Assembly: GCA_965206765.1 (NCBI GenBank)
Contig: OZ242222.1
Span: forward strand, 129,662-193,661
DNA length: 64,000 nt
Direction of reading: 5' to 3'
From: Candidatus Multivorans sp.
Lineage (GTDB): Bacteria; Acidobacteriota; Thermoanaerobaculia; Multivoradales; Multivoraceae
A program made the translations under genes and the position numbers. The notes under the pieces are model-generated. The model ran no database searches and was not told the origin of the DNA. It worked only from the letters and a program-made list of their open reading frames with translations. The first letter of the stretch is position 1; the number at the start of each line of letters is the position of its first letter. This document shows, in pieces, positions 1 through 64,000 of this stretch.

Positions 1-243
1 CGCCCACTCGCTGTCGCCGTGGCCGCGCAGGTCCGGGGCCACGATGTGGTAGTCGCGGCGTAGCGCGTTCGCCACCCAGTCCCAGTTGTGCGCGTGGTCC
101 CGGCCGCCGTGGATCAGCACCAGGGGCGGCTTGTCCTCGTTGCCCCAGCTCAGGTAGTGGAGCCGGAGGCGCTGCGAGATGTAGAACTGCGACGACGGGC
201 CGACGATGTCCCGGAAGGGACTGTCGCTGAAGGCGGTGCTCAT
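1..243 (-). CDS. alpha/beta-fold hydrolase, 5' part only; the gene runs off the window start
   Basis: Minus-strand ATG at 241-243. Translation MSTAFSDSPFRDIVGPSSQFYISQRLRLHYLSWGNEDKPPLVLIHGGRDHAHNWDWVANALRRDYHIVAPDLRGHGDSEW shows the HGG oxyanion-hole and APDLRGHGDS motifs typical of alpha/beta hydrolases. It is absent from the ORF track because the window edge truncates it. Confidence 0.6.
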   Translation of the reverse strand, partial: MSTAFSDSPFRDIVGPSSQFYISQRLRLHYLSWGNEDKPPLVLIHGGRDHAHNWDWVANALRRDYHIVAPDLRGHGDSEWA

Positions 244-271
244 CACCTGGTTGCGGCTGTACCGAGCCCGG

Positions 272-884
272 TCACTGCTGGTCGGGACGGGGCGGATTGA
301 TCATTACGTGGGCCCCCGCGGTACCCGGCGCCATGAGCCACGGCGCGCCCGGCACGGGACGGGTCGTGAGCCCGGTCGATTCAGCGGTCGCGTACGGCGT
401 GTAGATCACCCAGCGCAGATAGGGGGTGAGCACCTTGCCGGCTTCGGCGTCGAAGCCGCTGCCGTGGAGGACGTAGAGGGTGCGCGGCTCGCGCGGCATC
501 GCCAGCTTGCCCTCCGCGATCTCCGTTTCGCGCATTTCGATGCGCTCCTCGCCGGTGATGCCCTGGGCCAGCAGCTCGCGGCCGCGCGCCATGAACGGCT
601 CGAGCGACTCGTGGTAGCAGGCGACGCTCCATTGCGGACTGCCCGGCATGGCGGCCAGACAGACCAGGTCATTGCTGCCGGCGCGGAGTTCGACGACCTT
701 GCCGTCTTCGTCCCAACCGAGGACCCGCGCGCCGTCCCGGCGATCGTCGGGCGCGGCCTGGATTGCGGCGGCAAGCTGGGCCTCGGCGTCGGCAGCTTCG
801 GCAGCCGCCGGAGAGGCCGCGAGTCCAGTGAGTGCGAGAGCGCCGATCGTGGCTGCGAGAGAGGTCGTCCTGATGTACACCGCG
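272..884 (-). CDS. hypothetical secreted protein
   Basis: This is the inner part of ORF 272..1141(-). The likely start is a GTG near 884, giving VYIRTTSLAATIGALALTGLAASPAAA, a Sec-type signal peptide. No recognisable catalytic motifs. It sits in the same orientation directly upstream of the hydrolase. Confidence 0.4.
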
Positions 885-954
885 TTCCTCCAGTTGCGCC
901 CGCCGGTTGTCGGCAGGGCGAAGGGACAGCGTATCGCGGTGGAACCTTCCGGCT

Positions 955-2269
955 CTAAGTTCTTGCCACGGTGCCTCGCCGGCGTGTTGGCTTGAGCCGT
1001 TGGAGCAAGCGAAGCGTCCTCTGGACATCTAGCGGCACGGCGTTCATGTGGTGGATCACCTCTTCCTGAGTTAGGTGGAAGGGGAACCCCTCTTGCTGCA
1101 ACCAACCTCGAAGGCCGCTCAGCACCTTCTTGGCGTCGCACCAGTGTGCCAAGTTCATGTCCTCAAGTGGGACCTCCTCTTGGGCTTGGCCCATGGCGGT
1201 CGTCAGGCTCAGTCGACGGTCTTCTTGTTGGATTCTCTCGGCCACCCTTACCCAGACGCGTTCCCGCTGATCTCCCAGTCGGCGCTCCCATTCGCGAATG
1301 AAGCGTCCTCGCACACTGCGCCACGCCGTCTTCTTGGCCGTTGCGGCAGCGTTTGAATCGAGCGCGCGCAAGATTGCCTCTAGATCCAAGAGGTAGTTCT
1401 CGACTTCATTCTCCTCCCAAAGGACGAGCTTGAAGTCGAGCTTGTACGCATCGCTCTTGGCGGTGGAGTTACGGTCTCGTAGTGCTTTCAGGCGCGTCTT
1501 GTCGGTACGGTAGTCGCGGTCGCCGATCGCCAAGAACCTCGTAGTGACCGCACTCTCGAGCCCAGGGCTCGTAACGATGTCTCGAACTTGACGCGCCAGA
1601 TCCAGTACGCGAGCCTCTATGGGCCCTTGGTACGTGTACAGGAATGTCAGGTGGCGCCAGATCGCCTGCTGCTTTTTCGCTCCCCAGTGTTTTCGAGCAA
1701 AGGCCTCCAGGAGCTTGCGGTCGCTCTTGTTCTCCACGAAGACCACGACGCGGTTCACCAGCAACGGCACCAGTTCCATCTGGTCCATGGCGCCCAGATC
1801 GCTCAATAGAAGGAGCTGGTCCGGCTGGACGGTGAACGGAACGGCCTGCCCAGCCATGCAGACGCGAATGGAGCCCGACGGTGCAGCGTTCAGGAGTTGA
1901 GGGGAGTGCGAAGCAAGCACGAACTGCTCGCCTTCTTCACGAGCCAGGCGCTCCAAGATGGCCATTAGCTGACCCTGTAGGCGAGCGTGTAGGTGTGCGT
2001 CCGGTTCATCGAGGAGGAACATCGCCGCTCCGGGTGTCAGTACGGATGCCAGAATCTGAAGGGCTTGGTGGAATCCAGATCCGGACGTGATGACGTCTCG
2101 TCTGCGCCGTAGAGCTTGGTCCTTGTAGGTGGCCTTGAGAAAACGGTCAATGTCGAGATTGAAGTCCACTTCGACGGTGCTCTCTGGAAACAGCTCGGCC
2201 AATAGCTCCTGGAGCTTTCGCCAGCGCTGCGGCTCGTCTTGCTGTAGATGCCGGAGTTGGTTCCGGATC
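955..2269 (-). pseudogene. OLD-family (ABC-type ATPase signature/Walker B/H-loop + Toprim) nuclease, 3' fragment separated from its 5' part by an IS insertion
   Basis: ORF 955..2202(-) contains ITSGSGFHQALQIL (signature-like), FLLDEPDAHLH (Walker B/D-loop), LASHSPQLL (H-loop) and VVFVENKSDRKLLE (Toprim acidic motif). The frame stays open upstream to the IS boundary at 2269. No Walker A is present in this fragment. Confidence 0.6.
2259..2269. repeat. 11-bp target-site duplication (left copy) GGTTCCGGATC
   Basis: Identical direct copy at 3544..3554. They flank the inverted repeats of the IS. Confidence 0.75.
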
Positions 2270-3543
2270 AGTGCTGTCCCACAAACTTCAGCGCAGTGCG
2301 AGTTGAGTCTGTGCGTTTCTGGGATCAGGGGGTCCGCTCCGGGGTTCGAACAGGTCCAGGAGCGGTCTTCGCGCGAACAGGTTGAGTTGCAGGAGGCGGA
2401 GGATTTCGCTCATGGTCCAGGACATCTTGTTGGCGAACTTCAGATAGGCGAGCAGGAGATGCACGCACATGGCGATCCAGATCTGCGTCATGACGGCATT
2501 GCGCGAAGTGCCGACGAAGCTCTTGATGCGCAGGTTCTGCTTGATCCACTTGAAGAAGGTCTCGATCTGCCAACGCTGCTTGTAGATGGCCGCGATGGTC
2601 TTCGGAGCGAGCCTGAAGTTGTTGGTGAGGAAGGCGTAGAACTTCTTCGTGTCGGGGTCGCGATAGCCGACTCGACGCAGCGGAATCGGGCACCGGGAGC
2701 GGCCTCTGACGCTGGTCAACTCGATGATCTGGTCCGAGGTCACGCCCGTCCCAGGCGCGAACGACCGCCGCTCTCGAACCGCGTACTTGATCTTGCGCTT
2801 CAGCCGAGTGACCAGGAAAACCCCTTGTGCATCAAGGGATTTCAGCCACTCGAAGTCGAGGTACAGCCGGTCCGCAGCGACGATGCTTCCCTTCGGCAGA
2901 CGAAGGGACCGCGCCACCTCAACGTCCGACCCCTTGCCGTCCGTGACTTGCAGGAACGCCGGCAGAAAGCCCTCGTGGTCAAGCCCCACGTGGAGCTTCA
3001 GCGCCCCCTTCGTCTTGCGGTACTGCGCCCACGGAAACAGCTCCAGGCACAGGTCCACGTACGTCGCATCCAGCGAGAACAGCTTGTTGTGGAACCGGAA
3101 CCCGTGCCCCGGCGCCGTCGTACGGCATCGCGCCAGCAAACGACCGAACAACGCCTCGTACAGCTCGTGGGGCTGCCTCTCGTTGACGCGCGCCAGCGAC
3201 GACCGGGCCACCCGCCGAACGCCGAGGTGATAGAGCTTCGCAGCCTGCGCATCGAGATTCGACACGATGTCGCGAAGGCTGCATCGTCCGGAGAGTTGCG
3301 CCGTCGCCATCGCCACGAACTGGCTCCACCGGCTCATCGAACGCAGCTTGCGTCCCCTGTGGTGCCGCCCGGCCTCCCGCTCGAACTCATGTCTCGACAC
3401 CAACTTGAGGAACTGCCCGAGTACGGTACCATTGTGCGCCATGGGTCTGGATCTCCTTGCCGTCATTGGCTTTGTTGTGAAAACCAATCATACGACAAGG
3501 CTCGGTCCAGACCCATACTCGTCTCTGTTTGTGGGACAGCACT
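2270..3543 (-). mobile_element. IS4/IS5-superfamily insertion sequence (about 1274 bp) with perfect 17-bp terminal inverted repeats
   Basis: Left IR AGTGCTGTCCCACAAAC (2270-2286) is the exact reverse complement of right IR GTTTGTGGGACAGCACT (3527-3543). A single DDE transposase ORF lies inside. An 11-bp TSD flanks it. GC is visibly lower than in the surroundings. Confidence 0.8.
2288..3487 (-). CDS. IS4/IS5-family DDE transposase
   Basis: 399 aa; TTG start at 3485-3487 with ATG alternatives 7 and 15 codons in. Motifs such as LDATYVDLCLELFPWAQYRKTKGALKLHVGLDHEG and ETFFKWIKQNLRIKSF resemble IS4-family transposases (DDE_Tnp_1). Confidence 0.8.
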   Translation of the reverse strand: MVFTTKPMTARRSRPMAHNGTVLGQFLKLVSRHEFEREAGRHHRGRKLRSMSRWSQFVAMATAQLSGRCSLRDIVSNLDAQAAKLYHLGVRRVARSSLARVNERQPHELYEALFGRLLARCRTTAPGHGFRFHNKLFSLDATYVDLCLELFPWAQYRKTKGALKLHVGLDHEGFLPAFLQVTDGKGSDVEVARSLRLPKGSIVAADRLYLDFEWLKSLDAQGVFLVTRLKRKIKYAVRERRSFAPGTGVTSDQIIELTSVRGRSRCPIPLRRVGYRDPDTKKFYAFLTNNFRLAPKTIAAIYKQRWQIETFFKWIKQNLRIKSFVGTSRNAVMTQIWIAMCVHLLLAYLKFANKMSWTMSEILRLLQLNLFARRPLLDLFEPRSGPPDPRNAQTQLALR

Positions 3544-3554
3544 GGTTCCGGATC
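3544..3554. repeat. 11-bp target-site duplication (right copy) GGTTCCGGATC
   Basis: Direct repeat of 2259..2269, immediately outside the right IR. Confidence 0.75.
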
Positions 3555-3835
3555 GTCTCGCCGTGCCGCTGTAGGCGCAACCTGTCCTGCCGTGCCGGCG
3601 GCGTCAGGTACTCCTCCTGAGGCAAGAAGCCCGCGAAGATGGGAATCAGGCGAATCTCTCGGCGGTGTACTGCTTGTTGCCACGGGCCCTTTACGCTTGG
3701 TTGGATGCTGAAGCGGTTGTAGCTGATCCGGATCTGAAACTCGATCTCGGAACCGTTGGTGAACGCGGCCTTTAGTGAGATGGGTCTCGGTTTGGATTTG
3801 CGGGTAATCAGCCCGTCGGGCCAGAGGTCGCCGGG
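3555..3835 (-). pseudogene. 5' remnant of the IS-disrupted OLD/Toprim gene (no P-loop, no clear start codon)
   Basis: The minus-strand frame that reads through the TSD (...LRLQRHGETIRNQ) joins seamlessly to the frame upstream of 2269 (IRNQLRHLQQDEPQRWRKLQELLAELFPESTVE...). Only about 90 codons are available before the divergent GST gene, and no GxxGxGK[ST] is present. Confidence 0.4.
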
Positions 3836-3925
3836 ATGAGCGGCGCGAGCCCAAGAACAGGGAGGACCCAATCGGCTACTCTGCGGTCCCTGTTCCGACC
3901 AAGTTCTGCCCAAGGAGCACCGCCC

Positions 3926-4660
3926 ATGATCGATCTGCACTACTGGCCCACGCCGAACGGCAAGAAGGTCACGATCCTGCTCGAGGAGTGCGGGCTGCCG
4001 TACCGCATCGTGCCGTGCCGGATCGGCTTCGGCGACCAGTTCACCGAGGACTTTCTCAGCATCTCGCCGAACAACCGGATGCCGGCGATGGTCGATCACG
4101 AGCCGGCCGGCGGCGGCGAGCCGGTCGCGCTGTTCGAGTCCGGCGCGATCATGATGTACATCGCCGACAAGGCCGGACAGTTCTATCCCCGGGCTCTGCG
4201 CGCCCGTCACGAGGTGAACCAGTGGCTCATCTGGCAGATGGCGAACCAGGGGCCGAAGTCGGGCGAGTGCGGCCACTTCCGCCGCCTCGGGGACACCGAG
4301 GGCAACCAGAGCTACGCCGTACGGCGCTTCACCGACGAGGTGAACCGGCTCTACGGGGTGATGAACAACCGCCTCTACGACCGGCGGTTCCTCGCCGGCG
4401 ACGAGTACACGATCGCCGACATGATCTGCTACCCGTGGACGGTCCGCTGGCAGGACCAGGAACAGGACATCGACGACTTTCCGTACTTCAAGCGCTGGTT
4501 CGAGGAGCTCAGCGCCCGCCCCGCGGTCCAGCGCGGCATGGACGTCTCGAGCGGCGAAGCGATCGACTACGCGAACCTCACCGACGAAGAGCGCGCACGG
4601 TTGAAGAAGATGCTCTATAACCAGCGCGCCCGGCCGGCGCCCGAGGGCGGCCTGCTGTAG
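3926..4660 (+). CDS. glutathione S-transferase (Nu/YghU-YfcG-like class)
   Basis: MIDLHYWPTPNGKKVTILLEECGLPY...FESGAIMMYIADK... shows the typical GST N-terminal thioredoxin-like and C-terminal helical domains. The ATG at 3926 lies inside the longer ORF 3836..4660. Confidence 0.85.
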   Translation: MIDLHYWPTPNGKKVTILLEECGLPYRIVPCRIGFGDQFTEDFLSISPNNRMPAMVDHEPAGGGEPVALFESGAIMMYIADKAGQFYPRALRARHEVNQWLIWQMANQGPKSGECGHFRRLGDTEGNQSYAVRRFTDEVNRLYGVMNNRLYDRRFLAGDEYTIADMICYPWTVRWQDQEQDIDDFPYFKRWFEELSARPAVQRGMDVSSGEAIDYANLTDEERARLKKMLYNQRARPAPEGGLL

Positions 4661-4691
4661 CGCTGGAGCGTCGGACGCACCCGCCGCGGGC

Positions 4692-5567
4692 TTAGATGTC
4701 GTCGAACAGGGCGGCGCCGGATGGTCCGGCCACTGCCTTGCGCAACTCCCTGTACGACCCATGTCCCGTCGCCGGCTCGACGACCCGCTTCCACTCGCGG
4801 TCCCATACGTCGGCGACCCTTGCCGGCAGTTCCCGCCTGCTGTCGCCGACCCGGCCCTTGCGGACCTTCGTGCTGCTGGCGTCGGCGGGCAAGCCGCACG
4901 CGGCATTGCGGGTGCGGCGTACCAGGTTGTCATCGAACTTCGAGCCGTGCTTGCGCATGAAGTCGATCGACGCCTGGCGGGTGGCGATCTCGACGTGCGG
5001 ATGCTCCGGGTCGAGACCGAGAAAGCGGGCCACGCGAACGATGGCGGCCGGCAGGTCGGCGACGATGTCCTCGAAGCAGAGCCAGAGCGTGGCCGGGTCG
5101 TGGCGCCGCGGCCACCAGGACACCAGGTGCTCCCAGTAGCGGCCGCTGCGCGAGCCGCGGTGCACGTATCCGAGCGCGAAATCCTCGATCGACACGCTGC
5201 CGGCTTCGAACGCCCAGCCGCTGAAGAAGTGGAAGAAGGAAACCAGGGAATCGGCCGGGTCGCGGACGACGTAGATCGTCCGGCCGCCCTTGGGCGCCTC
5301 CTTCCAGTCGAAGTGAGTCTTGAAGGCCCGCGGTTCGGCGCGCTGGGGGGCGTCCAGGTCGAGGCCGAGGTCGTGGGCGAGCTCGAGCCAGGGCACGACC
5401 TCGGTGATCTCGCCGAAGTTCATGTCGCCGCCGGTGCGCAGGCCGTGGACGATCTGCTGCATCAGGGTCGTGCCGGCCTTCGGATAGGTGGCGATCAGGA
5501 CGTCGCTGGACCGCAGCCGGAAGCTCCGTCCCCGCGCCAGACCCTCCGGCGTCGCGAAGCCGGCCAT
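4692..5567 (-). CDS. sulfotransferase-family protein
   Basis: The internal ATG gives MAGFATPEGLARGRSFRLRSSDVLIATYPKAGTTL (5'-PSB motif PKxGTT) and TIYVVRDPADSLVSF (3'-PB RDPxD motif). The longer ORF 4692..5795 has a Gly/Arg-rich, implausible N-extension. Confidence 0.7.
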   Translation of the reverse strand: MAGFATPEGLARGRSFRLRSSDVLIATYPKAGTTLMQQIVHGLRTGGDMNFGEITEVVPWLELAHDLGLDLDAPQRAEPRAFKTHFDWKEAPKGGRTIYVVRDPADSLVSFFHFFSGWAFEAGSVSIEDFALGYVHRGSRSGRYWEHLVSWWPRRHDPATLWLCFEDIVADLPAAIVRVARFLGLDPEHPHVEIATRQASIDFMRKHGSKFDDNLVRRTRNAACGLPADASSTKVRKGRVGDSRRELPARVADVWDREWKRVVEPATGHGSYRELRKAVAGPSGAALFDDI

Positions 5568-5623
5568 GCGCCGCCGGATGCCCTCGACGGTGGTCGCGCG
5601 GCTTGGAGTTGAACCTGTGTCGT

Positions 5624-6430
5624 TCACTCGAGAACCTCCGCCGAAAGGTCCACGCCCACCGGGCAGTGGTCGGATCCGGTGACCTGAGTCGCGATGAAGG
5701 CGCGTTCGACGAAGCGCATCGCGGCCTCGGAAGCGAGCACGAGGTCGATCCGCCAGCCGACGTTCCGCTCGCGCGCATTGAAGGCCTGCCGCCACCAGCT
5801 ATAGCGCACCGTCTCCGGGTTCATGCTGCGAAACGTGTCGACCCAGCCGGCGTCGAGCCAGCGCTGGAGTTCCTCGCACTCTTCGGGCAGGAAGCCCGAG
5901 TTGCGGACGTTCTGCTTCGGCCGCGCCAGGTCGATCGGTTGCGGCGCCGTGTTGAAGTCGCCCATGACGAGAACCCGATAGCCGGCCTGCCTGGCCTGAT
6001 CGAGCTGATCGAACAGTGCGCGGTAGAAGTCCAGCTTGTAGGGCACGCGGCTGTTGTCGCGCTTGCTGCCGCTGCCCTTGGGAAAGTAGACGTTGGCGAC
6101 CAGCAGCTTGCCGAACAGGGCCAGTTGCAGCCGGCCCTCCGCATCGAAACGGTGCTCGCCCAGCGAGGTCTGGACCCAGGCTGGTTTCAGGCGAGAGTAG
6201 AGGCCGACGCCCGAGTAGCCGGGCCGCTCGGCGCTCGAGAAGCTTGTGTACCAGCGGCTTGGCTTTCGCAGCTCCGGCAGCAACTGTTCGGCGCGGGCCC
6301 TGGTCTCCTGCAGGCCGACGATCTGCGCCCGGCTGGTCCCGAGCCAGTCGAGGAACCCCTTGCGCCCGCAGGCGCGCAGGCCGTTCACGTTCCAGGAGAC
6401 GACGCGGATGCGACGCCGCTTTCGGTGACT
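5624..6430 (-). CDS. xth: exodeoxyribonuclease III (EEP family)
   Basis: IRVVSWNVNGLRA, GDFNTAP and SDHCPV are classic ExoIII/APE1 motifs. No canonical start exists between IRVVSW and the upstream GNAT stop codon, so the start is uncertain (see findings). Confidence 0.8.
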   Translation of the reverse strand, partial: SHRKRRRIRVVSWNVNGLRACGRKGFLDWLGTSRAQIVGLQETRARAEQLLPELRKPSRWYTSFSSAERPGYSGVGLYSRLKPAWVQTSLGEHRFDAEGRLQLALFGKLLVANVYFPKGSGSKRDNSRVPYKLDFYRALFDQLDQARQAGYRVLVMGDFNTAPQPIDLARPKQNVRNSGFLPEECEELQRWLDAGWVDTFRSMNPETVRYSWWRQAFNARERNVGWRIDLVLASEAAMRFVERAFIATQVTGSDHCPVGVDLSAEVLE

Positions 6431-7086
6431 CAGGCGCCGCTCCGGTTCTCCGCGTCCACGTCGTCCGCGTCCACGTCGAACGACATGATCATCATGTCGC
6501 GGGTCTGGCCCGAGCGGTCGATCACCCAGTCGGTGAGCAGGGCCTCGGGCGAGAAGCCGAGCCGTTCGAAGAGCCGGCGGGCGCCGATCTGCTCGCGCGT
6601 CATCTGCGCCACGAGCTTGAGGAGGCCCAGGTCGTGCGCCGTGTCGAACACGCGTTGGGTCAGGATGCGGCCGAGACCGGAACGGCGGTGGCCTTCCGCG
6701 ATGATCACCCGGATCTCGCCCAGGTGGCTCATCCACTGCAGTCCCCGCAGATTCAGGCTTCCGTAGCCGACCAACTCATCCTCGTAGTAGGCGAGGGTCG
6801 TGAACCGGCTGCCGGAGCCGGCGTCGCGGATCCAGCCCTCGACGACGTCCGGATCGGTGAGGTCGGAGCGCAGGAACTGCAGGTCGATCTCGGGCAGGGC
6901 CCGGGCGAGGCTCACGATGTCGTCGCGGTCTTCGGGCCGCAGGCGTCGCAACTCGTAGATTCGGTCGCCGCATTCGATCCGATCAACGGTGCGCCCGTGC
7001 TTGAGGCCTGCTGCCGGAATGTCGGCGCCGGGACCGGTCCCCGGTTGCAGGACAGCGGCAGTCAGAGCACTGCGGAGTTCGGACAT
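6430..7086 (-). CDS. GNAT family N-acetyltransferase
   Basis: 218 aa. LVGYGSLN...IRVIIAEGHRRSGLGRILTQRVFDTAHDLGL...ARRLFERLGF matches the GNAT acetyl-CoA-binding motifs A/B. Confidence 0.75.
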   Translation of the reverse strand: MSELRSALTAAVLQPGTGPGADIPAAGLKHGRTVDRIECGDRIYELRRLRPEDRDDIVSLARALPEIDLQFLRSDLTDPDVVEGWIRDAGSGSRFTTLAYYEDELVGYGSLNLRGLQWMSHLGEIRVIIAEGHRRSGLGRILTQRVFDTAHDLGLLKLVAQMTREQIGARRLFERLGFSPEALLTDWVIDRSGQTRDMMIMSFDVDADDVDAENRSGA

Positions 7087-7243
7087 GTGCGGAGCAAGAA
7101 GGTCGGCCGACGGATGCTCGCGGGCGTGCCCGCTGCTTCGGCCAACCCTGTAACGCTAGCAGCATAGGGCGGTTCGGACCACAGGCGCGGGTCGCCTCCT
7201 CGCGGTCGGGTATCGTCGCGCGAACCAAACGAAGGAGAAAGAG

Positions 7244-8323
7244 ATGGCTCCGATACCGAAGGGCGGCACGGTCGCGGTCACGGGCAGCGCCGGTTTCGTC
7301 GGCGGCTGGGTGGTCCGCCTGCTGCTGGACAAGGGCTACCGCGTGCGCGCCTGTGTGCGGGACGCGAACGACCCGGAGAAGACGACCTTCCTGCGCGAGA
7401 TGCCGGGGTACGCCTCGGGCCGGCTGACCCTCCACTCGGCGAACCTGGACGAAGCGGGCTGCTTCGACGACATCTTCGCCGGCTGCCACGGCGTTGCACA
7501 CGTCGCGCACGTCAGCGACTACAACGACTTCGACTACGTCAAGAACGTGTGCGACCACATCGTCGCGAGCATCGAGAAGTCGGGATCGGTGACGCGCGTC
7601 GTCGTCACCTCGAGCATCGCCGCGGTGATCATGGAGGCCGACATCTACGAGTTCGTCCGGCGGCCCGTCCTCTACGAGGACCGCTATCCGGACGAGCAGA
7701 ATCCGAAGCGCACGCCGGAGCGCGGCCACGGATACTCGATGAGCAAGGTCTACGCTCAGCGGGCCTTCACGGAGGCGGCGGAGAAGAGCGGCCGCTGGGA
7801 CGCGATCACCTGCTGCCCGGGCGACAACGTGGGCCCCATCCTGTCGGCGCACCAGAAGGACAAGGGGCCCTGGCAGCACAACATCGAGTTGATGCTGCGC
7901 GGCGAGTGTACGCAGACCCAGGCCTACCGGCCCTGGATGATCGTCGACGTCCGCGACGACGCGGAGTGCCACATTCGGCTGCTTGAGAGCCTGAACGTGA
8001 AGAACGGCGAGCGCTTCATCGCCTGGTCGACGGACGCCGTGCCGGTGGAGGAGATCAACGCCGGCATCGATCGCCTGCTGCCGGAGATCCGCCACGCCAC
8101 CCCGGAGGTGGCGGACCCCCATCCCGAGCACGTGCAGAAACGGGAGGCGGAGCTGCGCGGGATCTGGGCCGGCTGCGAACTGCGCAACGACCGGATGCGG
8201 GCGGCGACGGGCGTCACCTTCCGGCCCTTCGATGAGTCGCTGCGCGACTGCGTGGAGTCGCTGGTCGCGGTGGCCAGGGTGGAGCCGGAGCGGCGGTCTG
8301 AGGCGGAGAGCGGTGGTCGCTAG
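7244..8323 (+). CDS. NAD(P)-dependent epimerase/dehydratase-family SDR (cinnamoyl-CoA/dihydroflavonol reductase-like)
   Basis: VAVTGSAGFVGGWVVRLLL is a Rossmann GxxGxxG motif; YSMSK supplies the catalytic Tyr/Lys. An RBS-like AAGGAGAAAGAG precedes the ATG. Confidence 0.75.
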   Translation: MAPIPKGGTVAVTGSAGFVGGWVVRLLLDKGYRVRACVRDANDPEKTTFLREMPGYASGRLTLHSANLDEAGCFDDIFAGCHGVAHVAHVSDYNDFDYVKNVCDHIVASIEKSGSVTRVVVTSSIAAVIMEADIYEFVRRPVLYEDRYPDEQNPKRTPERGHGYSMSKVYAQRAFTEAAEKSGRWDAITCCPGDNVGPILSAHQKDKGPWQHNIELMLRGECTQTQAYRPWMIVDVRDDAECHIRLLESLNVKNGERFIAWSTDAVPVEEINAGIDRLLPEIRHATPEVADPHPEHVQKREAELRGIWAGCELRNDRMRAATGVTFRPFDESLRDCVESLVAVARVEPERRSEAESGGR

Positions 8324-8414
8324 CGGCACCCGCCGGACCTCCCCTCAAGCCTCCGGACCGGCTGAACGGCGTCGGGCTGTCGGGCGGCTGGTCGCAGGCT
8401 CGGCGATTGCGGCG

Positions 8415-9167
8415 ATGTTCTTGGTTGTGTTGGCGGGCCGCCTCGCGGCGGAGGAACCGGAGAACCCGTACACGAGTGGCATCGACGCGCGGATGGGGCA
8501 GCGCTTCTACCAGTCGAAGTGCACGAGTTGTCATGGACTGGACGCGACCGGCGACGACGAGGGGGACGGTCCGGACCTGACCACCGGCAGCTTCCAGCAC
8601 GCGACGACGGATGCCGGACTCTTCCGGGTCATACGGGACGGCATCGAGGGCACCTCGATGCGGGGCCTGCGGCGCGAGAAGGAGCAGGTGATCTGGCAGT
8701 TAGTGACCTATCTGCGGACGCTCTCCGATGCCGTCGATCTTGCCTCTCTCCCGGGCTCGCCGGAGGCTGGCAGCGCGGCGTTCGAGCGTCTTGACTGCGG
8801 GCGTTGCCACATGGTTCAGGGGCGTGGGGGCCGGCTCGGACCGGACCTGTCCCGGGTCGGGGAGCGTCGTGACCCCGAGGAACTCGCTCGGGATCTGACC
8901 GAGCCGAACGCCGAGGTTGCGCCGCGGTGGTGGACGCTGCGGCTCACGCGCGCCGACGGCACCGTGATCGAGGGTCTGAGGATGGGCGAGGACACGTTCA
9001 ACCTGCGGCTCATGGACGGCGAAGAAAGGCTCCGTTCCTTCGCGAAGGCGGCAGTCGGCAAGGTCGAACGGACCCTTGAGTCGACGATGCCGGCCGAGCC
9101 GCTCTCCGACGTGGAACGGGACGATCTGGTCGCCTACCTGGCCTCCTTGCGGGGGAGCGGGTCGTGA
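8415..9167 (+). CDS. di-heme c-type cytochrome
   Basis: Two CxxCH motifs (CTSCHG and CGRCHM) in the 8232..9167 ORF. The start probably lies between 8340 and 8415 (hydrophobic MFLVVLAGRLAA signal segment). The stop overlaps the downstream PQQ dehydrogenase start. Confidence 0.65.
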   Translation: MFLVVLAGRLAAEEPENPYTSGIDARMGQRFYQSKCTSCHGLDATGDDEGDGPDLTTGSFQHATTDAGLFRVIRDGIEGTSMRGLRREKEQVIWQLVTYLRTLSDAVDLASLPGSPEAGSAAFERLDCGRCHMVQGRGGRLGPDLSRVGERRDPEELARDLTEPNAEVAPRWWTLRLTRADGTVIEGLRMGEDTFNLRLMDGEERLRSFAKAAVGKVERTLESTMPAEPLSDVERDDLVAYLASLRGSGS

Positions 9168-10801
9168 GGTGGCTGCCGCCAGCGCCGGTCATCCTGCTGC
9201 TGGCCTCTGCGCCGGTCGTCCTGGCCCAGGAGGGCGTGGGTGAGGGAGCACCGGTACTGTCGCCGGTGACCTGGGAACGGCTCGTGAACTCCGACGACGA
9301 GCCGCACAACTGGCTGATGTACCACGGCGCTTTGCATGGGCAGCGTTTCAGCCGCCTCGACCAGATCGACCGCGACAATGTGGGCCGACTCGAACTGAAG
9401 TGGGCCCACCAGATCAGGCAGCTCGACCGGAACGAGACGACGCCCCTGGTCGTCGACGGCGTGATGTTCATCACCGAGTCGCCCAGCAACGTGACCGCGG
9501 TCGATGCCGCTACCGGCCGCCCGTACTGGCGCTACGAACACCCGCTGCCGGATGACATTCGGCTCTGCTGCGGTCGCAACAACCGGGGTGTCGCGATCCT
9601 GGGCGAGACGCTCTACATGAGCACGAACGACGCCCACCTGGTGGCGATCGACGCCCGCTCCGGCTCCCTGCTGTGGGAAACGGAGGTCGAAGAGCACACG
9701 AAGGGCTACAGCAAGACCTCGGCGCCGCTGATCGTCGGCGACACGGTCGTCACCGGCGTCGCCGGGGGAGAGTTCGGCATCCGCGGCTTCATCGACGGCT
9801 ACGACGCGGCCACCGGCGAGCAGAGGTGGCGTACCTACACGGTTCCGGGTCCGGGCGAGCCGCACAACGACACCTGGGCGGGTGATTCCTGGCGTACGGG
9901 CGGCGCGCCGACCTGGCTCACCGGCGTCTACGACCCGGATCTCGACCTCATCTACTGGGGCACAGGCAACCCGGCGCCGGACTGGAACGGCGACCTGCGG
10001 CTCGGCGACAATCTGTACTCGTCGTCGGTGCTGGCGCTCGAAGGGAAGACCGGGAAGATCGTTTGGCACTTCCAGTTCACGCCCCACGACGTCTGGGACT
10101 GGGATGCGATCCAGGCGCCGGTGCTGGCCGAGGTTGAAGTCTCTGGCGAGCCGATGAAGGCGATGCTGTGGGCCAACCGGAACGCCTTCTACTACCTGCT
10201 GAACCGGAAGAACGGCAAGTTCGTGCTCGGGGAGGCGTTCGCCATGCAGAACTGGGCCGACGGACTCGACGAGGAAGGACGGCCGCTGCTGCGCGAGAAC
10301 GTGTTCCCGACCGAGGAGGGCACTCTCATCGCGCCGATGGCAGGAGGCGCCACGAACTGGTGGTCGCCGGCCTATAGCCCGCACACGGGGCTTCTCTACG
10401 TGAACGCCTTCGACGGCGAGGCCATCTACTACCAGCGTGACGACGAGTACGTGGAAGGCAGCAAATTCCTCGGCGGCGGCATGCGAATGGCGAAACCGAC
10501 CGAGCACTACCAGAGCGTCGTCCGCGCCATCGAGGCGACGACCGGCAAGGTCCGCTGGGAGTTCCCGATCACGCCGAGAACCCGCAGCGGCATCCTCGCC
10601 ACCGCCGGCGGCCTGGTCTGGAGCGCCAGCGTCGACGGCTACTTCTTCGCCCTGGACGAGGAGACCGGGGAACCGCTATGGCGGATCTCGCTCGGCGGCG
10701 GACCGCACGCTTCGCCGATGACCTACGCGGTCGGCGGCGAGCAGCGGGTCGTGGTGGCGATGGGCAACGTCGTCTTCGTCTTCGGTCTCGCCGACGAGTA
10801 G
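9164..10801 (+). CDS. PQQ-dependent alcohol/methanol dehydrogenase, type I quinoprotein with vicinal Cys-Cys and lanthanide-type DxWDxD motif
   Basis: Signal peptide MRWLPPAPVILLLASAPVVLAQEG. Tryptophan-docking beta-propeller repeats. The adjacent-cysteine pair in IRLCCGRNN matches the PQQ-ADH vicinal disulfide. HDVWDWDAI matches the XoxF/PedH/ExaF-type D-x-W-D-x-D signature rather than MxaF D-x-W-D-x-A. Confidence 0.8.
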   Translation: MRWLPPAPVILLLASAPVVLAQEGVGEGAPVLSPVTWERLVNSDDEPHNWLMYHGALHGQRFSRLDQIDRDNVGRLELKWAHQIRQLDRNETTPLVVDGVMFITESPSNVTAVDAATGRPYWRYEHPLPDDIRLCCGRNNRGVAILGETLYMSTNDAHLVAIDARSGSLLWETEVEEHTKGYSKTSAPLIVGDTVVTGVAGGEFGIRGFIDGYDAATGEQRWRTYTVPGPGEPHNDTWAGDSWRTGGAPTWLTGVYDPDLDLIYWGTGNPAPDWNGDLRLGDNLYSSSVLALEGKTGKIVWHFQFTPHDVWDWDAIQAPVLAEVEVSGEPMKAMLWANRNAFYYLLNRKNGKFVLGEAFAMQNWADGLDEEGRPLLRENVFPTEEGTLIAPMAGGATNWWSPAYSPHTGLLYVNAFDGEAIYYQRDDEYVEGSKFLGGGMRMAKPTEHYQSVVRAIEATTGKVRWEFPITPRTRSGILATAGGLVWSASVDGYFFALDEETGEPLWRISLGGGPHASPMTYAVGGEQRVVVAMGNVVFVFGLADE

Positions 10802-10821
10802 CACACCGACGTTTCCCGCCT

Positions 10822-13452
10822 ATGATCCGCAGCATGGTCGGCGCCGCCCCTTCGCCGCTTACCGCCGTTCGTCCGCTCGCGTGCGCGCTCCTCCTGGCTC
10901 TGCTCGTGTCCCAGCCCGGGGCGGCACGTCAGGTCGAGGAGCCGGACGAGCCGGTCGCCACGGCCACGCACGAGGACGAGGACGAGGAAGCCGAGTCCGA
11001 CGATCCGGCGACCCACGTCCACGATGAGATCGTGGTCACCGGCACCCGCGCGCGGCAGCGGTCGATCACCGAGTCGATGGCGCCGATCGACGTGATCTCG
11101 AGCGAGCACGTCACGCATCAGGGCGAGACGAACCTGGACGTGTTGCTGCGCAACGTGGTTCCGTCGCTGAACATCAGCGCCACCTCCGGCGACGCGGCGG
11201 TCGTTGTGCGGCCGACGAACCTGCGCGGTCTGGCGCCCGACCACACCCTGGTGCTCGTCAACGGCCGGCGGCGCCATCGCGGCGCGGTCATCCTGTGGTC
11301 CCGGATCGGCGTCTCGCACGGCGCTCAGGGCCCGGACCTGTCGGCGATTCCCGCCATCGCGCTGCGCCAGGTCGAGGTGCTGCGCGACGGCGCCTCGGCG
11401 CAGTACGGTTCGGACGCGATCGCCGGGGTGATGAACTTCCTGCTGAAGGACGCCAGTTCCGGCGGGTCGTTCGAGCTGTTGACCGGCGCCTATGGCCGGG
11501 GGGACGGTGAGTCCATGACCTTCGCCGGCAACATCGGTCTGCCGTGGGGAGAGAACGGCTTTCTCAACCTGAGCCTGGAATACGGGGGCGCCGAGCCGAC
11601 GAACCGGAACGTCCAGCGCGCCGACGCCGCGTTGCTGAATGCCGCCGGCAACACCCATGTCGCCGACCCGGCGCAGCTCTTTGGCGCGCCCGAGGTCGAA
11701 GACGACATCAAGCTGTGGGCCAACTTCGGCCGGCCGTTGGGCGGCGGCAGTTCGCAGTTCTACGGCCATGCGAACTACGCCAGCCGGCGGGTGGGCTCGC
11801 GGAACTTCTTCTTCCGCAACCCGAACACCCGGGACGCGGTGTTCAGCAACGACGGCGGCTCGACGCTGCTCATCGGCGACGCCCTGGACGCGGCCGACGG
11901 GGTGGTCGACGGGTCGGCCGGCTGTCCCACCGTCTCGGTGACGAACGGCCTGCCCGACCAGGACGCGCTCGGCCGCGTGTTCGCCGATCCGAACTGCTTC
12001 AGCTTCCAGGAGATGTTCCCGGGCGGCTTCCAGCCGGTGTTCGGCGGCGAGCGTACCGACGCTTCCCTGGTCGGCGGCGTGCGCGGGTACACGGCCTCGG
12101 GGACGATCTGGGACGTGAGCGTCAGCTCCGGCTCGAGCGAGGCCGACTTCTTCCTCTACGACAGCGTGAACGCGTCGCTGGGCCCGGACACTCCGACCGC
12201 CTTCGACCCCGGCTTCTACCTCCAGGAGGAGGTGAGCGCGAACTTCGATGTCGCCCGCAACCTGAGTGAACGGCTCCATCTCGCGGGCGGCCTGGAGTGG
12301 CGCAACGAAGGGTTCGAGATCGGCCTGGGCGAGCCCGACTCCTGGCGGATCGGTCCGTACGCACAGCAGGGCTTCAGCTCGGGAGCGAACGGGTTTCCGG
12401 GCTTCAGTCCGATCGCGGGGGGTGACTGGAATCGCTCGAACACCGGCGTCTACGGCGACCTGGAGTACGGTCCCCCGGACCATTCGTGGACGGTGGGGGC
12501 GGCGCTCCGCTTCGAGGACTACGACGACTTCGGTTCGACCGTGAACGGCAGGCTCGCAGGCCGCAGGCAGGTCGCCCCGGGCCTGGCGCTCCGGGGCGGC
12601 GTCAGCACCGGCTTCCGGGCGCCCACGCCCGGCCAGCAGAACGCGTTCAACGTCTCGACGCAGTGGGATCCCAACCTGCTGGAGCTCGTCAACAACGGCA
12701 CGATCCCGTCCACCTCGCGGGTGGCGGCGCTGCGCGGGGGCAAGGCCCTGGACGCTGAGAAGTCGTTCAACCTGGCGGCCGGCATGGTCCTGGAGCGAGG
12801 ATCGTTCCTGCTCACCGCGGACGTATTCCGGATCGATCTGCGCGACCGCCTGGGTGTGACCCAGCTCTTCGCCCTGGAGAGAGACGAGGTGGACCAGCTC
12901 CTGGCGGAGGGCATCACCAGCGCCGCCAACCTGGCGAACTTCCGCTTCTTCGCCAACGACTTCGAGACCGGCACGGAGGGCGTCGACCTGGTCGCGTCAT
13001 GGCAGCCGCAGGCTTTGGGCGGGCATACGACGCTCGACTTCGCGATCAACCTGACCCGCACCGAAGTCGTCGAGTACAACCCGCTCACCCTGGATGCGCG
13101 GCGGATCCGCGAACTGCGCGACGCACTTCCGGGCCTGCGCTGGAACGTCGCGGCGCATCACGAGATCGGACGGTTCGAGCTGCTGGGACGCCTCGGCTAC
13201 TTCGACGGCTGGTGGGACCCTCGGGACGGCTGGGCCTACGGCGGCTCGTATCTTCTTGACCTCGAGGCGGCGGTGCGGATCGACGACCGCACCCGGTTCG
13301 TGATCGGCGGCCGCAACGCGCTGGACGAAGCCGCCGACCGGAATCCGAATCCGACTGTGATCGGCAACCTCTACAGCACCCGCGCCCCGTTCGACATCAA
13401 CGGCGGCTTCTACTACGCCCGGTTGCAGTACCGCTGGGGTGGGGGTAAGTAG
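10822..13452 (+). CDS. TonB-dependent outer-membrane receptor
   Basis: ATG at 10822 gives MIRSMVG...ALLLALLVSQPGAA, a signal peptide. Then comes a plug domain (DEIVVTGTRARQRSITESMAPIDVIS), a long beta-barrel and a C-terminal aromatic-rich end. Confidence 0.85.
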   Translation: MIRSMVGAAPSPLTAVRPLACALLLALLVSQPGAARQVEEPDEPVATATHEDEDEEAESDDPATHVHDEIVVTGTRARQRSITESMAPIDVISSEHVTHQGETNLDVLLRNVVPSLNISATSGDAAVVVRPTNLRGLAPDHTLVLVNGRRRHRGAVILWSRIGVSHGAQGPDLSAIPAIALRQVEVLRDGASAQYGSDAIAGVMNFLLKDASSGGSFELLTGAYGRGDGESMTFAGNIGLPWGENGFLNLSLEYGGAEPTNRNVQRADAALLNAAGNTHVADPAQLFGAPEVEDDIKLWANFGRPLGGGSSQFYGHANYASRRVGSRNFFFRNPNTRDAVFSNDGGSTLLIGDALDAADGVVDGSAGCPTVSVTNGLPDQDALGRVFADPNCFSFQEMFPGGFQPVFGGERTDASLVGGVRGYTASGTIWDVSVSSGSSEADFFLYDSVNASLGPDTPTAFDPGFYLQEEVSANFDVARNLSERLHLAGGLEWRNEGFEIGLGEPDSWRIGPYAQQGFSSGANGFPGFSPIAGGDWNRSNTGVYGDLEYGPPDHSWTVGAALRFEDYDDFGSTVNGRLAGRRQVAPGLALRGGVSTGFRAPTPGQQNAFNVSTQWDPNLLELVNNGTIPSTSRVAALRGGKALDAEKSFNLAAGMVLERGSFLLTADVFRIDLRDRLGVTQLFALERDEVDQLLAEGITSAANLANFRFFANDFETGTEGVDLVASWQPQALGGHTTLDFAINLTRTEVVEYNPLTLDARRIRELRDALPGLRWNVAAHHEIGRFELLGRLGYFDGWWDPRDGWAYGGSYLLDLEAAVRIDDRTRFVIGGRNALDEAADRNPNPTVIGNLYSTRAPFDINGGFYYARLQYRWGGGK

Positions 13453-13453
13453 G

Positions 13454-15580
13454 TCAGGAGCCGGGCGCCGCGATGATCTCCTTGTGCAGTAGGCACAGTC
13501 GACGAAGGATGTCCTCGTAGCGCCGGGCGTTTCTCCCTTCATCGATAAGCGACTGCGCGGCTGCAATCACGAACCTGTCGCCTCGCGACACCGAGACGTT
13601 AGACGCTTCGAACTCGACGGCAAGCGCCTCGGCTCGCTGCACGGGTGAGCGCGCGTGAACCGCAGGCGCAACGGAACTGTCGCGATTCCGGCATACGAGG
13701 ATCGCGTCGAGGCTGATTGGGTCCTTGGCAACCGACTTGGGACTCGCTACGCGGAGTTCGGCGTGTACCGGGTGGGAAGCCACTACGACGAGGCCCGCGC
13801 CCTCAATCGCCTCATAGATCGCCGCCCATCCCTCTGGCCGCGAGTGGTGGAAGCTGAAGGCCAGCACGCCCTCCGGCTTGAGGACCCGGCGGCACTCGGA
13901 GAAGACCCTGCCGAGTTGGCGAGCAAAGGATCGCGGGTCCTTGTGTTGCACTTCGCCCACATCGGAGCAGTCCGGTCGTCTCATCCATTGGTACCGGTCC
14001 GCAAGGGAGGGGCTCAACCAGGCAAAGAAGAAGTCGCTTAACTCGCTGTAGTGAACGAAGTCGAAGTATGGGGGGTCGGTGATCACGGCGTCCACGCAGG
14101 CCCCAGGAAGAGGAAGCGATGCACTGTCGCCGTTCAGGATCATGACCGCTTGCTTAGTACCCTGCAGTTCGTCCCACGTGCTGACGCAGCAGGGATCAAG
14201 CGGGTGGCTTGCTAGCGTCCTTCGCGTCCCGCACATCTCGCCGAAGAGATTTCGCTGCAGCTCTAGTTCAAACGGAACGTCCAGGTAGCGTTTCGCACGC
14301 AGGAGCCGCGACTTGAACAGTGTGCTGAACGCGCCGCTGCTCCTGTCAGTTCCCCAGACCGAGTTCTCCAGCGGAACTCGCTCGGGCTTGAGGATATGGT
14401 GCGAGAACATGTGGCGGACGGCCCCGGTGCCCTCCCCCTTGTAGCTGCAGAAGAGGTTGTTGAACTCAAGCGTGCTGGAGAACAGGCAGAGCATCTGCTC
14501 CTGCACCCGATGGTCTCGGATACGAAGGATATGGCGTAGGAGCAGCCCGAGACACAGAAGTTGCCGCGCGTTGAAGAAATCTCGCCAGTAGAAGTAGTTG
14601 TAGCCGCGGGCTTGGGCCGTGTTGTGACCCGGACGTACGGCGAGTGTCGGAATGGGAAGCTGCTCTTCGCAGAGTCGGGACTCCGCCTCCTCGTAGAGGG
14701 CGCGGTCTTCGGGGCCGGCGGGGAGATAGACCTTTTCGCCGTTCGGGCGGAGAGCCAGTATCGCGTAGAGCCTATGTGCCGGCGGCGATCCGTCTGCCGG
14801 GAGGAGCTCCTTGATCTTGTGTCTCGCCCCATCTGGCGCCCTGACGTACTGGCCTTCTGCCGGGCCGTTCTGAGGGTTGAACCGGTGGCTGCAGTGCGGG
14901 CACTCCAGCGACGTCGAGTCGTATCGGCTCTCGAGTACTTGCCAGCACCCTGGACACACAACCTGGGCCCGCGGGTGCCTGTTCGGAGAGGCATGCTGGG
15001 CGAACACGTACCGCGAGAAGAGCGGCACGACATCGCCACCAGGAGTTGCCACGGTCTTGCACCAGAAGAAGTAGAGAACCGGAATCAACTCGCCGTTGGC
15101 CGGATCGTGCGTCTGGTAGTAGTGCCGGATCTGCGGCGCCACGCTCGCCTCAAGCTCCGCAAATACCGCTTCGAGTTCCCGTTCTGCTACCCGAGTAAAT
15201 GCTTGGCGTACGAGGAACGTGCTGACCGGATTGATATCGCAGCCGATCGCGCGGGCACCCAGTTTAAGCGTCTCGCCCAAGGTCGTCCCGCTCCCCATGA
15301 AGGGGTCAAGGACGACCTTGTCGGCTAGGTTGTGCCGTTCGTAGAAGTGCTCCCAGATGTCTGAATCGTCGTCTTTGAGAGCGCCGAGCGCGATTCCCCG
15401 AAACACCGACCCCAGTCGCGTCGCCCACCACTTGTGGATGTGGTAGAGCGGCCGGTGGATCTCCTTTCTCCAGCTTTCCTGCTGTGCGAGTTCGCTGATC
15501 TCGACGACGGGGAACCCTGTCTCTAGGGCAGTTGCGCGAGCGTTCGGCGACTCGCGCCGCTGGAGGAGAGCCTTGCTCAT
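13454..15580 (-). CDS. COG1743/DUF1156-type DNA (amino) methyltransferase with a Zn-ribbon
   Basis: HRPLYHIHKWWATRLGSVFRGIALGAL is the DUF1156 N-terminal signature. Motif I VLDPFMGSGTTL lies near the N-terminus and motif IV VITDPPYFDF near residue 520, an alpha-like order. Cys-rich CPGCW...CPHCSHRF is a Zn-ribbon. It overlaps the downstream nuclease gene by 4 nt. Confidence 0.8.
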   Translation of the reverse strand: MSKALLQRRESPNARATALETGFPVVEISELAQQESWRKEIHRPLYHIHKWWATRLGSVFRGIALGALKDDDSDIWEHFYERHNLADKVVLDPFMGSGTTLGETLKLGARAIGCDINPVSTFLVRQAFTRVAERELEAVFAELEASVAPQIRHYYQTHDPANGELIPVLYFFWCKTVATPGGDVVPLFSRYVFAQHASPNRHPRAQVVCPGCWQVLESRYDSTSLECPHCSHRFNPQNGPAEGQYVRAPDGARHKIKELLPADGSPPAHRLYAILALRPNGEKVYLPAGPEDRALYEEAESRLCEEQLPIPTLAVRPGHNTAQARGYNYFYWRDFFNARQLLCLGLLLRHILRIRDHRVQEQMLCLFSSTLEFNNLFCSYKGEGTGAVRHMFSHHILKPERVPLENSVWGTDRSSGAFSTLFKSRLLRAKRYLDVPFELELQRNLFGEMCGTRRTLASHPLDPCCVSTWDELQGTKQAVMILNGDSASLPLPGACVDAVITDPPYFDFVHYSELSDFFFAWLSPSLADRYQWMRRPDCSDVGEVQHKDPRSFARQLGRVFSECRRVLKPEGVLAFSFHHSRPEGWAAIYEAIEGAGLVVVASHPVHAELRVASPKSVAKDPISLDAILVCRNRDSSVAPAVHARSPVQRAEALAVEFEASNVSVSRGDRFVIAAAQSLIDEGRNARRYEDILRRLCLLHKEIIAAPGS

Positions 15581-16989
15581 GCTCCGCCACCCGGAGCCTG
15601 CGTTGACATGGTCACAGGTTTGGCAGCTTGGCTGTCGAGACGGTACGCGGCGAAGCGGTGTTCCGCCGCGGCGTGAGGATTCGGGACCCGCTCCGCCGCG
15701 AGTTCGTTCGTACGGAGGTCGAACCTGTAAGCGACCACCAGTTCCGCCGCCTCGGTTCGCGAGAGACCTCCGACGCGCCGGAAGCCGTCCGGAGCGCGTA
15801 TCTCCTCCGGAGCGATGAGCGTCATGAGGCCGGTTGTCCCCTCGGTAAGCGCGAACGGCGTCGGCGCGACGTACATCTTGCGGTCGCGGATCAGAACGTC
15901 GCCGTAGGTGCCGAAGCCCTCAACGCTCTTGTTCTTGTGGATGTAGCCGTGGTCGGCGTTCAGGAAGCTCCCATGGCACATCACCAAGTCGATGACGGGG
16001 TACTGACGGCCGCCACCATGGTCCGGGTACGTCTCAAGGTCCGCTGGATAACGGCCGAAGACGTAAGAGATGCTCCGGCCGTTGTGACGACCGGTCGGCA
16101 TTTGGCTATTGGCGTCGTAGTTGCGCACGCGGCCGGGCCAGGCAAGTCCCTTGACCTCGTAGCCCTCCGCATGTTCAACGATGGAAAAGTCGGGATAGCT
16201 ATTGCGGCCGCCCGCCTCGAAGTGGGTCCCAGTCTGTTCAAGTCGATACTGGAACCAGTTCTGGAAGTGGAACTCCTTGTCACGAGCACTGACGGACTGA
16301 ATCAGGTCTCCGGCGTCGACAGCGTGGACACACTGCTTGAAGACCGCGAAGCAGGTCGTGTCATTCGTTCTTGGCTCCCGGCGCCCGAGTGTTCCTGATG
16401 GTCCGCCCACGGCTCCATGCGCTGAAGGTTCGCCACGCCGCTGCTTCGCTGGACTCGCCGACGCATCGGCTATGCGGTTGGTGGAATCCCTAAACTCGCG
16501 ATAGCGGCGGGCGGCGGCCTTCAGAGTCGCAGTGCCGTTGTAGATGTTGCCAGCGATAGGGACTCTGTGCTTCGGCGGTCTTCCGGTGCGCTCATCTTCC
16601 CGGGAGTACGTCAGCCGCTCGAGCAGTCCGTCCAGTCCGTCCGCGTCCCACTGGTCGTCCAGATCGCCCTCGTGCCTCTCCACTCGCTTGCAATCGGCTA
16701 CTCGATTCGCGGCGGCCCGTTCTTTCAGACGCCGAACTGCCGTCAGCCAGTTGCGGAACCGAGTCTCTTGCATCGCGTTCGCCTTTTCTGTGCCTGGCGT
16801 TGCCGCGGACACTCTGTCCTTGGCCAACAGTGGACCGTGGGTAGGACGGACGCGCTCTGGCACGCGGCCGAAGCTGGATTCCCGAGCGCTTCCACGGAGG
16901 GACCGTAACAGATGCCGGAGCCGCATCTGTCGTTGGCCGGCGCGTCCCGTGGTGGCCTGCGAGGGCAGCCAGCCAAGAGGCCGGTTCAT
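15577..16989 (-). CDS. putative restriction endonuclease (PD-(D/E)xK fold), partner of the methyltransferase
   Basis: YPDFSIVEHAEGYEVKGL fits the PD...(D/E)xK catalytic core. The gene is translationally coupled to the MTase (4-nt overlap). The true start may be internal, e.g. MQETRF near 16773. The N-terminal 190 aa are uncharacterised. Confidence 0.5.
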   Translation of the reverse strand: MNRPLGWLPSQATTGRAGQRQMRLRHLLRSLRGSARESSFGRVPERVRPTHGPLLAKDRVSAATPGTEKANAMQETRFRNWLTAVRRLKERAAANRVADCKRVERHEGDLDDQWDADGLDGLLERLTYSREDERTGRPPKHRVPIAGNIYNGTATLKAAARRYREFRDSTNRIADASASPAKQRRGEPSAHGAVGGPSGTLGRREPRTNDTTCFAVFKQCVHAVDAGDLIQSVSARDKEFHFQNWFQYRLEQTGTHFEAGGRNSYPDFSIVEHAEGYEVKGLAWPGRVRNYDANSQMPTGRHNGRSISYVFGRYPADLETYPDHGGGRQYPVIDLVMCHGSFLNADHGYIHKNKSVEGFGTYGDVLIRDRKMYVAPTPFALTEGTTGLMTLIAPEEIRAPDGFRRVGGLSRTEAAELVVAYRFDLRTNELAAERVPNPHAAAEHRFAAYRLDSQAAKPVTMSTQAPGGGA

Positions 16990-17122
16990 CCAATGGCAAC
17001 TGCGTCAACGGCGGGTGGCCCGGTGACTCGTGTGCAGGTCCCGAATCTCCTTCTCCTGGGCACGCGGACGACTATCCGACCTGCCGGAGAGCGCCAGCCA
17101 CTGGAGCGTCTGGCGCTTCCAG

Positions 17123-17806
17123 CTAGCCCACCCGATTCGGGTGGGTTCTGACGGGCCGCAAGCCGCCGACGTAGCACATGACGGCGGGGAGAAACATGAT
17201 CAGCCTGCGAGCATTTTGATCGTAGCGCCTTTGGAGGCGCGGAAGGGAGAGGATTCGGGCGGACAGTGGTAGCCAGACCGCGAATACTGCAAACGCAAGG
17301 AGAAAGTACGACCCGTTGGGAACAAAGACCATGTGAAGAACTGCGGTCGGAACTGCGAAGTAGGGGAGAGCTACGTAGGGTGAACGTCGGAGTTTTCTCG
17401 CCAATCTAGGGTTTGGGGATTTGGAGATGAGCTCGTCTTCTGTCATTCCCCTCTCGACGCCAACGGTTGGGAGCTCGACGGTGCAATAGTAGATGAGCCA
17501 TGCGAGCGCGACGCCGGGAAGCCAGGCGACAAGCAGCGAGGGGAGATCGGCAGCGGAAACGTAGGAGATGAGGTCGGGCCCGACAACTCGAAAATAGAAC
17601 CACTCGTATGCAGTTGAGGCAACGACGAGGGTTGCTGTCGCGAGGAGAGAGACGTCAGCGATTGAAAGTCTCTTGGGGTCGGATGCTGCCTTTGGGTGGG
17701 GCGCGGAAGGAGGGCCGGGATTGACGTCGCTGTCTGGAGTCGAAGGTTGACCGTTTCTCGCCGGCTCAAGTTCTTCAGTCATGGATTGGCTCCGCCGAAG
17801 AGACAA
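17123..17806 (-). CDS. hypothetical integral membrane protein
   Basis: 227 aa with several hydrophobic helices (LLATATLVVASTAYEWFYF, LLVAWLPGVALAWLIYY, YFLLAFAVFAVWLPL). GC is visibly lower than the flanks. It sits next to the R-M genes. Confidence 0.4.
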   Translation of the reverse strand: MSLRRSQSMTEELEPARNGQPSTPDSDVNPGPPSAPHPKAASDPKRLSIADVSLLATATLVVASTAYEWFYFRVVGPDLISYVSAADLPSLLVAWLPGVALAWLIYYCTVELPTVGVERGMTEDELISKSPNPRLARKLRRSPYVALPYFAVPTAVLHMVFVPNGSYFLLAFAVFAVWLPLSARILSLPRLQRRYDQNARRLIMFLPAVMCYVGGLRPVRTHPNRVG

Positions 17807-17825
17807 TCAGGCGGGACGGGAGGCC

Positions 17826-20800
17826 CTACGAACGCTGCATCGCCGGGGCGCCGTGCGGGATGTTCAGGCCGGCGCTCCGCGCCGCTTTCCGTCGACCACG
17901 GATCGCCCGCCGGCGTTCGCGGCCGCGTTCGACCAGCAGGTAGAGCGAGGGCACGAAGATCAGGGTGATCAGGGTCGAGGCGAGCAACCCGCCGACGACG
18001 ACCCGGGCCAGGGGCGCCTGCAGTTCGGCGCCCTGGCCGATGCCGAGGGTCAGGGGCAACAGGCCGAGCGCGGTGGTGAGCGTCGTCATCAGGATCGGTC
18101 GCAGGCGGCGCCGGGCGCCGCGGACCAGGGCCTCGTGGAGGGTGCAGCCGACTTCGCGGCGCATCCGGTTCACGTTGTCCACCAGGACGATCGCGTTGTT
18201 GACCACGATGCCGACCAGGACCACCAGGCCGAGGAAGGAGTTCATGTTCAGCGTCGTGCCGGTGACCGCGAGGGTCAGGAGCACGCCGAGCAGCGAGAAC
18301 GGCACCGCGGTGATGATCACCAGCGGCTGGACCAGCGATTCGAACTGGACCGCCATCACGGTGTAGACGAGGAAGACGGCAAGCAGCACGCCGATCAGGA
18401 GCTCCAGGAACACCTGGCGTTGCTCTTCGAGTTCGCCTCCCATGTCGATGGTGAAACCGTAGGGCGTCTCGACCCGGGCCAGCGCGGCTTCGACGTCGTT
18501 CGCCACGTCGCTGAAACGGCGGCCGTCGATGCCGGCCAGGACCTGCATGATGCGCTGCTGGTTCTCGCGGTTGATGGACAGCGGCCCCTCGCCGGGATCG
18601 ATGCTCGCGATCGAGCCCAGGCGGACAACGTCGCCGTACGGGGTGACGATGGGCAGTTGCGGTAGCTGCTCGAGGCGCAGCCGGTCCTCCGGCTGGAGCT
18701 GGACCCGGATGTCGAACTCGTCGCCCTGGTCGCGGAACCGGGTTGCCACGCGCCCGAGGACGTAGTGCTCGACGGCGTCGGCGACCTGGCTGCCGTTGAG
18801 GCCCAGTTCGGCCAGCCGCGCACGGTCGACCCGCAGGGTGCGTTCGAGCTGGCCGGCCTCGCGGTCGAGACGGGGGTGGACGACCCCGGGGACTGCCTCC
18901 ATCGCGTCGATCACGCGCTGGGCGAGCACGTTGCCCTGGTCCAGGTCGTGGCCGCGGATCTCGACCACCAGGCGGGCGTCCTGACCGCCGCGCATCATGC
19001 GCATCATCATGTTGCTGGAGGAGGCGTAGAGCTCGATGTCGGCCGCGGGCACGTCGGCGATCGCGCGGCGGACCGACGCGACGATCTCTTCCTGGCCGCG
19101 ACTCCGCTCGGTGATCGGGGTGAGCAGGATTTCCATCGTGCCCTGGTTCGACTGGGCCGGCCGCCACCAGCTCTCGGGGCCGGCGGTGGTGAGCAGGTTG
19201 TCGAGTTCCTCCGGCCGCACGGCGCTGCGGACCCGCGCCTCGATCTCAGCCATCGTGGAGGTGGAGACCTCGAGCGGCGACCCGACCGGCATCTCGACCT
19301 GCATGTTGAGGCGGCCCTCGTCGCTTTCGGGCATCAACTCGAGTCCGATCACCGGCACCAGGGCGAAGGACCCGAAGAGGAGCACGACGGCCATGGCTAT
19401 TACCAGGCCAGGCCGACCGAGGGCCCACTCGATCATGCGGCCGTAGGTGAGGTCGACCGGGCCGAGAGCGGCGACGCATTCGCCGTCGGTGCTGCGGCTC
19501 GCCGGCACCTTGCGAAGCCACCGGGCGGCCGCCGCGGGAATCAGGGTGAGGGCGACGAACAGCGCGCACAGCAGGGCGAAACTGACCGTGATCGCCAACT
19601 GGTTGAAGAAGATGCCGGCGAAACCGGAAATGAAGACCACGGGCAGGAACACGGCCACGGTGGTCAGGGTGCCGGCAGCGATCGCCATCGCCACCTCGTT
19701 GCTGCCGGCAATCGCGGCGGCGGTCGGCCGTTCGCCCTCGTGGAGCCGGCGGTAGATGCTCTCGAGCACCACGATCGACCCGTCGACCAGCATGCCGATT
19801 CCAAGCGCGATGCCGGCCAGGGAGATGACGTTCAGGGTGAAGCCGTTGAAGTACATCAGCGCGATCGTGGCCAGCACCGAGATCGGGATCGCCGCGCCCA
19901 CGATCAGGGTCGCTCGTATGTCGCGGAGGAAGAAGAAGAGCACCAGGATCGCCAGCGCGGCGCCGAACATCGCCCCCATCTGGACGTTGTTCACGGCCTG
20001 CCGGATGAAGGCGGCGCTGTCCATGAGGATCGAGATCTCGGCGCGGCCGGCGTAGTCGCGATTGATCGCGTCGATCTCCTTCCTCAGTCGATCGACGACC
20101 TCCACCGTGTTCGAGCCGGACTGCTTCTGCACGAACATCCGCATGCCGGGCGCGCCGTTGATCCAGAGCTCGTTCGTCAGTTCGCGAATACCGTCTTCGA
20201 CCCGCCCGACATCGCGCACGAGGATCGGGCGCCCGTCGCGGATCGCGACGATCGTGTTCTCGACGTCGACCTTGCGCTCGAACTCGCCGATCGTGCGGAT
20301 GAGGACCTCGCGCCCGGTCTCGAGCATGTCGCCGGCCGAGACGTTGCGGTTCTCCCGTGACAGGGCCATCGTGACCTCGCTGGGCGTGATGCCGAGCGCG
20401 GCCATCCGGTCGGCGGCGAGCTGGACCTGGATCTCCCGCACCCGGCCGCCCTGGACGTCGACGGCGGCGACCCCGGGCAGGCGCTCGAGGCGGCGGCTGA
20501 TCGTCTCCTCGGCCATGTAGCGGAGCTGGCGGACGTCGCCCTCGCCGGAGAGGCCGAGGAAGACGACGGGCATGTCCGAGAGGTTGAACTTGAACAGCAT
20601 CGGCGCGGAGGCGTCTTCGGGCAGGTTGCCGCGCACGAAGTCGAGCTGCTCGCGGATGTCGTTCACGACCTCGTTCAGGTCGATGCCCCAGTCGAACTGG
20701 GCCTGGATGCTGCTCATGCCCTCCGCGGACATGGAGCTCAGTTGGTCGAGGCCGGTGACGGTCGAGAGGGCCCGCTCGATCGGCCGCGTGACCAGGGTCT

Positions 20801-20978
20801 CCATCTCCTCGGGCGCCACGCCCTCGTAGGTGGTGGAGATCGAGATCCGGGGCATGTCGACCTCGGGCATCAGGTCGACGGCGAGTTGGCGAGCGGCGAC
20901 CAGGCCCAGCACGGCGATGCAGACGTAGAGCATGCCGACGCCGACCGGACGGTTGGCCGAGAGACGGGGGAGGTTCAT
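17826..20978 (-). CDS. RND efflux transporter, inner-membrane permease (AcrB/HAE1-like)
   Basis: 1050 aa with 12-TM topology and two large periplasmic loops; typical RND motifs throughout. Confidence 0.9.
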   Translation of the reverse strand: MNLPRLSANRPVGVGMLYVCIAVLGLVAARQLAVDLMPEVDMPRISISTTYEGVAPEEMETLVTRPIERALSTVTGLDQLSSMSAEGMSSIQAQFDWGIDLNEVVNDIREQLDFVRGNLPEDASAPMLFKFNLSDMPVVFLGLSGEGDVRQLRYMAEETISRRLERLPGVAAVDVQGGRVREIQVQLAADRMAALGITPSEVTMALSRENRNVSAGDMLETGREVLIRTIGEFERKVDVENTIVAIRDGRPILVRDVGRVEDGIRELTNELWINGAPGMRMFVQKQSGSNTVEVVDRLRKEIDAINRDYAGRAEISILMDSAAFIRQAVNNVQMGAMFGAALAILVLFFFLRDIRATLIVGAAIPISVLATIALMYFNGFTLNVISLAGIALGIGMLVDGSIVVLESIYRRLHEGERPTAAAIAGSNEVAMAIAAGTLTTVAVFLPVVFISGFAGIFFNQLAITVSFALLCALFVALTLIPAAAARWLRKVPASRSTDGECVAALGPVDLTYGRMIEWALGRPGLVIAMAVVLLFGSFALVPVIGLELMPESDEGRLNMQVEMPVGSPLEVSTSTMAEIEARVRSAVRPEELDNLLTTAGPESWWRPAQSNQGTMEILLTPITERSRGQEEIVASVRRAIADVPAADIELYASSSNMMMRMMRGGQDARLVVEIRGHDLDQGNVLAQRVIDAMEAVPGVVHPRLDREAGQLERTLRVDRARLAELGLNGSQVADAVEHYVLGRVATRFRDQGDEFDIRVQLQPEDRLRLEQLPQLPIVTPYGDVVRLGSIASIDPGEGPLSINRENQQRIMQVLAGIDGRRFSDVANDVEAALARVETPYGFTIDMGGELEEQRQVFLELLIGVLLAVFLVYTVMAVQFESLVQPLVIITAVPFSLLGVLLTLAVTGTTLNMNSFLGLVVLVGIVVNNAIVLVDNVNRMRREVGCTLHEALVRGARRRLRPILMTTLTTALGLLPLTLGIGQGAELQAPLARVVVGGLLASTLITLIFVPSLYLLVERGRERRRAIRGRRKAARSAGLNIPHGAPAMQRS

Positions 20979-22223
20979 CTAGGAGCTTGCTCCGCCCGGC
21001 GCCTCGTACGCGTTGACCACCCGTACCGGAGCGCCGTTGCCGAGCTGCTCGTGTCCCACCGTCAGCACAAGGTCGCCGGCCTCGAGGCGGCCGCTCACCG
21101 CGCTGAACTCGCCGGAGCGGCCCGCGACGGTAACGGCCCGCCACTCGGCCAGGCCGTCGACCGGCACCAGGACGCCGACCGACCGGGCGCCATCCATTGC
21201 CACCCGCTCGAGCAGGGCGGCGCCGGGAATGATCAGCGCGTCGTCGAGGTCGCGCAGGCTGACGGAGACGTCCGCGTACATGCCGGTCATGAGCAGGTCG
21301 TCGGTCCCCACCAGTTCACCCTCGACGAGCACGGTGCGATCGTTGCGGCGCACCTCGCCGGCGACCCGGCGCACCGTGCCGGAGAAGATCTGCTCGCCGG
21401 TGGCCTCGGTCGAGACATCGAAGGCCGCGCCGGCCTGAACGGAGGCCAGATCGCGTTCGGGCACCCGGAACTGAACCATCAGCGGCGCCTCCTCGACCAG
21501 GCGAAGGATGGGCGTTCCGGGCTGCACCAGGGCGCCCCGGTCGAGGTAGCGGTCGGCGACCACGGCGTTGAACGGGGCGCGCACGCGGGTGTTGGCGAAC
21601 TGCTCGGCAAGCTGCGCCTCCCGCGCCGCGGATTGTTGGACCTGGGCTTCGCCGGCGGCCAGGTTCGCCTTCGCCGTCCCGTACTTGGACGTGAACTGCT
21701 GCTGTTCCTGCTGGGAGAGCAGGTTCTGGTCGTAGAGCTCCATCGCCCGCTGGTAGTCCGCTGCCACGCCGACCAGCTCGGCAGCGGCCCGGTCGCGGTT
21801 CGCCTTGGCGACGCCAAGCTGACCGCTGGCCTCCTGGAACTGGCTCTTCAGGTCGATGTCCTCGATCACGGCGAGCACGGCGCCGGCCGCTACCCGCTGA
21901 CCGATTCGGGTCGGCATTTCGACCAGCAGACCCGAGACCTGGGGCGAGATGTCGGCGACCTCACCGACCAGTTCGCCGGAGTATGCGGTGCGCACCGAGA
22001 GGTGTCCCCGGCGGGCGGCCTCGGCGCGCACCGGCACCGCCTGGGCCAGCGCGGCGGCGCCGGGCGCCGCTGCCCCGGGCGAACGGCCCAGTGCGATGAC
22101 GGCAGCCGCGGCCAGAACCACTGTCCCGGCTACGCCAACGGCGATCCAGGGGCCGCTGATGCGGCGGCGGGGAGGTGGGGGAGCGGAACGGGTGCGAGGC
22201 GGTCCGGGTTGGATGATGGCCAT
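20979..22223 (-). CDS. RND efflux periplasmic adaptor (membrane fusion protein, HlyD family)
   Basis: N-terminal TM anchor, coiled-coil hairpin (QFQEASGQLGVAKANRDRAAAEL...) and a beta-barrel/MP domain. Its start abuts the permease stop. Confidence 0.85.
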   Translation of the reverse strand: MAIIQPGPPRTRSAPPPPRRRISGPWIAVGVAGTVVLAAAAVIALGRSPGAAAPGAAALAQAVPVRAEAARRGHLSVRTAYSGELVGEVADISPQVSGLLVEMPTRIGQRVAAGAVLAVIEDIDLKSQFQEASGQLGVAKANRDRAAAELVGVAADYQRAMELYDQNLLSQQEQQQFTSKYGTAKANLAAGEAQVQQSAAREAQLAEQFANTRVRAPFNAVVADRYLDRGALVQPGTPILRLVEEAPLMVQFRVPERDLASVQAGAAFDVSTEATGEQIFSGTVRRVAGEVRRNDRTVLVEGELVGTDDLLMTGMYADVSVSLRDLDDALIIPGAALLERVAMDGARSVGVLVPVDGLAEWRAVTVAGRSGEFSAVSGRLEAGDLVLTVGHEQLGNGAPVRVVNAYEAPGGASS

Positions 22224-22270
22224 AGGTGTCGTTCTCTTGTTGGTGGGATTCGGCTTGCCGTCAGGCCAGG

Positions 22271-22807
22271 TCAGGAAGTCGCGCCGTCCGCGCCTTCTGC
22301 CATCGCAGCGAGCACGGAGTGGAGGCTGTCGGCGAGGATGGAGTAGAAGCGGATGAAGTTCTCCAGGCGGTCAACGACGACGCTGCCGCCGTCGACGCCG
22401 GGAAGGAGCGCCTGCTTCATCTCCTCGGCCATGGCCTGCCGGTCGCGGAAGCGGTCCGCGACTCGTTGCAGCAGGCCGGGCTGCTCGTTGATCTGGAAGT
22501 AGTCGCGGCGGTCGCCCGGGCGGGTAACCCGTTCGATGACGCCCATGTTCTCCAGCAGGCGGGTGTTCGTGCTGATGCTGCCGCGGCTCACGCGCAGGCG
22601 CTCGGCCAGGCGGTCGAAGCGAAGTGGCTGCGGCGACAGGATGAGCAGGCCGACGAGGCGCCCCGCGATGCGGGGTAGGCGGTCCTCTTCAAGGGCCAGC
22701 CCCATGCCTTCGATGAAGCGCTCCTCGGCGGCACGGAGACCGTACTCGGCAGCGGTGGTGCGTTGGGTGGACTGATCGGGGGCGGGAATCGGTTCGGAGA
22801 GAGTCAT
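22271..22807 (-). CDS. MarR/GbsR-type winged-helix transcriptional regulator
   Basis: LAERLRVSRGSISTNTRLLENMGVIERV is a wHTH recognition helix and wing. It lies just upstream of the RND operon in the same orientation. Confidence 0.6.
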   Translation of the reverse strand: MTLSEPIPAPDQSTQRTTAAEYGLRAAEERFIEGMGLALEEDRLPRIAGRLVGLLILSPQPLRFDRLAERLRVSRGSISTNTRLLENMGVIERVTRPGDRRDYFQINEQPGLLQRVADRFRDRQAMAEEMKQALLPGVDGGSVVVDRLENFIRFYSILADSLHSVLAAMAEGADGATS

Positions 22808-22989
22808 GGGTCAGCGATGATGGAACATCCGGTTTGTTTTGTCAACACTGAACAGTATGAATGCAATGTCGGGCTAGAGTCCCGGGCGGGGCTTCCAACC
22901 TTGTTCCATCCGCGCTACAAGCCGGGGCGTCCGACGGCGCGAGTGGTCCATGCGGGGCTGGTCGGCCGCTCGCCTGCTAGCTTCGAACG

Positions 22990-23388
22990 ATGCCTGAATC
23001 AGCCGGTACGCGTCGTCAGCGCCTGCTGCCCCTCGTGTTGGGGCTGGCGATGCTGGTCTGCGCCCTGTTGCAGCTCAACGACCCGGATCCGCTGGTCTGG
23101 GTGGGCTACTACGCGCTGGTTGCCGTGGCCTGCACGGTGGCCGCCTACCGGCCGTTGCCCGCAGTCCTGTTCTGGATGCTCGGGGCCGCGACCGCGGCGG
23201 GACTGGCCCTGACGCTTCCGGGGTTCGTCGACTGGCTGACCAGACGACCGGCGAGCGACCTCTGGGCGCCCATGTCGGCCGAACGGATGTACATCGAGCA
23301 CAGCCGGGAGTTCCTGGGACTCCTGATCGCTGGGGCCTGCCTCGTCACGGTGCGCCGGCTCTCGGGCCGCGACCGCGCCGGGCGCTGA
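22990..23388 (+). CDS. small hypothetical membrane protein
   Basis: 132 aa with about 4 predicted TM segments. Divergent from the MarR gene across a 180-bp intergenic region. Confidence 0.35.
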   Translation: MPESAGTRRQRLLPLVLGLAMLVCALLQLNDPDPLVWVGYYALVAVACTVAAYRPLPAVLFWMLGAATAAGLALTLPGFVDWLTRRPASDLWAPMSAERMYIEHSREFLGLLIAGACLVTVRRLSGRDRAGR

Positions 23389-23462
23389 TTCGGTCGGGTC
23401 CTCGCGCCGACTCGGCTGCGCTCGCCGGTCATGAGGACGCTGTAGACCGTCGGGGCCGAGTC

Positions 23463-24125
23463 TCAAGGACTACAGCCGCCCGGGAAGGCCGCGTTGTCCA
23501 CAATCGCCGGCGCGGGTGCTCCCGGGCCGTTCACGTACTCGCGCGTCTCGCCGGTGGCGGTGTCCGTCACGGTCAGGGTGAAACCGAGGTCCGAGGCTGA
23601 CGCCCCGTACACCCAGGCGTTCCCGTTGACCGCACAGCCGTCCAGGACCTTGACCAGTAGTTCCCAGTTCGCCGTGTCGAAGAAGCTGAACAGGGCGGTG
23701 TCGTTCGTTCCCGCGCGGACCACCCTGGCCGTATCGGTTCGACCGTCGGCGGCCAGCCACTCGGCGCGCACGGCGTAGCGCGAGTCCTGGAGGCACATGG
23801 TGTGCGCGTCCGGTTCGCAGGTCCCGGCCGGGTTGGCTGCCTCGACCAGGAAGACGCGGGACTCGGTCTTCTCCTCGTCCGTCCGGCTGACGGTAAGGGC
23901 GACTTCGTAGAACCCCGGGTCCGACCAGGCGTGCCTCGTCTCGCGGGACGTGGTCCTCGCCGTGCCGTCGCCGAAGTTCCACGATCTCCGCGTGACGACC
24001 TTCGTCGCGCCGGTCAGAGTGACGGTTTCGCCGGTTTCGGCTCGGCACAGCCCGTCGGTGCATTCGACGCTCAACGCGAAGCGGGCCGTCAGCGGATCCG
24101 GCGGCGGCGGTGGCGGTGCTGGATC
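23463..24125. repeat. shared 3' gene module, about 660 bp (C-terminal domain + PKD + start of poly-Pro linker), copy 1 of 4
   Basis: Near nucleotide-identical to 25707..26370, 27930..28575 and 31332..31975. Only a handful of SNPs, in a mosaic distribution across copies. Confidence 0.85.
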
Positions 24126-25643
24126 CGGCAGCGGCGGCGGATTCGGGTTCGGCGCAGGCGGCGGCGGCGGCGGTGACGGCGGCGGTGGATCCGTCGTCGT
24201 CGTCGGCGGAGGTGGCGGTGGAGGTGGCGGTGGAGGCGGTGGAGGTGGCGGTGGAGGCGGAGGCGGCGGCGGCGGGTGCGGTCCCTCGAAACCGCCGTCC
24301 TCCGGCCCGGCCCCGGTGAGAGCGGTGCACATTCGCGATCGGAAGCCCCAGATATGGGCACTCATGAACGTCATCTCGCCACGACCGGAACCGCGCCGCA
24401 ATCGCTCCTCAGACTGCCTGGTGCCCGATAGAACGAAGAACTCCTTGTACGCTGCCAGTAATTCGTCCTCGGCGGTCGCGGTCCCGGGCGGATACACCAA
24501 TAGGTCTTTTCGTCTTTGGTCCCTCAGGAGTTGGCCCCCCTGGATTGCCGAACCACCGAGGATGTCGTTCCGCGAACTCGCGTAGTAGCGCTTCACGGTG
24601 GCGGAACCTAGCCAGGCATCATGGTAGATCAGGAACCACACAGCGTCGAGGATGCTCACACCACCGGCAGTGAAGGGGTCTGAGAACTCCGTGTCCATGT
24701 CGGCTCCGTGGAGGAGTTCGTCGGTGCTGTCCAGGATCCGGATGTCCTTGAAGTCGTCGTCCAGCCTGTCTTCCATGTCGCCGAGGAAACCGTGGTCGGC
24801 CAAAGCCCACAAGGAGTCCCAGTCGTCCGGCGCGTTGCAGACCGCCGACTCGACGAACTGATCGTAGTCGTCGCTGTCTTTGAGCTGCTGGAAAAGAACG
24901 GTGCTGTGCCTCTGCAGGAGCGTGTGGGCGAAGAACCTCTCAGCTTGGTGAGCAACCCGATGGGGGGGGCTGCCGAATCTGACCGATTGGTGGGGCGGAT
25001 CCCTAACATACTCCGTATTAGTGCCGCCCAGGTTGAGCGCCGCTATGCGAGGATCCGCTGTGTGCTCTATGCCTTTGAGTCCACTGTTGTATACGTTCGC
25101 ATCTACTTCTTGCAGCGTGTTCCACAGCTCGGTGCCGGACTCTGTGCGGTCGTTTGCGGTCGCCGGTGTCGCCGAATCGTCCCCCCATATTGGGGCGTTC
25201 AATGGGCCATGACAACTGGCGCACTCCGTTGGGTGGGTAATCTCCACATCGTCTCCCGAGAAGTCGATAACGCCGGCCTCCCACCGCCCTTCCTTGGGTA
25301 TCGGCTCGAGGAACTCGACCTGATCGTTGTTCGGATTGTCGGTATGGGTTCCGAAGGCCACGATGAACCGGGAGTCGTAGCCGTAGGCGATGAATCGCGG
25401 ATGCTCGGGCGAGACGAAGTCGGCCACCGGGCTCTCCGATTGGTAGAGAGCGCTCCAGAAGAGCTTGTGCTTTTCCGGCAGAGCGTCGAGGAACTCGTTG
25501 ACGCTCGATATTTCGTGTTCCGAGATGAAGGCGGCGACGATTTCTTCGGTCATCGTTTCCGGCAGGACGGCGTATTTGTCGAAGGCGGTCACTTGACCGG
25601 TTGCGACAACAAGAAGCGTGCAACATCCGAGTACTTTCAGCAT
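23463..25643 (-). CDS. secreted modular protein P1: CxxCH-containing N-terminal domain + unknown central domain + poly-Pro linker + PKD + Cys-containing C-terminal domain
   Basis: Signal peptide MLKVLGCCTLLVVATGQVTA. Heme-binding-type motif HPTECASCHGP. About 45 consecutive Pro/Thr. SWNFGDGT...YEVALTV is a PKD motif. The final 115 aa have 4 conserved Cys. RBS AAGGA lies 5 nt upstream of the ATG. Confidence 0.7.
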   Translation of the reverse strand: MLKVLGCCTLLVVATGQVTAFDKYAVLPETMTEEIVAAFISEHEISSVNEFLDALPEKHKLFWSALYQSESPVADFVSPEHPRFIAYGYDSRFIVAFGTHTDNPNNDQVEFLEPIPKEGRWEAGVIDFSGDDVEITHPTECASCHGPLNAPIWGDDSATPATANDRTESGTELWNTLQEVDANVYNSGLKGIEHTADPRIAALNLGGTNTEYVRDPPHQSVRFGSPPHRVAHQAERFFAHTLLQRHSTVLFQQLKDSDDYDQFVESAVCNAPDDWDSLWALADHGFLGDMEDRLDDDFKDIRILDSTDELLHGADMDTEFSDPFTAGGVSILDAVWFLIYHDAWLGSATVKRYYASSRNDILGGSAIQGGQLLRDQRRKDLLVYPPGTATAEDELLAAYKEFFVLSGTRQSEERLRRGSGRGEMTFMSAHIWGFRSRMCTALTGAGPEDGGFEGPHPPPPPPPPPPPPPPPPPPPPPPPPTTTTDPPPPSPPPPPPAPNPNPPPLPDPAPPPPPPDPLTARFALSVECTDGLCRAETGETVTLTGATKVVTRRSWNFGDGTARTTSRETRHAWSDPGFYEVALTVSRTDEEKTESRVFLVEAANPAGTCEPDAHTMCLQDSRYAVRAEWLAADGRTDTARVVRAGTNDTALFSFFDTANWELLVKVLDGCAVNGNAWVYGASASDLGFTLTVTDTATGETREYVNGPGAPAPAIVDNAAFPGGCSP
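24100..24300. repeat. GGN/GGC simple-sequence repeat encoding the poly-proline linker (coding-strand CCN)
   Basis: ggcggcggtggaggtggcggtgg... runs are also present at 26340-26500, 28560-28680 and 31960-32100. Tract lengths differ between copies. Confidence 0.8.
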
Positions 25644-25706
25644 TCCTTGGGTAATGTCCTTTCTTCAACTGAGAGAGAGCCGGGTCGGCACGTCAAAGCT
25701 CCAGGC
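25644..25706 (-). promoter_or_regulatory. 63-bp intergenic spacer carrying the RBS (AAGGA) for P1, identical to spacer 27867..27929
   Basis: Both spacers read ttcaactgagagagagccgggtcggcacgtcaaagctccaggcctaacggcgacagccg. On the gene strand this gives TTGACG...N17...CTCAGT, then GTTGAAGAAAGGACATTACCCAAGGAATG. Confidence 0.4.
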
Positions 25707-27866
25707 CTAACGGCGACAGCCGCCCGGGAAGGCCGCGTTGTCCACAATCGCCGGCGCGGGTGCTCCCGGGCCGTGCACGTACTCGCGCGTCTCGCCGGTG
25801 GCGGTGTCCGTCACGGTCAGGGTGAAACCGAGGTCCGAGGCTGACGCCCCGTACACCCAGGTCTTCCCGTTGACCGCACAGCCGTCCAGGACCTTGACCA
25901 GGAACTCCCAGTTCGCCGTGTCGAAGAAGCTGAACAGGGCGGTGTCGTTCGTTCCCGCGCGGACCACCCTGGCCGTATCGGTTCGACCGTCGGCGGCCAG
26001 CCACTCGGCGCGCACGGCGTAGCGCGAGTCCTGGAGGCACATGGTGTGCGCGTCCGGTTCGCAGGTCCCGGCCGGGTTGGCTGCCTCGACCAGGAAGACG
26101 CGGGACTCGGTCTTCTCCTCGTCCGTCCGGCTGACGGTAAGGGCGACTTCGTAGAACCCCGGGTCCGACCAGGCGTGCCTCGTCTCGCGGGACGTGGTCC
26201 TCGCCGTGCCGTCGCCGAAGTTCCACGATCTCCGCGTGACGACCTTCGTCGCGCCGGTCAGAGTGACGGTTTCGCCGGTTTCGGCTCGGCACAGCCCGTC
26301 GGTGCATTCGACGCTCAACGCGAAGCGGGCCGTCAGCGGATCCGGCGGCGGCGGTGGTGGTGCTGGATCCGGCAGCGGCGGCGGATTCGGGTTCGGCGCA
26401 GGCGGCGGCGGCGGCGGTGACGGCGGCGGTGGATCCGTCGTCGTCGTCGGCGGAGGTGGCGGTGGAGGTGGCGGTGGAGGCGGAGGCGGCGGCGGCGGGT
26501 GCGGTCCCTCGAAACCGCCGTCCTCCGGCCCGGCCCCGGTGAGAGCGGTGCACATTCGCGATCGGAAGCCCCAGATATGGGCACTCATGAACGTCATCTC
26601 GCCACGACCGGAACCGCGCCGCAATCGCTCCTCAGACTGCCTGGCGCCCGATAGAACGAAGAACTCCTTGTACGCTGCCAGTAATTCGTCCTCGGCGGTC
26701 GCGGTCCCGGGCGGATACACCAATAGGTCTTTTCGTCTTTGGTCCCTCAGGAGTTGGCCCCCCTGGATTGCCGAACCACCGAGGATGTCGTTCCGCGAAC
26801 TCGCGTAGTAGCGCTTCACGGTGGCGGAACCTAGCCAGGCATCATGGTAGATCAGGAACCACACAGCGTCGAGGATGCTCACACCACCGGCAGTGAAGGG
26901 GTCTGAGAACTCCGTGTCCATGTCGGCTCCGTGGAGGAGTTCGTCGGTGCTGTCCAGGATCCGGATGTCCTTGAAGTCGTCGTCCAGCCTGTCTTCCATG
27001 TCGCCGAGGAAACCGTGGTCGGCCAAAGCCCACAAGGAGTCCCAGTCGTCCGGCGCGTTGCAGACCGCCGACTCGACGAACTGATCGTAGTCGTCGCTGT
27101 CTTTGAGCTGCTGGAAAAGAACGGTGCTGTGCCTCTGCAGGAGCGTGTGGGCGAAGAACGTCTCAGCTTTGTGAGCAACCCGATGGGGGGGACTGCCGAA
27201 TCTGACCGATTGGTGGGGCGGATCCCAAGGATAGACCGTATTAACGCCGCCCAGGTTGAGCGCCGCTATGCGAGGATCCGCTGTGTGCGGTAGGTCGTGG
27301 AGTCCATGGTTATTTATGTTCGTATCTACGTCTTGAAGCACGTCCCACAGCTCGGCGCCGGACTCTGTGCGGTCGTTTGCGGTCGCCGGTTTCGCCGAAT
27401 CGTCCCCCCATAGTGGGGCGTTCAATGGGCCATGACAACTGGCGCACTCCGTTGGGTGGGTAATCTCCGCATCGTCTCCCGAGAAGTCGATAACGCCGGC
27501 CTCCCACCGCCCTTCCTTGGGTATCGGCTCGAGGAACTCGACCTGATCGTTGTTCGGATTGTCGGCATGGGTTCCCCAGGCCACGATGAACCGGGAGTCG
27601 TAGCCGTAGGCGATGAATCGCGGATGCTCGGGCGAGACGAAGTCGGCCACCGGGCTCTCCGATTGGTAGAGAGCGCTCCAGAAGAGCTTGTGCTTTTCCG
27701 GCAGAGCGTCGAGGAACTCGCTGACGCTCGATATTTCGTGTTCCGAGATGAAGGCGGCGACGATTTCTTCGGTCATCGTTTCCGGCAGGACGGCGTATTT
27801 GTCGAAGGCGGTCACTTGACCGGTTGCGACAACAAGAAGCGTGCAACATCCGAGTACTTTCAGCAT
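25707..27866 (-). CDS. secreted modular protein P2, near-identical tandem duplicate of P1 with a shorter Pro-linker and variable patches
   Basis: Same architecture as P1. The nucleotide sequence is almost identical except for localized substitution clusters and a 21-nt shorter GGN repeat. Confidence 0.7.
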   Translation of the reverse strand: MLKVLGCCTLLVVATGQVTAFDKYAVLPETMTEEIVAAFISEHEISSVSEFLDALPEKHKLFWSALYQSESPVADFVSPEHPRFIAYGYDSRFIVAWGTHADNPNNDQVEFLEPIPKEGRWEAGVIDFSGDDAEITHPTECASCHGPLNAPLWGDDSAKPATANDRTESGAELWDVLQDVDTNINNHGLHDLPHTADPRIAALNLGGVNTVYPWDPPHQSVRFGSPPHRVAHKAETFFAHTLLQRHSTVLFQQLKDSDDYDQFVESAVCNAPDDWDSLWALADHGFLGDMEDRLDDDFKDIRILDSTDELLHGADMDTEFSDPFTAGGVSILDAVWFLIYHDAWLGSATVKRYYASSRNDILGGSAIQGGQLLRDQRRKDLLVYPPGTATAEDELLAAYKEFFVLSGARQSEERLRRGSGRGEMTFMSAHIWGFRSRMCTALTGAGPEDGGFEGPHPPPPPPPPPPPPPPPPPTTTTDPPPPSPPPPPPAPNPNPPPLPDPAPPPPPPDPLTARFALSVECTDGLCRAETGETVTLTGATKVVTRRSWNFGDGTARTTSRETRHAWSDPGFYEVALTVSRTDEEKTESRVFLVEAANPAGTCEPDAHTMCLQDSRYAVRAEWLAADGRTDTARVVRAGTNDTALFSFFDTANWEFLVKVLDGCAVNGKTWVYGASASDLGFTLTVTDTATGETREYVHGPGAPAPAIVDNAAFPGGCRR

Positions 27867-27929
27867 TCCTTGGGTAATGTCCTTTCTTCAACTGAGAGAG
27901 AGCCGGGTCGGCACGTCAAAGCTCCAGGC

Positions 27930-29927
27930 CTAACGGCGACAGCCGCCCGGGAAGGCCGCGCTGTCCACAATCGCCGGCGCGGGTGCTCCCGGGCCGTGCA
28001 CGTACTCGCGCGTCTCGCCGGTGGCGGTGTCCGTCACGGTCAGGGTGAAACCGAGGTCCGAGGCTGACGCCCCGTACACCCAGGCGTTCCCGTTGACCGC
28101 ACAGCCGTCCAGGACCTTGACCAGTAGTTCCCAGTTCGCCGTGTCGAAGAAGCTGAACAGGGCGGTGTCGTTCGTTCCCGCGCGGACCACCCTGGCCGTA
28201 TCGGTTCGACCGTCGGCGGCCAGCCACTCGGCGCGCACGGCGTAGCGCGAGTCCTGGAGGCACATGGTGTGCGCGTCCGGTTCGCAGGTCCCGGCCGGGT
28301 TGGCTGCCTCGACCAGGAAGACGCGGGACTCGGTCTTCTCCTCGTCCGTCCGGCTGACGGTCAGGGTGACTTCGTAGAACCCCGGGTCCGACCAGGCGTG
28401 CCTGGTCTCGCGGGACGTGGTCCTCGCCGTGCCGTCGCCGAAGTTCCACGATCTTCGCGTGACGACCTTCGTCGCGCCGGTCAGAGTGACGGTTTCGCCG
28501 GTTTCGGCTCGGCACAGCCCGTCGGTGCATTCGACGCTCAACGCGAAGCGGGCCGTCAGCGGATCCGGCGGCGGCGGTGGTGGATCCGGCGGCGGCGGTG
28601 GTGGCGGTGGTGGATCCGACTCCGGCGGCGGCGGTGGTGGCGGTGGCGGCGGCGGCGGCGGCGGCGGCGGCTTCGCGTCCTCATCCACGTTGATCGTGAC
28701 CGTAGTCTCAGCTTCACTCCATAGCTTGTCTCGCGCCGTTACCGTGACGACGTATTCGCCTTGTCCGAAGAGACTCTGAGCGGCGTAGAGTTGTCCGGAT
28801 TCTCTGTCGATCTTGAACAAACTCGAGTCTTCACCGCCGAGCCGATACAGGATCTCGTCGTCGTCGTCGGGATCGTTCGCTCTCACGGGAGGACCGACGG
28901 CGTCGCCGGGCGCCAGTCGCTCAGTGACTGTCCTTCGCGTATCGGTTCCACTCGGGAACGCCGGAGCACTGTTGCTGGGAGCGGCGTACCAGGCTGCCGC
29001 TAGTGGCACAGTTTCCTTCAGGGTGGCCGCGGCATCGGCCACACCGGCTCTGCCGACGGGGACCGTGTAGTCCACCCGGAACCGGCGCACGGTCCCGGTG
29101 CCCGGGTGCGAGAACGTCTCCGCCAAGACCTCCCAGTAGGCCATGATCGTGCCGTATCGGAACTGGATTCCGTCGTGGTCGTAGTCTGCCCAGTAGCCGG
29201 CGCCCTCAGGGCTGTAGGAGTTCAATGAGTGTTCTGAAGGTTCATCTCTAAGTCCCAGGACGTACCCGATCTCGCGGGCAAACCACGGCCACCTGGCGTC
29301 GTGGTGCAACGTGGCGAAGGCTTGGCCTTTCTGCTGCTCCGACGTAACGCGCGATGTCCACTGGTAGGAACGCGCGCCGACGTCGTGACTGCCAGTCCTC
29401 TTGTAGATCACGACTACGATGTCGGCGCCGTGTGCGGACCTCGTAGCCTCCGGGAGGGTGTTCTTGGTCCTCTCAAGGACGACACCGGCAGTCGTGCTCC
29501 CAAGTACGTCGGCATGGCTGGCCGTTTCCGGCGCCGGCAGCAATCCGACCGGCTTGACTATCGCATTGACTTTGCTATTGGATAGTGCTGTGTTGATCCT
29601 TTTGATCCATTCGAGGATCGTCGGTTCCAAGGACGGTCTTGGTAGGCCGTCGGAGTCGGCTATGGCTGTCGTATAGAGAAACAGCATGCCGACCTCGGTC
29701 GGATCGTCCGTGGTCGTGCCGTCGGTGCGAAACTGTGCGCCTGCCGCGGTGGAAAGCAGGCTGGCTGCGGCGGCAAGGCCCAGCGCGAATTTCGTCAGAC
29801 CGGCATGTCTTGGTCCGGCCTTGGGGGGGGCCACGCTCCCGCGTGTGTCATGCAGGAGTCGACTTCGCCGAAGCCGTGGGCGCGATCTCGATCCAGTTCT
29901 TGCCAAACCGGAACAAGCTTCCACCAA
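27930..29927 (-). CDS. secreted modular protein P3: degenerate metzincin-like domain (His ligands lost) + cadherin-like domain + poly-Pro linker + PKD + C-terminal domain
   Basis: FAREIGYVLGLRD sits where P5 has HEIGHVLGLRH, with the Met-turn GTIMAY retained. Cadherin-like ILYRLGGEDSSLFKIDRESGQL...YVVTVTARD. The shared 3' module is identical to P1 and P2. Confidence 0.65.
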   Translation of the reverse strand: MVEACSGLARTGSRSRPRLRRSRLLHDTRGSVAPPKAGPRHAGLTKFALGLAAAASLLSTAAGAQFRTDGTTTDDPTEVGMLFLYTTAIADSDGLPRPSLEPTILEWIKRINTALSNSKVNAIVKPVGLLPAPETASHADVLGSTTAGVVLERTKNTLPEATRSAHGADIVVVIYKRTGSHDVGARSYQWTSRVTSEQQKGQAFATLHHDARWPWFAREIGYVLGLRDEPSEHSLNSYSPEGAGYWADYDHDGIQFRYGTIMAYWEVLAETFSHPGTGTVRRFRVDYTVPVGRAGVADAAATLKETVPLAAAWYAAPSNSAPAFPSGTDTRRTVTERLAPGDAVGPPVRANDPDDDDEILYRLGGEDSSLFKIDRESGQLYAAQSLFGQGEYVVTVTARDKLWSEAETTVTINVDEDAKPPPPPPPPPPPPPPPPESDPPPPPPPPPDPPPPPPDPLTARFALSVECTDGLCRAETGETVTLTGATKVVTRRSWNFGDGTARTTSRETRHAWSDPGFYEVTLTVSRTDEEKTESRVFLVEAANPAGTCEPDAHTMCLQDSRYAVRAEWLAADGRTDTARVVRAGTNDTALFSFFDTANWELLVKVLDGCAVNGNAWVYGASASDLGFTLTVTDTATGETREYVHGPGAPAPAIVDSAAFPGGCRR

Positions 29928-29977
29928 TACCGGCCGCGTTGTCGCCTACAAAACTGCGGGGAACCCCAAGAAAGCGG

Positions 29978-31273
29978 CTAATCCGGCGCCGCGGCGCTCA
30001 TCATGAAGCCCATCATCATCTCGTCCGTCGACGGCTGTCCGAAACGGACCGTGCGCTCCGAGTTGAACCCGTAGCGCTGCGCCTTCCCCGGCGAGTTGTC
30101 GTACCAGGCCGTGTACTCGACCCGCGTGCCCTTGGGGATCCGCTTCAACTGGTCGTAGTAGTAGACCGTCTGCCACGAGAAGTCGAACTGCGGCACGTCC
30201 AGCAGCACTTCGGAGGCGCCGTCGGGGTAGAAGGCCTCGAAGCGGGCCGCCTTGCCGCGCATGTGCATGTGCGGCATCAGGGCGATGATGTCCGTGTCCT
30301 TCTGGGCCACGGTGGAGTAGGGGCCGACCTGGTGGTTGCCGTTGTTCGGCGGAATCGCGAAGGTGAAGTTCATGATCGGGCGGAGTCCGGAGCCCAGCGA
30401 CCGGGTCACCGGCTTGTCGGCGAAGACGAAGCCGATCGACGACTGGTCCCACACGCCGGTGCCGTCGCCGGCTTCCTTGTGGTAGTGGATGTCGAAGGTC
30501 ACCCGCGAACCCTTCCTGAGCAGGAAGCCGTAGCCCTCCGGGTAGCGGTTCGCGTCGCTGCCGGAGGAAACGCCGCCCATGTAGCTGCCGGCGTTCTCCG
30601 GCGACGGGGCGATCTGATCCTGGTTCGGAAACTCCGGCGGCGCCGGCAGTTCGCCGTTCTCGTCCGGTTCCAGGAGGTGGAGGTTGAAGTGGTGGATGAT
30701 GTCGCTGTCCGGCTTGCACTGGAAGGCGACGATCCAGCGATCCTCCGGCAGATCCTCCTCGGTGAGGACGTAGGAGAAGGCGGCGTAGAGGTCGTCGACC
30801 GTGTCCTCGACGAAGTAGGGCTCGGGCATCGTCACCACCAGGTTGGGCTCACCGACGACCCAGCCGCCCGTGCTGGGGAACTCGCGCGGGGGCGGAGCGT
30901 CGGCGGCGTTGCCGGCGGCGGCGGCGGTCGCGGCCCAGCTCACCAGGGTCTCGATCTCGGCCGGGCTGAGCACCCGCTCGTTGGCGAAGGTCCCGTCGTG
31001 TTGGGGATGCGCGTCCCAGGGCGGCATCTCGCGGGCGGCCACGGTGCGGGCGATCGACTTGGCCCACGGCCGCACGTCGGCGTAGCTGGTCAGCGCCATC
31101 GGCGCGCGCATGCCGCCGTAGTTCGCACCCGCCGGCCGGTGGCAGTCCTGGCAGTGCGTCTGGAGCACCGGCAGCACATCGGCGTAGAAGGTCGGCGCGT
31201 CGCGGTCGGCGGCGGCGGCCGGCGCGGCGGCGAGTGCCAGAAGGAGGGCGGCGGGGAGGGCTGAACTCTTCAT
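29978..31273 (-). CDS. secreted PSCyt1-type cytochrome c domain fused to a copper type II (PHM/DBH-like) monooxygenase domain (P4)
   Basis: Signal peptide MKSSALPAALLLALAAAPAAAA. FYADVLPVLQTHCQDCHRPAG is PSCyt1-like CxxCH. IIHHFNLH plus FDIHYH form CuH-like His clusters. MPHMHMRGK plus EMMMGFMMS form a CuM-like HxH...M arrangement. Confidence 0.6.
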   Translation of the reverse strand: MKSSALPAALLLALAAAPAAAADRDAPTFYADVLPVLQTHCQDCHRPAGANYGGMRAPMALTSYADVRPWAKSIARTVAAREMPPWDAHPQHDGTFANERVLSPAEIETLVSWAATAAAAGNAADAPPPREFPSTGGWVVGEPNLVVTMPEPYFVEDTVDDLYAAFSYVLTEEDLPEDRWIVAFQCKPDSDIIHHFNLHLLEPDENGELPAPPEFPNQDQIAPSPENAGSYMGGVSSGSDANRYPEGYGFLLRKGSRVTFDIHYHKEAGDGTGVWDQSSIGFVFADKPVTRSLGSGLRPIMNFTFAIPPNNGNHQVGPYSTVAQKDTDIIALMPHMHMRGKAARFEAFYPDGASEVLLDVPQFDFSWQTVYYYDQLKRIPKGTRVEYTAWYDNSPGKAQRYGFNSERTVRFGQPSTDEMMMGFMMSAAAPD

Positions 31274-31331
31274 GGCGTGAGAGTACCAGCGGGCGTCTCG
31301 GAACGTTGTGACGCTGGACCTTCAGGGCAAC

Positions 31332-33416
31332 TCAAGGTCTACATGCGCCCGGGAAGGCCGTGTTGTCCACAATCGCCGGCGCGGGTGCTCCCGGGCCGTT
31401 CACGTACTCGCGCGTCTCGCCGGTGGCGGTGTCCGTCACGGTCAGGGTGAGACCGAGGTCCGAGGCTGACGCCCCGTACACCCAGGTCTTCCCGTTGACC
31501 GCACAGCCGTCCAGGACCTTGACCAGGAACTCCCAGTTCGCCGTGTCGAAGAAGCTGAACAGGGCGGTGTCGTTCGTTCCCGCGCGGACCACCCTGGCCG
31601 TATCGGTTCGACCGTCGGCGGCCAGCCACTCGGCGCGCACGGCGTAGCGCGAGTCCTGGAGGCACATGGTGTGCGCGTCCGGTTCGCAGGTCCCGGCCGG
31701 GTTGGCTGCCTCGACCAGGAAGACGCGGGACTCGGTCTTCTCCTCGTCCGTCCGGCTCACGGTCAGGGCGACTTCGTAGAACCCCGGGTCCGACCAGGCG
31801 TGCCTCGTCTCGCGGGACGTGGTCCTCGCCGTGCCGTCGCCGAAGTTCCACGATCTCCGCGTGACGACCTTCGTCGCGCCGGTCAGAGTGACGGTTTCGC
31901 CGGTTTCGGCTCGGCACAGCCCGTCGGTGCATTCGACGCTCAACGCGAAGCGGGCCGTCAGCGGATCCGGCGGCGGCGGTGGTGGTGCTGGATCCGGCAG
32001 CGGCGGCGGATTCGGGTTCGGCGGTGACGGCGGCGGCGGTGACGGCGGCGGCGGTGACGGCGGCGGTGACGGCGGCGGCGGTGACGGCGGGGGATCTTCG
32101 TTCACATCCTCCACGTCGATTGTCACGCTGGTTTCCGCTTCCGCAAATAGCTTGTCCCTTACCACGACGGTGAGGTGGTAAAGCGCCCGATCTTCGTAGT
32201 CGAGGGGCTGCCGGGTCAGAATCTGGCCGTCCTCCCTTCGCAACTTGAAGTACTGGGCGTCGTCGCCCTCGAGGCGGTAGTCGATCTCCTGGTTCTCCGG
32301 GTCCTCGACCGCGATTGGGGCGCCCACCTCGCTCTCCGGCGGCAGGTTCTCCTTGACACTTCGTCTTGTCCCGGCGCCGTCTGTCAACACTGGCGCGCTG
32401 TTGGCGCGGGTCCCGTACCAGGCCGCTGCCAGCGGCGCCGTGAGATTGAGGGCCTTCGCGGCGTTTGCCACTCCGTCTTCACCCATCGGAACCCGGTACT
32501 CGACTCCGTCGACTCGCACAGGCCGGTCGGCCAGGTGCGAGAAAGGTACGTTCTGCCCCAATCTGAAGGAACCGGCCATGATCGTCGAGTAGCGGAACTT
32601 GAGTCCGTCCTGGTCGTATTGTCCGCCGTACCCGGCCCCTTCCGGGTGATACGAGTGGCGGAGGCTGTCTGCTTGGCTATGTCTGAGGCCCAGGACATGG
32701 CCGATCTCATGAGCCACCGTTCCCCACCAGTGGAAATGCTCCACCGCCAAGACCGCATAGCCCTTCATCTGGTCTGACGTCCTGCCGGCCCTCCAGGGGT
32801 AGGCAAGACCGCATTTGCTGCCACAGGACACATTGGAGTCGTAAATGACGGCTACGATGTCTGCGCCATGTTCCGCCCTCATCGTCCAGAAGAGTGGAGT
32901 GGACTTTGCCGTGTCCATGACGCTGTGCGCGGACGCGCAGCCACACCTATCGACATTGCTGGCCTCTTCCGGCGCCTGTCTCATGCCGACCAGCCTGACG
33001 GTCGCATTCACCTTGCTCACCGAGAAGGCTTCGTTCGTCTTCGCGAGCCAGTCGCGGACGCGTCCTTGAAGCCTCAGACTCGGTGTGGCGTTGTCCTGTA
33101 CGCCCTTTGTGTACAGAAACAGGATGTCGAGTTCGGAAGGATCGTCCGTTGCCGTTTCGCTCGGCAACTGGACAACGCTCGGTCCCGGTTCGGTGGGAAT
33201 CTCCAGGAGTTTGCAGCGAAACTGCGCGCCTGCCGCGGTGGAAAACAGGCTGGCTGCGGCGGCAAGGCCCAGCACGAACTTCGCCAGACCGGCAGGTCTT
33301 GGTTCGGCCCTGGGGGAGCGCTCACTCCCGCGTGCGTCATGCAGGAGTCGACTTCGCCGAAGCCGTGGGCGCGATCTCGATCCGGTTTTTCTCAAACCGG
33401 AACAAGCTTCCACCAA
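31332..33416 (-). CDS. secreted modular protein P5: intact metzincin-like Zn-protease domain + cadherin-like domain + poly-Pro/Ser linker + PKD + C-terminal domain
   Basis: VAHEIGHVLGLRH is an HExxHxxGxxH Zn-binding motif with Met-turn YSTIMAG. Cadherin-like IDYRLEGDDAQYFKLRREDGQIL...YHLTVVVRD. The shared 3' module matches the other copies. Confidence 0.7.
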   Translation of the reverse strand: MVEACSGLRKTGSRSRPRLRRSRLLHDARGSERSPRAEPRPAGLAKFVLGLAAAASLFSTAAGAQFRCKLLEIPTEPGPSVVQLPSETATDDPSELDILFLYTKGVQDNATPSLRLQGRVRDWLAKTNEAFSVSKVNATVRLVGMRQAPEEASNVDRCGCASAHSVMDTAKSTPLFWTMRAEHGADIVAVIYDSNVSCGSKCGLAYPWRAGRTSDQMKGYAVLAVEHFHWWGTVAHEIGHVLGLRHSQADSLRHSYHPEGAGYGGQYDQDGLKFRYSTIMAGSFRLGQNVPFSHLADRPVRVDGVEYRVPMGEDGVANAAKALNLTAPLAAAWYGTRANSAPVLTDGAGTRRSVKENLPPESEVGAPIAVEDPENQEIDYRLEGDDAQYFKLRREDGQILTRQPLDYEDRALYHLTVVVRDKLFAEAETSVTIDVEDVNEDPPPSPPPPSPPPSPPPPSPPPPSPPNPNPPPLPDPAPPPPPPDPLTARFALSVECTDGLCRAETGETVTLTGATKVVTRRSWNFGDGTARTTSRETRHAWSDPGFYEVALTVSRTDEEKTESRVFLVEAANPAGTCEPDAHTMCLQDSRYAVRAEWLAADGRTDTARVVRAGTNDTALFSFFDTANWEFLVKVLDGCAVNGKTWVYGASASDLGLTLTVTDTATGETREYVNGPGAPAPAIVDNTAFPGACRP

Positions 33417-33480
33417 TACCGGCCGCGTTGTCGCCTACAAAACTGCTGGGATGGACCGCAAGAAACGGCTACTCCGGCGC
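33417..33480 (-). pseudogene. relic of the 3' end of a P4-like monooxygenase gene
   Basis: The minus strand reads ...MMGFMMSAAAPE*, versus ...MMMGFMMSAAAPD* at the real P4 terminus at 29978. The nucleotide string ccggcgccgcggcgctcatcatgaagcccatcat is shared with 29960-30010. Confidence 0.55.
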
Positions 33481-33573
33481 CGCGGCGCTCATCATGAAGC
33501 CCATCATGGCGGGCGGGCACGGCGCGGCGCGCCGGATGCCGGCGGGGACGCCGGCGCACTCCGTCGTTGCGCC

Positions 33574-36500
33574 TCAGGCGGTCGCCAACTGCTGCTCGGG
33601 GTGCATCTCGTCGACATCGACGCCGACGATCTTCGACACGCCCTGTTCCTCCATCGTGACGCCGTAGAGCGTGCTCGCGGCCTGCATCGTCAGCTTGTTG
33701 TGCGTGATGATGAGGAACTGGGTGACGGCCGACATCCGCTTCAGCATGTCGACGAAGCGCAGGATGTTTGCGTCGTCGAGCGGTGCGTCGACTTCGTCGA
33801 GGATGCAGAAGGGCGAAGGCTTGGTCTCGAACAGGGCGAACAGCAGAGCGATCGCGGCCAGCGCTTTCTCGCCGCCCGACAGCAGCATGATGTTCTGCGC
33901 CCGCTTTCCCGGCGGCCGTGCCGTGATCTCGATGCCGCAGTCCAGCGGGTCGTCCTCGTCCATCAGGCGCATCTCCGCTTCGCCGCCGCGGAACAGCTCC
34001 GTGAAGATGCGGCCGAAGCTCTCGTTGACCTCGCGGAAGGTTGCCACGAAGCGCTCGGATGAGGTCTTGTCGATGTCGCGGATCGTGCGCTTCAGACTCT
34101 CGATCGAGTGGGTGACGTCGGCCCGCTGCCCGGTCAGGAACTCGTGACGCTCCTGGTGCTCGTCGTACTCGTCGGCGGCGAGAACGTTGACCGGCCCCAT
34201 CCGCTCCAGCAGGGCCCGCCGGCGTCCCAGCTCCCCGGTCATCGCTTTCAGGTCGGGCGCCTCGTCGGCCCCGGCGGCCCGCAACTCCTGGCCAACCAGC
34301 TCGTCGCCGAACTCCTGGAGGTAGTCCTGGCCCAGGTGCTCCGACTCCTGCCGCAGGCCGGCCTGACGCACGCGCAGTTCCTCGATCCGGCCGCGCACTT
34401 CGTCGCGGCGGGCGTCGAGTTCCCGGAGTTGCGCCTCGAGCGTCCGGCCTTGTTCCCTCTGGTCGTCGAGGACGCGTTGGGCGCGGGCGGCTTCGTCCTG
34501 GGCATTCGTGCGCTCGGCGAGCGCCTCGTCCAGCTCGCGCCGAGCGTTCGCCGCGGCTGCTTCATGCTCGCTGATCCGCCCACGCAGTTGGTCCGTTTCG
34601 GCGGCCCAGGCCGCGTCGGCCTCGCGCAGCGAGGCGATCTGGCCTTCGACGCGCTCCCGCTCGCTGCGTTCCGAGGACGCGCGTTCTTCGATCAGGTCGA
34701 GCTGCCCCTGGAGCCCGGCGCCCGCGGTGATCCGCTCTTCGCGCTGCTTGCGGGCGCGCTCGACCGCGGCGCTCGCCTCGTCGGCCGCTTGTTCCAGGGT
34801 CGCAAGCCGGGTCTCGCAGTCCGCGACGTCCGTCTCGACCTTGGACCGCCTTGCCCCTCTCGTCTCGATCTGGCTCGCCAGCTCCTGATGCTCCGACTGC
34901 GTCGCGCTGTACTCGTGACGTAGAGCGCCGCGTCGCTCGCCGATGTCCTGGAGACGGGCCTTGGCCACAGCCAGTTGCTGGCGTAGTTCCGCGGCTGCGC
35001 GCTCCAGACGCTGGCCTTCGGTCGCGGCCTGACCCACACGCTCGCCGGCTGCTTCGATCTCCCTGGCGAGGTCCGACCGCCGTTGTTCCAGCTCGGCGAT
35101 GGAGCGTTCCAGGTCGTCCATCTCGCGCTGGCGGCCCAGGGCGCCCAGCGCCGCCTGTTCGCCGCGTACCGTGACGCGGCCGGCTTCGATCCAGAGCCGG
35201 TCCCGGCATAGGAAGGCAACGCCTGGATGGTCCGGCGCCAAACGCTCGGCATCCTCCGGGCTCTCGACCAGGTAGGCGGGAGGAAGGGCGCCGCGAGTTT
35301 CCTCGGGCAGTCCGAGCGCCGTGGCGAGGTCGCCGACGATTGCCGGATCTTCGACCGAAGGCAACAGCTTCGCGCCGTTGCCGGAGCGCAGCAAGGTGGC
35401 CTGGAAGTCGGAACCGCCGATGGAGCGGGCGATGGCCAGGGCGTCTTCGTCTCCGGGTGTCATGACGGCGTTGCGCAGCGGGCCGAGGAACAGATCGAGG
35501 CTGTGCTCCCAGCCCTCGGGAACCTGAACTTCGTCGCCCAGGAAGCGCGGCGCCGGAAGGCCCAGTTCGAGCAGAGCCTTGCGAATCTCGCTCCTTTCTT
35601 CGGCGTCGCGCTGGCCCAGTTCACCGAGCACGGCAGCCCTCTTCTGCGCCTCGACCAGTTCCTCGCGACAGGCCTCGAGTTCGACTTGGGCCTCCTGTCG
35701 CCGGTTTCGGTTCGCTTCGAGATCGGCCGCCACCCGTTGGGCGGTCCTGGTCTCGGCGGTCAGGGCGACATCCAGGGATTCGATCTTGGTCCGGACCGCC
35801 TCGACTTCGACATCGATGGCCTTGAGCGCATCCCGGTTGCGGTCGAGGATCTCCTCGGCCCGGTCGCGGCGGTCGACTGCCTTCTCGCTGCCGATGCGCT
35901 CGGCGATCAGTGTTCCGCGCAGCTCGCCCTGCCGCGCCCGGCAGGTGGCGAGCTCGTCGAGCAGCAGGCGCTGCCGCTTGCGGGCTTCCGCGATCGCGGC
36001 GTCGGCGTTGCCGATGCGCCGGCGGTCTTCCTGCACGTCGGCCAGGGCCTGCTCGCGCTTGGATTGGAGCATCCGGCGCCGGCCGAGGAGAGTGGCGAGC
36101 CGTTCTTCGGCCGCCGCGAGGTCGCGCCGCCGCCGTGCGGCGCTCACGCCGCCGGATTCGAGCCGTTCGGCGATCTCCGCGAGGGTGGTGCGGGCGCCCT
36201 TGATCAGTTCCTGGCGCCCCTCGATCACCGCGAGCAGCTTCGCCTGGTGCTCGTGGGAGCGCACGGCGTCCTCGGTGCGGGCGTCGATCACCTGCCGGCA
36301 GGCGGCGAGCTGCGCATTGGCGCGCGCGAGTTCGGCCAGCAGATCGGCTTCGCGGTCCGTGTCCTGCTTCAGGGTCGAGGCCAGGTCGTCCAGGTCTGCC
36401 TGGAGCCGAACCCAGCGCTCCTTGAGCACGGCGTCGAGCAGCTCGCGGTAGGCCTGCCGGCGTTCCCCGTAGCGGCGGGCGGCGTTCGCCTGCCGCTTCA

Positions 36501-37116
36501 GGGAGCGCAACTGGCGCTCCACCTCGGCGACGATGTCGTCCAGACGAAGCAGGTCGGCGGTGGCGTCCTCGAGCTTCAGTGCGGCGAGCCGCCTGCGGTT
36601 CTTGTAGCGGGTGATGCCTGCGGCCTCTTCGATCAGCTTGCGACGGTCCTGCGGTCTGCCGGACAGGATCATTCCGATCCGCCCCTGCTCGATCACGGAG
36701 TAGGCGCGGATACCCAGACCCGTGTCCATCAGGATGTCGCGGATGTCCTTGAGCCGGACGACCCGGTCGTTCAACCGGTACTGGCCCTCGCCGCCGCGGA
36801 AGATGCGGCGCCCGATCGTGATCCGGCCGTCCTCGGCCCGCTCGATGCTGCCGTCGGTGAGGAAGGAGAGGCTGACCTCGGCCATTCCCAGCGGCTTGCG
36901 CTGGTGGGTGCCGTTGAAGATGACCTCCTCCATGGAACTGCCGCGCAGCGACTTGGCGCTCTGCTCGCCCAGCACCCAGGTGATCGCCTCGGCCAAGTTG
37001 CTCTTGCCGCAGCCGTTCGGCCCGACGATCGCCGTGATTCCGGGCGCGAAGTGACTCGTCACCGGCTCGACGAAGGTCTTGAAGCCGCTAACCTCCAGGC
37101 ATTCCAGTTTGAGCAT
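33574..37116 (-). CDS. smc: chromosome segregation protein SMC
   Basis: 1180 aa. N-terminal Walker A GPNGCGKSN. Long coiled coils with a central hinge. C-terminal LSGGEKALAAIALLFA signature, DEVDAPLD Walker B and a conserved C-terminal tail. Confidence 0.9.
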   Translation of the reverse strand: MLKLECLEVSGFKTFVEPVTSHFAPGITAIVGPNGCGKSNLAEAITWVLGEQSAKSLRGSSMEEVIFNGTHQRKPLGMAEVSLSFLTDGSIERAEDGRITIGRRIFRGGEGQYRLNDRVVRLKDIRDILMDTGLGIRAYSVIEQGRIGMILSGRPQDRRKLIEEAAGITRYKNRRRLAALKLEDATADLLRLDDIVAEVERQLRSLKRQANAARRYGERRQAYRELLDAVLKERWVRLQADLDDLASTLKQDTDREADLLAELARANAQLAACRQVIDARTEDAVRSHEHQAKLLAVIEGRQELIKGARTTLAEIAERLESGGVSAARRRRDLAAAEERLATLLGRRRMLQSKREQALADVQEDRRRIGNADAAIAEARKRQRLLLDELATCRARQGELRGTLIAERIGSEKAVDRRDRAEEILDRNRDALKAIDVEVEAVRTKIESLDVALTAETRTAQRVAADLEANRNRRQEAQVELEACREELVEAQKRAAVLGELGQRDAEERSEIRKALLELGLPAPRFLGDEVQVPEGWEHSLDLFLGPLRNAVMTPGDEDALAIARSIGGSDFQATLLRSGNGAKLLPSVEDPAIVGDLATALGLPEETRGALPPAYLVESPEDAERLAPDHPGVAFLCRDRLWIEAGRVTVRGEQAALGALGRQREMDDLERSIAELEQRRSDLAREIEAAGERVGQAATEGQRLERAAAELRQQLAVAKARLQDIGERRGALRHEYSATQSEHQELASQIETRGARRSKVETDVADCETRLATLEQAADEASAAVERARKQREERITAGAGLQGQLDLIEERASSERSERERVEGQIASLREADAAWAAETDQLRGRISEHEAAAANARRELDEALAERTNAQDEAARAQRVLDDQREQGRTLEAQLRELDARRDEVRGRIEELRVRQAGLRQESEHLGQDYLQEFGDELVGQELRAAGADEAPDLKAMTGELGRRRALLERMGPVNVLAADEYDEHQERHEFLTGQRADVTHSIESLKRTIRDIDKTSSERFVATFREVNESFGRIFTELFRGGEAEMRLMDEDDPLDCGIEITARPPGKRAQNIMLLSGGEKALAAIALLFALFETKPSPFCILDEVDAPLDDANILRFVDMLKRMSAVTQFLIITHNKLTMQAASTLYGVTMEEQGVSKIVGVDVDEMHPEQQLATA

Positions 37117-37302
37117 GGCGTTGTTGTTTCAGCAGTGGCCGCGGCCGTCTCAGCAGTGGGCACGGCCGGCAGGGGAAGGAGACCCGTTGCCATGGGGGAA
37201 CTTAGCAGCTTTCGCGTATAAGTCACAACTCGTTGTGCCCGTGCCAGCCATGTTCCACAACATATGGCGCTTTCCTCTTTCGGCTGATACGCTCCCGCGC
37301 CA

Positions 37303-37857
37303 ATGAGCACTCTGACCGTCAAGAGGACGCTCTTCGACGCCCGCCAGATGGCGCGAATGATGCGCCGCATGGCAGCCGAGATCGTCGAGCGCGCCGGAGG
37401 CACTGAGGCGCTGATGCTGGTCGGCGTGCGCACCCGCGGTGTGCCGCTGGCGGACTTCGTCGCTGCCGAGATCGCCCGCACCGAGGGTGTCGAGGTGCCG
37501 GTCGGGGTGCTGGACATCACGCTCTACCGGGACGACCTGTCGACGATCGCGCCTCAACCTGTGGTCAAGGAAAGCGTGCTGCCGGTGCCGATCGACAACA
37601 AGATTCTCGTGCTCTGCGACGACGTGCTCTATAGCGGCCGGACGATCCGCGCGGCGATGGACGCGCTGATGGACTACGGCCGGCCGCGGGCCATCCGGCT
37701 CGCCGTGCTGATCGACCGAGGCCACCGGGAGCTGCCGATTCACGCCGACTGTGTCGGTGAGAACGTCCAGACCACGGACACCGAAGTGATCAAGGTCTCC
37801 TACGCCGCGACGGACGACGGCAAGGAGATGGTCGAGCTCCTCGAGCGCGAGGCGTGA
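37303..37857 (+). CDS. pyrR: bifunctional pyrimidine operon regulator/uracil phosphoribosyltransferase PyrR
   Basis: 184 aa. The PRPP-binding motif [22 protein letters not shown] is typical of PyrR. Confidence 0.85.
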
Positions 37858-38807
37858 GCGACTTCAGGTGGCAGCGAGGCGACCTGCTTGGGGTCGCCGA
37901 GTTGTCCACAGCGGAGATCAATCACGTTCTCGACACCTCGGAGTCGTTCGTCGAGGTCGCGGCGCGGCCGATCAAGAAGGTGCCGACGCTGCGCGGCAAG
38001 ACGGTGATCAACCTCTTCTTCGAACCCTCGACACGGACCCGCTCCAGTTTCGAGATCGCCGAGAAGCGGCTCTCGGCCGACAACATCAACTTCTCGACTT
38101 CCGGGTCGTCGCTGTCCAAGGGGGAGACCCTCCTGGACACCACCCGCAACCTGGAGGCGATGGCGCCCGACCTGGTCGTCATCCGGCACGCGCACCCCCG
38201 GGTGCCTCACGGTCTCGCGGCGCGCATCGGTGCGGGGGTCATCAACGCCGGCGACGGCGCCCACGAGCATCCGACCCAGGCGTTGCTCGACGCCTTCACG
38301 ATCCGCCGGCACAAGGGCCGCCTGGAGGGCCTCAAGGTGGCGATCGTCGGTGACGTGGCGCACAGCCGCGTGGTGCGTTCGAACGTCCTCTGCCTGAGCA
38401 AGCTGGGCGCCGAGGTCACGGTCGCCGGTCCGCGCACGATGATGCCCGAGGCGCCCGAAGCGCTCGGCGCGCGGGTTGCCTACTCGCTGGAGGAAGCGAT
38501 TTGCGGCGCGGACGTGATCATGATGCTGCGGGTGCAGTTGGAGCGGCAGGCGCGTGCCTCCTTCCCCTCGGAGCGCGAGTACTTCGAATTCTTCGGTCTC
38601 ACGGCGGACCGGTTGCGAGCCGCGAAGGACGACGCGATCATCATGCACCCGGGGCCGATGAACCGCGGCATCGAGATCGCGAGCGAGGTGGCGGACGGCC
38701 CCTGGTCGGTGATCCTCGAGCAGGTGGCGAACGGCGTCGCGGTGCGCATGGCGGTGCTCTATCTGCTGGCCGGGGTCAAGGCTGACGTGGATGGGTCTGT
38801 GACTTGA
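37854..38807 (+). CDS. pyrB: aspartate carbamoyltransferase catalytic subunit
   Basis: The STRTR and HPTQALLD motifs are present. GTG start overlaps the pyrR stop (GTGA). Confidence 0.9.
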
Positions 38808-38817
38808 CGGGGACGAC

Positions 38818-40107
38818 TTGAACCGGGCGTTGCTCATCCGTGGCGGTCGGGTCGTGGATCCGAGCCAGGAGCTCGACGGCCGGGCCGATGTTCTGATCGA
38901 GGACGGCGTGGTGACGGCGTGCGGCCCGGCGTTCGAGACGCCGGACGGAGCGCGGGAGGTCGACGCCACCGGGTTGGTGGTCACGCCGGGCCTCATCGAC
39001 ATGCACGTCCACCTGCGCGAGCCGGGGCAGGAGTACAAGGAGACGATCGAGAGCGGCACGCGCGCGGCCGCCGCGGGCGGCTTCACCGCGGTCGCCTGCA
39101 TGCCGAACACGGCGCCGGTGAACGACGATTCGTCGGTCACCGAGTTCATCCTCACCCAGGCGCAGCGGGCCGGGTGGGCCCGGGTCCATCCGATCGCCGC
39201 GGTGAGCAAGGGGCTCGAGGGCCGGGAACTGACGGAGTTCGGCGCTCAGCGGCGGGCCGGCGCGGTGGCGCTGTCGGACGACGGGCGACCGGTATGGAAC
39301 ACGGCTCTCATGCGGCAGGCGCTGCGCTACGCCCGGCACTTCGACCTGCCGCTGATCCAGCACGCGGAGGAACTCGCTCTCTCGGGTGACGGGGTGATGC
39401 ACGAAGGCCGGTTCTCGACCCGGCTCGGCGTGCCCGGGATTCCCGGCGCCGCCGACGACGTGATGGTCTGCCGCGACCTCCTGCTCACCGCCGACACCGG
39501 TGGCCGCTACCACCTGGCGCACATGTCGACCGCTCGCAGCCTGGAGATGATCCGGGGCGCGAAGGGGCGTGGCTACCGCGTCACGGGCGAGGTCTCGGCC
39601 CATCACCTGCTGCTGTGCGACGAGGACGTGTACGACTCGGGCCTCGATCCCGACTTCAAGATGCACCCGCCGCTGCGCGGCGCGGCCGCCCGCGACGCTC
39701 TGGTCGAGGGCATCGCCGACGGCTCGATCGACGCGATCGCCAGCGACCACGCGCCCCATCACCCGGACGAGAAGGAACTCGACTTCGTGGCGGCGCCGAA
39801 CGGAGTGGTGGGGCTCGAGACGACGCTCAGTCTGTGCCTGGACCGCCTGGTGGGGAAGGGAGTGATCGATCTGACCCGGCTGGTCGAGGCGCTATCGGTG
39901 GCGCCGGCCCGGATCCTCGGTGTTGCGGGCGGCAGCCTGGCGCCCGGCGCCGCCGGCGATGTGACCCTGATCGACCTGGACCGCGAAGTCGAGGTCGACC
40001 CGGTCGCCTTCCGCAGCAAGTCGCGCAACACGCCCTTCGCGGGCTGGAAGCTCAAGGGCGCTCCGGCCGGCACGATCGTGGGCGGTCGCGTGATCGAGTT
40101 GCCGTAG
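38818..40107 (+). CDS. pyrC: dihydroorotase (multifunctional-complex type)
   Basis: The DMHVHLREPG metal-binding HxH motif. 429 aa. TTG start 10 nt after the pyrB stop. Confidence 0.85.
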   Translation: MNRALLIRGGRVVDPSQELDGRADVLIEDGVVTACGPAFETPDGAREVDATGLVVTPGLIDMHVHLREPGQEYKETIESGTRAAAAGGFTAVACMPNTAPVNDDSSVTEFILTQAQRAGWARVHPIAAVSKGLEGRELTEFGAQRRAGAVALSDDGRPVWNTALMRQALRYARHFDLPLIQHAEELALSGDGVMHEGRFSTRLGVPGIPGAADDVMVCRDLLLTADTGGRYHLAHMSTARSLEMIRGAKGRGYRVTGEVSAHHLLLCDEDVYDSGLDPDFKMHPPLRGAAARDALVEGIADGSIDAIASDHAPHHPDEKELDFVAAPNGVVGLETTLSLCLDRLVGKGVIDLTRLVEALSVAPARILGVAGGSLAPGAAGDVTLIDLDREVEVDPVAFRSKSRNTPFAGWKLKGAPAGTIVGGRVIELP

Positions 40108-40147
40108 CGGCGCTACGCTACCTTTCGGCGGCGGACGGGCCTGAATC

Positions 40148-41641
40148 ATGAAAGACCGAGCAGCAGTCAAGCGGCGTGTCGTCGTCGTCGGCGCGGGCAA
40201 CGCGGCGCTGTGCGCGGCGCTCTCGGCGCGGGAGAGCGGGGCGGCGGTGACGGTGCTGGAACGCGCGCCGCGAAGCGAGCACGGCGGCAACAGCCGGTTC
40301 ACGATGGCGTCCATGCGCTTCGCGTACGGCGGCGTTGACGAGCTGCAGGAGGTGGCGGGCCAACTGAGCGCCGAAGAGACCTCTGCGAGCGACTTCGGGT
40401 CGTACCCCGAGCGTCAGTTCGGCCGTGATCTGGAACGGATGAGTGGCGGGCGGGCCGACCCGGATCTGGTCCGGGCCCTGGTCGCTCGAAGCCGTCCGAC
40501 GCTCCGCTGGATGCGTGGACTGGGCGTTGAGTTCGTGCCGCTGTATGCGGGCCAGGCCTTCGAGGTCGGCGGCAAGCACCGGTTCTGGGGCGGTCTGACC
40601 CTGCAGGCGCGGGGCGGCGGTCCCGGCCTGGTGGCGTCGCTGCAGCGGGCAGCGGAGCGGGCCGGCATCGAGATGCTGTACGGGTGCCGCGCGGTCGGGT
40701 TGGTCGCTGATGGTGCGGCGGTTCGGGGGGTCAAGGTCGAGGGACCGTCGGGCGCCCGCTCGCTGCCGGCGCACGCCGTGGTGCTGGCCAGCGGCGGTTT
40801 CGAGGCGAACCGCGAGTGGCGGCGACGGCACCTCGGTGAGGGTTGGGAAGCGGCCAAGGTGCGCGGCAGTCGCTACAACACGGGCGACGGCATTCGGATG
40901 GCGCTCGAGGCGGGCGCGGCGCGCGCCGGGCAGTGGACGGGCTGTCACGCGGTCGCCTGGGACCTGAACGCCCCCGAGGTCGGCAATCTCGAGGTCCGGC
41001 ACCGGTACCAGAAGCACAGCTATCCGCTCGGCATCGTCGTCAACGCCCGCGGCGAACGCTTCCTCGACGAGGGCGCGGACTTTCGGAACTACACCTACGC
41101 CCGCTACGGCCGCAAGGTGCTGGAGCAGCCGGGACGGTTCGCGTGGCAGGTCTTCGACGCCCAGGTCGCCGACCTGCTGCGGGACGAGTACCGCCAGCCG
41201 CATGCGAGCCGGGTGACCGCCGACTCGGTCGAGGAACTCGCCGGCCGGCTCGAGGGCGTCGACAAGGAGGGGTTCCTCCGCACGGTGCGGGATTTCAACG
41301 CCGCCGTACGGCGGGACGTGCCCTTCGACCCCAGCGTTCGGGACGGCCGCTCGACCCGCGGTCTCGAACCGGCCAAGTCGAATTGGGCCAACCCGCTGGA
41401 GCAGCCTCCCTTCGAGGCCTTCGCCGTGACCTGCGGCATCACCTTCACGTTCGGCGGTCTGGCGGTGGATCCGAACGCCAGGGTGCTGGATGGAACCGGG
41501 CGGCCGATTCCGGGCCTGTTCGCGGCCGGCGAGCTGGTCGGGGGACTGTTCTACGACAACTATCCCGGCGGTTCCGGCCTGACCGCGGGCGCCGTCTTCG
41601 GCCGGATTGCCGGCGCCGGGGCGGCGGGACTCGATGGCTGA
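40148..41641 (+). CDS. FAD-dependent oxidoreductase of the fumarate reductase/succinate dehydrogenase flavoprotein superfamily (TcuA-like)
   Basis: VVVVGAGNAALCAALSARESGAAVTVLERAPRSEHGGNSRFT closely matches the TcuA-type dinucleotide-binding N-terminus. Confidence 0.7.
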   Translation: MKDRAAVKRRVVVVGAGNAALCAALSARESGAAVTVLERAPRSEHGGNSRFTMASMRFAYGGVDELQEVAGQLSAEETSASDFGSYPERQFGRDLERMSGGRADPDLVRALVARSRPTLRWMRGLGVEFVPLYAGQAFEVGGKHRFWGGLTLQARGGGPGLVASLQRAAERAGIEMLYGCRAVGLVADGAAVRGVKVEGPSGARSLPAHAVVLASGGFEANREWRRRHLGEGWEAAKVRGSRYNTGDGIRMALEAGAARAGQWTGCHAVAWDLNAPEVGNLEVRHRYQKHSYPLGIVVNARGERFLDEGADFRNYTYARYGRKVLEQPGRFAWQVFDAQVADLLRDEYRQPHASRVTADSVEELAGRLEGVDKEGFLRTVRDFNAAVRRDVPFDPSVRDGRSTRGLEPAKSNWANPLEQPPFEAFAVTCGITFTFGGLAVDPNARVLDGTGRPIPGLFAAGELVGGLFYDNYPGGSGLTAGAVFGRIAGAGAAGLDG

Positions 41642-42683
41642 CCGACGCTTGAGCGGCGACTCCCGACTCGGGGAGATCCAGTTCCACGGCCCGCGGGGCA
41701 GGGTGCGCTACCTGACGGTGACGAGGTTGTGGCTGCAGCTTGTCGTTGCCGTGGCCATCGTCTTCTTCACCTTCTTCGTCAACGCCGTCGTGGCCGCGCC
41801 GACTGTGGTGCGCGTCGAGTTGTTCCGGGCCGACCAGGTCGAGCTCGCCTCTGCGCGCCAACGCTTCGGTGAGAGGTTCGAGGCGCTCGCGGCGCGCTAC
41901 AGGGAGATGCAGCAGGTCGCCTCCGATCTGGACGACCGTCTCTGCAAGGTCGTGCAGGCCTACGGCGTCGAGGGGCCGGCCGCCGAGGGCTGCGGCCGGC
42001 CGGCCGAGCTGGTGGCCACGCCGGGAGCGACGATCACTGAAGAGCAGGTACGGGCGGTGCGAACCGCGATCGAGGAAGATCTGGAGGGGGTCGCCAGTCG
42101 TTTCGCAAGCCGGCTGGCGGCCGCGGTCGAGGTCGAGTCCTCACGGCCTGACCTGGTCGAGTTGACGCCGTCCGCGTCTCCGCTACGCGGCGACGATTTC
42201 GTTCTCGTCGTCCCCTTCGGGGAAACCACGAACCGGGTGACCGGGGCGGCCGAGTTTCACGACGGCGTCGATCTCGCGGCTTCGGCCGGCGCGCCGGTCC
42301 GGGCCACCGCCGCTGGCAGGGTGACTTTCGCCGGCCGCGGCGCCGACCTGGGACCTGCGTGGAGACGGTACGGCCGCGTGCTGGGGATCCGCCACGGCGA
42401 CGGCTTCATCACCCTCTTCGGTCACCTGGAAGCCACCGAGATCCGCGCTGGACAGAGTGTCGAGAGGGGCCAGAGAATCGGCACGGTCGGGGAGACCGGC
42501 TGGAGCGTGGAGCCGAACCTGCACTATGGCGTCCTTCGCCGCCGGAGCGATGGGAGCTACGAACCCGTCGACCCGCGGATCCACATCCTCGACTACCGCT
42601 GGCGTGACGAGCAGGCCCTGGTTTCCGGGGTTGCGCGGGCGCCGGACGGCTTCCCGCCGATTCCGGCGACGCTTCTGAGATAG
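41634..42683 (+). CDS. M23 family metallopeptidase (LytM-like) with an N-terminal membrane anchor
   Basis: HDGVDLAA...GRV.FAG and GHLEATEIRAGQSVERGQRIGTVGETGWSVEPNLHYGV are the HxxxD...HxH M23 motifs. The internal ATG at 41634 precedes the TM helix LWLQLVVAVAIVFFTFFV. Confidence 0.75.
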   Translation: MADRRLSGDSRLGEIQFHGPRGRVRYLTVTRLWLQLVVAVAIVFFTFFVNAVVAAPTVVRVELFRADQVELASARQRFGERFEALAARYREMQQVASDLDDRLCKVVQAYGVEGPAAEGCGRPAELVATPGATITEEQVRAVRTAIEEDLEGVASRFASRLAAAVEVESSRPDLVELTPSASPLRGDDFVLVVPFGETTNRVTGAAEFHDGVDLAASAGAPVRATAAGRVTFAGRGADLGPAWRRYGRVLGIRHGDGFITLFGHLEATEIRAGQSVERGQRIGTVGETGWSVEPNLHYGVLRRRSDGSYEPVDPRIHILDYRWRDEQALVSGVARAPDGFPPIPATLLR

Positions 42684-42772
42684 GCGGCGTTCCTGGGATA
42701 GAAAGGCGCGTTCCGCACAGGACCACGAGCAGACGACAGGGGTGAGCCGCGTATGAAGTCGGGAGTGAGCGC

Positions 42773-43453
42773 ATGAAGTATCGGGCAGTGCTCTTCGATT
42801 TGGGGGGCGTCGTCTTTGGCTCGCCCCTGCATGCGATCCGGCGCTACGAACGAGCGAACGGGATCGAGGAGAACTTCGTCAACCGCCTGGTCGTGTCGGC
42901 CGGCCCGGAGGGTTCGTGGCAGCGGATGGAGCGGGGCGAGCTGGTCATGGGGCCGGGCTTCTTCGCCGCTTTCGACCGCGACGTGAAGGCCGCCGACCCG
43001 GAAGTTGCCGAGCGGTTCTCGGCCGAGGACATGATGGCGGCGATCGCCGAGGAGTTGGGGCCGCGGCCGCAGATGATCGACGCGCTGCGGCGGCTGCGGG
43101 CCGACGGCTACACGGTGGCGGCGTTGACCAACAACTGGGTCAGCGAGGAGGAACGGGAACCGAAGGACGCCGGGGAGGTCGCGATGCGGGCGGAAGTTCG
43201 GGCCCTGTTCGATGAGTACATCGAATCGAGCGTCGTCGGCCTGCGCAAACCGGATCCCGCGATCTACCGCCTGGCCTGCGGTCGGATCGGCGTCGAGTTC
43301 AGTGAGGCGGTGTTCCTGGACGACATCGGATCGAACCTGAAGACGGCGCGCGCGCTCGGCATGACCACGATCAAGGTCGACGATCCGGACGACGCCCTGG
43401 CCGAGCTGTGGCGGACGCTGGACGGCTTGTCTACTCCGGCAGGGCGAACGTGA
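42773..43453 (+). CDS. HAD-superfamily hydrolase
   Basis: MKYRAVLFDLGGVVF is the DxD/G motif I. A later conserved K and a DD motif (FLDDIGSNL) are present. Confidence 0.7.
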   Translation: MKYRAVLFDLGGVVFGSPLHAIRRYERANGIEENFVNRLVVSAGPEGSWQRMERGELVMGPGFFAAFDRDVKAADPEVAERFSAEDMMAAIAEELGPRPQMIDALRRLRADGYTVAALTNNWVSEEEREPKDAGEVAMRAEVRALFDEYIESSVVGLRKPDPAIYRLACGRIGVEFSEAVFLDDIGSNLKTARALGMTTIKVDDPDDALAELWRTLDGLSTPAGRT

Positions 43454-44228
43454 GATCGACCATGGCGGTGAGGCCGTCGAGCAGGGTGACGGGGGACTTC
43501 AGGGCGCCGAGGCGTTCGTGCCAGGCCTCGATCTCGTAGGTGCCGGCCGGCAGGCCGGGAATCTCGAACGAGCCGTCGGGCCCGGTGACGGCGAAGTAGG
43601 GGTGGTTGAACACGCCTAGGTAGGTCGACATCCACGGGTGGACGTCGCACTTGATCCGGAAGGCCGGCTCCTCGTCGGTGAACGAGAAGGTGGCGCGCTT
43701 GATGGCGCCCGGCATCGCGCGGTTGAAGGGCCGGTTGACCTCGGACAGCGAGTGGACGTTGTGCAGCAGTTCATCGGAGTTGAGGACCTCCAACTCCTGG
43801 CCGACCATGATGCCGGCGACGTGGGGGGTGTAGCGGCATCCACGCTGGTCGATAACGGTTGGCGCCGCCAGCGGATACGGGCCCCCGGGGAGGCCGCTGG
43901 TCACGTAGACCAGGACGTTGGCCAGGCCGGCCTGTTCGTCGACCTCGAGAATCTCGGGGAACACGGCCTCGGTGTGCTTGGCGGCGCAGGCCGGGTCCGC
44001 GTCCATGTTGAGCGGCCGCAGCTCGGGCAGTGTCCCGTCGTAGCGGATGGCGCCGGCGATCGTGCTGCCGCCGATGGGCGCCGTGGGCGGCGCCTCGGCT
44101 TCCGGGGCAGCCTGGTCGGCGCCGCCGCCCGTGCCGCCGCCGCAGCCGGTCAGGACGAGGGGAAACAGGAGCAGGAGGAGCGTCGCGGGCGGAAGGCGGC
44201 GAAACGAGCGAAGCGGGAGATTGATCAT
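43431..44228 (-). CDS. lipoprotein with cupredoxin-like Cu-site motif (H...C-x2-H-x2-M) within a transthyretin/CarboxypepD_reg-like sandwich
   Basis: Lipobox LVLTGC. Residues LLHNVHSL and then, about 48 aa later, KCDVHPWM (amicyanin-type C-x-x-H-x-x-M loop). C-terminal DGSFEIPGLPAGTYEIEA. Paralog of 47899..48624. Confidence 0.5.
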   Translation of the reverse strand: MINLPLRSFRRLPPATLLLLLFPLVLTGCGGGTGGGADQAAPEAEAPPTAPIGGSTIAGAIRYDGTLPELRPLNMDADPACAAKHTEAVFPEILEVDEQAGLANVLVYVTSGLPGGPYPLAAPTVIDQRGCRYTPHVAGIMVGQELEVLNSDELLHNVHSLSEVNRPFNRAMPGAIKRATFSFTDEEPAFRIKCDVHPWMSTYLGVFNHPYFAVTGPDGSFEIPGLPAGTYEIEAWHERLGALKSPVTLLDGLTAMVDLTFALPE

Positions 44229-44385
44229 GGCGCCATTCTACGGGCCCGTGGCTGAGAACGAACGGCCGAAATTCGCGTTCTTCGGGCCGGATTCCTTGAC
44301 CCGGATGGGGGCCGGTGTTAGCTTCCGCGCGATTCGTGGCCCGGCCCGCTCTTGAGGGTGCCGCCGCCCTACTTGTAAGCCCTCG

Positions 44386-45846
<1,461 letters not shown>

Positions 45847-45847
45847 C

Positions 45848-46456
45848 ATGGGTCTGATGCACCTCGACGTGCCCGAGGCGTCCGGCGGCTACAGCCACTA
45901 CGGCGTGCTGGCCCGCTTCAGGACCGCCAAGGCGCTCTACCGCGCCTGCGAGGCAGTCAGAGACGCCGGGTACTCGAAGTGGGACGCGCTGACCCCCTTC
46001 CCGGTCCACGGCCTGGAGAAGGCGATGGGCCTCAAGCCGTCCAAGCTGCCGTTCCTTGTGCTGGCGACCGGCCTTACCGGCGCCGGGCTCGGCTTCGGCC
46101 TGCAGAGCTGGGTCCACATCATGGCCTATCCGCTGGTCATCAGCGGCAAGCCGCTCTTCACCTGGCCGGCGTTCGTGCCGGTGACCTTCGAGCTCGGCGT
46201 GCTCGGCGCCGCGCTGGGGGCCGTGCTCGGCATGTTCGCGCTCAACAAGCTGCCGACGTACCACCATCCGCTGTTCCGGTCGGAGACCTTCGCCCGGGTC
46301 ACGGATGACGGCCTGTTCATCGCCATCGAGGCGTGGGATCCGAAGTACGACGATCAGGCGACGGCGGAGTTCCTGAGCGGCCTGGGCGCGGTGGAGGTCG
46401 AGCATGTGCCGATCGAGGATCCGCCTGATGACGACGCCGGCGGCGAGGACGCATGA
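45848..46456 (+). CDS. actD: alternative complex III subunit ActD (DUF3341)
   Basis: ATG 1 nt after the actC stop. YGVLARFRTAKALYRACEAVRDAGYSKWDALTPFPVHGLEKAMG and two C-terminal TM helices match ActD. Confidence 0.7.
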   Translation: MGLMHLDVPEASGGYSHYGVLARFRTAKALYRACEAVRDAGYSKWDALTPFPVHGLEKAMGLKPSKLPFLVLATGLTGAGLGFGLQSWVHIMAYPLVISGKPLFTWPAFVPVTFELGVLGAALGAVLGMFALNKLPTYHHPLFRSETFARVTDDGLFIAIEAWDPKYDDQATAEFLSGLGAVEVEHVPIEDPPDDDAGGEDA

Positions 46457-47691
46457 TGAGTCACGGACCGCGCATCGTTCACCTGGATCAGCTCGTGATC
46501 CGCCCGGGCAGCGCGTGGGCGCGGCTGCCGCTGATCGCCGGCGGGCTAGGGGTCGTGTTCACCGCGGTCTCTGTGGTGATGGCGATGGGATCCGAGGAGA
46601 ACGCCAAGCAGTTCTTCCACTCCTGGTTGGTTGCGGTCGTCTTCTTTCTCGGCATCGCTCTCGGCAGCCTGTTCTTCATCCTCATCCATCACGCCACCAA
46701 GGCGGGTTGGGGCGTCGTCGTGCGGCGTCTGGCCGAGAACCTGGCTTGCGCCGTGCCCTTGCTGGCGGTTCTGTTCATACCGATCGCCGTGTTCGGGATG
46801 CACGACCTGTTCCACTGGACCCACAGCGACGCGGTGGCGCATGACCGCCTGCTCCAGCTCAAGGCGCCGTGGCTCAACCAGAGCTTCTTCTGGCTGCGCG
46901 CCGTCGTCTACTTCGGCGTCTGGATCGGGCTGGCGCTCTTCTTCCGGAACTCGTCGCGGCGGCAGGACGCGAGCGGCGACGAGGCCCTGTCCCGGCGCAT
47001 GGCTCGGTTCAGTCCGCCGGCTATCGCCCTGTTCGCTCTGACCCTGACCTTTGCCGGCTTCGACTGGCTCATGTCGCTCGATCCGCACTGGTACTCGACG
47101 ATGTTCGGCGTGTACTTCTTCGCCGGCACGATCGTCGCTGCCTTCGCCGCGCTTACCGTGCTCACCCTGGCGCTGGATTTCGCCGGCTACCTGCGGGGCG
47201 TGATCACCGGCGAGCACCTGCACGACCTTGGCAAACTGCTGTTCGCGTTCACCGTCTTCTGGGCCTACATCGCCTTCAGCCAGTTCTTCCTCATCTGGTA
47301 CGCGAACATCCCGGAGGAGACGGGGTGGTTCCTGAGCCGGTTGCATGGCACGCCGGAAGACCCCGCGAATTGGCGACTGGCGACGATGTTCCTCGCCATC
47401 GGCCACTTCGCGGTACCGTTTTTCTTCCTGATGCCCCGTACGGTCAAGCGGAACCGCGTCCTGCTGCTGATCGGCGCCCTGTGGATGCTGGCGATGCACC
47501 TGTGGGACATCTACTGGCTGGTGATGCCGAACCTCCACGACGAGATGACCTTCTCCTTGCTCGACGTCACGTCGATCCTCGGCGTTGGCGGACTGTTCGT
47601 GGCGGTGGTGGCCTGGCTCCTGGGCCGCGGCGCGCTGGTGCCGACGCGCGATCCGCGCCTGGTGGAGTCGCTTGCCTTCGAGAACATCTGA
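46453..47691 (+). CDS. actF: alternative complex III membrane subunit ActF (NrfD-like)
   Basis: Overlaps the actD stop (ATGA). 412 aa polytopic protein. FTVFWAYIAFSQFFLIWYANIPEET is an ActF-type motif. Confidence 0.75.
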   Translation: MMSHGPRIVHLDQLVIRPGSAWARLPLIAGGLGVVFTAVSVVMAMGSEENAKQFFHSWLVAVVFFLGIALGSLFFILIHHATKAGWGVVVRRLAENLACAVPLLAVLFIPIAVFGMHDLFHWTHSDAVAHDRLLQLKAPWLNQSFFWLRAVVYFGVWIGLALFFRNSSRRQDASGDEALSRRMARFSPPAIALFALTLTFAGFDWLMSLDPHWYSTMFGVYFFAGTIVAAFAALTVLTLALDFAGYLRGVITGEHLHDLGKLLFAFTVFWAYIAFSQFFLIWYANIPEETGWFLSRLHGTPEDPANWRLATMFLAIGHFAVPFFFLMPRTVKRNRVLLLIGALWMLAMHLWDIYWLVMPNLHDEMTFSLLDVTSILGVGGLFVAVVAWLLGRGALVPTRDPRLVESLAFENI

Positions 47692-47898
47692 CGACCCTCG
47701 GATCCGAGCCGCCGCGCCGCCGATCCGCCTTGTTCCGCGCCCCGGTCCTTGCTACGCTGCCCCCGCTCTAGGAGAAGCCCTGAATCTGGGGGAAGTTCCA
47801 GCCGGCAGTCGTCGCGTCCAGGGCCGCCATGCGGCGGCGCGCGGTCGGCTGGCCCCAGTTCACCAACTCTGCATCACCTCCTCGTAAGGAGCCTCGAC

Positions 47899-48624
47899 AT
47901 GATTCCGAAGCAGACGATCCGCGTCTGTGCCGTCCTCCTCGCCCTTGCCCTGGCTTCGTCCTCGGTGGTTCTCGGCGGCACGATTACCGGCAAGATCACC
48001 TATGACGGCCAGGTGCCGAACTTCCGCCCTTTGAGGATGGACGCCGATCCCAAGTGCGCTGCGAAGCACAGCGGCGCGGTCAAACCCGAAATGCTCGTGC
48101 TGGGCGCCGACAACGCTCTCGCCAACGTGTTCGTGATGATCACGGATGGCCTGGCAGACAAGTCGTACGATCCGCCCTCCGAGCCCGTCGTCATGGACCA
48201 GAACGGCTGCGTCTATACGCCGCACGTGATGGGCATCCAGATCGGCCAGCAGTTCAAGGTCAAGAACTCGGACGGTCTGTTGCACAACGTCCACTCGCTG
48301 TCAAAGGAGAACACGCCCTTCAACCGCGCGATGCCGGCCAGCGTGACGGAGGCGGACTATGTGTTCACGAAGGAGGAGCGTTTCAGGATCAAGTGCGATG
48401 TCCATCCCTGGATGGGCTCCTTCGTGACGGTCCTCGACCATCCCTTCTACGCCATCACCGGCACGGACGGCACGTTCAAGATCGACGGGCTGCCGGCAGG
48501 TACCTACACCATTGAAGCGCAACACGAAGTCGAGGGATTCGGCGACGGTGGCATCTACAGAGCGGAAGTCACCGTTGGTGCGAGCGACACGGTCACGCAG
48601 GACTTCGTGTTCGTGAGGCCGTAG
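47899..48624 (+). CDS. secreted cupredoxin-like protein, paralog of 43431..44228
   Basis: RBS AAGGAG at 47886-47891. Signal peptide MIPKQTIRVCAVLLALALASSSVVLG. Conserved LLHNVHSL and KCDVHPWM. C-terminal DGTFKIDGLPAGTYTIEA. Confidence 0.5.
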   Translation: MIPKQTIRVCAVLLALALASSSVVLGGTITGKITYDGQVPNFRPLRMDADPKCAAKHSGAVKPEMLVLGADNALANVFVMITDGLADKSYDPPSEPVVMDQNGCVYTPHVMGIQIGQQFKVKNSDGLLHNVHSLSKENTPFNRAMPASVTEADYVFTKEERFRIKCDVHPWMGSFVTVLDHPFYAITGTDGTFKIDGLPAGTYTIEAQHEVEGFGDGGIYRAEVTVGASDTVTQDFVFVRP

Positions 48625-48685
48625 TCCGGTCGTACTGCCGGGTCTAAGAGTCGAGATACCAGGGACCAGGAAAGGAGCGGCGTCC

Positions 48686-50443
48686 ATGGCGGAGCCCGTT
48701 CAAGCTTCACACGCACACGAAGAGCATCACCACGAGCAGAGCTTCTGGCGGAAGTTCATCTTCTCGACCGATCACAAGGTGATCGGCGTCCAGTACTCCG
48801 TGACTGGTCTGGTGTTCCTGTTCTTCGGGTTCTGTCTGATGATGATCATGCGCTGGCAGCTCGCCTACCCGGGCGAGCCGATCCCGTTGATCGGTTCGCT
48901 GCTGGGCGACAGCCGGGCGCCGGGCGGCATCATGCTGCCGGACTTCTACAACGAGCTCGGCGCCATGCACGGCACGATCATGGTGTTCCTGGGCGTCGTG
49001 CCCCTGGCGGTCGGCGGCTTCGGCAACTTCGTGATGCCGCTGCAGCTCGGCGCGCCGGACATGGCGTTCCCGCGCATCAACATGATCAGCTACTGGTGCC
49101 TGTTCATGGGTGGCGTGACGATGTTCGCCAGCTTCTTCCTGCCCACCGGCGCCGCCGCCAACGGCTGGACCTCCTATTCGCCGCTCTCGGACATTGCGTT
49201 GAACGGGCAGACGGCGTGGCTGATCGGGATGATCTTCCTGATCACGTCGTCGTTGCTGGGTGCGATCAACTTCATCACCACCGCGGTGCACCTGCGGGCG
49301 CCCGGGCTGACCTGGATGCGCCTGCCGTTCTTCTGTTGGTCGCAGATCGTCACCGCCTTCCTGCTGCTGCTCGCCTTCCCGCCGCTGGAAGCAGCCGGCG
49401 TGCTGCAGTTGATGGACCGGGTCGCTTCCACCAGCTTCTTCCTGCCCGACGGCCTGGTGGTCGGCGGCGAGGTGCTGGAAGTGAGCGGCGGCGGCAGTCC
49501 ACTGCTCTGGCAGCACCTGTTCTGGTTCCTGGCGCATCCCGAGGTCTACGTCCTGATCCTGCCGGCGATGGGCATCGTGGCCGAGGTCATTGCCAACAAC
49601 TCGCGGAAGCCGCTCTGGGGCTACCGCTCGATGGTGTACTCGCTGATCTTCCTCGGCTTCATGAGCTTCATCGTCTGGGCGCACCACATGTTCATCACCG
49701 GCATGGGTTCGGTGATGTCCACCTTCTTCCAGACCACGACGATGATCATCTCGATTCCATCGGTGATCATCCTGAGCGCGCTGTTCATCTCGCTGTGGGG
49801 CGGCTCCATCCGCTTCAATACGCCGATGCTGTTCGCGCTCGGTTTCCTGCCGATGTTCGGCATCGGAGGGCTGACCGGTCTGCCGCTCGGTCTCTCGGCG
49901 GCGGACATCCCGCTGCACGACACGTACTACGTGATCGGGCATTTCCACTACGTGGTCGCGCCGGGAACGCTGTTCGCGCTGTTTGCCGGCGTCTACTACT
50001 GGTTCCCGAAGGTCACGGGACGCAAGATGAACGAGTTCCTGGGCAAACTCCACTTCTGGCCGTCGCTGATCTTCATGAACGGCGTGTTCTTCCCGATGAT
50101 GATCCAGGGCCTGAACGGCGTCTCGCGGCGGCTCGCCGACGGCGGCATCACCTACGACTTCGCGGGTGAGGTGGCCGGTCTGAACCGCATGATGTCGGTC
50201 TCGGCCTGGTGTCTGGCCTTAGCCCAGATCCCGTTCATCATCAACTTCTTCATGAGCATCCGGAACGGCGAGAAGGCTGGCCGAAACCCCTGGAAGTCGA
50301 CCACCCTCGAGTGGTTGGCGCCGTCGCCGGCGCCGCACGGCAACTTCGATCAACCGATCGAGGTCGTCCGCGGGCCCTACGAGTACAGCGTCCCGGGCAG
50401 CGACAAGGACTACGCCCCACAGGCCGAACCGGCCTCAACCTGA
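48686..50443 (+). CDS. ctaD: cytochrome c oxidase subunit I
   Basis: 585 aa, 12+ TM helices. The HPEVYVLILPAMG and WAHHMF heme/CuB ligand regions are present. Confidence 0.9.
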   Translation: MAEPVQASHAHEEHHHEQSFWRKFIFSTDHKVIGVQYSVTGLVFLFFGFCLMMIMRWQLAYPGEPIPLIGSLLGDSRAPGGIMLPDFYNELGAMHGTIMVFLGVVPLAVGGFGNFVMPLQLGAPDMAFPRINMISYWCLFMGGVTMFASFFLPTGAAANGWTSYSPLSDIALNGQTAWLIGMIFLITSSLLGAINFITTAVHLRAPGLTWMRLPFFCWSQIVTAFLLLLAFPPLEAAGVLQLMDRVASTSFFLPDGLVVGGEVLEVSGGGSPLLWQHLFWFLAHPEVYVLILPAMGIVAEVIANNSRKPLWGYRSMVYSLIFLGFMSFIVWAHHMFITGMGSVMSTFFQTTTMIISIPSVIILSALFISLWGGSIRFNTPMLFALGFLPMFGIGGLTGLPLGLSAADIPLHDTYYVIGHFHYVVAPGTLFALFAGVYYWFPKVTGRKMNEFLGKLHFWPSLIFMNGVFFPMMIQGLNGVSRRLADGGITYDFAGEVAGLNRMMSVSAWCLALAQIPFIINFFMSIRNGEKAGRNPWKSTTLEWLAPSPAPHGNFDQPIEVVRGPYEYSVPGSDKDYAPQAEPAST

Positions 50444-50463
50444 CTGCCTGAGGACCTGAAGAG

Positions 50464-51063
50464 ATGGAAATCCCCTACACGGTAGAAGCCCACCCCGAAA
50501 CGGGCCTCAACAACGGCAAGATCGGGATCTGGCTGTTCCTGACCTCGGAGGTCATGCTGTTCGGTGCGCTGTTCGCCACCTACATCATGCTGCGCCTCGG
50601 GTCGGACGGTCAGTGGGCGCACTACCAGGCCGAGGCGGAGCTGAACATCCCGCTGGCGACGCTCAACACCGCGGTGCTGATCGCCTCCAGCCTGACCATG
50701 GTGATGGCCTGGGCGTCCCTGATGCGCGGGCAGTTGAACCGGTTCCGCCTGTTCGGCTGGCTGACCGTCGCTTGCGGCGGCGGCTTCCTGGTCATCAAGT
50801 ACTTCGAGTACACGGCGAAGTTCGCGCACGACCACTATCCGGAGTCGAACACCTTCCTCGCCATCTACTTCACGATGACCGGACTCCACGCCCTGCACGT
50901 CATCGGCGGCATGGCCTGGAACGCGTACTTCACGGGACCGGGATCGAAGCTGTTCCACACCAACCGGCAGTGGCTGACCGACCGCGTCGAGCACTCGGGT
51001 CTGTTCTGGCACTTCGTCGACCTGGTCTGGATATTCCTGTTCCCCGTCTTCTACCTGCTGTAG
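50464..51063 (+). CDS. ctaE: cytochrome c oxidase subunit III
   Basis: 199 aa. LFLTSEVMLFGALF...YWHFVDLVWIFLFPVFYL are typical subunit III motifs. Confidence 0.85.
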   Translation: MEIPYTVEAHPETGLNNGKIGIWLFLTSEVMLFGALFATYIMLRLGSDGQWAHYQAEAELNIPLATLNTAVLIASSLTMVMAWASLMRGQLNRFRLFGWLTVACGGGFLVIKYFEYTAKFAHDHYPESNTFLAIYFTMTGLHALHVIGGMAWNAYFTGPGSKLFHTNRQWLTDRVEHSGLFWHFVDLVWIFLFPVFYLL

Positions 51064-51116
51064 CGGTGAGCCTCTTCGCCTTTGATCCGTAGCTACCCTG
51101 GAGCGAGTCGCATCTC

Positions 51117-51446
51117 ATGAGTGAACACGTCGATATCGACAAGCACGTTCGTACGTACTTCCTGGTGTTCGGCGCCCTGCTGGTCGGCACCGGATTCACG
51201 GTCGCGGCCTCGTACCTCAATGTCTCGGTGCCGCTGGCGATCGTGATCGGCCTGTTCATCGCCAGCGTCAAGGCGACCCTGGTCGCCTGCTTCTTCATGC
51301 ACCTGATCGCGGAGAAGAAGCTGGTCTACTGGATCCTGCTCCTGACCGTGGCGTTCTTCATCGTCCTGATGGCGGTGCCCCTCCTGACCTCGGTCATCGA
51401 CCAGGCGGGAGACTTCATGCCAAGCGGAGCATCCGCGCCGCACTGA
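51117..51446 (+). CDS. cytochrome c oxidase subunit IV (bacterial small subunit)
   Basis: 109 aa, 3 TM helices. KHVRTYFLVFGALLVGTGFTVA matches the prokaryotic COX4 family. Confidence 0.6.
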   Translation: MSEHVDIDKHVRTYFLVFGALLVGTGFTVAASYLNVSVPLAIVIGLFIASVKATLVACFFMHLIAEKKLVYWILLLTVAFFIVLMAVPLLTSVIDQAGDFMPSGASAPH

Positions 51447-51512
51447 TCCAGCGTCAACGCACTGATCCAACCACGAACTCATTGATCCAGCCATCAACGC
51501 ACTGATCCGGCC

Positions 51513-51986
51513 ATGAACCTCAAGATCATCCACATCGTCTTCGTGGGCAGCGCCGTCCTGCTGGCGCTGTTCTTCGGAGGCTGGTGCCTGGCCCAGGGCG
51601 CCGAGTTCTTCGCACTCGGGGTGGGTTCCTTCGTTGTCGCTGCGGCGCTGGTGGTGTACGGCTTCTGGTTCTGGCGCAAGATCACCACGCCCCAAGAAGA
51701 GTGGGAGCGCCGGCGCAAGTTGTTTCGCACCGTGCCCGTCGTGGTCGGCCTGTGGCTGTTCGGGTCCGAGCAGGCGGCCTGGGCCTGCTCAGTCTGCTAC
51801 GGCGCCGCGGAGGGCTCGATGATCGACGCCGCCCGTGTGGGCGTCTGGTTTCTGCTCGGGGCGGTGCTCGTGATGCAGGCCGCCTTCGTTCTCTTCTTTC
51901 TCCATGTCCGGCGCCGCGCGCGTCGTTTGCAAACAGACCCAGTGCCACCCTGGTGGAGCACAGTTGAGGAGCCTGTCAAATCATGA
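51513..51986 (+). CDS. hypothetical 4-TM membrane protein with a CxxC motif inside the oxidase cluster
   Basis: 157 aa. AACSVCYGAAEG lies between TM helices 2 and 3. The stop overlaps the ctaC start. Confidence 0.4.
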   Translation: MNLKIIHIVFVGSAVLLALFFGGWCLAQGAEFFALGVGSFVVAAALVVYGFWFWRKITTPQEEWERRRKLFRTVPVVVGLWLFGSEQAAWACSVCYGAAEGSMIDAARVGVWFLLGAVLVMQAAFVLFFLHVRRRARRLQTDPVPPWWSTVEEPVKS

Positions 51987-52783
51987 TGGATGCGATGTTT
52001 CCCGCCGCGGCTTCGGCCCATGCCGGCGCGATCGACACCATGATCGACGCGGTGCACTACTTGATGCTCGCGCTCTTGATTGTGTGGGGTGCGTTCTTCC
52101 TCTACACGCTGATGCGCTTCCGCGCCGGCCGCAATCCCAAGGCGGACTACGTCGGCGTCAAGAGCAAGATGAGCACGTATGGCGAGGTCGCGGTGGCGAT
52201 CGCGGAGGGGATTCTGCTCCTCGGCTTCTCGATCCCCATGTGGGCGGAGCGGGTCGACGAAAGGCCCAGCGAGTCGGAATCCACGGTCGTGCGCGTCGTC
52301 GCCCAGCAGTTCGCCTGGAACGTCTGGTATCCGGGCGCCGACGGGGTATTCGGCGACGCGGACCCGCACCTGACCGACGAAGCGACCAATCCGGTCGGCC
52401 TGGACCGCGATGGAGCGGGCGCCGACGACATCTGGACCGTGAACCAGTTGCATCTACCGGTCGACAAGCCGGCGATCATCCACCTGTCGTCCAAGGACGT
52501 GATCCATAGCTTCAACTTGCCGAACATGCGGGTCAAGCAGGATGCGATCCCGGGTCTCTCCATTCCGATCTGGTTCGTGCCCACGAAGACCACGGAACAG
52601 ATCCGCGAGGAGGTTGGCAATCCCGACTACGTCTACGAGATCGCCTGCGCCCAGCTCTGCGGCAACAGCCACTACTCGATGCGCGGCTTCCTGACCGTCC
52701 ACACCGAGGAAGGGTTCCAGGCCTGGCTCGACGAGGAAGCGTCCTACCTCGGCGACGGCGAGGAAGACGACTTCTTCAACTAG
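51983..52783 (+). CDS. ctaC: cytochrome c oxidase subunit II (CuA, no fused cytochrome c domain)
   Basis: Two N-terminal TM helices. The CuA ligands are HSFNLPNMRVKQDAIPG and EIACAQLCGNSHYSM. Confidence 0.85.
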   Translation: MMDAMFPAAASAHAGAIDTMIDAVHYLMLALLIVWGAFFLYTLMRFRAGRNPKADYVGVKSKMSTYGEVAVAIAEGILLLGFSIPMWAERVDERPSESESTVVRVVAQQFAWNVWYPGADGVFGDADPHLTDEATNPVGLDRDGAGADDIWTVNQLHLPVDKPAIIHLSSKDVIHSFNLPNMRVKQDAIPGLSIPIWFVPTKTTEQIREEVGNPDYVYEIACAQLCGNSHYSMRGFLTVHTEEGFQAWLDEEASYLGDGEEDDFFN

Positions 52784-52840
52784 GCCGGGGTCGCCGGTCC
52801 TCGTGGCGCCGCCCGGTCTCCTGGGTGTAGCCTGAAGTCC

Positions 52841-54247
52841 ATGAGCGGGTGGACACCGCAGTGGGGACGCCGTGAGTTCTTGAAGGCGGCATGGGTGGGG
52901 CCGGCTGCGGCCGCGGCCGCTGTGCGGGCGCAGGCTGCGGCGGGACAGGAGCCCGATGCCGGGCAGGTCGCTGCACAGCCGGTCGACGCTGCGGTCGAGG
53001 CCTATCGCGCCGGGTTCGCGGCGCCGCCGCTGGAGCGGGTGCGCATCGGCTTCGTCGGCGTCGGCAATCAGGGCGGCGGCCATGTGCGGAACCTTCTGCG
53101 CATCGACGGCGTCGATGTCGTTGCGGTCTGCGACATCGACGAGCCGCGGGCCGAGGAGGTCGCGTCCTGGGTGGCCGACGCCGGGGGCGGGTCGCCCGAT
53201 CTCTACACGCGCGGGGAGACGGACTTCAAGCGGCTCTGCGAGCGCGACGACATCGACCTGGTGTTCAACTCGACCCCGTGGCGCTGGCACGTGCCGGTCT
53301 GCGTCGAGGCGATGGAGACCGGCAAGCACGCCGCGGTCGAGGTGCCGGCCGCGATCACGCTCGAGGGATGCTGGCGGCTGGTCGAGACCGCGGAGCGCAC
53401 GGCGCGCCACTGCGTGATGATGGAGAACTGCAACTACGGTCGCAGCGAGATGATGGTGCTCAACATGGTGCGCCAGGGCCTGCTGGGCGAGCTCCTGCAC
53501 GGCGAGGCGGCCTACATCCACGACCTGCGGTCGATCAAGTTCTCCGACCGGAACGAGGGTTTGTGGCGACTCCAGCACTCGGTCGAGCGGAACGGGAACC
53601 TCTATCCGACGCATGGCCTCGGGCCGGTGGCCCAGTGCATGGACATCAATCGGGGCGACTGCTTCGACTATCTCGTGTCGCTATCGAGTCCGGCTCGCGG
53701 CCTGGCCCGCTACGCGGCGGAGCGCTTCGGCGCCGACGACCCGCGGGCCAAGGTCCGCTACGCCCTCGGCGACATGAACTCCAGCCTGATCCGTACCCGC
53801 CGCGGGCGCAGCATCCTGCTCCAGCACGACACGACGACGCCCCGGCCGTACAGCCGTCTGAACCTGGTCCAGGGCACGCGCGGCGTGTTCGCGGGTTTCC
53901 CGGACCGCATCTTCATCGAGGCCGAGGCCGAGGCCGAGGGCGCGGGGCACGAGTGGAGCGATATCGAGCCTTACCGGGAGCGGTTCGAACACCCGCTGTG
54001 GTCGGCACAGGCGGACGACGCCGAGGGCGCCGGCCACGGCGGCATGGACTACCTGGAGGACTATCGCCTGGTGCGTTGCCTGCTCGAAGGCACGCCGACC
54101 GACATGGACGTCTACGATGCGGCGGCGCTGTCGGCGCCGGTCGAGTTGAGCGAACTCTCGGTGGCGCGGGGCAGTGAGCCGGTCGAGTTCCCGGACTTCA
54201 CCCGCGGCGCCTACCGGACGCGGCCGCCGCTGGGCATCGTTGCCTGA
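52841..54247 (+). CDS. Gfo/Idh/MocA-family NAD(P)-dependent oxidoreductase with a twin-arginine signal
   Basis: RREFLKAAWVGPAAAAAA is a Tat motif. IGFVGVGNQGGGHVRNLL is the Rossmann fold. The overall layout is GH109-like. Confidence 0.8.
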   Translation: MSGWTPQWGRREFLKAAWVGPAAAAAAVRAQAAAGQEPDAGQVAAQPVDAAVEAYRAGFAAPPLERVRIGFVGVGNQGGGHVRNLLRIDGVDVVAVCDIDEPRAEEVASWVADAGGGSPDLYTRGETDFKRLCERDDIDLVFNSTPWRWHVPVCVEAMETGKHAAVEVPAAITLEGCWRLVETAERTARHCVMMENCNYGRSEMMVLNMVRQGLLGELLHGEAAYIHDLRSIKFSDRNEGLWRLQHSVERNGNLYPTHGLGPVAQCMDINRGDCFDYLVSLSSPARGLARYAAERFGADDPRAKVRYALGDMNSSLIRTRRGRSILLQHDTTTPRPYSRLNLVQGTRGVFAGFPDRIFIEAEAEAEGAGHEWSDIEPYRERFEHPLWSAQADDAEGAGHGGMDYLEDYRLVRCLLEGTPTDMDVYDAAALSAPVELSELSVARGSEPVEFPDFTRGAYRTRPPLGIVA

Positions 54248-54318
54248 TCCGTAGGGATTGTGGCCTGAGAGTCGCCTATCTCCTGCCCGGCGCAGCCCTC
54301 TACGGCGGCGTCAAGGTC

Positions 54319-55314
54319 GTGTTCCAGCACGCCCGGGCCTTGAGGCGGCTCGGGGTCGAGGTCACGGTCCATTCGCCTGACACTTGCCCGGACTGGTTTG
54401 ACGGTGCCGGCGCGTTCTACCGGCAGGTTCCGGCCCTCGAGAGCCGTTTTCTACCCCGAGTCGAGGTCGCAGTCGGCACGCTGGCGCCGACGGTCGCCGC
54501 CGCGATCGAGATCGCCGAGCGGCTGGCCTGCCACCTGTGCCAGGGGTACGAGCCGGGTCATGACACGCTGGCGCCGGTAGCTCGGGAGGCCATGCGGGCG
54601 GCCTACGACCTGCCGGCGCTCAAACTGGTCGTATCGCCGCACCTGGTTCGGACTCTGCGCGAGCGCCACGGTGTGGAGGCCCGGTGGATACCGCAGCCCT
54701 TCGAGCCGGACCTGTTTCGCCCGCCGGAGCTGGAACGCGCCGACGACGGTCGTTTGCGCGTGCTGGTCAGCGGGCACTGGGCTCTCGAGGTCAAGGGCGT
54801 GGCCTGGTGCCTGCGCGCGCTTCGGCCTCTGTTCGAGCAGAGTGGCGGCCGGCTCGAATTGGTCCGCCTGTCGCTCGATGCGGACGAGGAGGAACTGGCC
54901 CTGTGGCCCGAGGCGGATCGCCGGCGCCACGTCCCGCCGGCGGAGGTGCCGGCGCTGGTTCAGGGCGTCGACCTCTGCATCGGCCCGTCGTCGCCGCTCG
55001 AGGGTTTCGGCCTGATCGCGCTCGAGGCGATGGGCTGCGGCCGCGCCTGCGTGCTGACCGACATTCCCTCGCACCGCGACCTCGACCCGGAGGACCGGGC
55101 GTCGATCAAGGTGCCGGTCGGCGACGGGGAGGCGCTTCGCTCGGCGGTAGAGCGTCTTTGGCGGGACCGGGAACGGCGGAACCGTCTGGGTGCGGGCGGT
55201 CGCGCCATTGCCGAGACCTACACCGAGCGACGGACCGCCGAAGCGCTGGTCGTCGCGTTCCGGCACGGCCTTGCGACGGAGCGGCCGGTCGCTCAAACGA
55301 AGATCGAGACGTAG
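54319..55314 (+). CDS. glycosyltransferase family 4 (GT-B, RfaG-like); N-terminus probably extends upstream
   Basis: GPSSPLEGFGLIALEAMGCGRACVLTDIP is the GT4 EX7E region. The in-frame upstream residues RVAYLLPGAALYGGVKVV look like a genuine GT4 N-terminus, but there is no ATG/GTG/TTG before 54319. Confidence 0.65.
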   Translation: MFQHARALRRLGVEVTVHSPDTCPDWFDGAGAFYRQVPALESRFLPRVEVAVGTLAPTVAAAIEIAERLACHLCQGYEPGHDTLAPVAREAMRAAYDLPALKLVVSPHLVRTLRERHGVEARWIPQPFEPDLFRPPELERADDGRLRVLVSGHWALEVKGVAWCLRALRPLFEQSGGRLELVRLSLDADEEELALWPEADRRRHVPPAEVPALVQGVDLCIGPSSPLEGFGLIALEAMGCGRACVLTDIPSHRDLDPEDRASIKVPVGDGEALRSAVERLWRDRERRNRLGAGGRAIAETYTERRTAEALVVAFRHGLATERPVAQTKIET

Positions 55315-56399
55315 AAGCCGGCCGTGGCCAGGCTCTCCCGGTCCGGCGCCAGCGACTCGGGCAGGGCGTCGATTCGCGCCGGCAGGGGAGTGGTCTGGGC
55401 GTCGATCCGGTACCGGTCGAAGCCGGCCGCGTGCAGCCAGTCCTCCAGCGTGCGCCGAGTGAAGAACCGGAAGTGGGTGGCGCAGAGCAGGCCCATGGCC
55501 ACGTAGTCCCAGCGCCCTGCAATCAGATCCTCGACCACCGAGTAGTGGCCGACGTTGGGCACCGAGAACACCATTCGGCCGCCGGGACGGAGCCAGCCGG
55601 CTGCCCGCTCCAGGAAAGCCTGCCCGTCCGTCAGATGCTCGAACAACTCGAAGGCGACGATCGCGTCGAAGGTCTCGCCCGGTTCAAGGGTCTGAACGTC
55701 GCCGCGGATCACCCGGTCGACGCGCGCTGCCGCTGCCGCCGCCGCTTCGGGGTTCAGTTCGATTCCGACCACGCGGCAGCCGAACCGCTCTTTGAGCAAC
55801 GCTCCGGTCGCGGCGCGTCCGCAGCCGATCTCCAGCACGGACGATGCGGGTCCGAGGTCCTCTGGCAGCAGGGGCAGGACGTCGGCGCGCTCGCCGCCGT
55901 AGTAATCGATGAACTGGTAACAGAGGCCGGCGCGCAGCCCAACGGGGCGTTCACCTGCCGCCCACCTGGCCGCCGCGGCGCGGGACAGGAGGACGGCGGG
56001 ACTTAGGCCCTGCTCGGGGGGTGCGGTTGCCGGGTTCGCGGCGCCGCCGGCGAGCCAGGCCGACTCGGCGAGTTCGTAGTCGGCCAGGGTGAACAGGTCG
56101 CTGCCCGCCTCCGGTCCGGTCGTCGTCAGGTCGGTCGCGTAGACGGCGCCCTGGTCACGGCCCTCGCCGCTGGTCAGTTCCTCCCGCATCCGCTCCAGGG
56201 AAGCCCGGCCGATCAGGACGCGGCAGGACTCAAGGATCAGCACCGCTTCGGCGCCATCCGGCGGCGTAGCAGGCGGCTTTGCCATGACCTCGACATCCCC
56301 GAAGACGGCGCGGGCCTCACCGCTCAGCCAGCGGCGGAGGTACCACCACTCGGCGGACGCTTCCGCTTCGGCGTTCCAGGGCAGAACCAGCAACAGCAT
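55293..56399 (-). CDS. class I SAM-dependent methyltransferase with an uncharacterised N-terminal domain of about 190 aa
   Basis: VLEIGCGRAATGALL (motif I), DAIVAFELFEHL and LRPGGRMVFSVPN match Methyltransf_11/12-like motifs. Confidence 0.65.
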   Translation of the reverse strand: MLLLVLPWNAEAEASAEWWYLRRWLSGEARAVFGDVEVMAKPPATPPDGAEAVLILESCRVLIGRASLERMREELTSGEGRDQGAVYATDLTTTGPEAGSDLFTLADYELAESAWLAGGAANPATAPPEQGLSPAVLLSRAAAARWAAGERPVGLRAGLCYQFIDYYGGERADVLPLLPEDLGPASSVLEIGCGRAATGALLKERFGCRVVGIELNPEAAAAAAARVDRVIRGDVQTLEPGETFDAIVAFELFEHLTDGQAFLERAAGWLRPGGRMVFSVPNVGHYSVVEDLIAGRWDYVAMGLLCATHFRFFTRRTLEDWLHAAGFDRYRIDAQTTPLPARIDALPESLAPDRESLATAGFYVSIFV

Positions 56400-56441
56400 G
56401 GCGTGATCGTAACGTCGGTGCGAGCGCGGCCGAGGTTGGTG

Positions 56442-57512
56442 CTACAGCCTCGCCATGACCTGGTCGTGGAACTGCTCGATGACCCGCTCCTGGGTGGCGA
56501 GCGACGGCAGCAGCATGAGTTGATCGAGCCCGGCGTCGGCGAGGGTCCGGACCTGGGCGCGCACTTCCTCGGCCGTCCCCGCCAGGCAGGAGGCCCGGAT
56601 CAGGTCCGGGGTGACGAACCGCTCCTCCTCAGGCAGGGAGTAGGTGCAGTGGCCGGCGTGAACGCGCAGGTGGCGGCCCCGCGCCGGCGTCCGCTCGACC
56701 AGTTGGCGGTAGTCGTCCCAGACCGGGCGCACGTGGGGCGGCGGTTCCCGGTTGAACTGGTGCTGCTGGTCGTAAAGGTAGTGCAGGCCGGAGAGCACGA
56801 AGGGGCCGCATTCCTCGATCACCCGCGGTGAGGTCAGATCCTCTCCGGCTTCCAGGATCACCGCTGTGGTCAGTGAGCAGGTGTAGAAGTTCTGGCGGTC
56901 GAAGTCACGGCCTGCGGCTTCCGCGCCCCGCCGGCAGTTCTCGATCGCGCGGTCGAACAGGGCGGCGTTCGGGGGAATCGACATGACCAGGCCATCGCCG
57001 ACTTCGCCGGCCAGGGCCTGGCTCTTCGGACCGAAGCCGGAGACGTACATCGGGATCCGGGGTTCGGTGGCGATGAAGCCCTGTTCCTCCATCAGGAACC
57101 GGAGCGGCTCGGTGCGACCCCGAAAGGCGAAGTCGGTTTCCTCGCCGTTGAGCAGCGCCCGCACCACGCGCAGGTACTCGCCGAACTCGGCGACGCCGAC
57201 CGGCCGGTGCCCCATCAGCCGCATGGCCGTGTTGCCGGCGCCGATGCCGAGAAAGGTACGCCCCGGAGCGATCCGGTTGATCGTCGCGATGCTGTGCGCC
57301 GTCACCGGCGCGATCCGGGTCCCCGTGATCGCCACCCCGGTCCCGAGCTTGATCCGGGTCGTCCGCGCCGCCGCCAGCGCCATGACCGCATAGCAGTCCG
57401 ACCAGATCATCTGGCTGTCGGCAAGCCAGGCGTGGCTGTAGCCCAGCGCCTCCGCCCGCTCGATGTAGCCGATGTCGTCGATCTTGCTGGCGACGCAGAT
57501 GCCGAAGTCCAT
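56442..57512 (-). CDS. LLM-class (luciferase-like) flavin/F420-dependent oxidoreductase
   Basis: The internal ATG gives MDFGICVASKIDDIGYIERAEALGYSHAWLADSQ, a TIM-barrel LLM signature. The longer ORF to 57875 has an Arg/Ser-rich, implausible N-extension. Confidence 0.7.
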   Translation of the reverse strand: MDFGICVASKIDDIGYIERAEALGYSHAWLADSQMIWSDCYAVMALAAARTTRIKLGTGVAITGTRIAPVTAHSIATINRIAPGRTFLGIGAGNTAMRLMGHRPVGVAEFGEYLRVVRALLNGEETDFAFRGRTEPLRFLMEEQGFIATEPRIPMYVSGFGPKSQALAGEVGDGLVMSIPPNAALFDRAIENCRRGAEAAGRDFDRQNFYTCSLTTAVILEAGEDLTSPRVIEECGPFVLSGLHYLYDQQHQFNREPPPHVRPVWDDYRQLVERTPARGRHLRVHAGHCTYSLPEEERFVTPDLIRASCLAGTAEEVRAQVRTLADAGLDQLMLLPSLATQERVIEQFHDQVMARL

Positions 57513-57844
57513 TGCCGTGTCTCCCGCAGCGGAAAGGCGGCAGTGTATCTGCGGAGACGTAGCCTGCACCCGCCCGCTTTGGCCCTCAGGGGAGAGGGTC
57601 CCAGGGGCCGCTCGCGCTTGTTTGGTAGCACGGGAGTTGGCGCTCGCTGCGGTCGGCAGCGCTCCGGTTCGGCGTCGGACGATGAGATGGCGCCGGGCGT
57701 CGCTTGCCGACAGCCTCGCCGGGACCCTCTCCTCCGACCCGGAGCGGGCTGGAGGGCGTCGGCGTACTGCACAGACAGTGGCGCTTGAAGCTGCGGCCAG
57801 CTCGGAACTTCTGGTAGCGGCGGTGAACCATCGACGTAGGGGAG

Positions 57845-57898
57845 GTGGTGTCGAGTTCGTCCCTTGTGTGCTCACTAAAGTTACTGTAAATTTGGTGA
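57845..57898 (+). promoter_or_regulatory. AT-rich putative promoter region upstream of the ATPase gene
   Basis: ctcactaaagttactgtaaatttggtgaatgctg is unusually AT-rich for this window (TTACTG...TAAATT). Confidence 0.3.
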
Positions 57899-58999
57899 AT
57901 GCTGTTCCTGAGCCAAAGGCCTCTGAGCCGAGGCGACCTCGACCGGGAGTTGTTTGCAGGCCGGGAGGCCGAGCTTGAGCGGCTCCGGAGAGCCGCGCGG
58001 CTGGACTACAACGTGCTCTTGTTGGGGGAGCCGGGTGCCGGAGTCACCTCGCTTCTGAACCAGCACGCCCGGGGGCTTGAGGAAGCGGGCCAGAGAGCCT
58101 GCGTGGTCAGTGCCTTGGGAGCTCAATCCGTGTTCCAGCTTGCTACGACCATCCGCATTGCCGCCGCCGGTCCGAGACCGGCGCGAACCGTCGTCCGTCC
58201 GCGCCACCCTATGGCGGATCTTCGCGAGCGCCTTCGCGAGGCCAGTTTCCCGTGGGGAACGGAGACCAGGAAGATCCCTGGAGATCCCGATCCTGTAGGG
58301 CCTCTGCGAGACCTCATCGACGAACTTGGCGAGGCAGATCCGTTCTACGAGGCCGAGTCTGTCCGGTTCTCAGTCCTTTTGGACGGCATCTCAGATCCCG
58401 CTTTGATTCACCGTCTGTTCGGTCGCTGTCGCGACGAAGTATGGGGACTCCCCCTCCGGTGGGTGGTCGCTGGGCGTCTCGATGCTCGAGACCGCTATCT
58501 TGAGTCGCCAGCCGATGTGTTCTTCGATACCGAAGTCGTCGCGGAGCCGCTTCATGCCGACGAGGCGCGCAACTTGGTCGTGGCTCGCCTTGAGAGAGCG
58601 GCGCCGGGTGACGAGGCCGACGTCCGGAGAATTCGGAGCCGACTCGACCAGATCGTCGAGCGTGGCGCCGGCGTTCCGCGCCGACTTCTGGCGGCCGCTC
58701 GCGAGGCACTGCTGAGCACCGCTGAGGAAGCAAAGACCATCGACGAGGCGCTTGCCGTTGCCGCTTCGCTGGGCAAGACCGAGTCGGCCGTTATGCACTA
58801 TCTGGTCGCCAGTGGCGCCACCAGTGCGTCAGACGCGGACTTCTTGGCGGAACTCGGTGTCTCTCGCTCACGTGCCACGCAGGTCCTCAAGCGACTTGAG
58901 GCGTCGAGTCTCGTCCTGATCTCAGAGATGCGTACGGGTCGCGGCAGGCCGCGCAGGTTGTATCGCCCTGTAGGCACGAGGCCAGAGGAGGAGTCGTGA
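57899..58999 (+). CDS. AAA_16/ORC-Cdc6-like P-loop protein with Walker A Lys replaced by Val, plus a C-terminal winged-HTH
   Basis: FAGREAELERLRRAARLDYNVLLLGEPGAGVTSLLNQ has GxxGxGVTS where GK[ST] is expected. VRFSVLLDGISD is Walker B-like. The C-terminal LAELGVSRSRATQVLKRLEASSLV is MarR-like wHTH. Confidence 0.5.
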   Translation: MLFLSQRPLSRGDLDRELFAGREAELERLRRAARLDYNVLLLGEPGAGVTSLLNQHARGLEEAGQRACVVSALGAQSVFQLATTIRIAAAGPRPARTVVRPRHPMADLRERLREASFPWGTETRKIPGDPDPVGPLRDLIDELGEADPFYEAESVRFSVLLDGISDPALIHRLFGRCRDEVWGLPLRWVVAGRLDARDRYLESPADVFFDTEVVAEPLHADEARNLVVARLERAAPGDEADVRRIRSRLDQIVERGAGVPRRLLAAAREALLSTAEEAKTIDEALAVAASLGKTESAVMHYLVASGATSASDADFLAELGVSRSRATQVLKRLEASSLVLISEMRTGRGRPRRLYRPVGTRPEEES

Positions 59000-59712
59000 G
59001 CCGCGACCTCCTACGGTGGTTGCTCCACGCACACGTCCTTGACCGCGCACTGCCTCGCCCCGATGCCGGCCGCCACGACGACGTGGTTACGAAGCTCGGC
59101 GGACGCGTCTTGCAGTACCTGCTCGGTGGTATGGCCAATGAAGAAGCGCCGTGGCTGGGGTTGAAGGGAGTCGCTCTTGGCCAGAAAGGGCCTACGGACT
59201 TTGGCTTGTCGCTTAGGTGGCCTCCGTCTCGACTGCTGCGGGCCGAGCGTCTACCAGTGGCGACGACGCGGGAGCAAGTGATGGCGAACGTCTATGCGGC
59301 CCTCGGGTGGCATGGAAGTCGCCAACCGCGCGACGAGCGAGCCGTCGTCCGGTCCGTGCGGACGCCGCCGGGCCTTCAAGATGTTCGGGTCGACCACGCC
59401 TTCGTGGAGCATGTTGCCAAGTACCCGAGTCGCGGCGAGTTCGCCAACTACATCCTGCCCGCTTTGAGGGAGCCTCACGAGGTTTGGTTGACCCAGGTCG
59501 GTTCAGGTAGCGGTGCGGTGTACCGTCCTCACTTTCTTGCCGCCTTCGATGGCGGCACGACCGTCGTGATTGCCGTCAAGTCAGTCGAAGAGTCGGTCGC
59601 CTGGAGTTTCTTCCCTATGAAGCGCCGGACGACTATCCGAAAGCGGCGGAAAGGGGTGGTCCTCTACGCTGGCCCCAAGGAGTATCCGGTTGAGGGCGCG
59701 CGTCGCGGGTAG
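58996..59712 (+). CDS. hypothetical protein translationally coupled to the ATPase
   Basis: 238 aa; its start overlaps the upstream stop by 4 nt. No recognisable motifs (EFANYILPALREPHEVWLT...VVIAVKSVEESVAWSFFPMK). Lys/Arg-rich tail. Confidence 0.4.
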   Translation: MSRDLLRWLLHAHVLDRALPRPDAGRHDDVVTKLGGRVLQYLLGGMANEEAPWLGLKGVALGQKGPTDFGLSLRWPPSRLLRAERLPVATTREQVMANVYAALGWHGSRQPRDERAVVRSVRTPPGLQDVRVDHAFVEHVAKYPSRGEFANYILPALREPHEVWLTQVGSGSGAVYRPHFLAAFDGGTTVVIAVKSVEESVAWSFFPMKRRTTIRKRRKGVVLYAGPKEYPVEGARRG

Positions 59713-60067
59713 GAGAGGCTGGAGCCTGCCGCTGCCTCGGGCTCGCCGGCTCACGTGGCAGGTCGATACTGAACGCCGGACGCGAACCCCCAGCGACGCG
59801 CGCAGTATGACCCTAGCATGGGCGCCGCTACGGCAGCGAGGGAACCTGCGCCTCGATTCGCGGCCGGCGATGCTGATCGGTTGTTGGCAACGCTCGGAAA
59901 GTGAGCCACCCACCGTTTGGAAAGTGAGCCACCTCGGCCGTGTTGAGTGTACGCGAGTCTTCTCTCGTCGGTCCCCTTGAGTCAGTAGCAGTAGCGGCAG
60001 CTTCCGCAGCCGGCGACCGTTGCGGTGCTCTCAGCGGCGGTCCGGTTGCGGGTGGTGGGGTCCGTAT

Positions 60068-60820
60068 TCACGAGGGGCTTCTCCGCAGCCGTGTCCGATA
60101 GGAGGAGCCCTTGGTGGCGAGGATGTGGGCGTGGTGTGAGAGGCGGTCGAGCAGAGCCGTGGTGAGCTTCTCGTCGCCGAATACGCGGACCCACTCGGAG
60201 AAGGCGAGGTTGGAGGTGACGATTGTCGAGCGGCGCTCGTAGCGGTCGGCGAAGACGTTGAAGAGCAGCTCGCCGCCGGCGCGGTCGAAGGGCACGAAGC
60301 CGAGCTCGTCGCAGATCAGGAGGTCGGTCCGCTGAAGCCGCTGCTGGAGGCGGCCCAGCTCCCGCTGGTCGCGGGCTTCGAGGAGATCGCGGACGAGGTC
60401 GGATGCCTTGCGGAACCAGACCCGGCGGCGGCGCTTCGCGGCCTCGATGCCCAGCGCGATCGCGAGATGCGTCTTGCCGGTGCCGATGGGTCCGACCAGG
60501 ACGACATCGTCGCCGCGGTCGATGTAGTCGCAGGCCGCCAGCTCTCGCAGCTTCGGCTTGGACACTCCTTGCAGCGCCTCGAAGTCGATCTGCTCGAGCG
60601 TCTTGTGGTCGGGGAAGCGGGCCGCCCGCAGCCGGCGCTCGACGGTGCGGGCCTCACGATCCCGGATCTCGGCCTCGAGCAGTTGCCAGAGGTAGTCCTC
60701 GTAGTCCCACTGCGCGTCCTGGGCCTGACGCGCCCGCTGCTCGTAGTCGCGCAGCACGGAAGGCATCTTGAGCGTCTTGAGGCCCTCCTTGATGACGGCT
60801 CTGCGCGCGGCCCGGCTCAC
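60068..60820 (-). CDS. istB: IS21 helper ATPase IstB
   Basis: VVLVGPIGTGKTHLAIALG is Walker A. DLLICDELGFVP is Walker B. 250 aa. Confidence 0.85.
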   Translation of the reverse strand: MSRAARRAVIKEGLKTLKMPSVLRDYEQRARQAQDAQWDYEDYLWQLLEAEIRDREARTVERRLRAARFPDHKTLEQIDFEALQGVSKPKLRELAACDYIDRGDDVVLVGPIGTGKTHLAIALGIEAAKRRRRVWFRKASDLVRDLLEARDQRELGRLQQRLQRTDLLICDELGFVPFDRAGGELLFNVFADRYERRSTIVTSNLAFSEWVRVFGDEKLTTALLDRLSHHAHILATKGSSYRTRLRRSPS

Positions 60821-62009
60821 GATGCCGCCTCCTGAAGCAGCACGTCGAAGTCGGCGGCTCTGGCGCTCTCGATCTCGTGGCGCCGGAGTGTCTCCGGCAC
60901 TTCCATCCGTGGCGCGGCGCTCCGCGCGACAAGTCCCAGCAGGTCGAAGCGGCCGGCGGCCAAGGCTTCCTCAAGAGCGGAGGCGGAGCGACTTGCCGCA
61001 CCGCCTGAGGCTTACGGGACAACTCCTCGAAGTAGTGCGCGTAACGCACCAGGCGCTGTCCCGGCCGCACCAGGTCGCAGCGGTACTCCTCTCTGCGGCA
61101 GATGAAGGTGATCTCCTTGGCGCCGACGAGGGCATGGACCTGGAGGCTCTTCCACCGCGAGGGAACCGAGTAGGTCGCGCCGCCCAACTGCACCGTCGCC
61201 TGCCTCGACACGCGCACGATCCTGAGCTTCCGCGTCTCGAACGCGGTAGGCGGCAGGTCGCGCAGAGCCGCCTGCTCCTCCTGCCACCGCGCACGGTTAC
61301 CGTGCGCGGCGTCCACCGAAGTCAGCACGCCCCGTGCGATCTCCTCCAGACGGCGCCCTTGAGGCACCGGACTCATGTGCGCCAGACGGATTCCCTTGCC
61401 CCGCGACTCCACACTGCCGTTGTCGTGCCCCTCGCCGGGGCGGGCGAAGCACGGCTCGAACAGGTAGTGGCTCACCAGTGCCTGGAATCGATCCGTCAAC
61501 TGACGCTTGGCGCCCACCCGGCGCCGCACGGCGGCACTCAGATTGTCATAGACCAAGCGCAGCGGTACGCCGCCGAAGTGCGCGAACGCTCGCACGTGGC
61601 CGTCGAGAAACGCCACCTGGTCGCAGCGGTCGTACAGCCACACCAACGAACGGCCTGAGTACGGCAGGTGCAGCAAGAACTTCCACACCCGGTGCGCCAC
61701 GCCGTCCTCCTCGACCGTTACCTCGAAGAAGTCCACCTGGCCACACTCGCCGGCACGGTGCACCAGCGGTATGAACGTCTCCTGGCGCTGACGCTTCCAC
61801 TCCCGAACGTAGCTGCGCACCGTCGTGATCCCGACCTCGCACCCCTCCTCCAGCAACTGGCGATGCAGACGAGTAGCCGTCAGACGCTGCTTCGCCGTCG
61901 TCCGGCGAGACCACCTGCTCAGCAACTCCTCCAGACGAGGCGCCACCCGCTCCGTCACCAACCGCCGCCGCGGCTTGCTCTCCACCCGCCGCGGCTCGCT
62001 CTGATCCAT
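60817..62009 (-). pseudogene. istA: IS21 transposase IstA carrying a frameshift near 60985
   Basis: N-terminal HTH and DDE core (GQVDFFEVTV...) are intact up to ...HYFEELSRKPQAVRQVAPP. The genuine C-terminus ALEEALAAGRFDLLGLVARSAAPRMEVPETLRRHEIESARAADFDVLLQEAAS* is in another frame and ends in ATGA overlapping the istB start. The ORF track shows a run-on 451-aa ORF instead. Confidence 0.7.
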
Positions 62010-62099
62010 GTGTCAATGGCAGCCGAAAATGTCCCATTTCTGGCAACTGAAAATGTCCCACTTTGGCTGGGGTCGTTGGGTGTGGCTCCGATAGCGGTC

Positions 62100-63835
62100 G
62101 GGCGATGCCCTTCGGCGGTCCGGGGTCGGACGTAGGGAGCGGAGCGACCGGAGGCCGAGCCCGGACCCGCGGCGCGGCGGCGGGTGGTGGTGGTCACGAC
62201 TCGGCTCCTTGATGGCTTTCGCGCGACGCCGATCGCAGCAGGTCCTGGTGGGCTCTCATCCGGTAGCTGTTGCCGCGGATGTTGACGATGTGGCAGTGGT
62301 GCAGGAGGCGGTCGATAAGAGCTGCGGCCATGATCTCGTCCCCGAGCACGCCTCCCCGTTCCTCAAAGCCCTTGTTGGAGGTGAGCACCGTCGACGCGCG
62401 CTCGTGACGTGCATTGATCAACTGGAAGAAGAGCACGGCGCCGTCCTGGCTGACGGGCAGATAGCCGATCTCGTCGACCACCAGCAGCGCGGGATGGGTG
62501 AGCACGCGCAGCCGCCGGTTGTTGCGCAGCACGATCTGGGCGGAGAGCAGGCCCTCGATCGCCTCCGAGGCGGTCACCGCCCCGCTGTCCGCCTGCGCCA
62601 GGATGCCGTCCACAGCCTCCAGGGCGCCTGGCAGCTTCAGGTCCGCCAGCATCGCCCGCAGCCGGTCGCGCCGGTCGCCCGCCAGCGCTTTTACCTGACC
62701 GCCTCCGAGTACACCCGCAGCGAACGTCGTTGCACCTCCACCGGCGCCAGCGGCGTACACCTGGGCGCCGCGGCCTGCCGGGCGCCCAGGCGCCGGTAAG
62801 GATGGAGCGCCAGGGGGCGAAGCACCTGGCGCTCGTCACGCTCGAAGCGGTCCACGGGGCGCTCGCCCGTCTTGCCGTGCCGGCGCACGTTGGCAGTGCC
62901 CTCCAGCCAGCGCGCCGCCTGCTGATTCAGGTCCGCGTCATTCACGAACACCCGGCCGTAGAAGAAACTGTCGCGGAGGTACCGGATCGGCCGCTCCACC
63001 TTGCCCTTCGTCTGTGCACGGTACGGCTGGCACGACCGCGGGGCGAAACCCCAGTGCGCGGCGAACCGCAGGAACTCGGCATTCAAGATCAACTCGCCTC
63101 CGCCGCCGCGATCGTCCGACACGACCACGGCGCGCATCTGGTCGAACAAGAGCTCCTGCGGTACGCCCCCGAACCGCTCGAAAGCGCTCTCGAGTCCCTC
63201 GATCAGCACCGACATCGTCTGTCGGGAGTAGAAACGCAGCCACAAGAGCCGGGAGTAGCCGAGCACCACCAGCAGCGCGTAGCGGCAGCCCCCAGGGCAG
63301 CCTGAACGTGCCGAAGTCCACCTGGCCCTGACGACCCGCCGGAGTCTCGAAGCGCACCAACGGCGCCCGAGGCGCCCGTGGCCGCACCTCCCGCACGTAG
63401 TCCCTCACCCGGCTGTAGCCGCCCTCGTAGCCAGTAGCGCGCACCTCGTCAAACAGGCGCTGCGCCGACAGCCTCGGAAACTCGCCGAGCCGCGCCTCGA
63501 TCAACTCCTTGTACGGGTCCAGCTTGTGCGCCACCCGTGCACGTGGCGAGTAGCCCGCTTCCCCTGACGACAGATCCCGGTCCAACTGCCCCGACTCGAT
63601 CCACGAGTGGATCGTCCGACGACTCACCCGAGGCGCCTCGACAGCGCCGCCTTCGTGACCCCCTGCTCCAAGTAGTGCCTCAGCAACATCCTCGTCTCCC
63701 ATCCATGCATCTGTGCGTCGCTCCATGGTCGTTGGCGATGCCAACAGCTTGGAACGGCCGACCACCACCGACCGACTGCAAAGTGTGCAGTTCTCGGTTG
63801 CCACAAATGGGAGATTTACAGTTGCCCCCAATACC
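62100..63835 (-). mobile_element. degenerate IS21-family element (copy 2) abutting copy 1
   Basis: istB fragment 62194..62760 has Walker B LLVVDEIGYLP but the Walker A is displaced to another frame. istA is split into at least three frames (62691..63269, 62938..~63700, and the N-terminal HTH MHGWETRMLLRHYLEQGVTKAALSRRLG at ~63624..63710). An IS21-type terminal repeat CAAATGGGAGATTTACAGTTGCC lies at ~63795-63820. Confidence 0.55.
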
Positions 63836-63960
63836 ATGTACTTGCGCACCGTATTGCGCTCAATTGCGCTCACACCGTGCTCGCGGGCCACCGAGCGCTG
63901 GCTCCGACCCTCCACCAGCACCTGATGACGAATAACATGTACCTGATCCATCCTCAGCAA
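63836..63960 (-). pseudogene. N-terminal fragment of a third IS21-like istA, interrupted by copy 2
   Basis: MLRMDQVHVIRHQVLVEGRSQRSVAREHGVSAIERNTVRKY is the IstA N-terminal HTH. It ends where the copy-2 terminal repeats begin. Confidence 0.45.
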
Positions 63961-64000
63961 GTCCTTCCTCCGATCGCGTTGGTCTCCTGTACAAGACCAA

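Follow-up and report, generated by a model that had tools for sequence, protein, structure and literature searches.

P4 is a genuine bacterial gene of Candidatus Multivorans (Thermoanaerobaculia, Acidobacteriota), in which a c-type cytochrome and a copper monooxygenase fold are encoded as one protein. Its product is a resident, conserved protein of this lineage, with predicted Sec export to the periplasm. Taken as a whole, the observations are probably best explained by a resident haem c and PHM/DBH-fold protein whose modular neighbours were inserted around it and whose 3′ end was copied to a second position. The window referred to below is the whole 64,000-nucleotide stretch that was analysed. 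The features of P4 are as follows.

29978..31273 (-): P4 coding sequence, 431 aa with an ATG start, from the ORF and its translation
31208..31273 (-): Sec-type signal peptide, residues 1-22 (MKSSALPAALLLALAAAPAAAA, followed by D), read off the sequence
30899..31198 (-): mono-haem class-I-like cytochrome c domain, residues ~26-125, with invariant C41, C44, H45 and M83
31139-31153 (-): CxxCH codons (C41-x-x-C44-H45)
31025-31027 (-): probable axial Met83 (MPPW)
30389..30856 (-): PHM-like N-terminal beta-sandwich, equivalent of the CuH site, from Foldseek, hhalign and invariance
30689-30694 (-): CuH ligands H194/H195
30485-30487 (-): CuH ligand H263
29981..30388 (-): PHM-like C-terminal beta-sandwich, equivalent of the CuM site, from a sub-threshold Pfam match, hhalign and invariance
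30263-30271 (-): CuM ligands H335-x-H337
30017-30019 (-): CuM ligand M419

The signal peptide is thus followed by the mono-haem cytochrome c domain and then by the two-domain PHM/DBH fold, and the orthologue in Ca. Multivorans OZ253534.1 is 97% identical. The n-h-c layout and AxA site, judged by eye, point to a signal peptide, which would imply export for haem attachment. The motifs FYADVLPVLQTHCQDCH, IIHHFNLH, FDIHYH, PHMHMRG and DEMMMGF are present, so that the haem-attachment, HH...H and HxH...M motifs quoted in the first-pass annotation were all found. They are invariant in 43 homologues (54-85% identity), in which C41, C44, H45, M83, H194, H195, H263, H335, H337 and M419 do not vary. The same annotation had called P4 a secreted heme-copper monooxygenase; a haem c and PHM/DBH-like copper protein is borne out by the AF2 model, Foldseek and hhalign, but P4 is better read as Sec-exported and periplasmic than as 'secreted'.

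The AF2 model (pLDDT 83.3, pTM 0.80) has a cytochrome c domain of three helices (residues 29-40, 64-79 and 104-115) and the two-domain beta-sandwich (double jelly-roll) core of PHM and DBH. When it was compared with the PDB using Foldseek, the best 31 matches were all to DBH (4zel) or PHM, with E values of 2e-12 to 4e-8, a probability of 1.00, a target TM of ~0.6 and ~300 aligned columns. Aligning a 43-sequence P4 profile to rat PHM with hhalign paired all six copper ligands (E~0.002), at a probability of only 14-15%. At CuH, H194/H195 fall on PHM H107/H108 and H263 on H172; at CuM, H335/H337 fall on H242/H244 and E418-M419 on E313-M314. All six ligands are invariant both in the 43-homologue alignment and in a set of 52 distant relatives, and P4 is predicted to keep both mononuclear copper sites, CuH (His194, His195, His263) and CuM (His335, His337, Met419).

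P4 itself scores below the curated Pfam thresholds for every relevant model. PF07635 (PSCyt1) and PF01082 (Cu2_monooxygen), two of the models named for checking, gave no match even at E<=10. The third, PF03712 (Cu2_monoox_C), reached 15.0 bits (E=0.017), short of its gathering cut-off of 23, with the sub-threshold alignment falling on the correct region (residues 306-425 against model positions 17-134). Among the cytochrome models, Cytochrom_C (PF00034, E=0.0075; 18.0 bits against a cut-off of 21.3), Haem_bd (0.024) and Cytochrome_CBB3 (PF13442, 0.044) stayed below threshold. The label 'Planctomycete-type' for the cytochrome was a motif likeness that the PF07635 search did not confirm. Sequence searches of the PDB with P4 found no PHM.

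The distant relatives pass where P4 does not. With a mean column identity of 15%, these 52 sequences retain 21 invariant columns, 10 of which are the six copper ligands, CxxCH and Met83. At a Pfam E<=1e-3, Cu2_monoox_C is passed by 22 of them (best E 5e-8) and Cu2_monooxygen by five (best E 2.7e-7); Cytochrome_CBB3 is matched in 22 (best E 4e-9), and one P4 homologue (P0014) has a precomputed PF03712 match. The predicted PHM/DBH assignment of P4 rests on AlphaFold and Foldseek, on hhalign and on these Pfam-passing relatives.

PHM and DBH are non-coupled binuclear copper monooxygenases. P4 has in common with PHM (PDB 1PHM/1SDW) and DBH (PDB 4ZEL; PF01082 and PF03712, clan CL0612) the fold of two beta-sandwiches, the six copper ligands at equivalent positions and the matching motifs HH, HY, HxHxxG and DEM, although sequence identity is only 15-18% and P4 falls below the Pfam thresholds. 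It differs in being bacterial and periplasmic, with an N-terminal c-type haem domain where the animal enzymes use soluble ascorbate, and in lacking both the DOMON domain of DBH and the PAL domain of PAM.

The bacterial family of which P4 represents the short form is very large, with 16,855 clusters at 50% identity at E<=1e-3 and 2,965 at E<=1e-30; our literature search for the family found no paper and no characterised member. Many members are long forms with an extra N-terminal thioredoxin-fold domain of the AhpC/TSA type (Redoxin in 40 and AhpC-TSA in 39 of the 52 distant relatives, best E 1e-38), in which, as in peroxiredoxins, there is mostly just one Cys. P4 clearly belongs to the superfamily of these AhpC/TSA(Redoxin)-cytochrome c-Cu2_monoox proteins, with which it shares the cytochrome c and PHM-like core and the invariant ligands. 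The long forms are named 'peroxiredoxin' or 'hypothetical' in databases, and P4 and its orthologues lack their thioredoxin-fold domain of ~200 aa. In some long forms EF-hand, TPR or CBM domains are present as well, or the entire module is duplicated.

The fused haem suggests a reductant other than ascorbate. In the mechanism that we consider most likely, the tethered haem c would take electrons from the periplasmic electron-transfer chain and reduce CuH, filling the role that ascorbate has in animal PHM and DBH, while CuM would activate O2 (or H2O2) and hydroxylate a C-H bond of a substrate. A comparable design principle is found in other systems: in the three-domain NirK of Ralstonia pickettii a copper nitrite reductase carries a tethered cytochrome c, and LPMO receives electrons at its copper from the cytochrome domain of cellobiose dehydrogenase. 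In each case, a fused or partner cytochrome passes single electrons to an extracytoplasmic catalytic copper. The NirK cupredoxin trimer and the immunoglobulin-like fold of LPMO are unrelated to the copper fold of P4 and the chemistry differs, so that the likeness is one of function, with no homology.

We infer monooxygenase chemistry, the oxidant, the direction of electron flow and the haem as electron donor, and it is only tentatively that we read the family as O2- (or H2O2-)activating monooxygenases of the PHM/DBH type supplied with electrons by a built-in haem c, with a thioredoxin-fold domain added in the long forms, rather than by ascorbate. P4 could instead have the PHM fold and metal ligands and not be a substrate-hydroxylating monooxygenase at all. 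It might then serve as an oxidase in the periplasm, deal with peroxide or work as a peroxygenase-type enzyme, or handle electron transfer or copper, and the haem could in that case accept electrons. We hold this reading to be unlikely, but several observations speak for it. Most long forms carry a fused peroxiredoxin-like domain, mostly single-Cys, and one family member is named 'peroxiredoxin' by a source; both could indicate peroxide chemistry. A thioredoxin gene adjoins P4 paralogues (in a group of ~45% identity, a thioredoxin-ankyrin gene is next in six loci), and no conserved neighbour hinting at a substrate was found around P4-family genes. Against it stands the ligand set, complete as His3 / His2Met. 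In PHM, DBH and TBM this set serves O2 activation and C-H hydroxylation, and its invariance in very divergent members argues that two-site chemistry has been retained.

As ascorbate-dependent copper enzymes of animal neuroendocrine biology, PHM, DBH and TBM are textbook cases, and the copper monooxygenase fold seen in P4 is known mainly from animal hormone-processing enzymes. PHM is widespread in eukaryotes, in contrast to bacterial PNGase F (PMC8812541). If the monooxygenase reading is right, the P4 family would be a periplasmic bacterial counterpart, coupled to the electron-transport chain, of a class of enzymes seen as essentially eukaryotic, and it might be the evolutionary root of the PHM/DBH class. 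It would offer a natural system for studying how CuH and CuM receive electrons over a long range without ascorbate, a store of periplasmic C-H oxidations still to be explored and a test of the origin of the eukaryotic PHM/DBH enzymes.

The surroundings of P4 have a separate history, and the features on which it is based are listed here.

33574..37116 (-): smc, the conserved upstream neighbour of P4 (Pfam SMC_N 6e-66)
31306..33522 (-): insertion 1 relative to the closest strain, L009 (blastn break-points L009 9952 = 33523 and L009 9969 = 31305)
33469..33507 (-): relic of the last 12 P4 codons and stop (MMGFMMSAAAPE followed by the stop), 39 nt
33215..33507 (-): ~290-nt tract, 92-96% identical to 29727-30016 (the P4-P3 junction)
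31332..33416 (-): P5, M12B/reprolysin-like metzincin from Pfam, true start codon uncertain
23365..29981 (-): insertion 2 relative to L009, from junction sequences, with P3, P2 and P1
27930-29927 (-): P3, metzincin motif degenerate
25707-27866 (-): P2
23463-25643 (-): P1

In 21 related Candidatus Multivorans/Thermoanaerobaculia loci, smc lies directly upstream of P4 and ends no more than 200 nt away, and no modular genes were found. L009, one of these relatives, whose flanks are 96-97% identical at the nucleotide level, has empty sites on both sides of P4, without P5 and without P3-P1. Relative to it, insertion 1 consists of a 15-nt filler, the relic, P5 and a 36-nt 3′ flank and replaces 19 nt of the ancestral smc-P4 spacer; insertion 2 replaces ~150 nt between the P4 stop and a TMEM220-like gene. 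P5 and P3-P2-P1 are recent, strain-specific insertions on either side of resident P4 and not its partners, and their arrival would be a strain-specific accident of genome dynamics.

P5 comprises a metzincin, a cadherin, a poly-Pro linker, a PKD and a 123-aa C-terminal domain of unknown function (Reprolysin_4 4e-13, Cadherin 1e-12, PKD 9e-11). It resembles bacterial metzincins of the reprolysin/M12B type in having Reprolysin_4/5/3, Cadherin and PKD above the Pfam thresholds and in keeping the zinc motif HExxHxxGxxH (VAHEIGHVLGLRH). P5 and P3 are unlike those proteins in their lineage-restricted C-terminal domain, for which no Pfam match was found, and in P3 the motif is degenerate (AREIGYVLGLRD), with all three zinc ligands lost. 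Between P5 and P3, identity forms a mosaic: 92-96% in the 5′ tract, ~55-60% over a central 1.2 kb and 97-100% in the 3′ module. The C-terminal module is 95-100% identical among all four modular genes.

The relic is real, as the first-pass annotation had claimed, down to its translation. An exact 35-nt match (33473-33507 = 29982-30016, the P4 3′ end) is not of low complexity and was expected 0 times in 100 shuffles. The alignment runs at 96% over 45 nt and, after a 2-nt indel, at 92% over 236 nt (33216-33451 against 29727-29962), and the tract takes in the P4 tail, the intergenic region and the 5′ leader and signal-peptide region common to P5 and P3. Its position needs amending: an end at 33480 cuts through the coding part, 33469-33507, and in gene orientation the relic is upstream, not downstream, of the P5 ORF start. 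The P4-like sequence upstream of P3 is likewise present, but is simply the true P4 3′ end and no further copy; the regions upstream of P1 and P2 have different sequence, without a relic. The relic keeps GAG (Glu), as in L009 (...PEN and stop). Both it and the P4 tail of the window lack the AAC codon and have the new downstream sequence, and therefore the relic was copied after the P4-P3 junction had formed. It is the mark of a secondary copy of that junction. The segment placed upstream of P4 would have been copied from a template already holding the junction of P4 tail and modular gene, leaving the 39-nt relic, either by tandem or unequal-crossover duplication with later loss of the extra P4 body or by direct copying of the junction segment alone.

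The annotation had gone further, proposing that a monooxygenase gene and a modular gene formed an ancestral repeated unit which was duplicated in tandem, that one P4 was then deleted and that the pairing reflects functional coupling. We regard this full scenario as very improbable. The relic does fit it, as do the shared direction and tight spacing of all five genes (P5-P4-P3-P2-P1, spacers of 50-63 nt). In L010, moreover, metzincin-type modular genes also adjoin P4 and internal deletions have reduced a duplicated copy of smc to a mosaic relic, and therefore duplication of a resident gene followed by deletion does occur at this locus. The pairing, however, is absent from the 21 close relatives, from L009, from the more distant P4 homologues, whose neighbours are unrelated, and from the surroundings of homologues of the P1/P2 domain. 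The search of other genomes for the gene pair found related modules within 10 kb of a P4-family gene in only two of 87 loci (L010 and L016), and only in L010 do they flank P4, on the opposite strand, beside the smc relic and a replaced P4 5′ end. P3 has none of the zinc ligands, and no conserved link of metzincin/cadherin/PKD genes to P4 was found among the P4-family loci compared. The centres of P5 and P3 are ~55-60% identical and the non-coding relic 96%, so the relic is much younger than the split between the two genes; set against the 92-96% of the whole tract, P5 is no simple old duplicate with an old relic. The ancestral status of the unit and the functional coupling fail, while the tandem-duplication step alone is possible.

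It may also be that there was never a second full P4, and that the P4 tail, spacer and 5′ end or whole of a modular gene were copied upstream through ectopic gene conversion or template switching between paralogous modular genes, with a tract reaching 39 nt into P4. This is a reasonable possibility, though short of an even chance. The sharp boundaries of the identity mosaic at ~33507 and ~33215, below which sliding P5/P3 identity falls to ~55-60%, agree with it, as does the homogenised C-terminal module of the four genes, which points to active conversion among paralogues. No convincing trace of the 5′ end of a second P4 was seen at the left junction; the 15-nt filler there is matched at six further places in the window (<=2 edits), as expected by chance. 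Conversion tracts normally need homology on both sides, though, and at the left end the sequence is non-homologous; the smc relic of L010 shows that the route through a full duplicate operates here. The data fit both full duplication with deletion and copying of the junction only, and do not discriminate between them.

The P4 locus is a rearrangement hotspot in this genus. It represents ordinary biology but a clear example, in which adhesin/protease-like modular genes were inserted around a housekeeping-type gene and strain-level insertions left short relics of resident genes. In this strain, the five co-directional genes may be co-transcribed; P1 and P2 have an invariant CxxCH motif, and a local redox link keeps a slight residual chance.

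P4 encodes a predicted Sec-exported, periplasmic haem c and copper protein on the minus strand, and its translation begins with a Sec-type signal peptide. The motifs FYADVLPVLQTHC41QDC44H45, M83PPW, IIH194H195, FDIH263YH, PH335MH337MRG and DEM419MMGF follow, and the numbered residues are all invariant in an alignment of 43 homologues with 54–85% identity. Across 52 far more distant relatives, with column identity averaging 15%, the invariant columns number only 21, and 10 of these are the CxxCH, the Met of MPPW, the HH pair, the His of HY, the HxH and the Met of EM.

Sequence-only searches did not link P4 to PHM. The first-pass annotation had called P4 a fusion of a PSCyt1 cytochrome c with a copper monooxygenase and proposed a Pfam search as the check. 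PF07635 (PSCyt1) has no match to P4 even at E ≤ 10, which leaves that label unsupported, and the same holds for PF01082. PF03712 falls short of its cut-off of 23 bits, at 15 bits (E = 0.017), though it matches the right region (residues 306–425), and PF00034 reaches 18 bits against 21.3. NCBIfam gave nothing useful, and neither phmmer with P4 nor hmmsearch with the 43-sequence profile found a PHM or DBH match in the PDB.

An AlphaFold2 model built from the 43-sequence alignment (mean pLDDT 83, pTM 0.80) predicts an N-terminal three-helix domain and two beta-sandwiches. Foldseek comparison of this model with the PDB returned, as its top 31 matches, exclusively human dopamine beta-hydroxylase (4zel) and rat PHM entries, with E-values of 2e-12 to 4e-8, a probability of 1.00, about 300 aligned columns and a target TM of about 0.6; beyond these come generic jelly-roll proteins at E ≥ 6e-5. 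We aligned the P4 profile by hhalign with the PHM sequence, which had been checked against PDB chain 1sdw_A. At the CuH site H194/H195 correspond to PHM H107/H108 and H263 to H172, and at the CuM site H335/H337 correspond to H242/H244 and E418-M419 to E313-M314. The statistics of this alignment are weak (E ~0.002, probability 14–15%, with a single sequence as template), but it does agree with the fold match and the conservation pattern. PF03712 is matched by 22 of the 52 distant relatives (best E 5e-8) and PF01082 by 5 (best E 2.7e-7), and through these sequences P4 is connected with the curated family. Together, the predicted structure and the profiles settle the identity of P4 as a PHM/DBH-like protein. 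The structural reading proposed at first pass is borne out by the fold match of the model, the ligand alignment and the invariant motifs, and the Pfam check of P4 alone would have led to the mistaken rejection of a correct reading.

The family to which P4 belongs matters more than the locus in the window. A profile search of 1.84 billion representative sequences gave 16,855 clusters at E ≤ 1e-3, of which 2,965 reach E ≤ 1e-30. In many of these matches the module begins near residue 200, and among sampled long forms 39–40 of 52 have an AhpC-TSA/Redoxin thioredoxin-fold domain as their N-terminal extension, mostly with a single Cys, not CxxC. Certain members carry extra EF-hand, TPR or CBM domains, or have the whole module duplicated. 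Databases name them ‘hypothetical protein’, ‘mono/diheme cytochrome c family protein’ or ‘peroxiredoxin’, and genome matches come from Acidobacteriota (several classes), Sumerlaeota, Nitrospirales, Hydrogenedentota, Rhodothermaeota, Gammaproteobacteria and Gemmatimonas. Within this very large uncharacterised family, P4 is a new member of the short form; the family as a whole is best seen as a haem-c-tethered variant of the PHM/DBH copper monooxygenases. A study of structural evolution (PMC8812541) places PHM in the PHM/PNGase F clan as its eukaryotic branch. Neither bacterial cytochrome c-PHM fusions nor Candidatus Multivorans came up as the subject of a paper in our literature searches, which is not proof of absence.

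A P4 paralogue, about 45% identical, is present in the same genomes. In six loci (L044, L059 and four others) the next gene after it on the same strand encodes a 450-aa thioredoxin and ankyrin-repeat protein, echoing the thioredoxin-fold fusion of the long forms. Neighbour clustering over 87 P4-family loci, which is crude because high-GC sequence gives spurious ORFs, found no other partner kept across identity groups.

In PHM and DBH, both copper sites are reduced by ascorbate, and CuM (His2Met) binds O2 and hydroxylates the substrate. P4 would be exported and its haem attached covalently in the periplasm, as its signal peptide and CxxCH imply, and the tethered haem c would be the obvious substitute reductant where ascorbate is absent. 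Cytochrome-tethered NirK and the pairing of cellobiose dehydrogenase with LPMO are functional precedents for such an arrangement. A possible role of the recurrent thioredoxin-fold partner is to supply or control reducing equivalents or peroxide; the oxidant could be either O2 or H2O2, and the haem either an electron donor or an acceptor.

The genes around P4 all lie on the minus strand, and spacers of 50–63 nt separate P5, P4, P3, P2 and P1; past P1 comes a TMEM220-like gene on the opposite strand. The G+C content of the region is 63–70%. Rfam has no match in the window, including the conserved 5' tract of P5 and P3, and a scan of 29700–33700 for promoters and terminators gave nothing informative.

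Features of the P4 region in the window, in reading order, and of one related locus
37116–33574, minus strand: smc
33507–33469, minus strand: relic of the P4 3' end, 39 nt
33416–31332, minus strand: P5, modular-protein gene, ORF of 694 aa
31273–29978, minus strand: P4, 431 aa
29927–27930, minus strand: P3, modular-protein gene
27866–25707, minus strand: P2, modular-protein gene
25643–23463, minus strand: P1, modular-protein gene
23465–24170, 25709–26414, 27932–28559 and 31334–32039, minus strand: terminal cassette of the modular genes
3737–10000 and 11339–15427 of L010 (OZ242167.1, another Candidatus Multivorans strain): region of the smc–P4 insertion and of the modular genes that flank P4

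The DNA of the window belongs to Candidatus Multivorans (Thermoanaerobaculia) or a very close relative. The closest strain (L009, OZ253534.1) has a P4 that is 97% identical to that of the window, with flanks at 96–97% nucleotide identity. In 21 related loci smc, which shares the strand of P4, ends no more than 200 nt upstream of it. Aligned blocks from L009 cover the window at 40109–33523, then 31305–29982, then from 23364 onwards, and these jumps indicate two insertions in the window relative to L009. One (31306–33522) comprises filler, the relic and P5 and replaces 19 nt of the smc–P4 spacer of L009; the other (~23365–29981) comprises P3, P2 and P1 and replaces about 150 nt after the P4 stop. 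L010 has other modular genes on both sides of P4, encoded on the opposite strand: reprolysin and fn3 genes lie within a 6.3-kb insertion between smc and P4, and a gene with LRR, Calx-beta, PKD and the same C-terminal domain is convergent on P4. The 5' end of P4 there (the signal-peptide region) has been replaced, and a relic of smc survives as a 258-aa mosaic of three fragments (residues 48–185, 969–1031 and 1113–1180) at 98% nucleotide identity.

Functional coupling of the monooxygenase to the modular proteins had been suggested at first pass. Searching the 87 loci by tblastn with the metzincin, P1-type and C-terminal modules gave matches in two only, L010 and L016, the latter 9.6 kb from P4. 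The neighbours of more distant P4 homologues are unrelated, and homologues of the P1/P2 N-terminal domain occur in other housekeeping contexts without P4. As judged from these gene neighbourhoods, comparative genomics speaks against the coupling. The locus is a hotspot for the insertion and rearrangement of modular genes, and P4 is its resident.

Three further observations concern the locus. The smc–P4 spacer varies from about 25 to about 140 nt among relatives, and in L013 (JAPOVF010000026.1, ~9860–9930) it holds four tandem copies of GGGTGCGCCGGCCTG and then a GC-rich hairpin; these repeats and the variable length may be linked to fragility of the site. Window positions 22300–23420 (TMEM220-like and MarR-family genes) are only ~65–85% identical to L009, whereas identity is 93–99% in the flanking smc, P4 and RND genes; at its right edge, the inserted island may take in a replaced TMEM220/MarR segment here. 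In a more distant relative (L001/L002, ERZ25072258 contig, 3.7 Mb), the P4 orthologue is 87% identical and lies between MarR-family and TMEM220-like genes, convergent with smc, so that the position and orientation of P4 have changed within the locus.

The relic of P4 is real. Positions 33473–33507 are an exact 35-nt copy of 29982–30016, where none is expected by chance, and the match extends at 96% over 45 nt and, past a 2-nt indel, for 236 nt more at 92%. It translates as MMGFMMSAAAPE, ending in a stop. The copy is no low-complexity segment, and its length far exceeds the 20 nt set at first pass as the limit for dismissing it. The similarity reported there holds; its end coordinate, 33480, cuts the relic, which lies upstream of P5 in gene orientation and not downstream of the P5 start. 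The region upstream of P1 and P2 is different and lacks the relic. P4 ends in ...CCGGAGAACTAGCCGTAACC in L009 and in ...CCGGATTAGCCGCTTTCTTG in the window, and the relic ends in ...CCGGAGTAGCCGTTTCTTG. Relative to L009, AAC is missing from both the relic and the window P4, and the two have the same new downstream sequence, which places the copying after a modular gene had joined the P4 stop; the ancestral GAG is retained in the relic. Comparison of P5 with P3 gives a mosaic, with 92–96% identity over a 5' tract of 290 nt, ~55–60% over the central 1.2 kb (48% at the protein level) and 97–100% over the 3' 640 nt, so the relic is far younger than their divergence. It arrived with a recombination or conversion tract or with another strain's divergent allele.

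The relic could have formed by either of two routes. P4 and its modular gene could have been duplicated, by unequal crossover or in tandem, with later deletion of the extra P4 body, and the smc relic of L010 shows that such decay occurs at this locus; alternatively, the junction segment alone was copied directly. The 15-nt filler at the left junction (33508–33522) matches the P4 5' end and the ancestral spacer at chance level, and without a convincing source it does not choose between duplication with deletion and direct copying. Under either route the unit of P4 and modular gene, first read as ancestral, is instead recent and strain-specific, and it is not evidence of function.

The modular genes have features of their own. 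A metagenome scan for P5 relatives confirmed none. In P3 (27930–29927, minus strand), all three metzincin zinc-ligand histidines are lost at residues ~235–250 (VAHEIGHVLGLRH in P5 versus FAREIGYVLGLRD in P3), and the Pfam Reprolysin_4 match is only E = 9e-4; by its sequence, P3 is probably a catalytically dead paralogue. The N-terminal domain of P1 and P2 (residues ~1–456; 23463–25643 and 25707–27866, minus strand) has no Pfam match and only 4 homologues among 5.8 billion proteins, across which HPTxC-x-x-CH-G..N.P.WG (C141, C144, H145) is invariant at 26–43% identity. The motif points to a haem c-binding domain of a very rare kind, with PKD or Calx-beta modules fused to it; an AF2 model of P1 from a 6-sequence alignment (pLDDT 49) is too poor for use. 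All four modular genes share a 3' cassette of poly-Pro linker, PKD and a 123-aa four-Cys domain. Its protein identity is 95–100%, against N-terminal parts that are unrelated or ~48% identical, a pattern pointing to gene conversion or cassette exchange. Pfam has no match to the 123-aa domain, and its homologues, only 67 in number and mostly called as short ORFs of 77–214 aa, are apparently confined to Thermoanaerobaculia-type MAGs.
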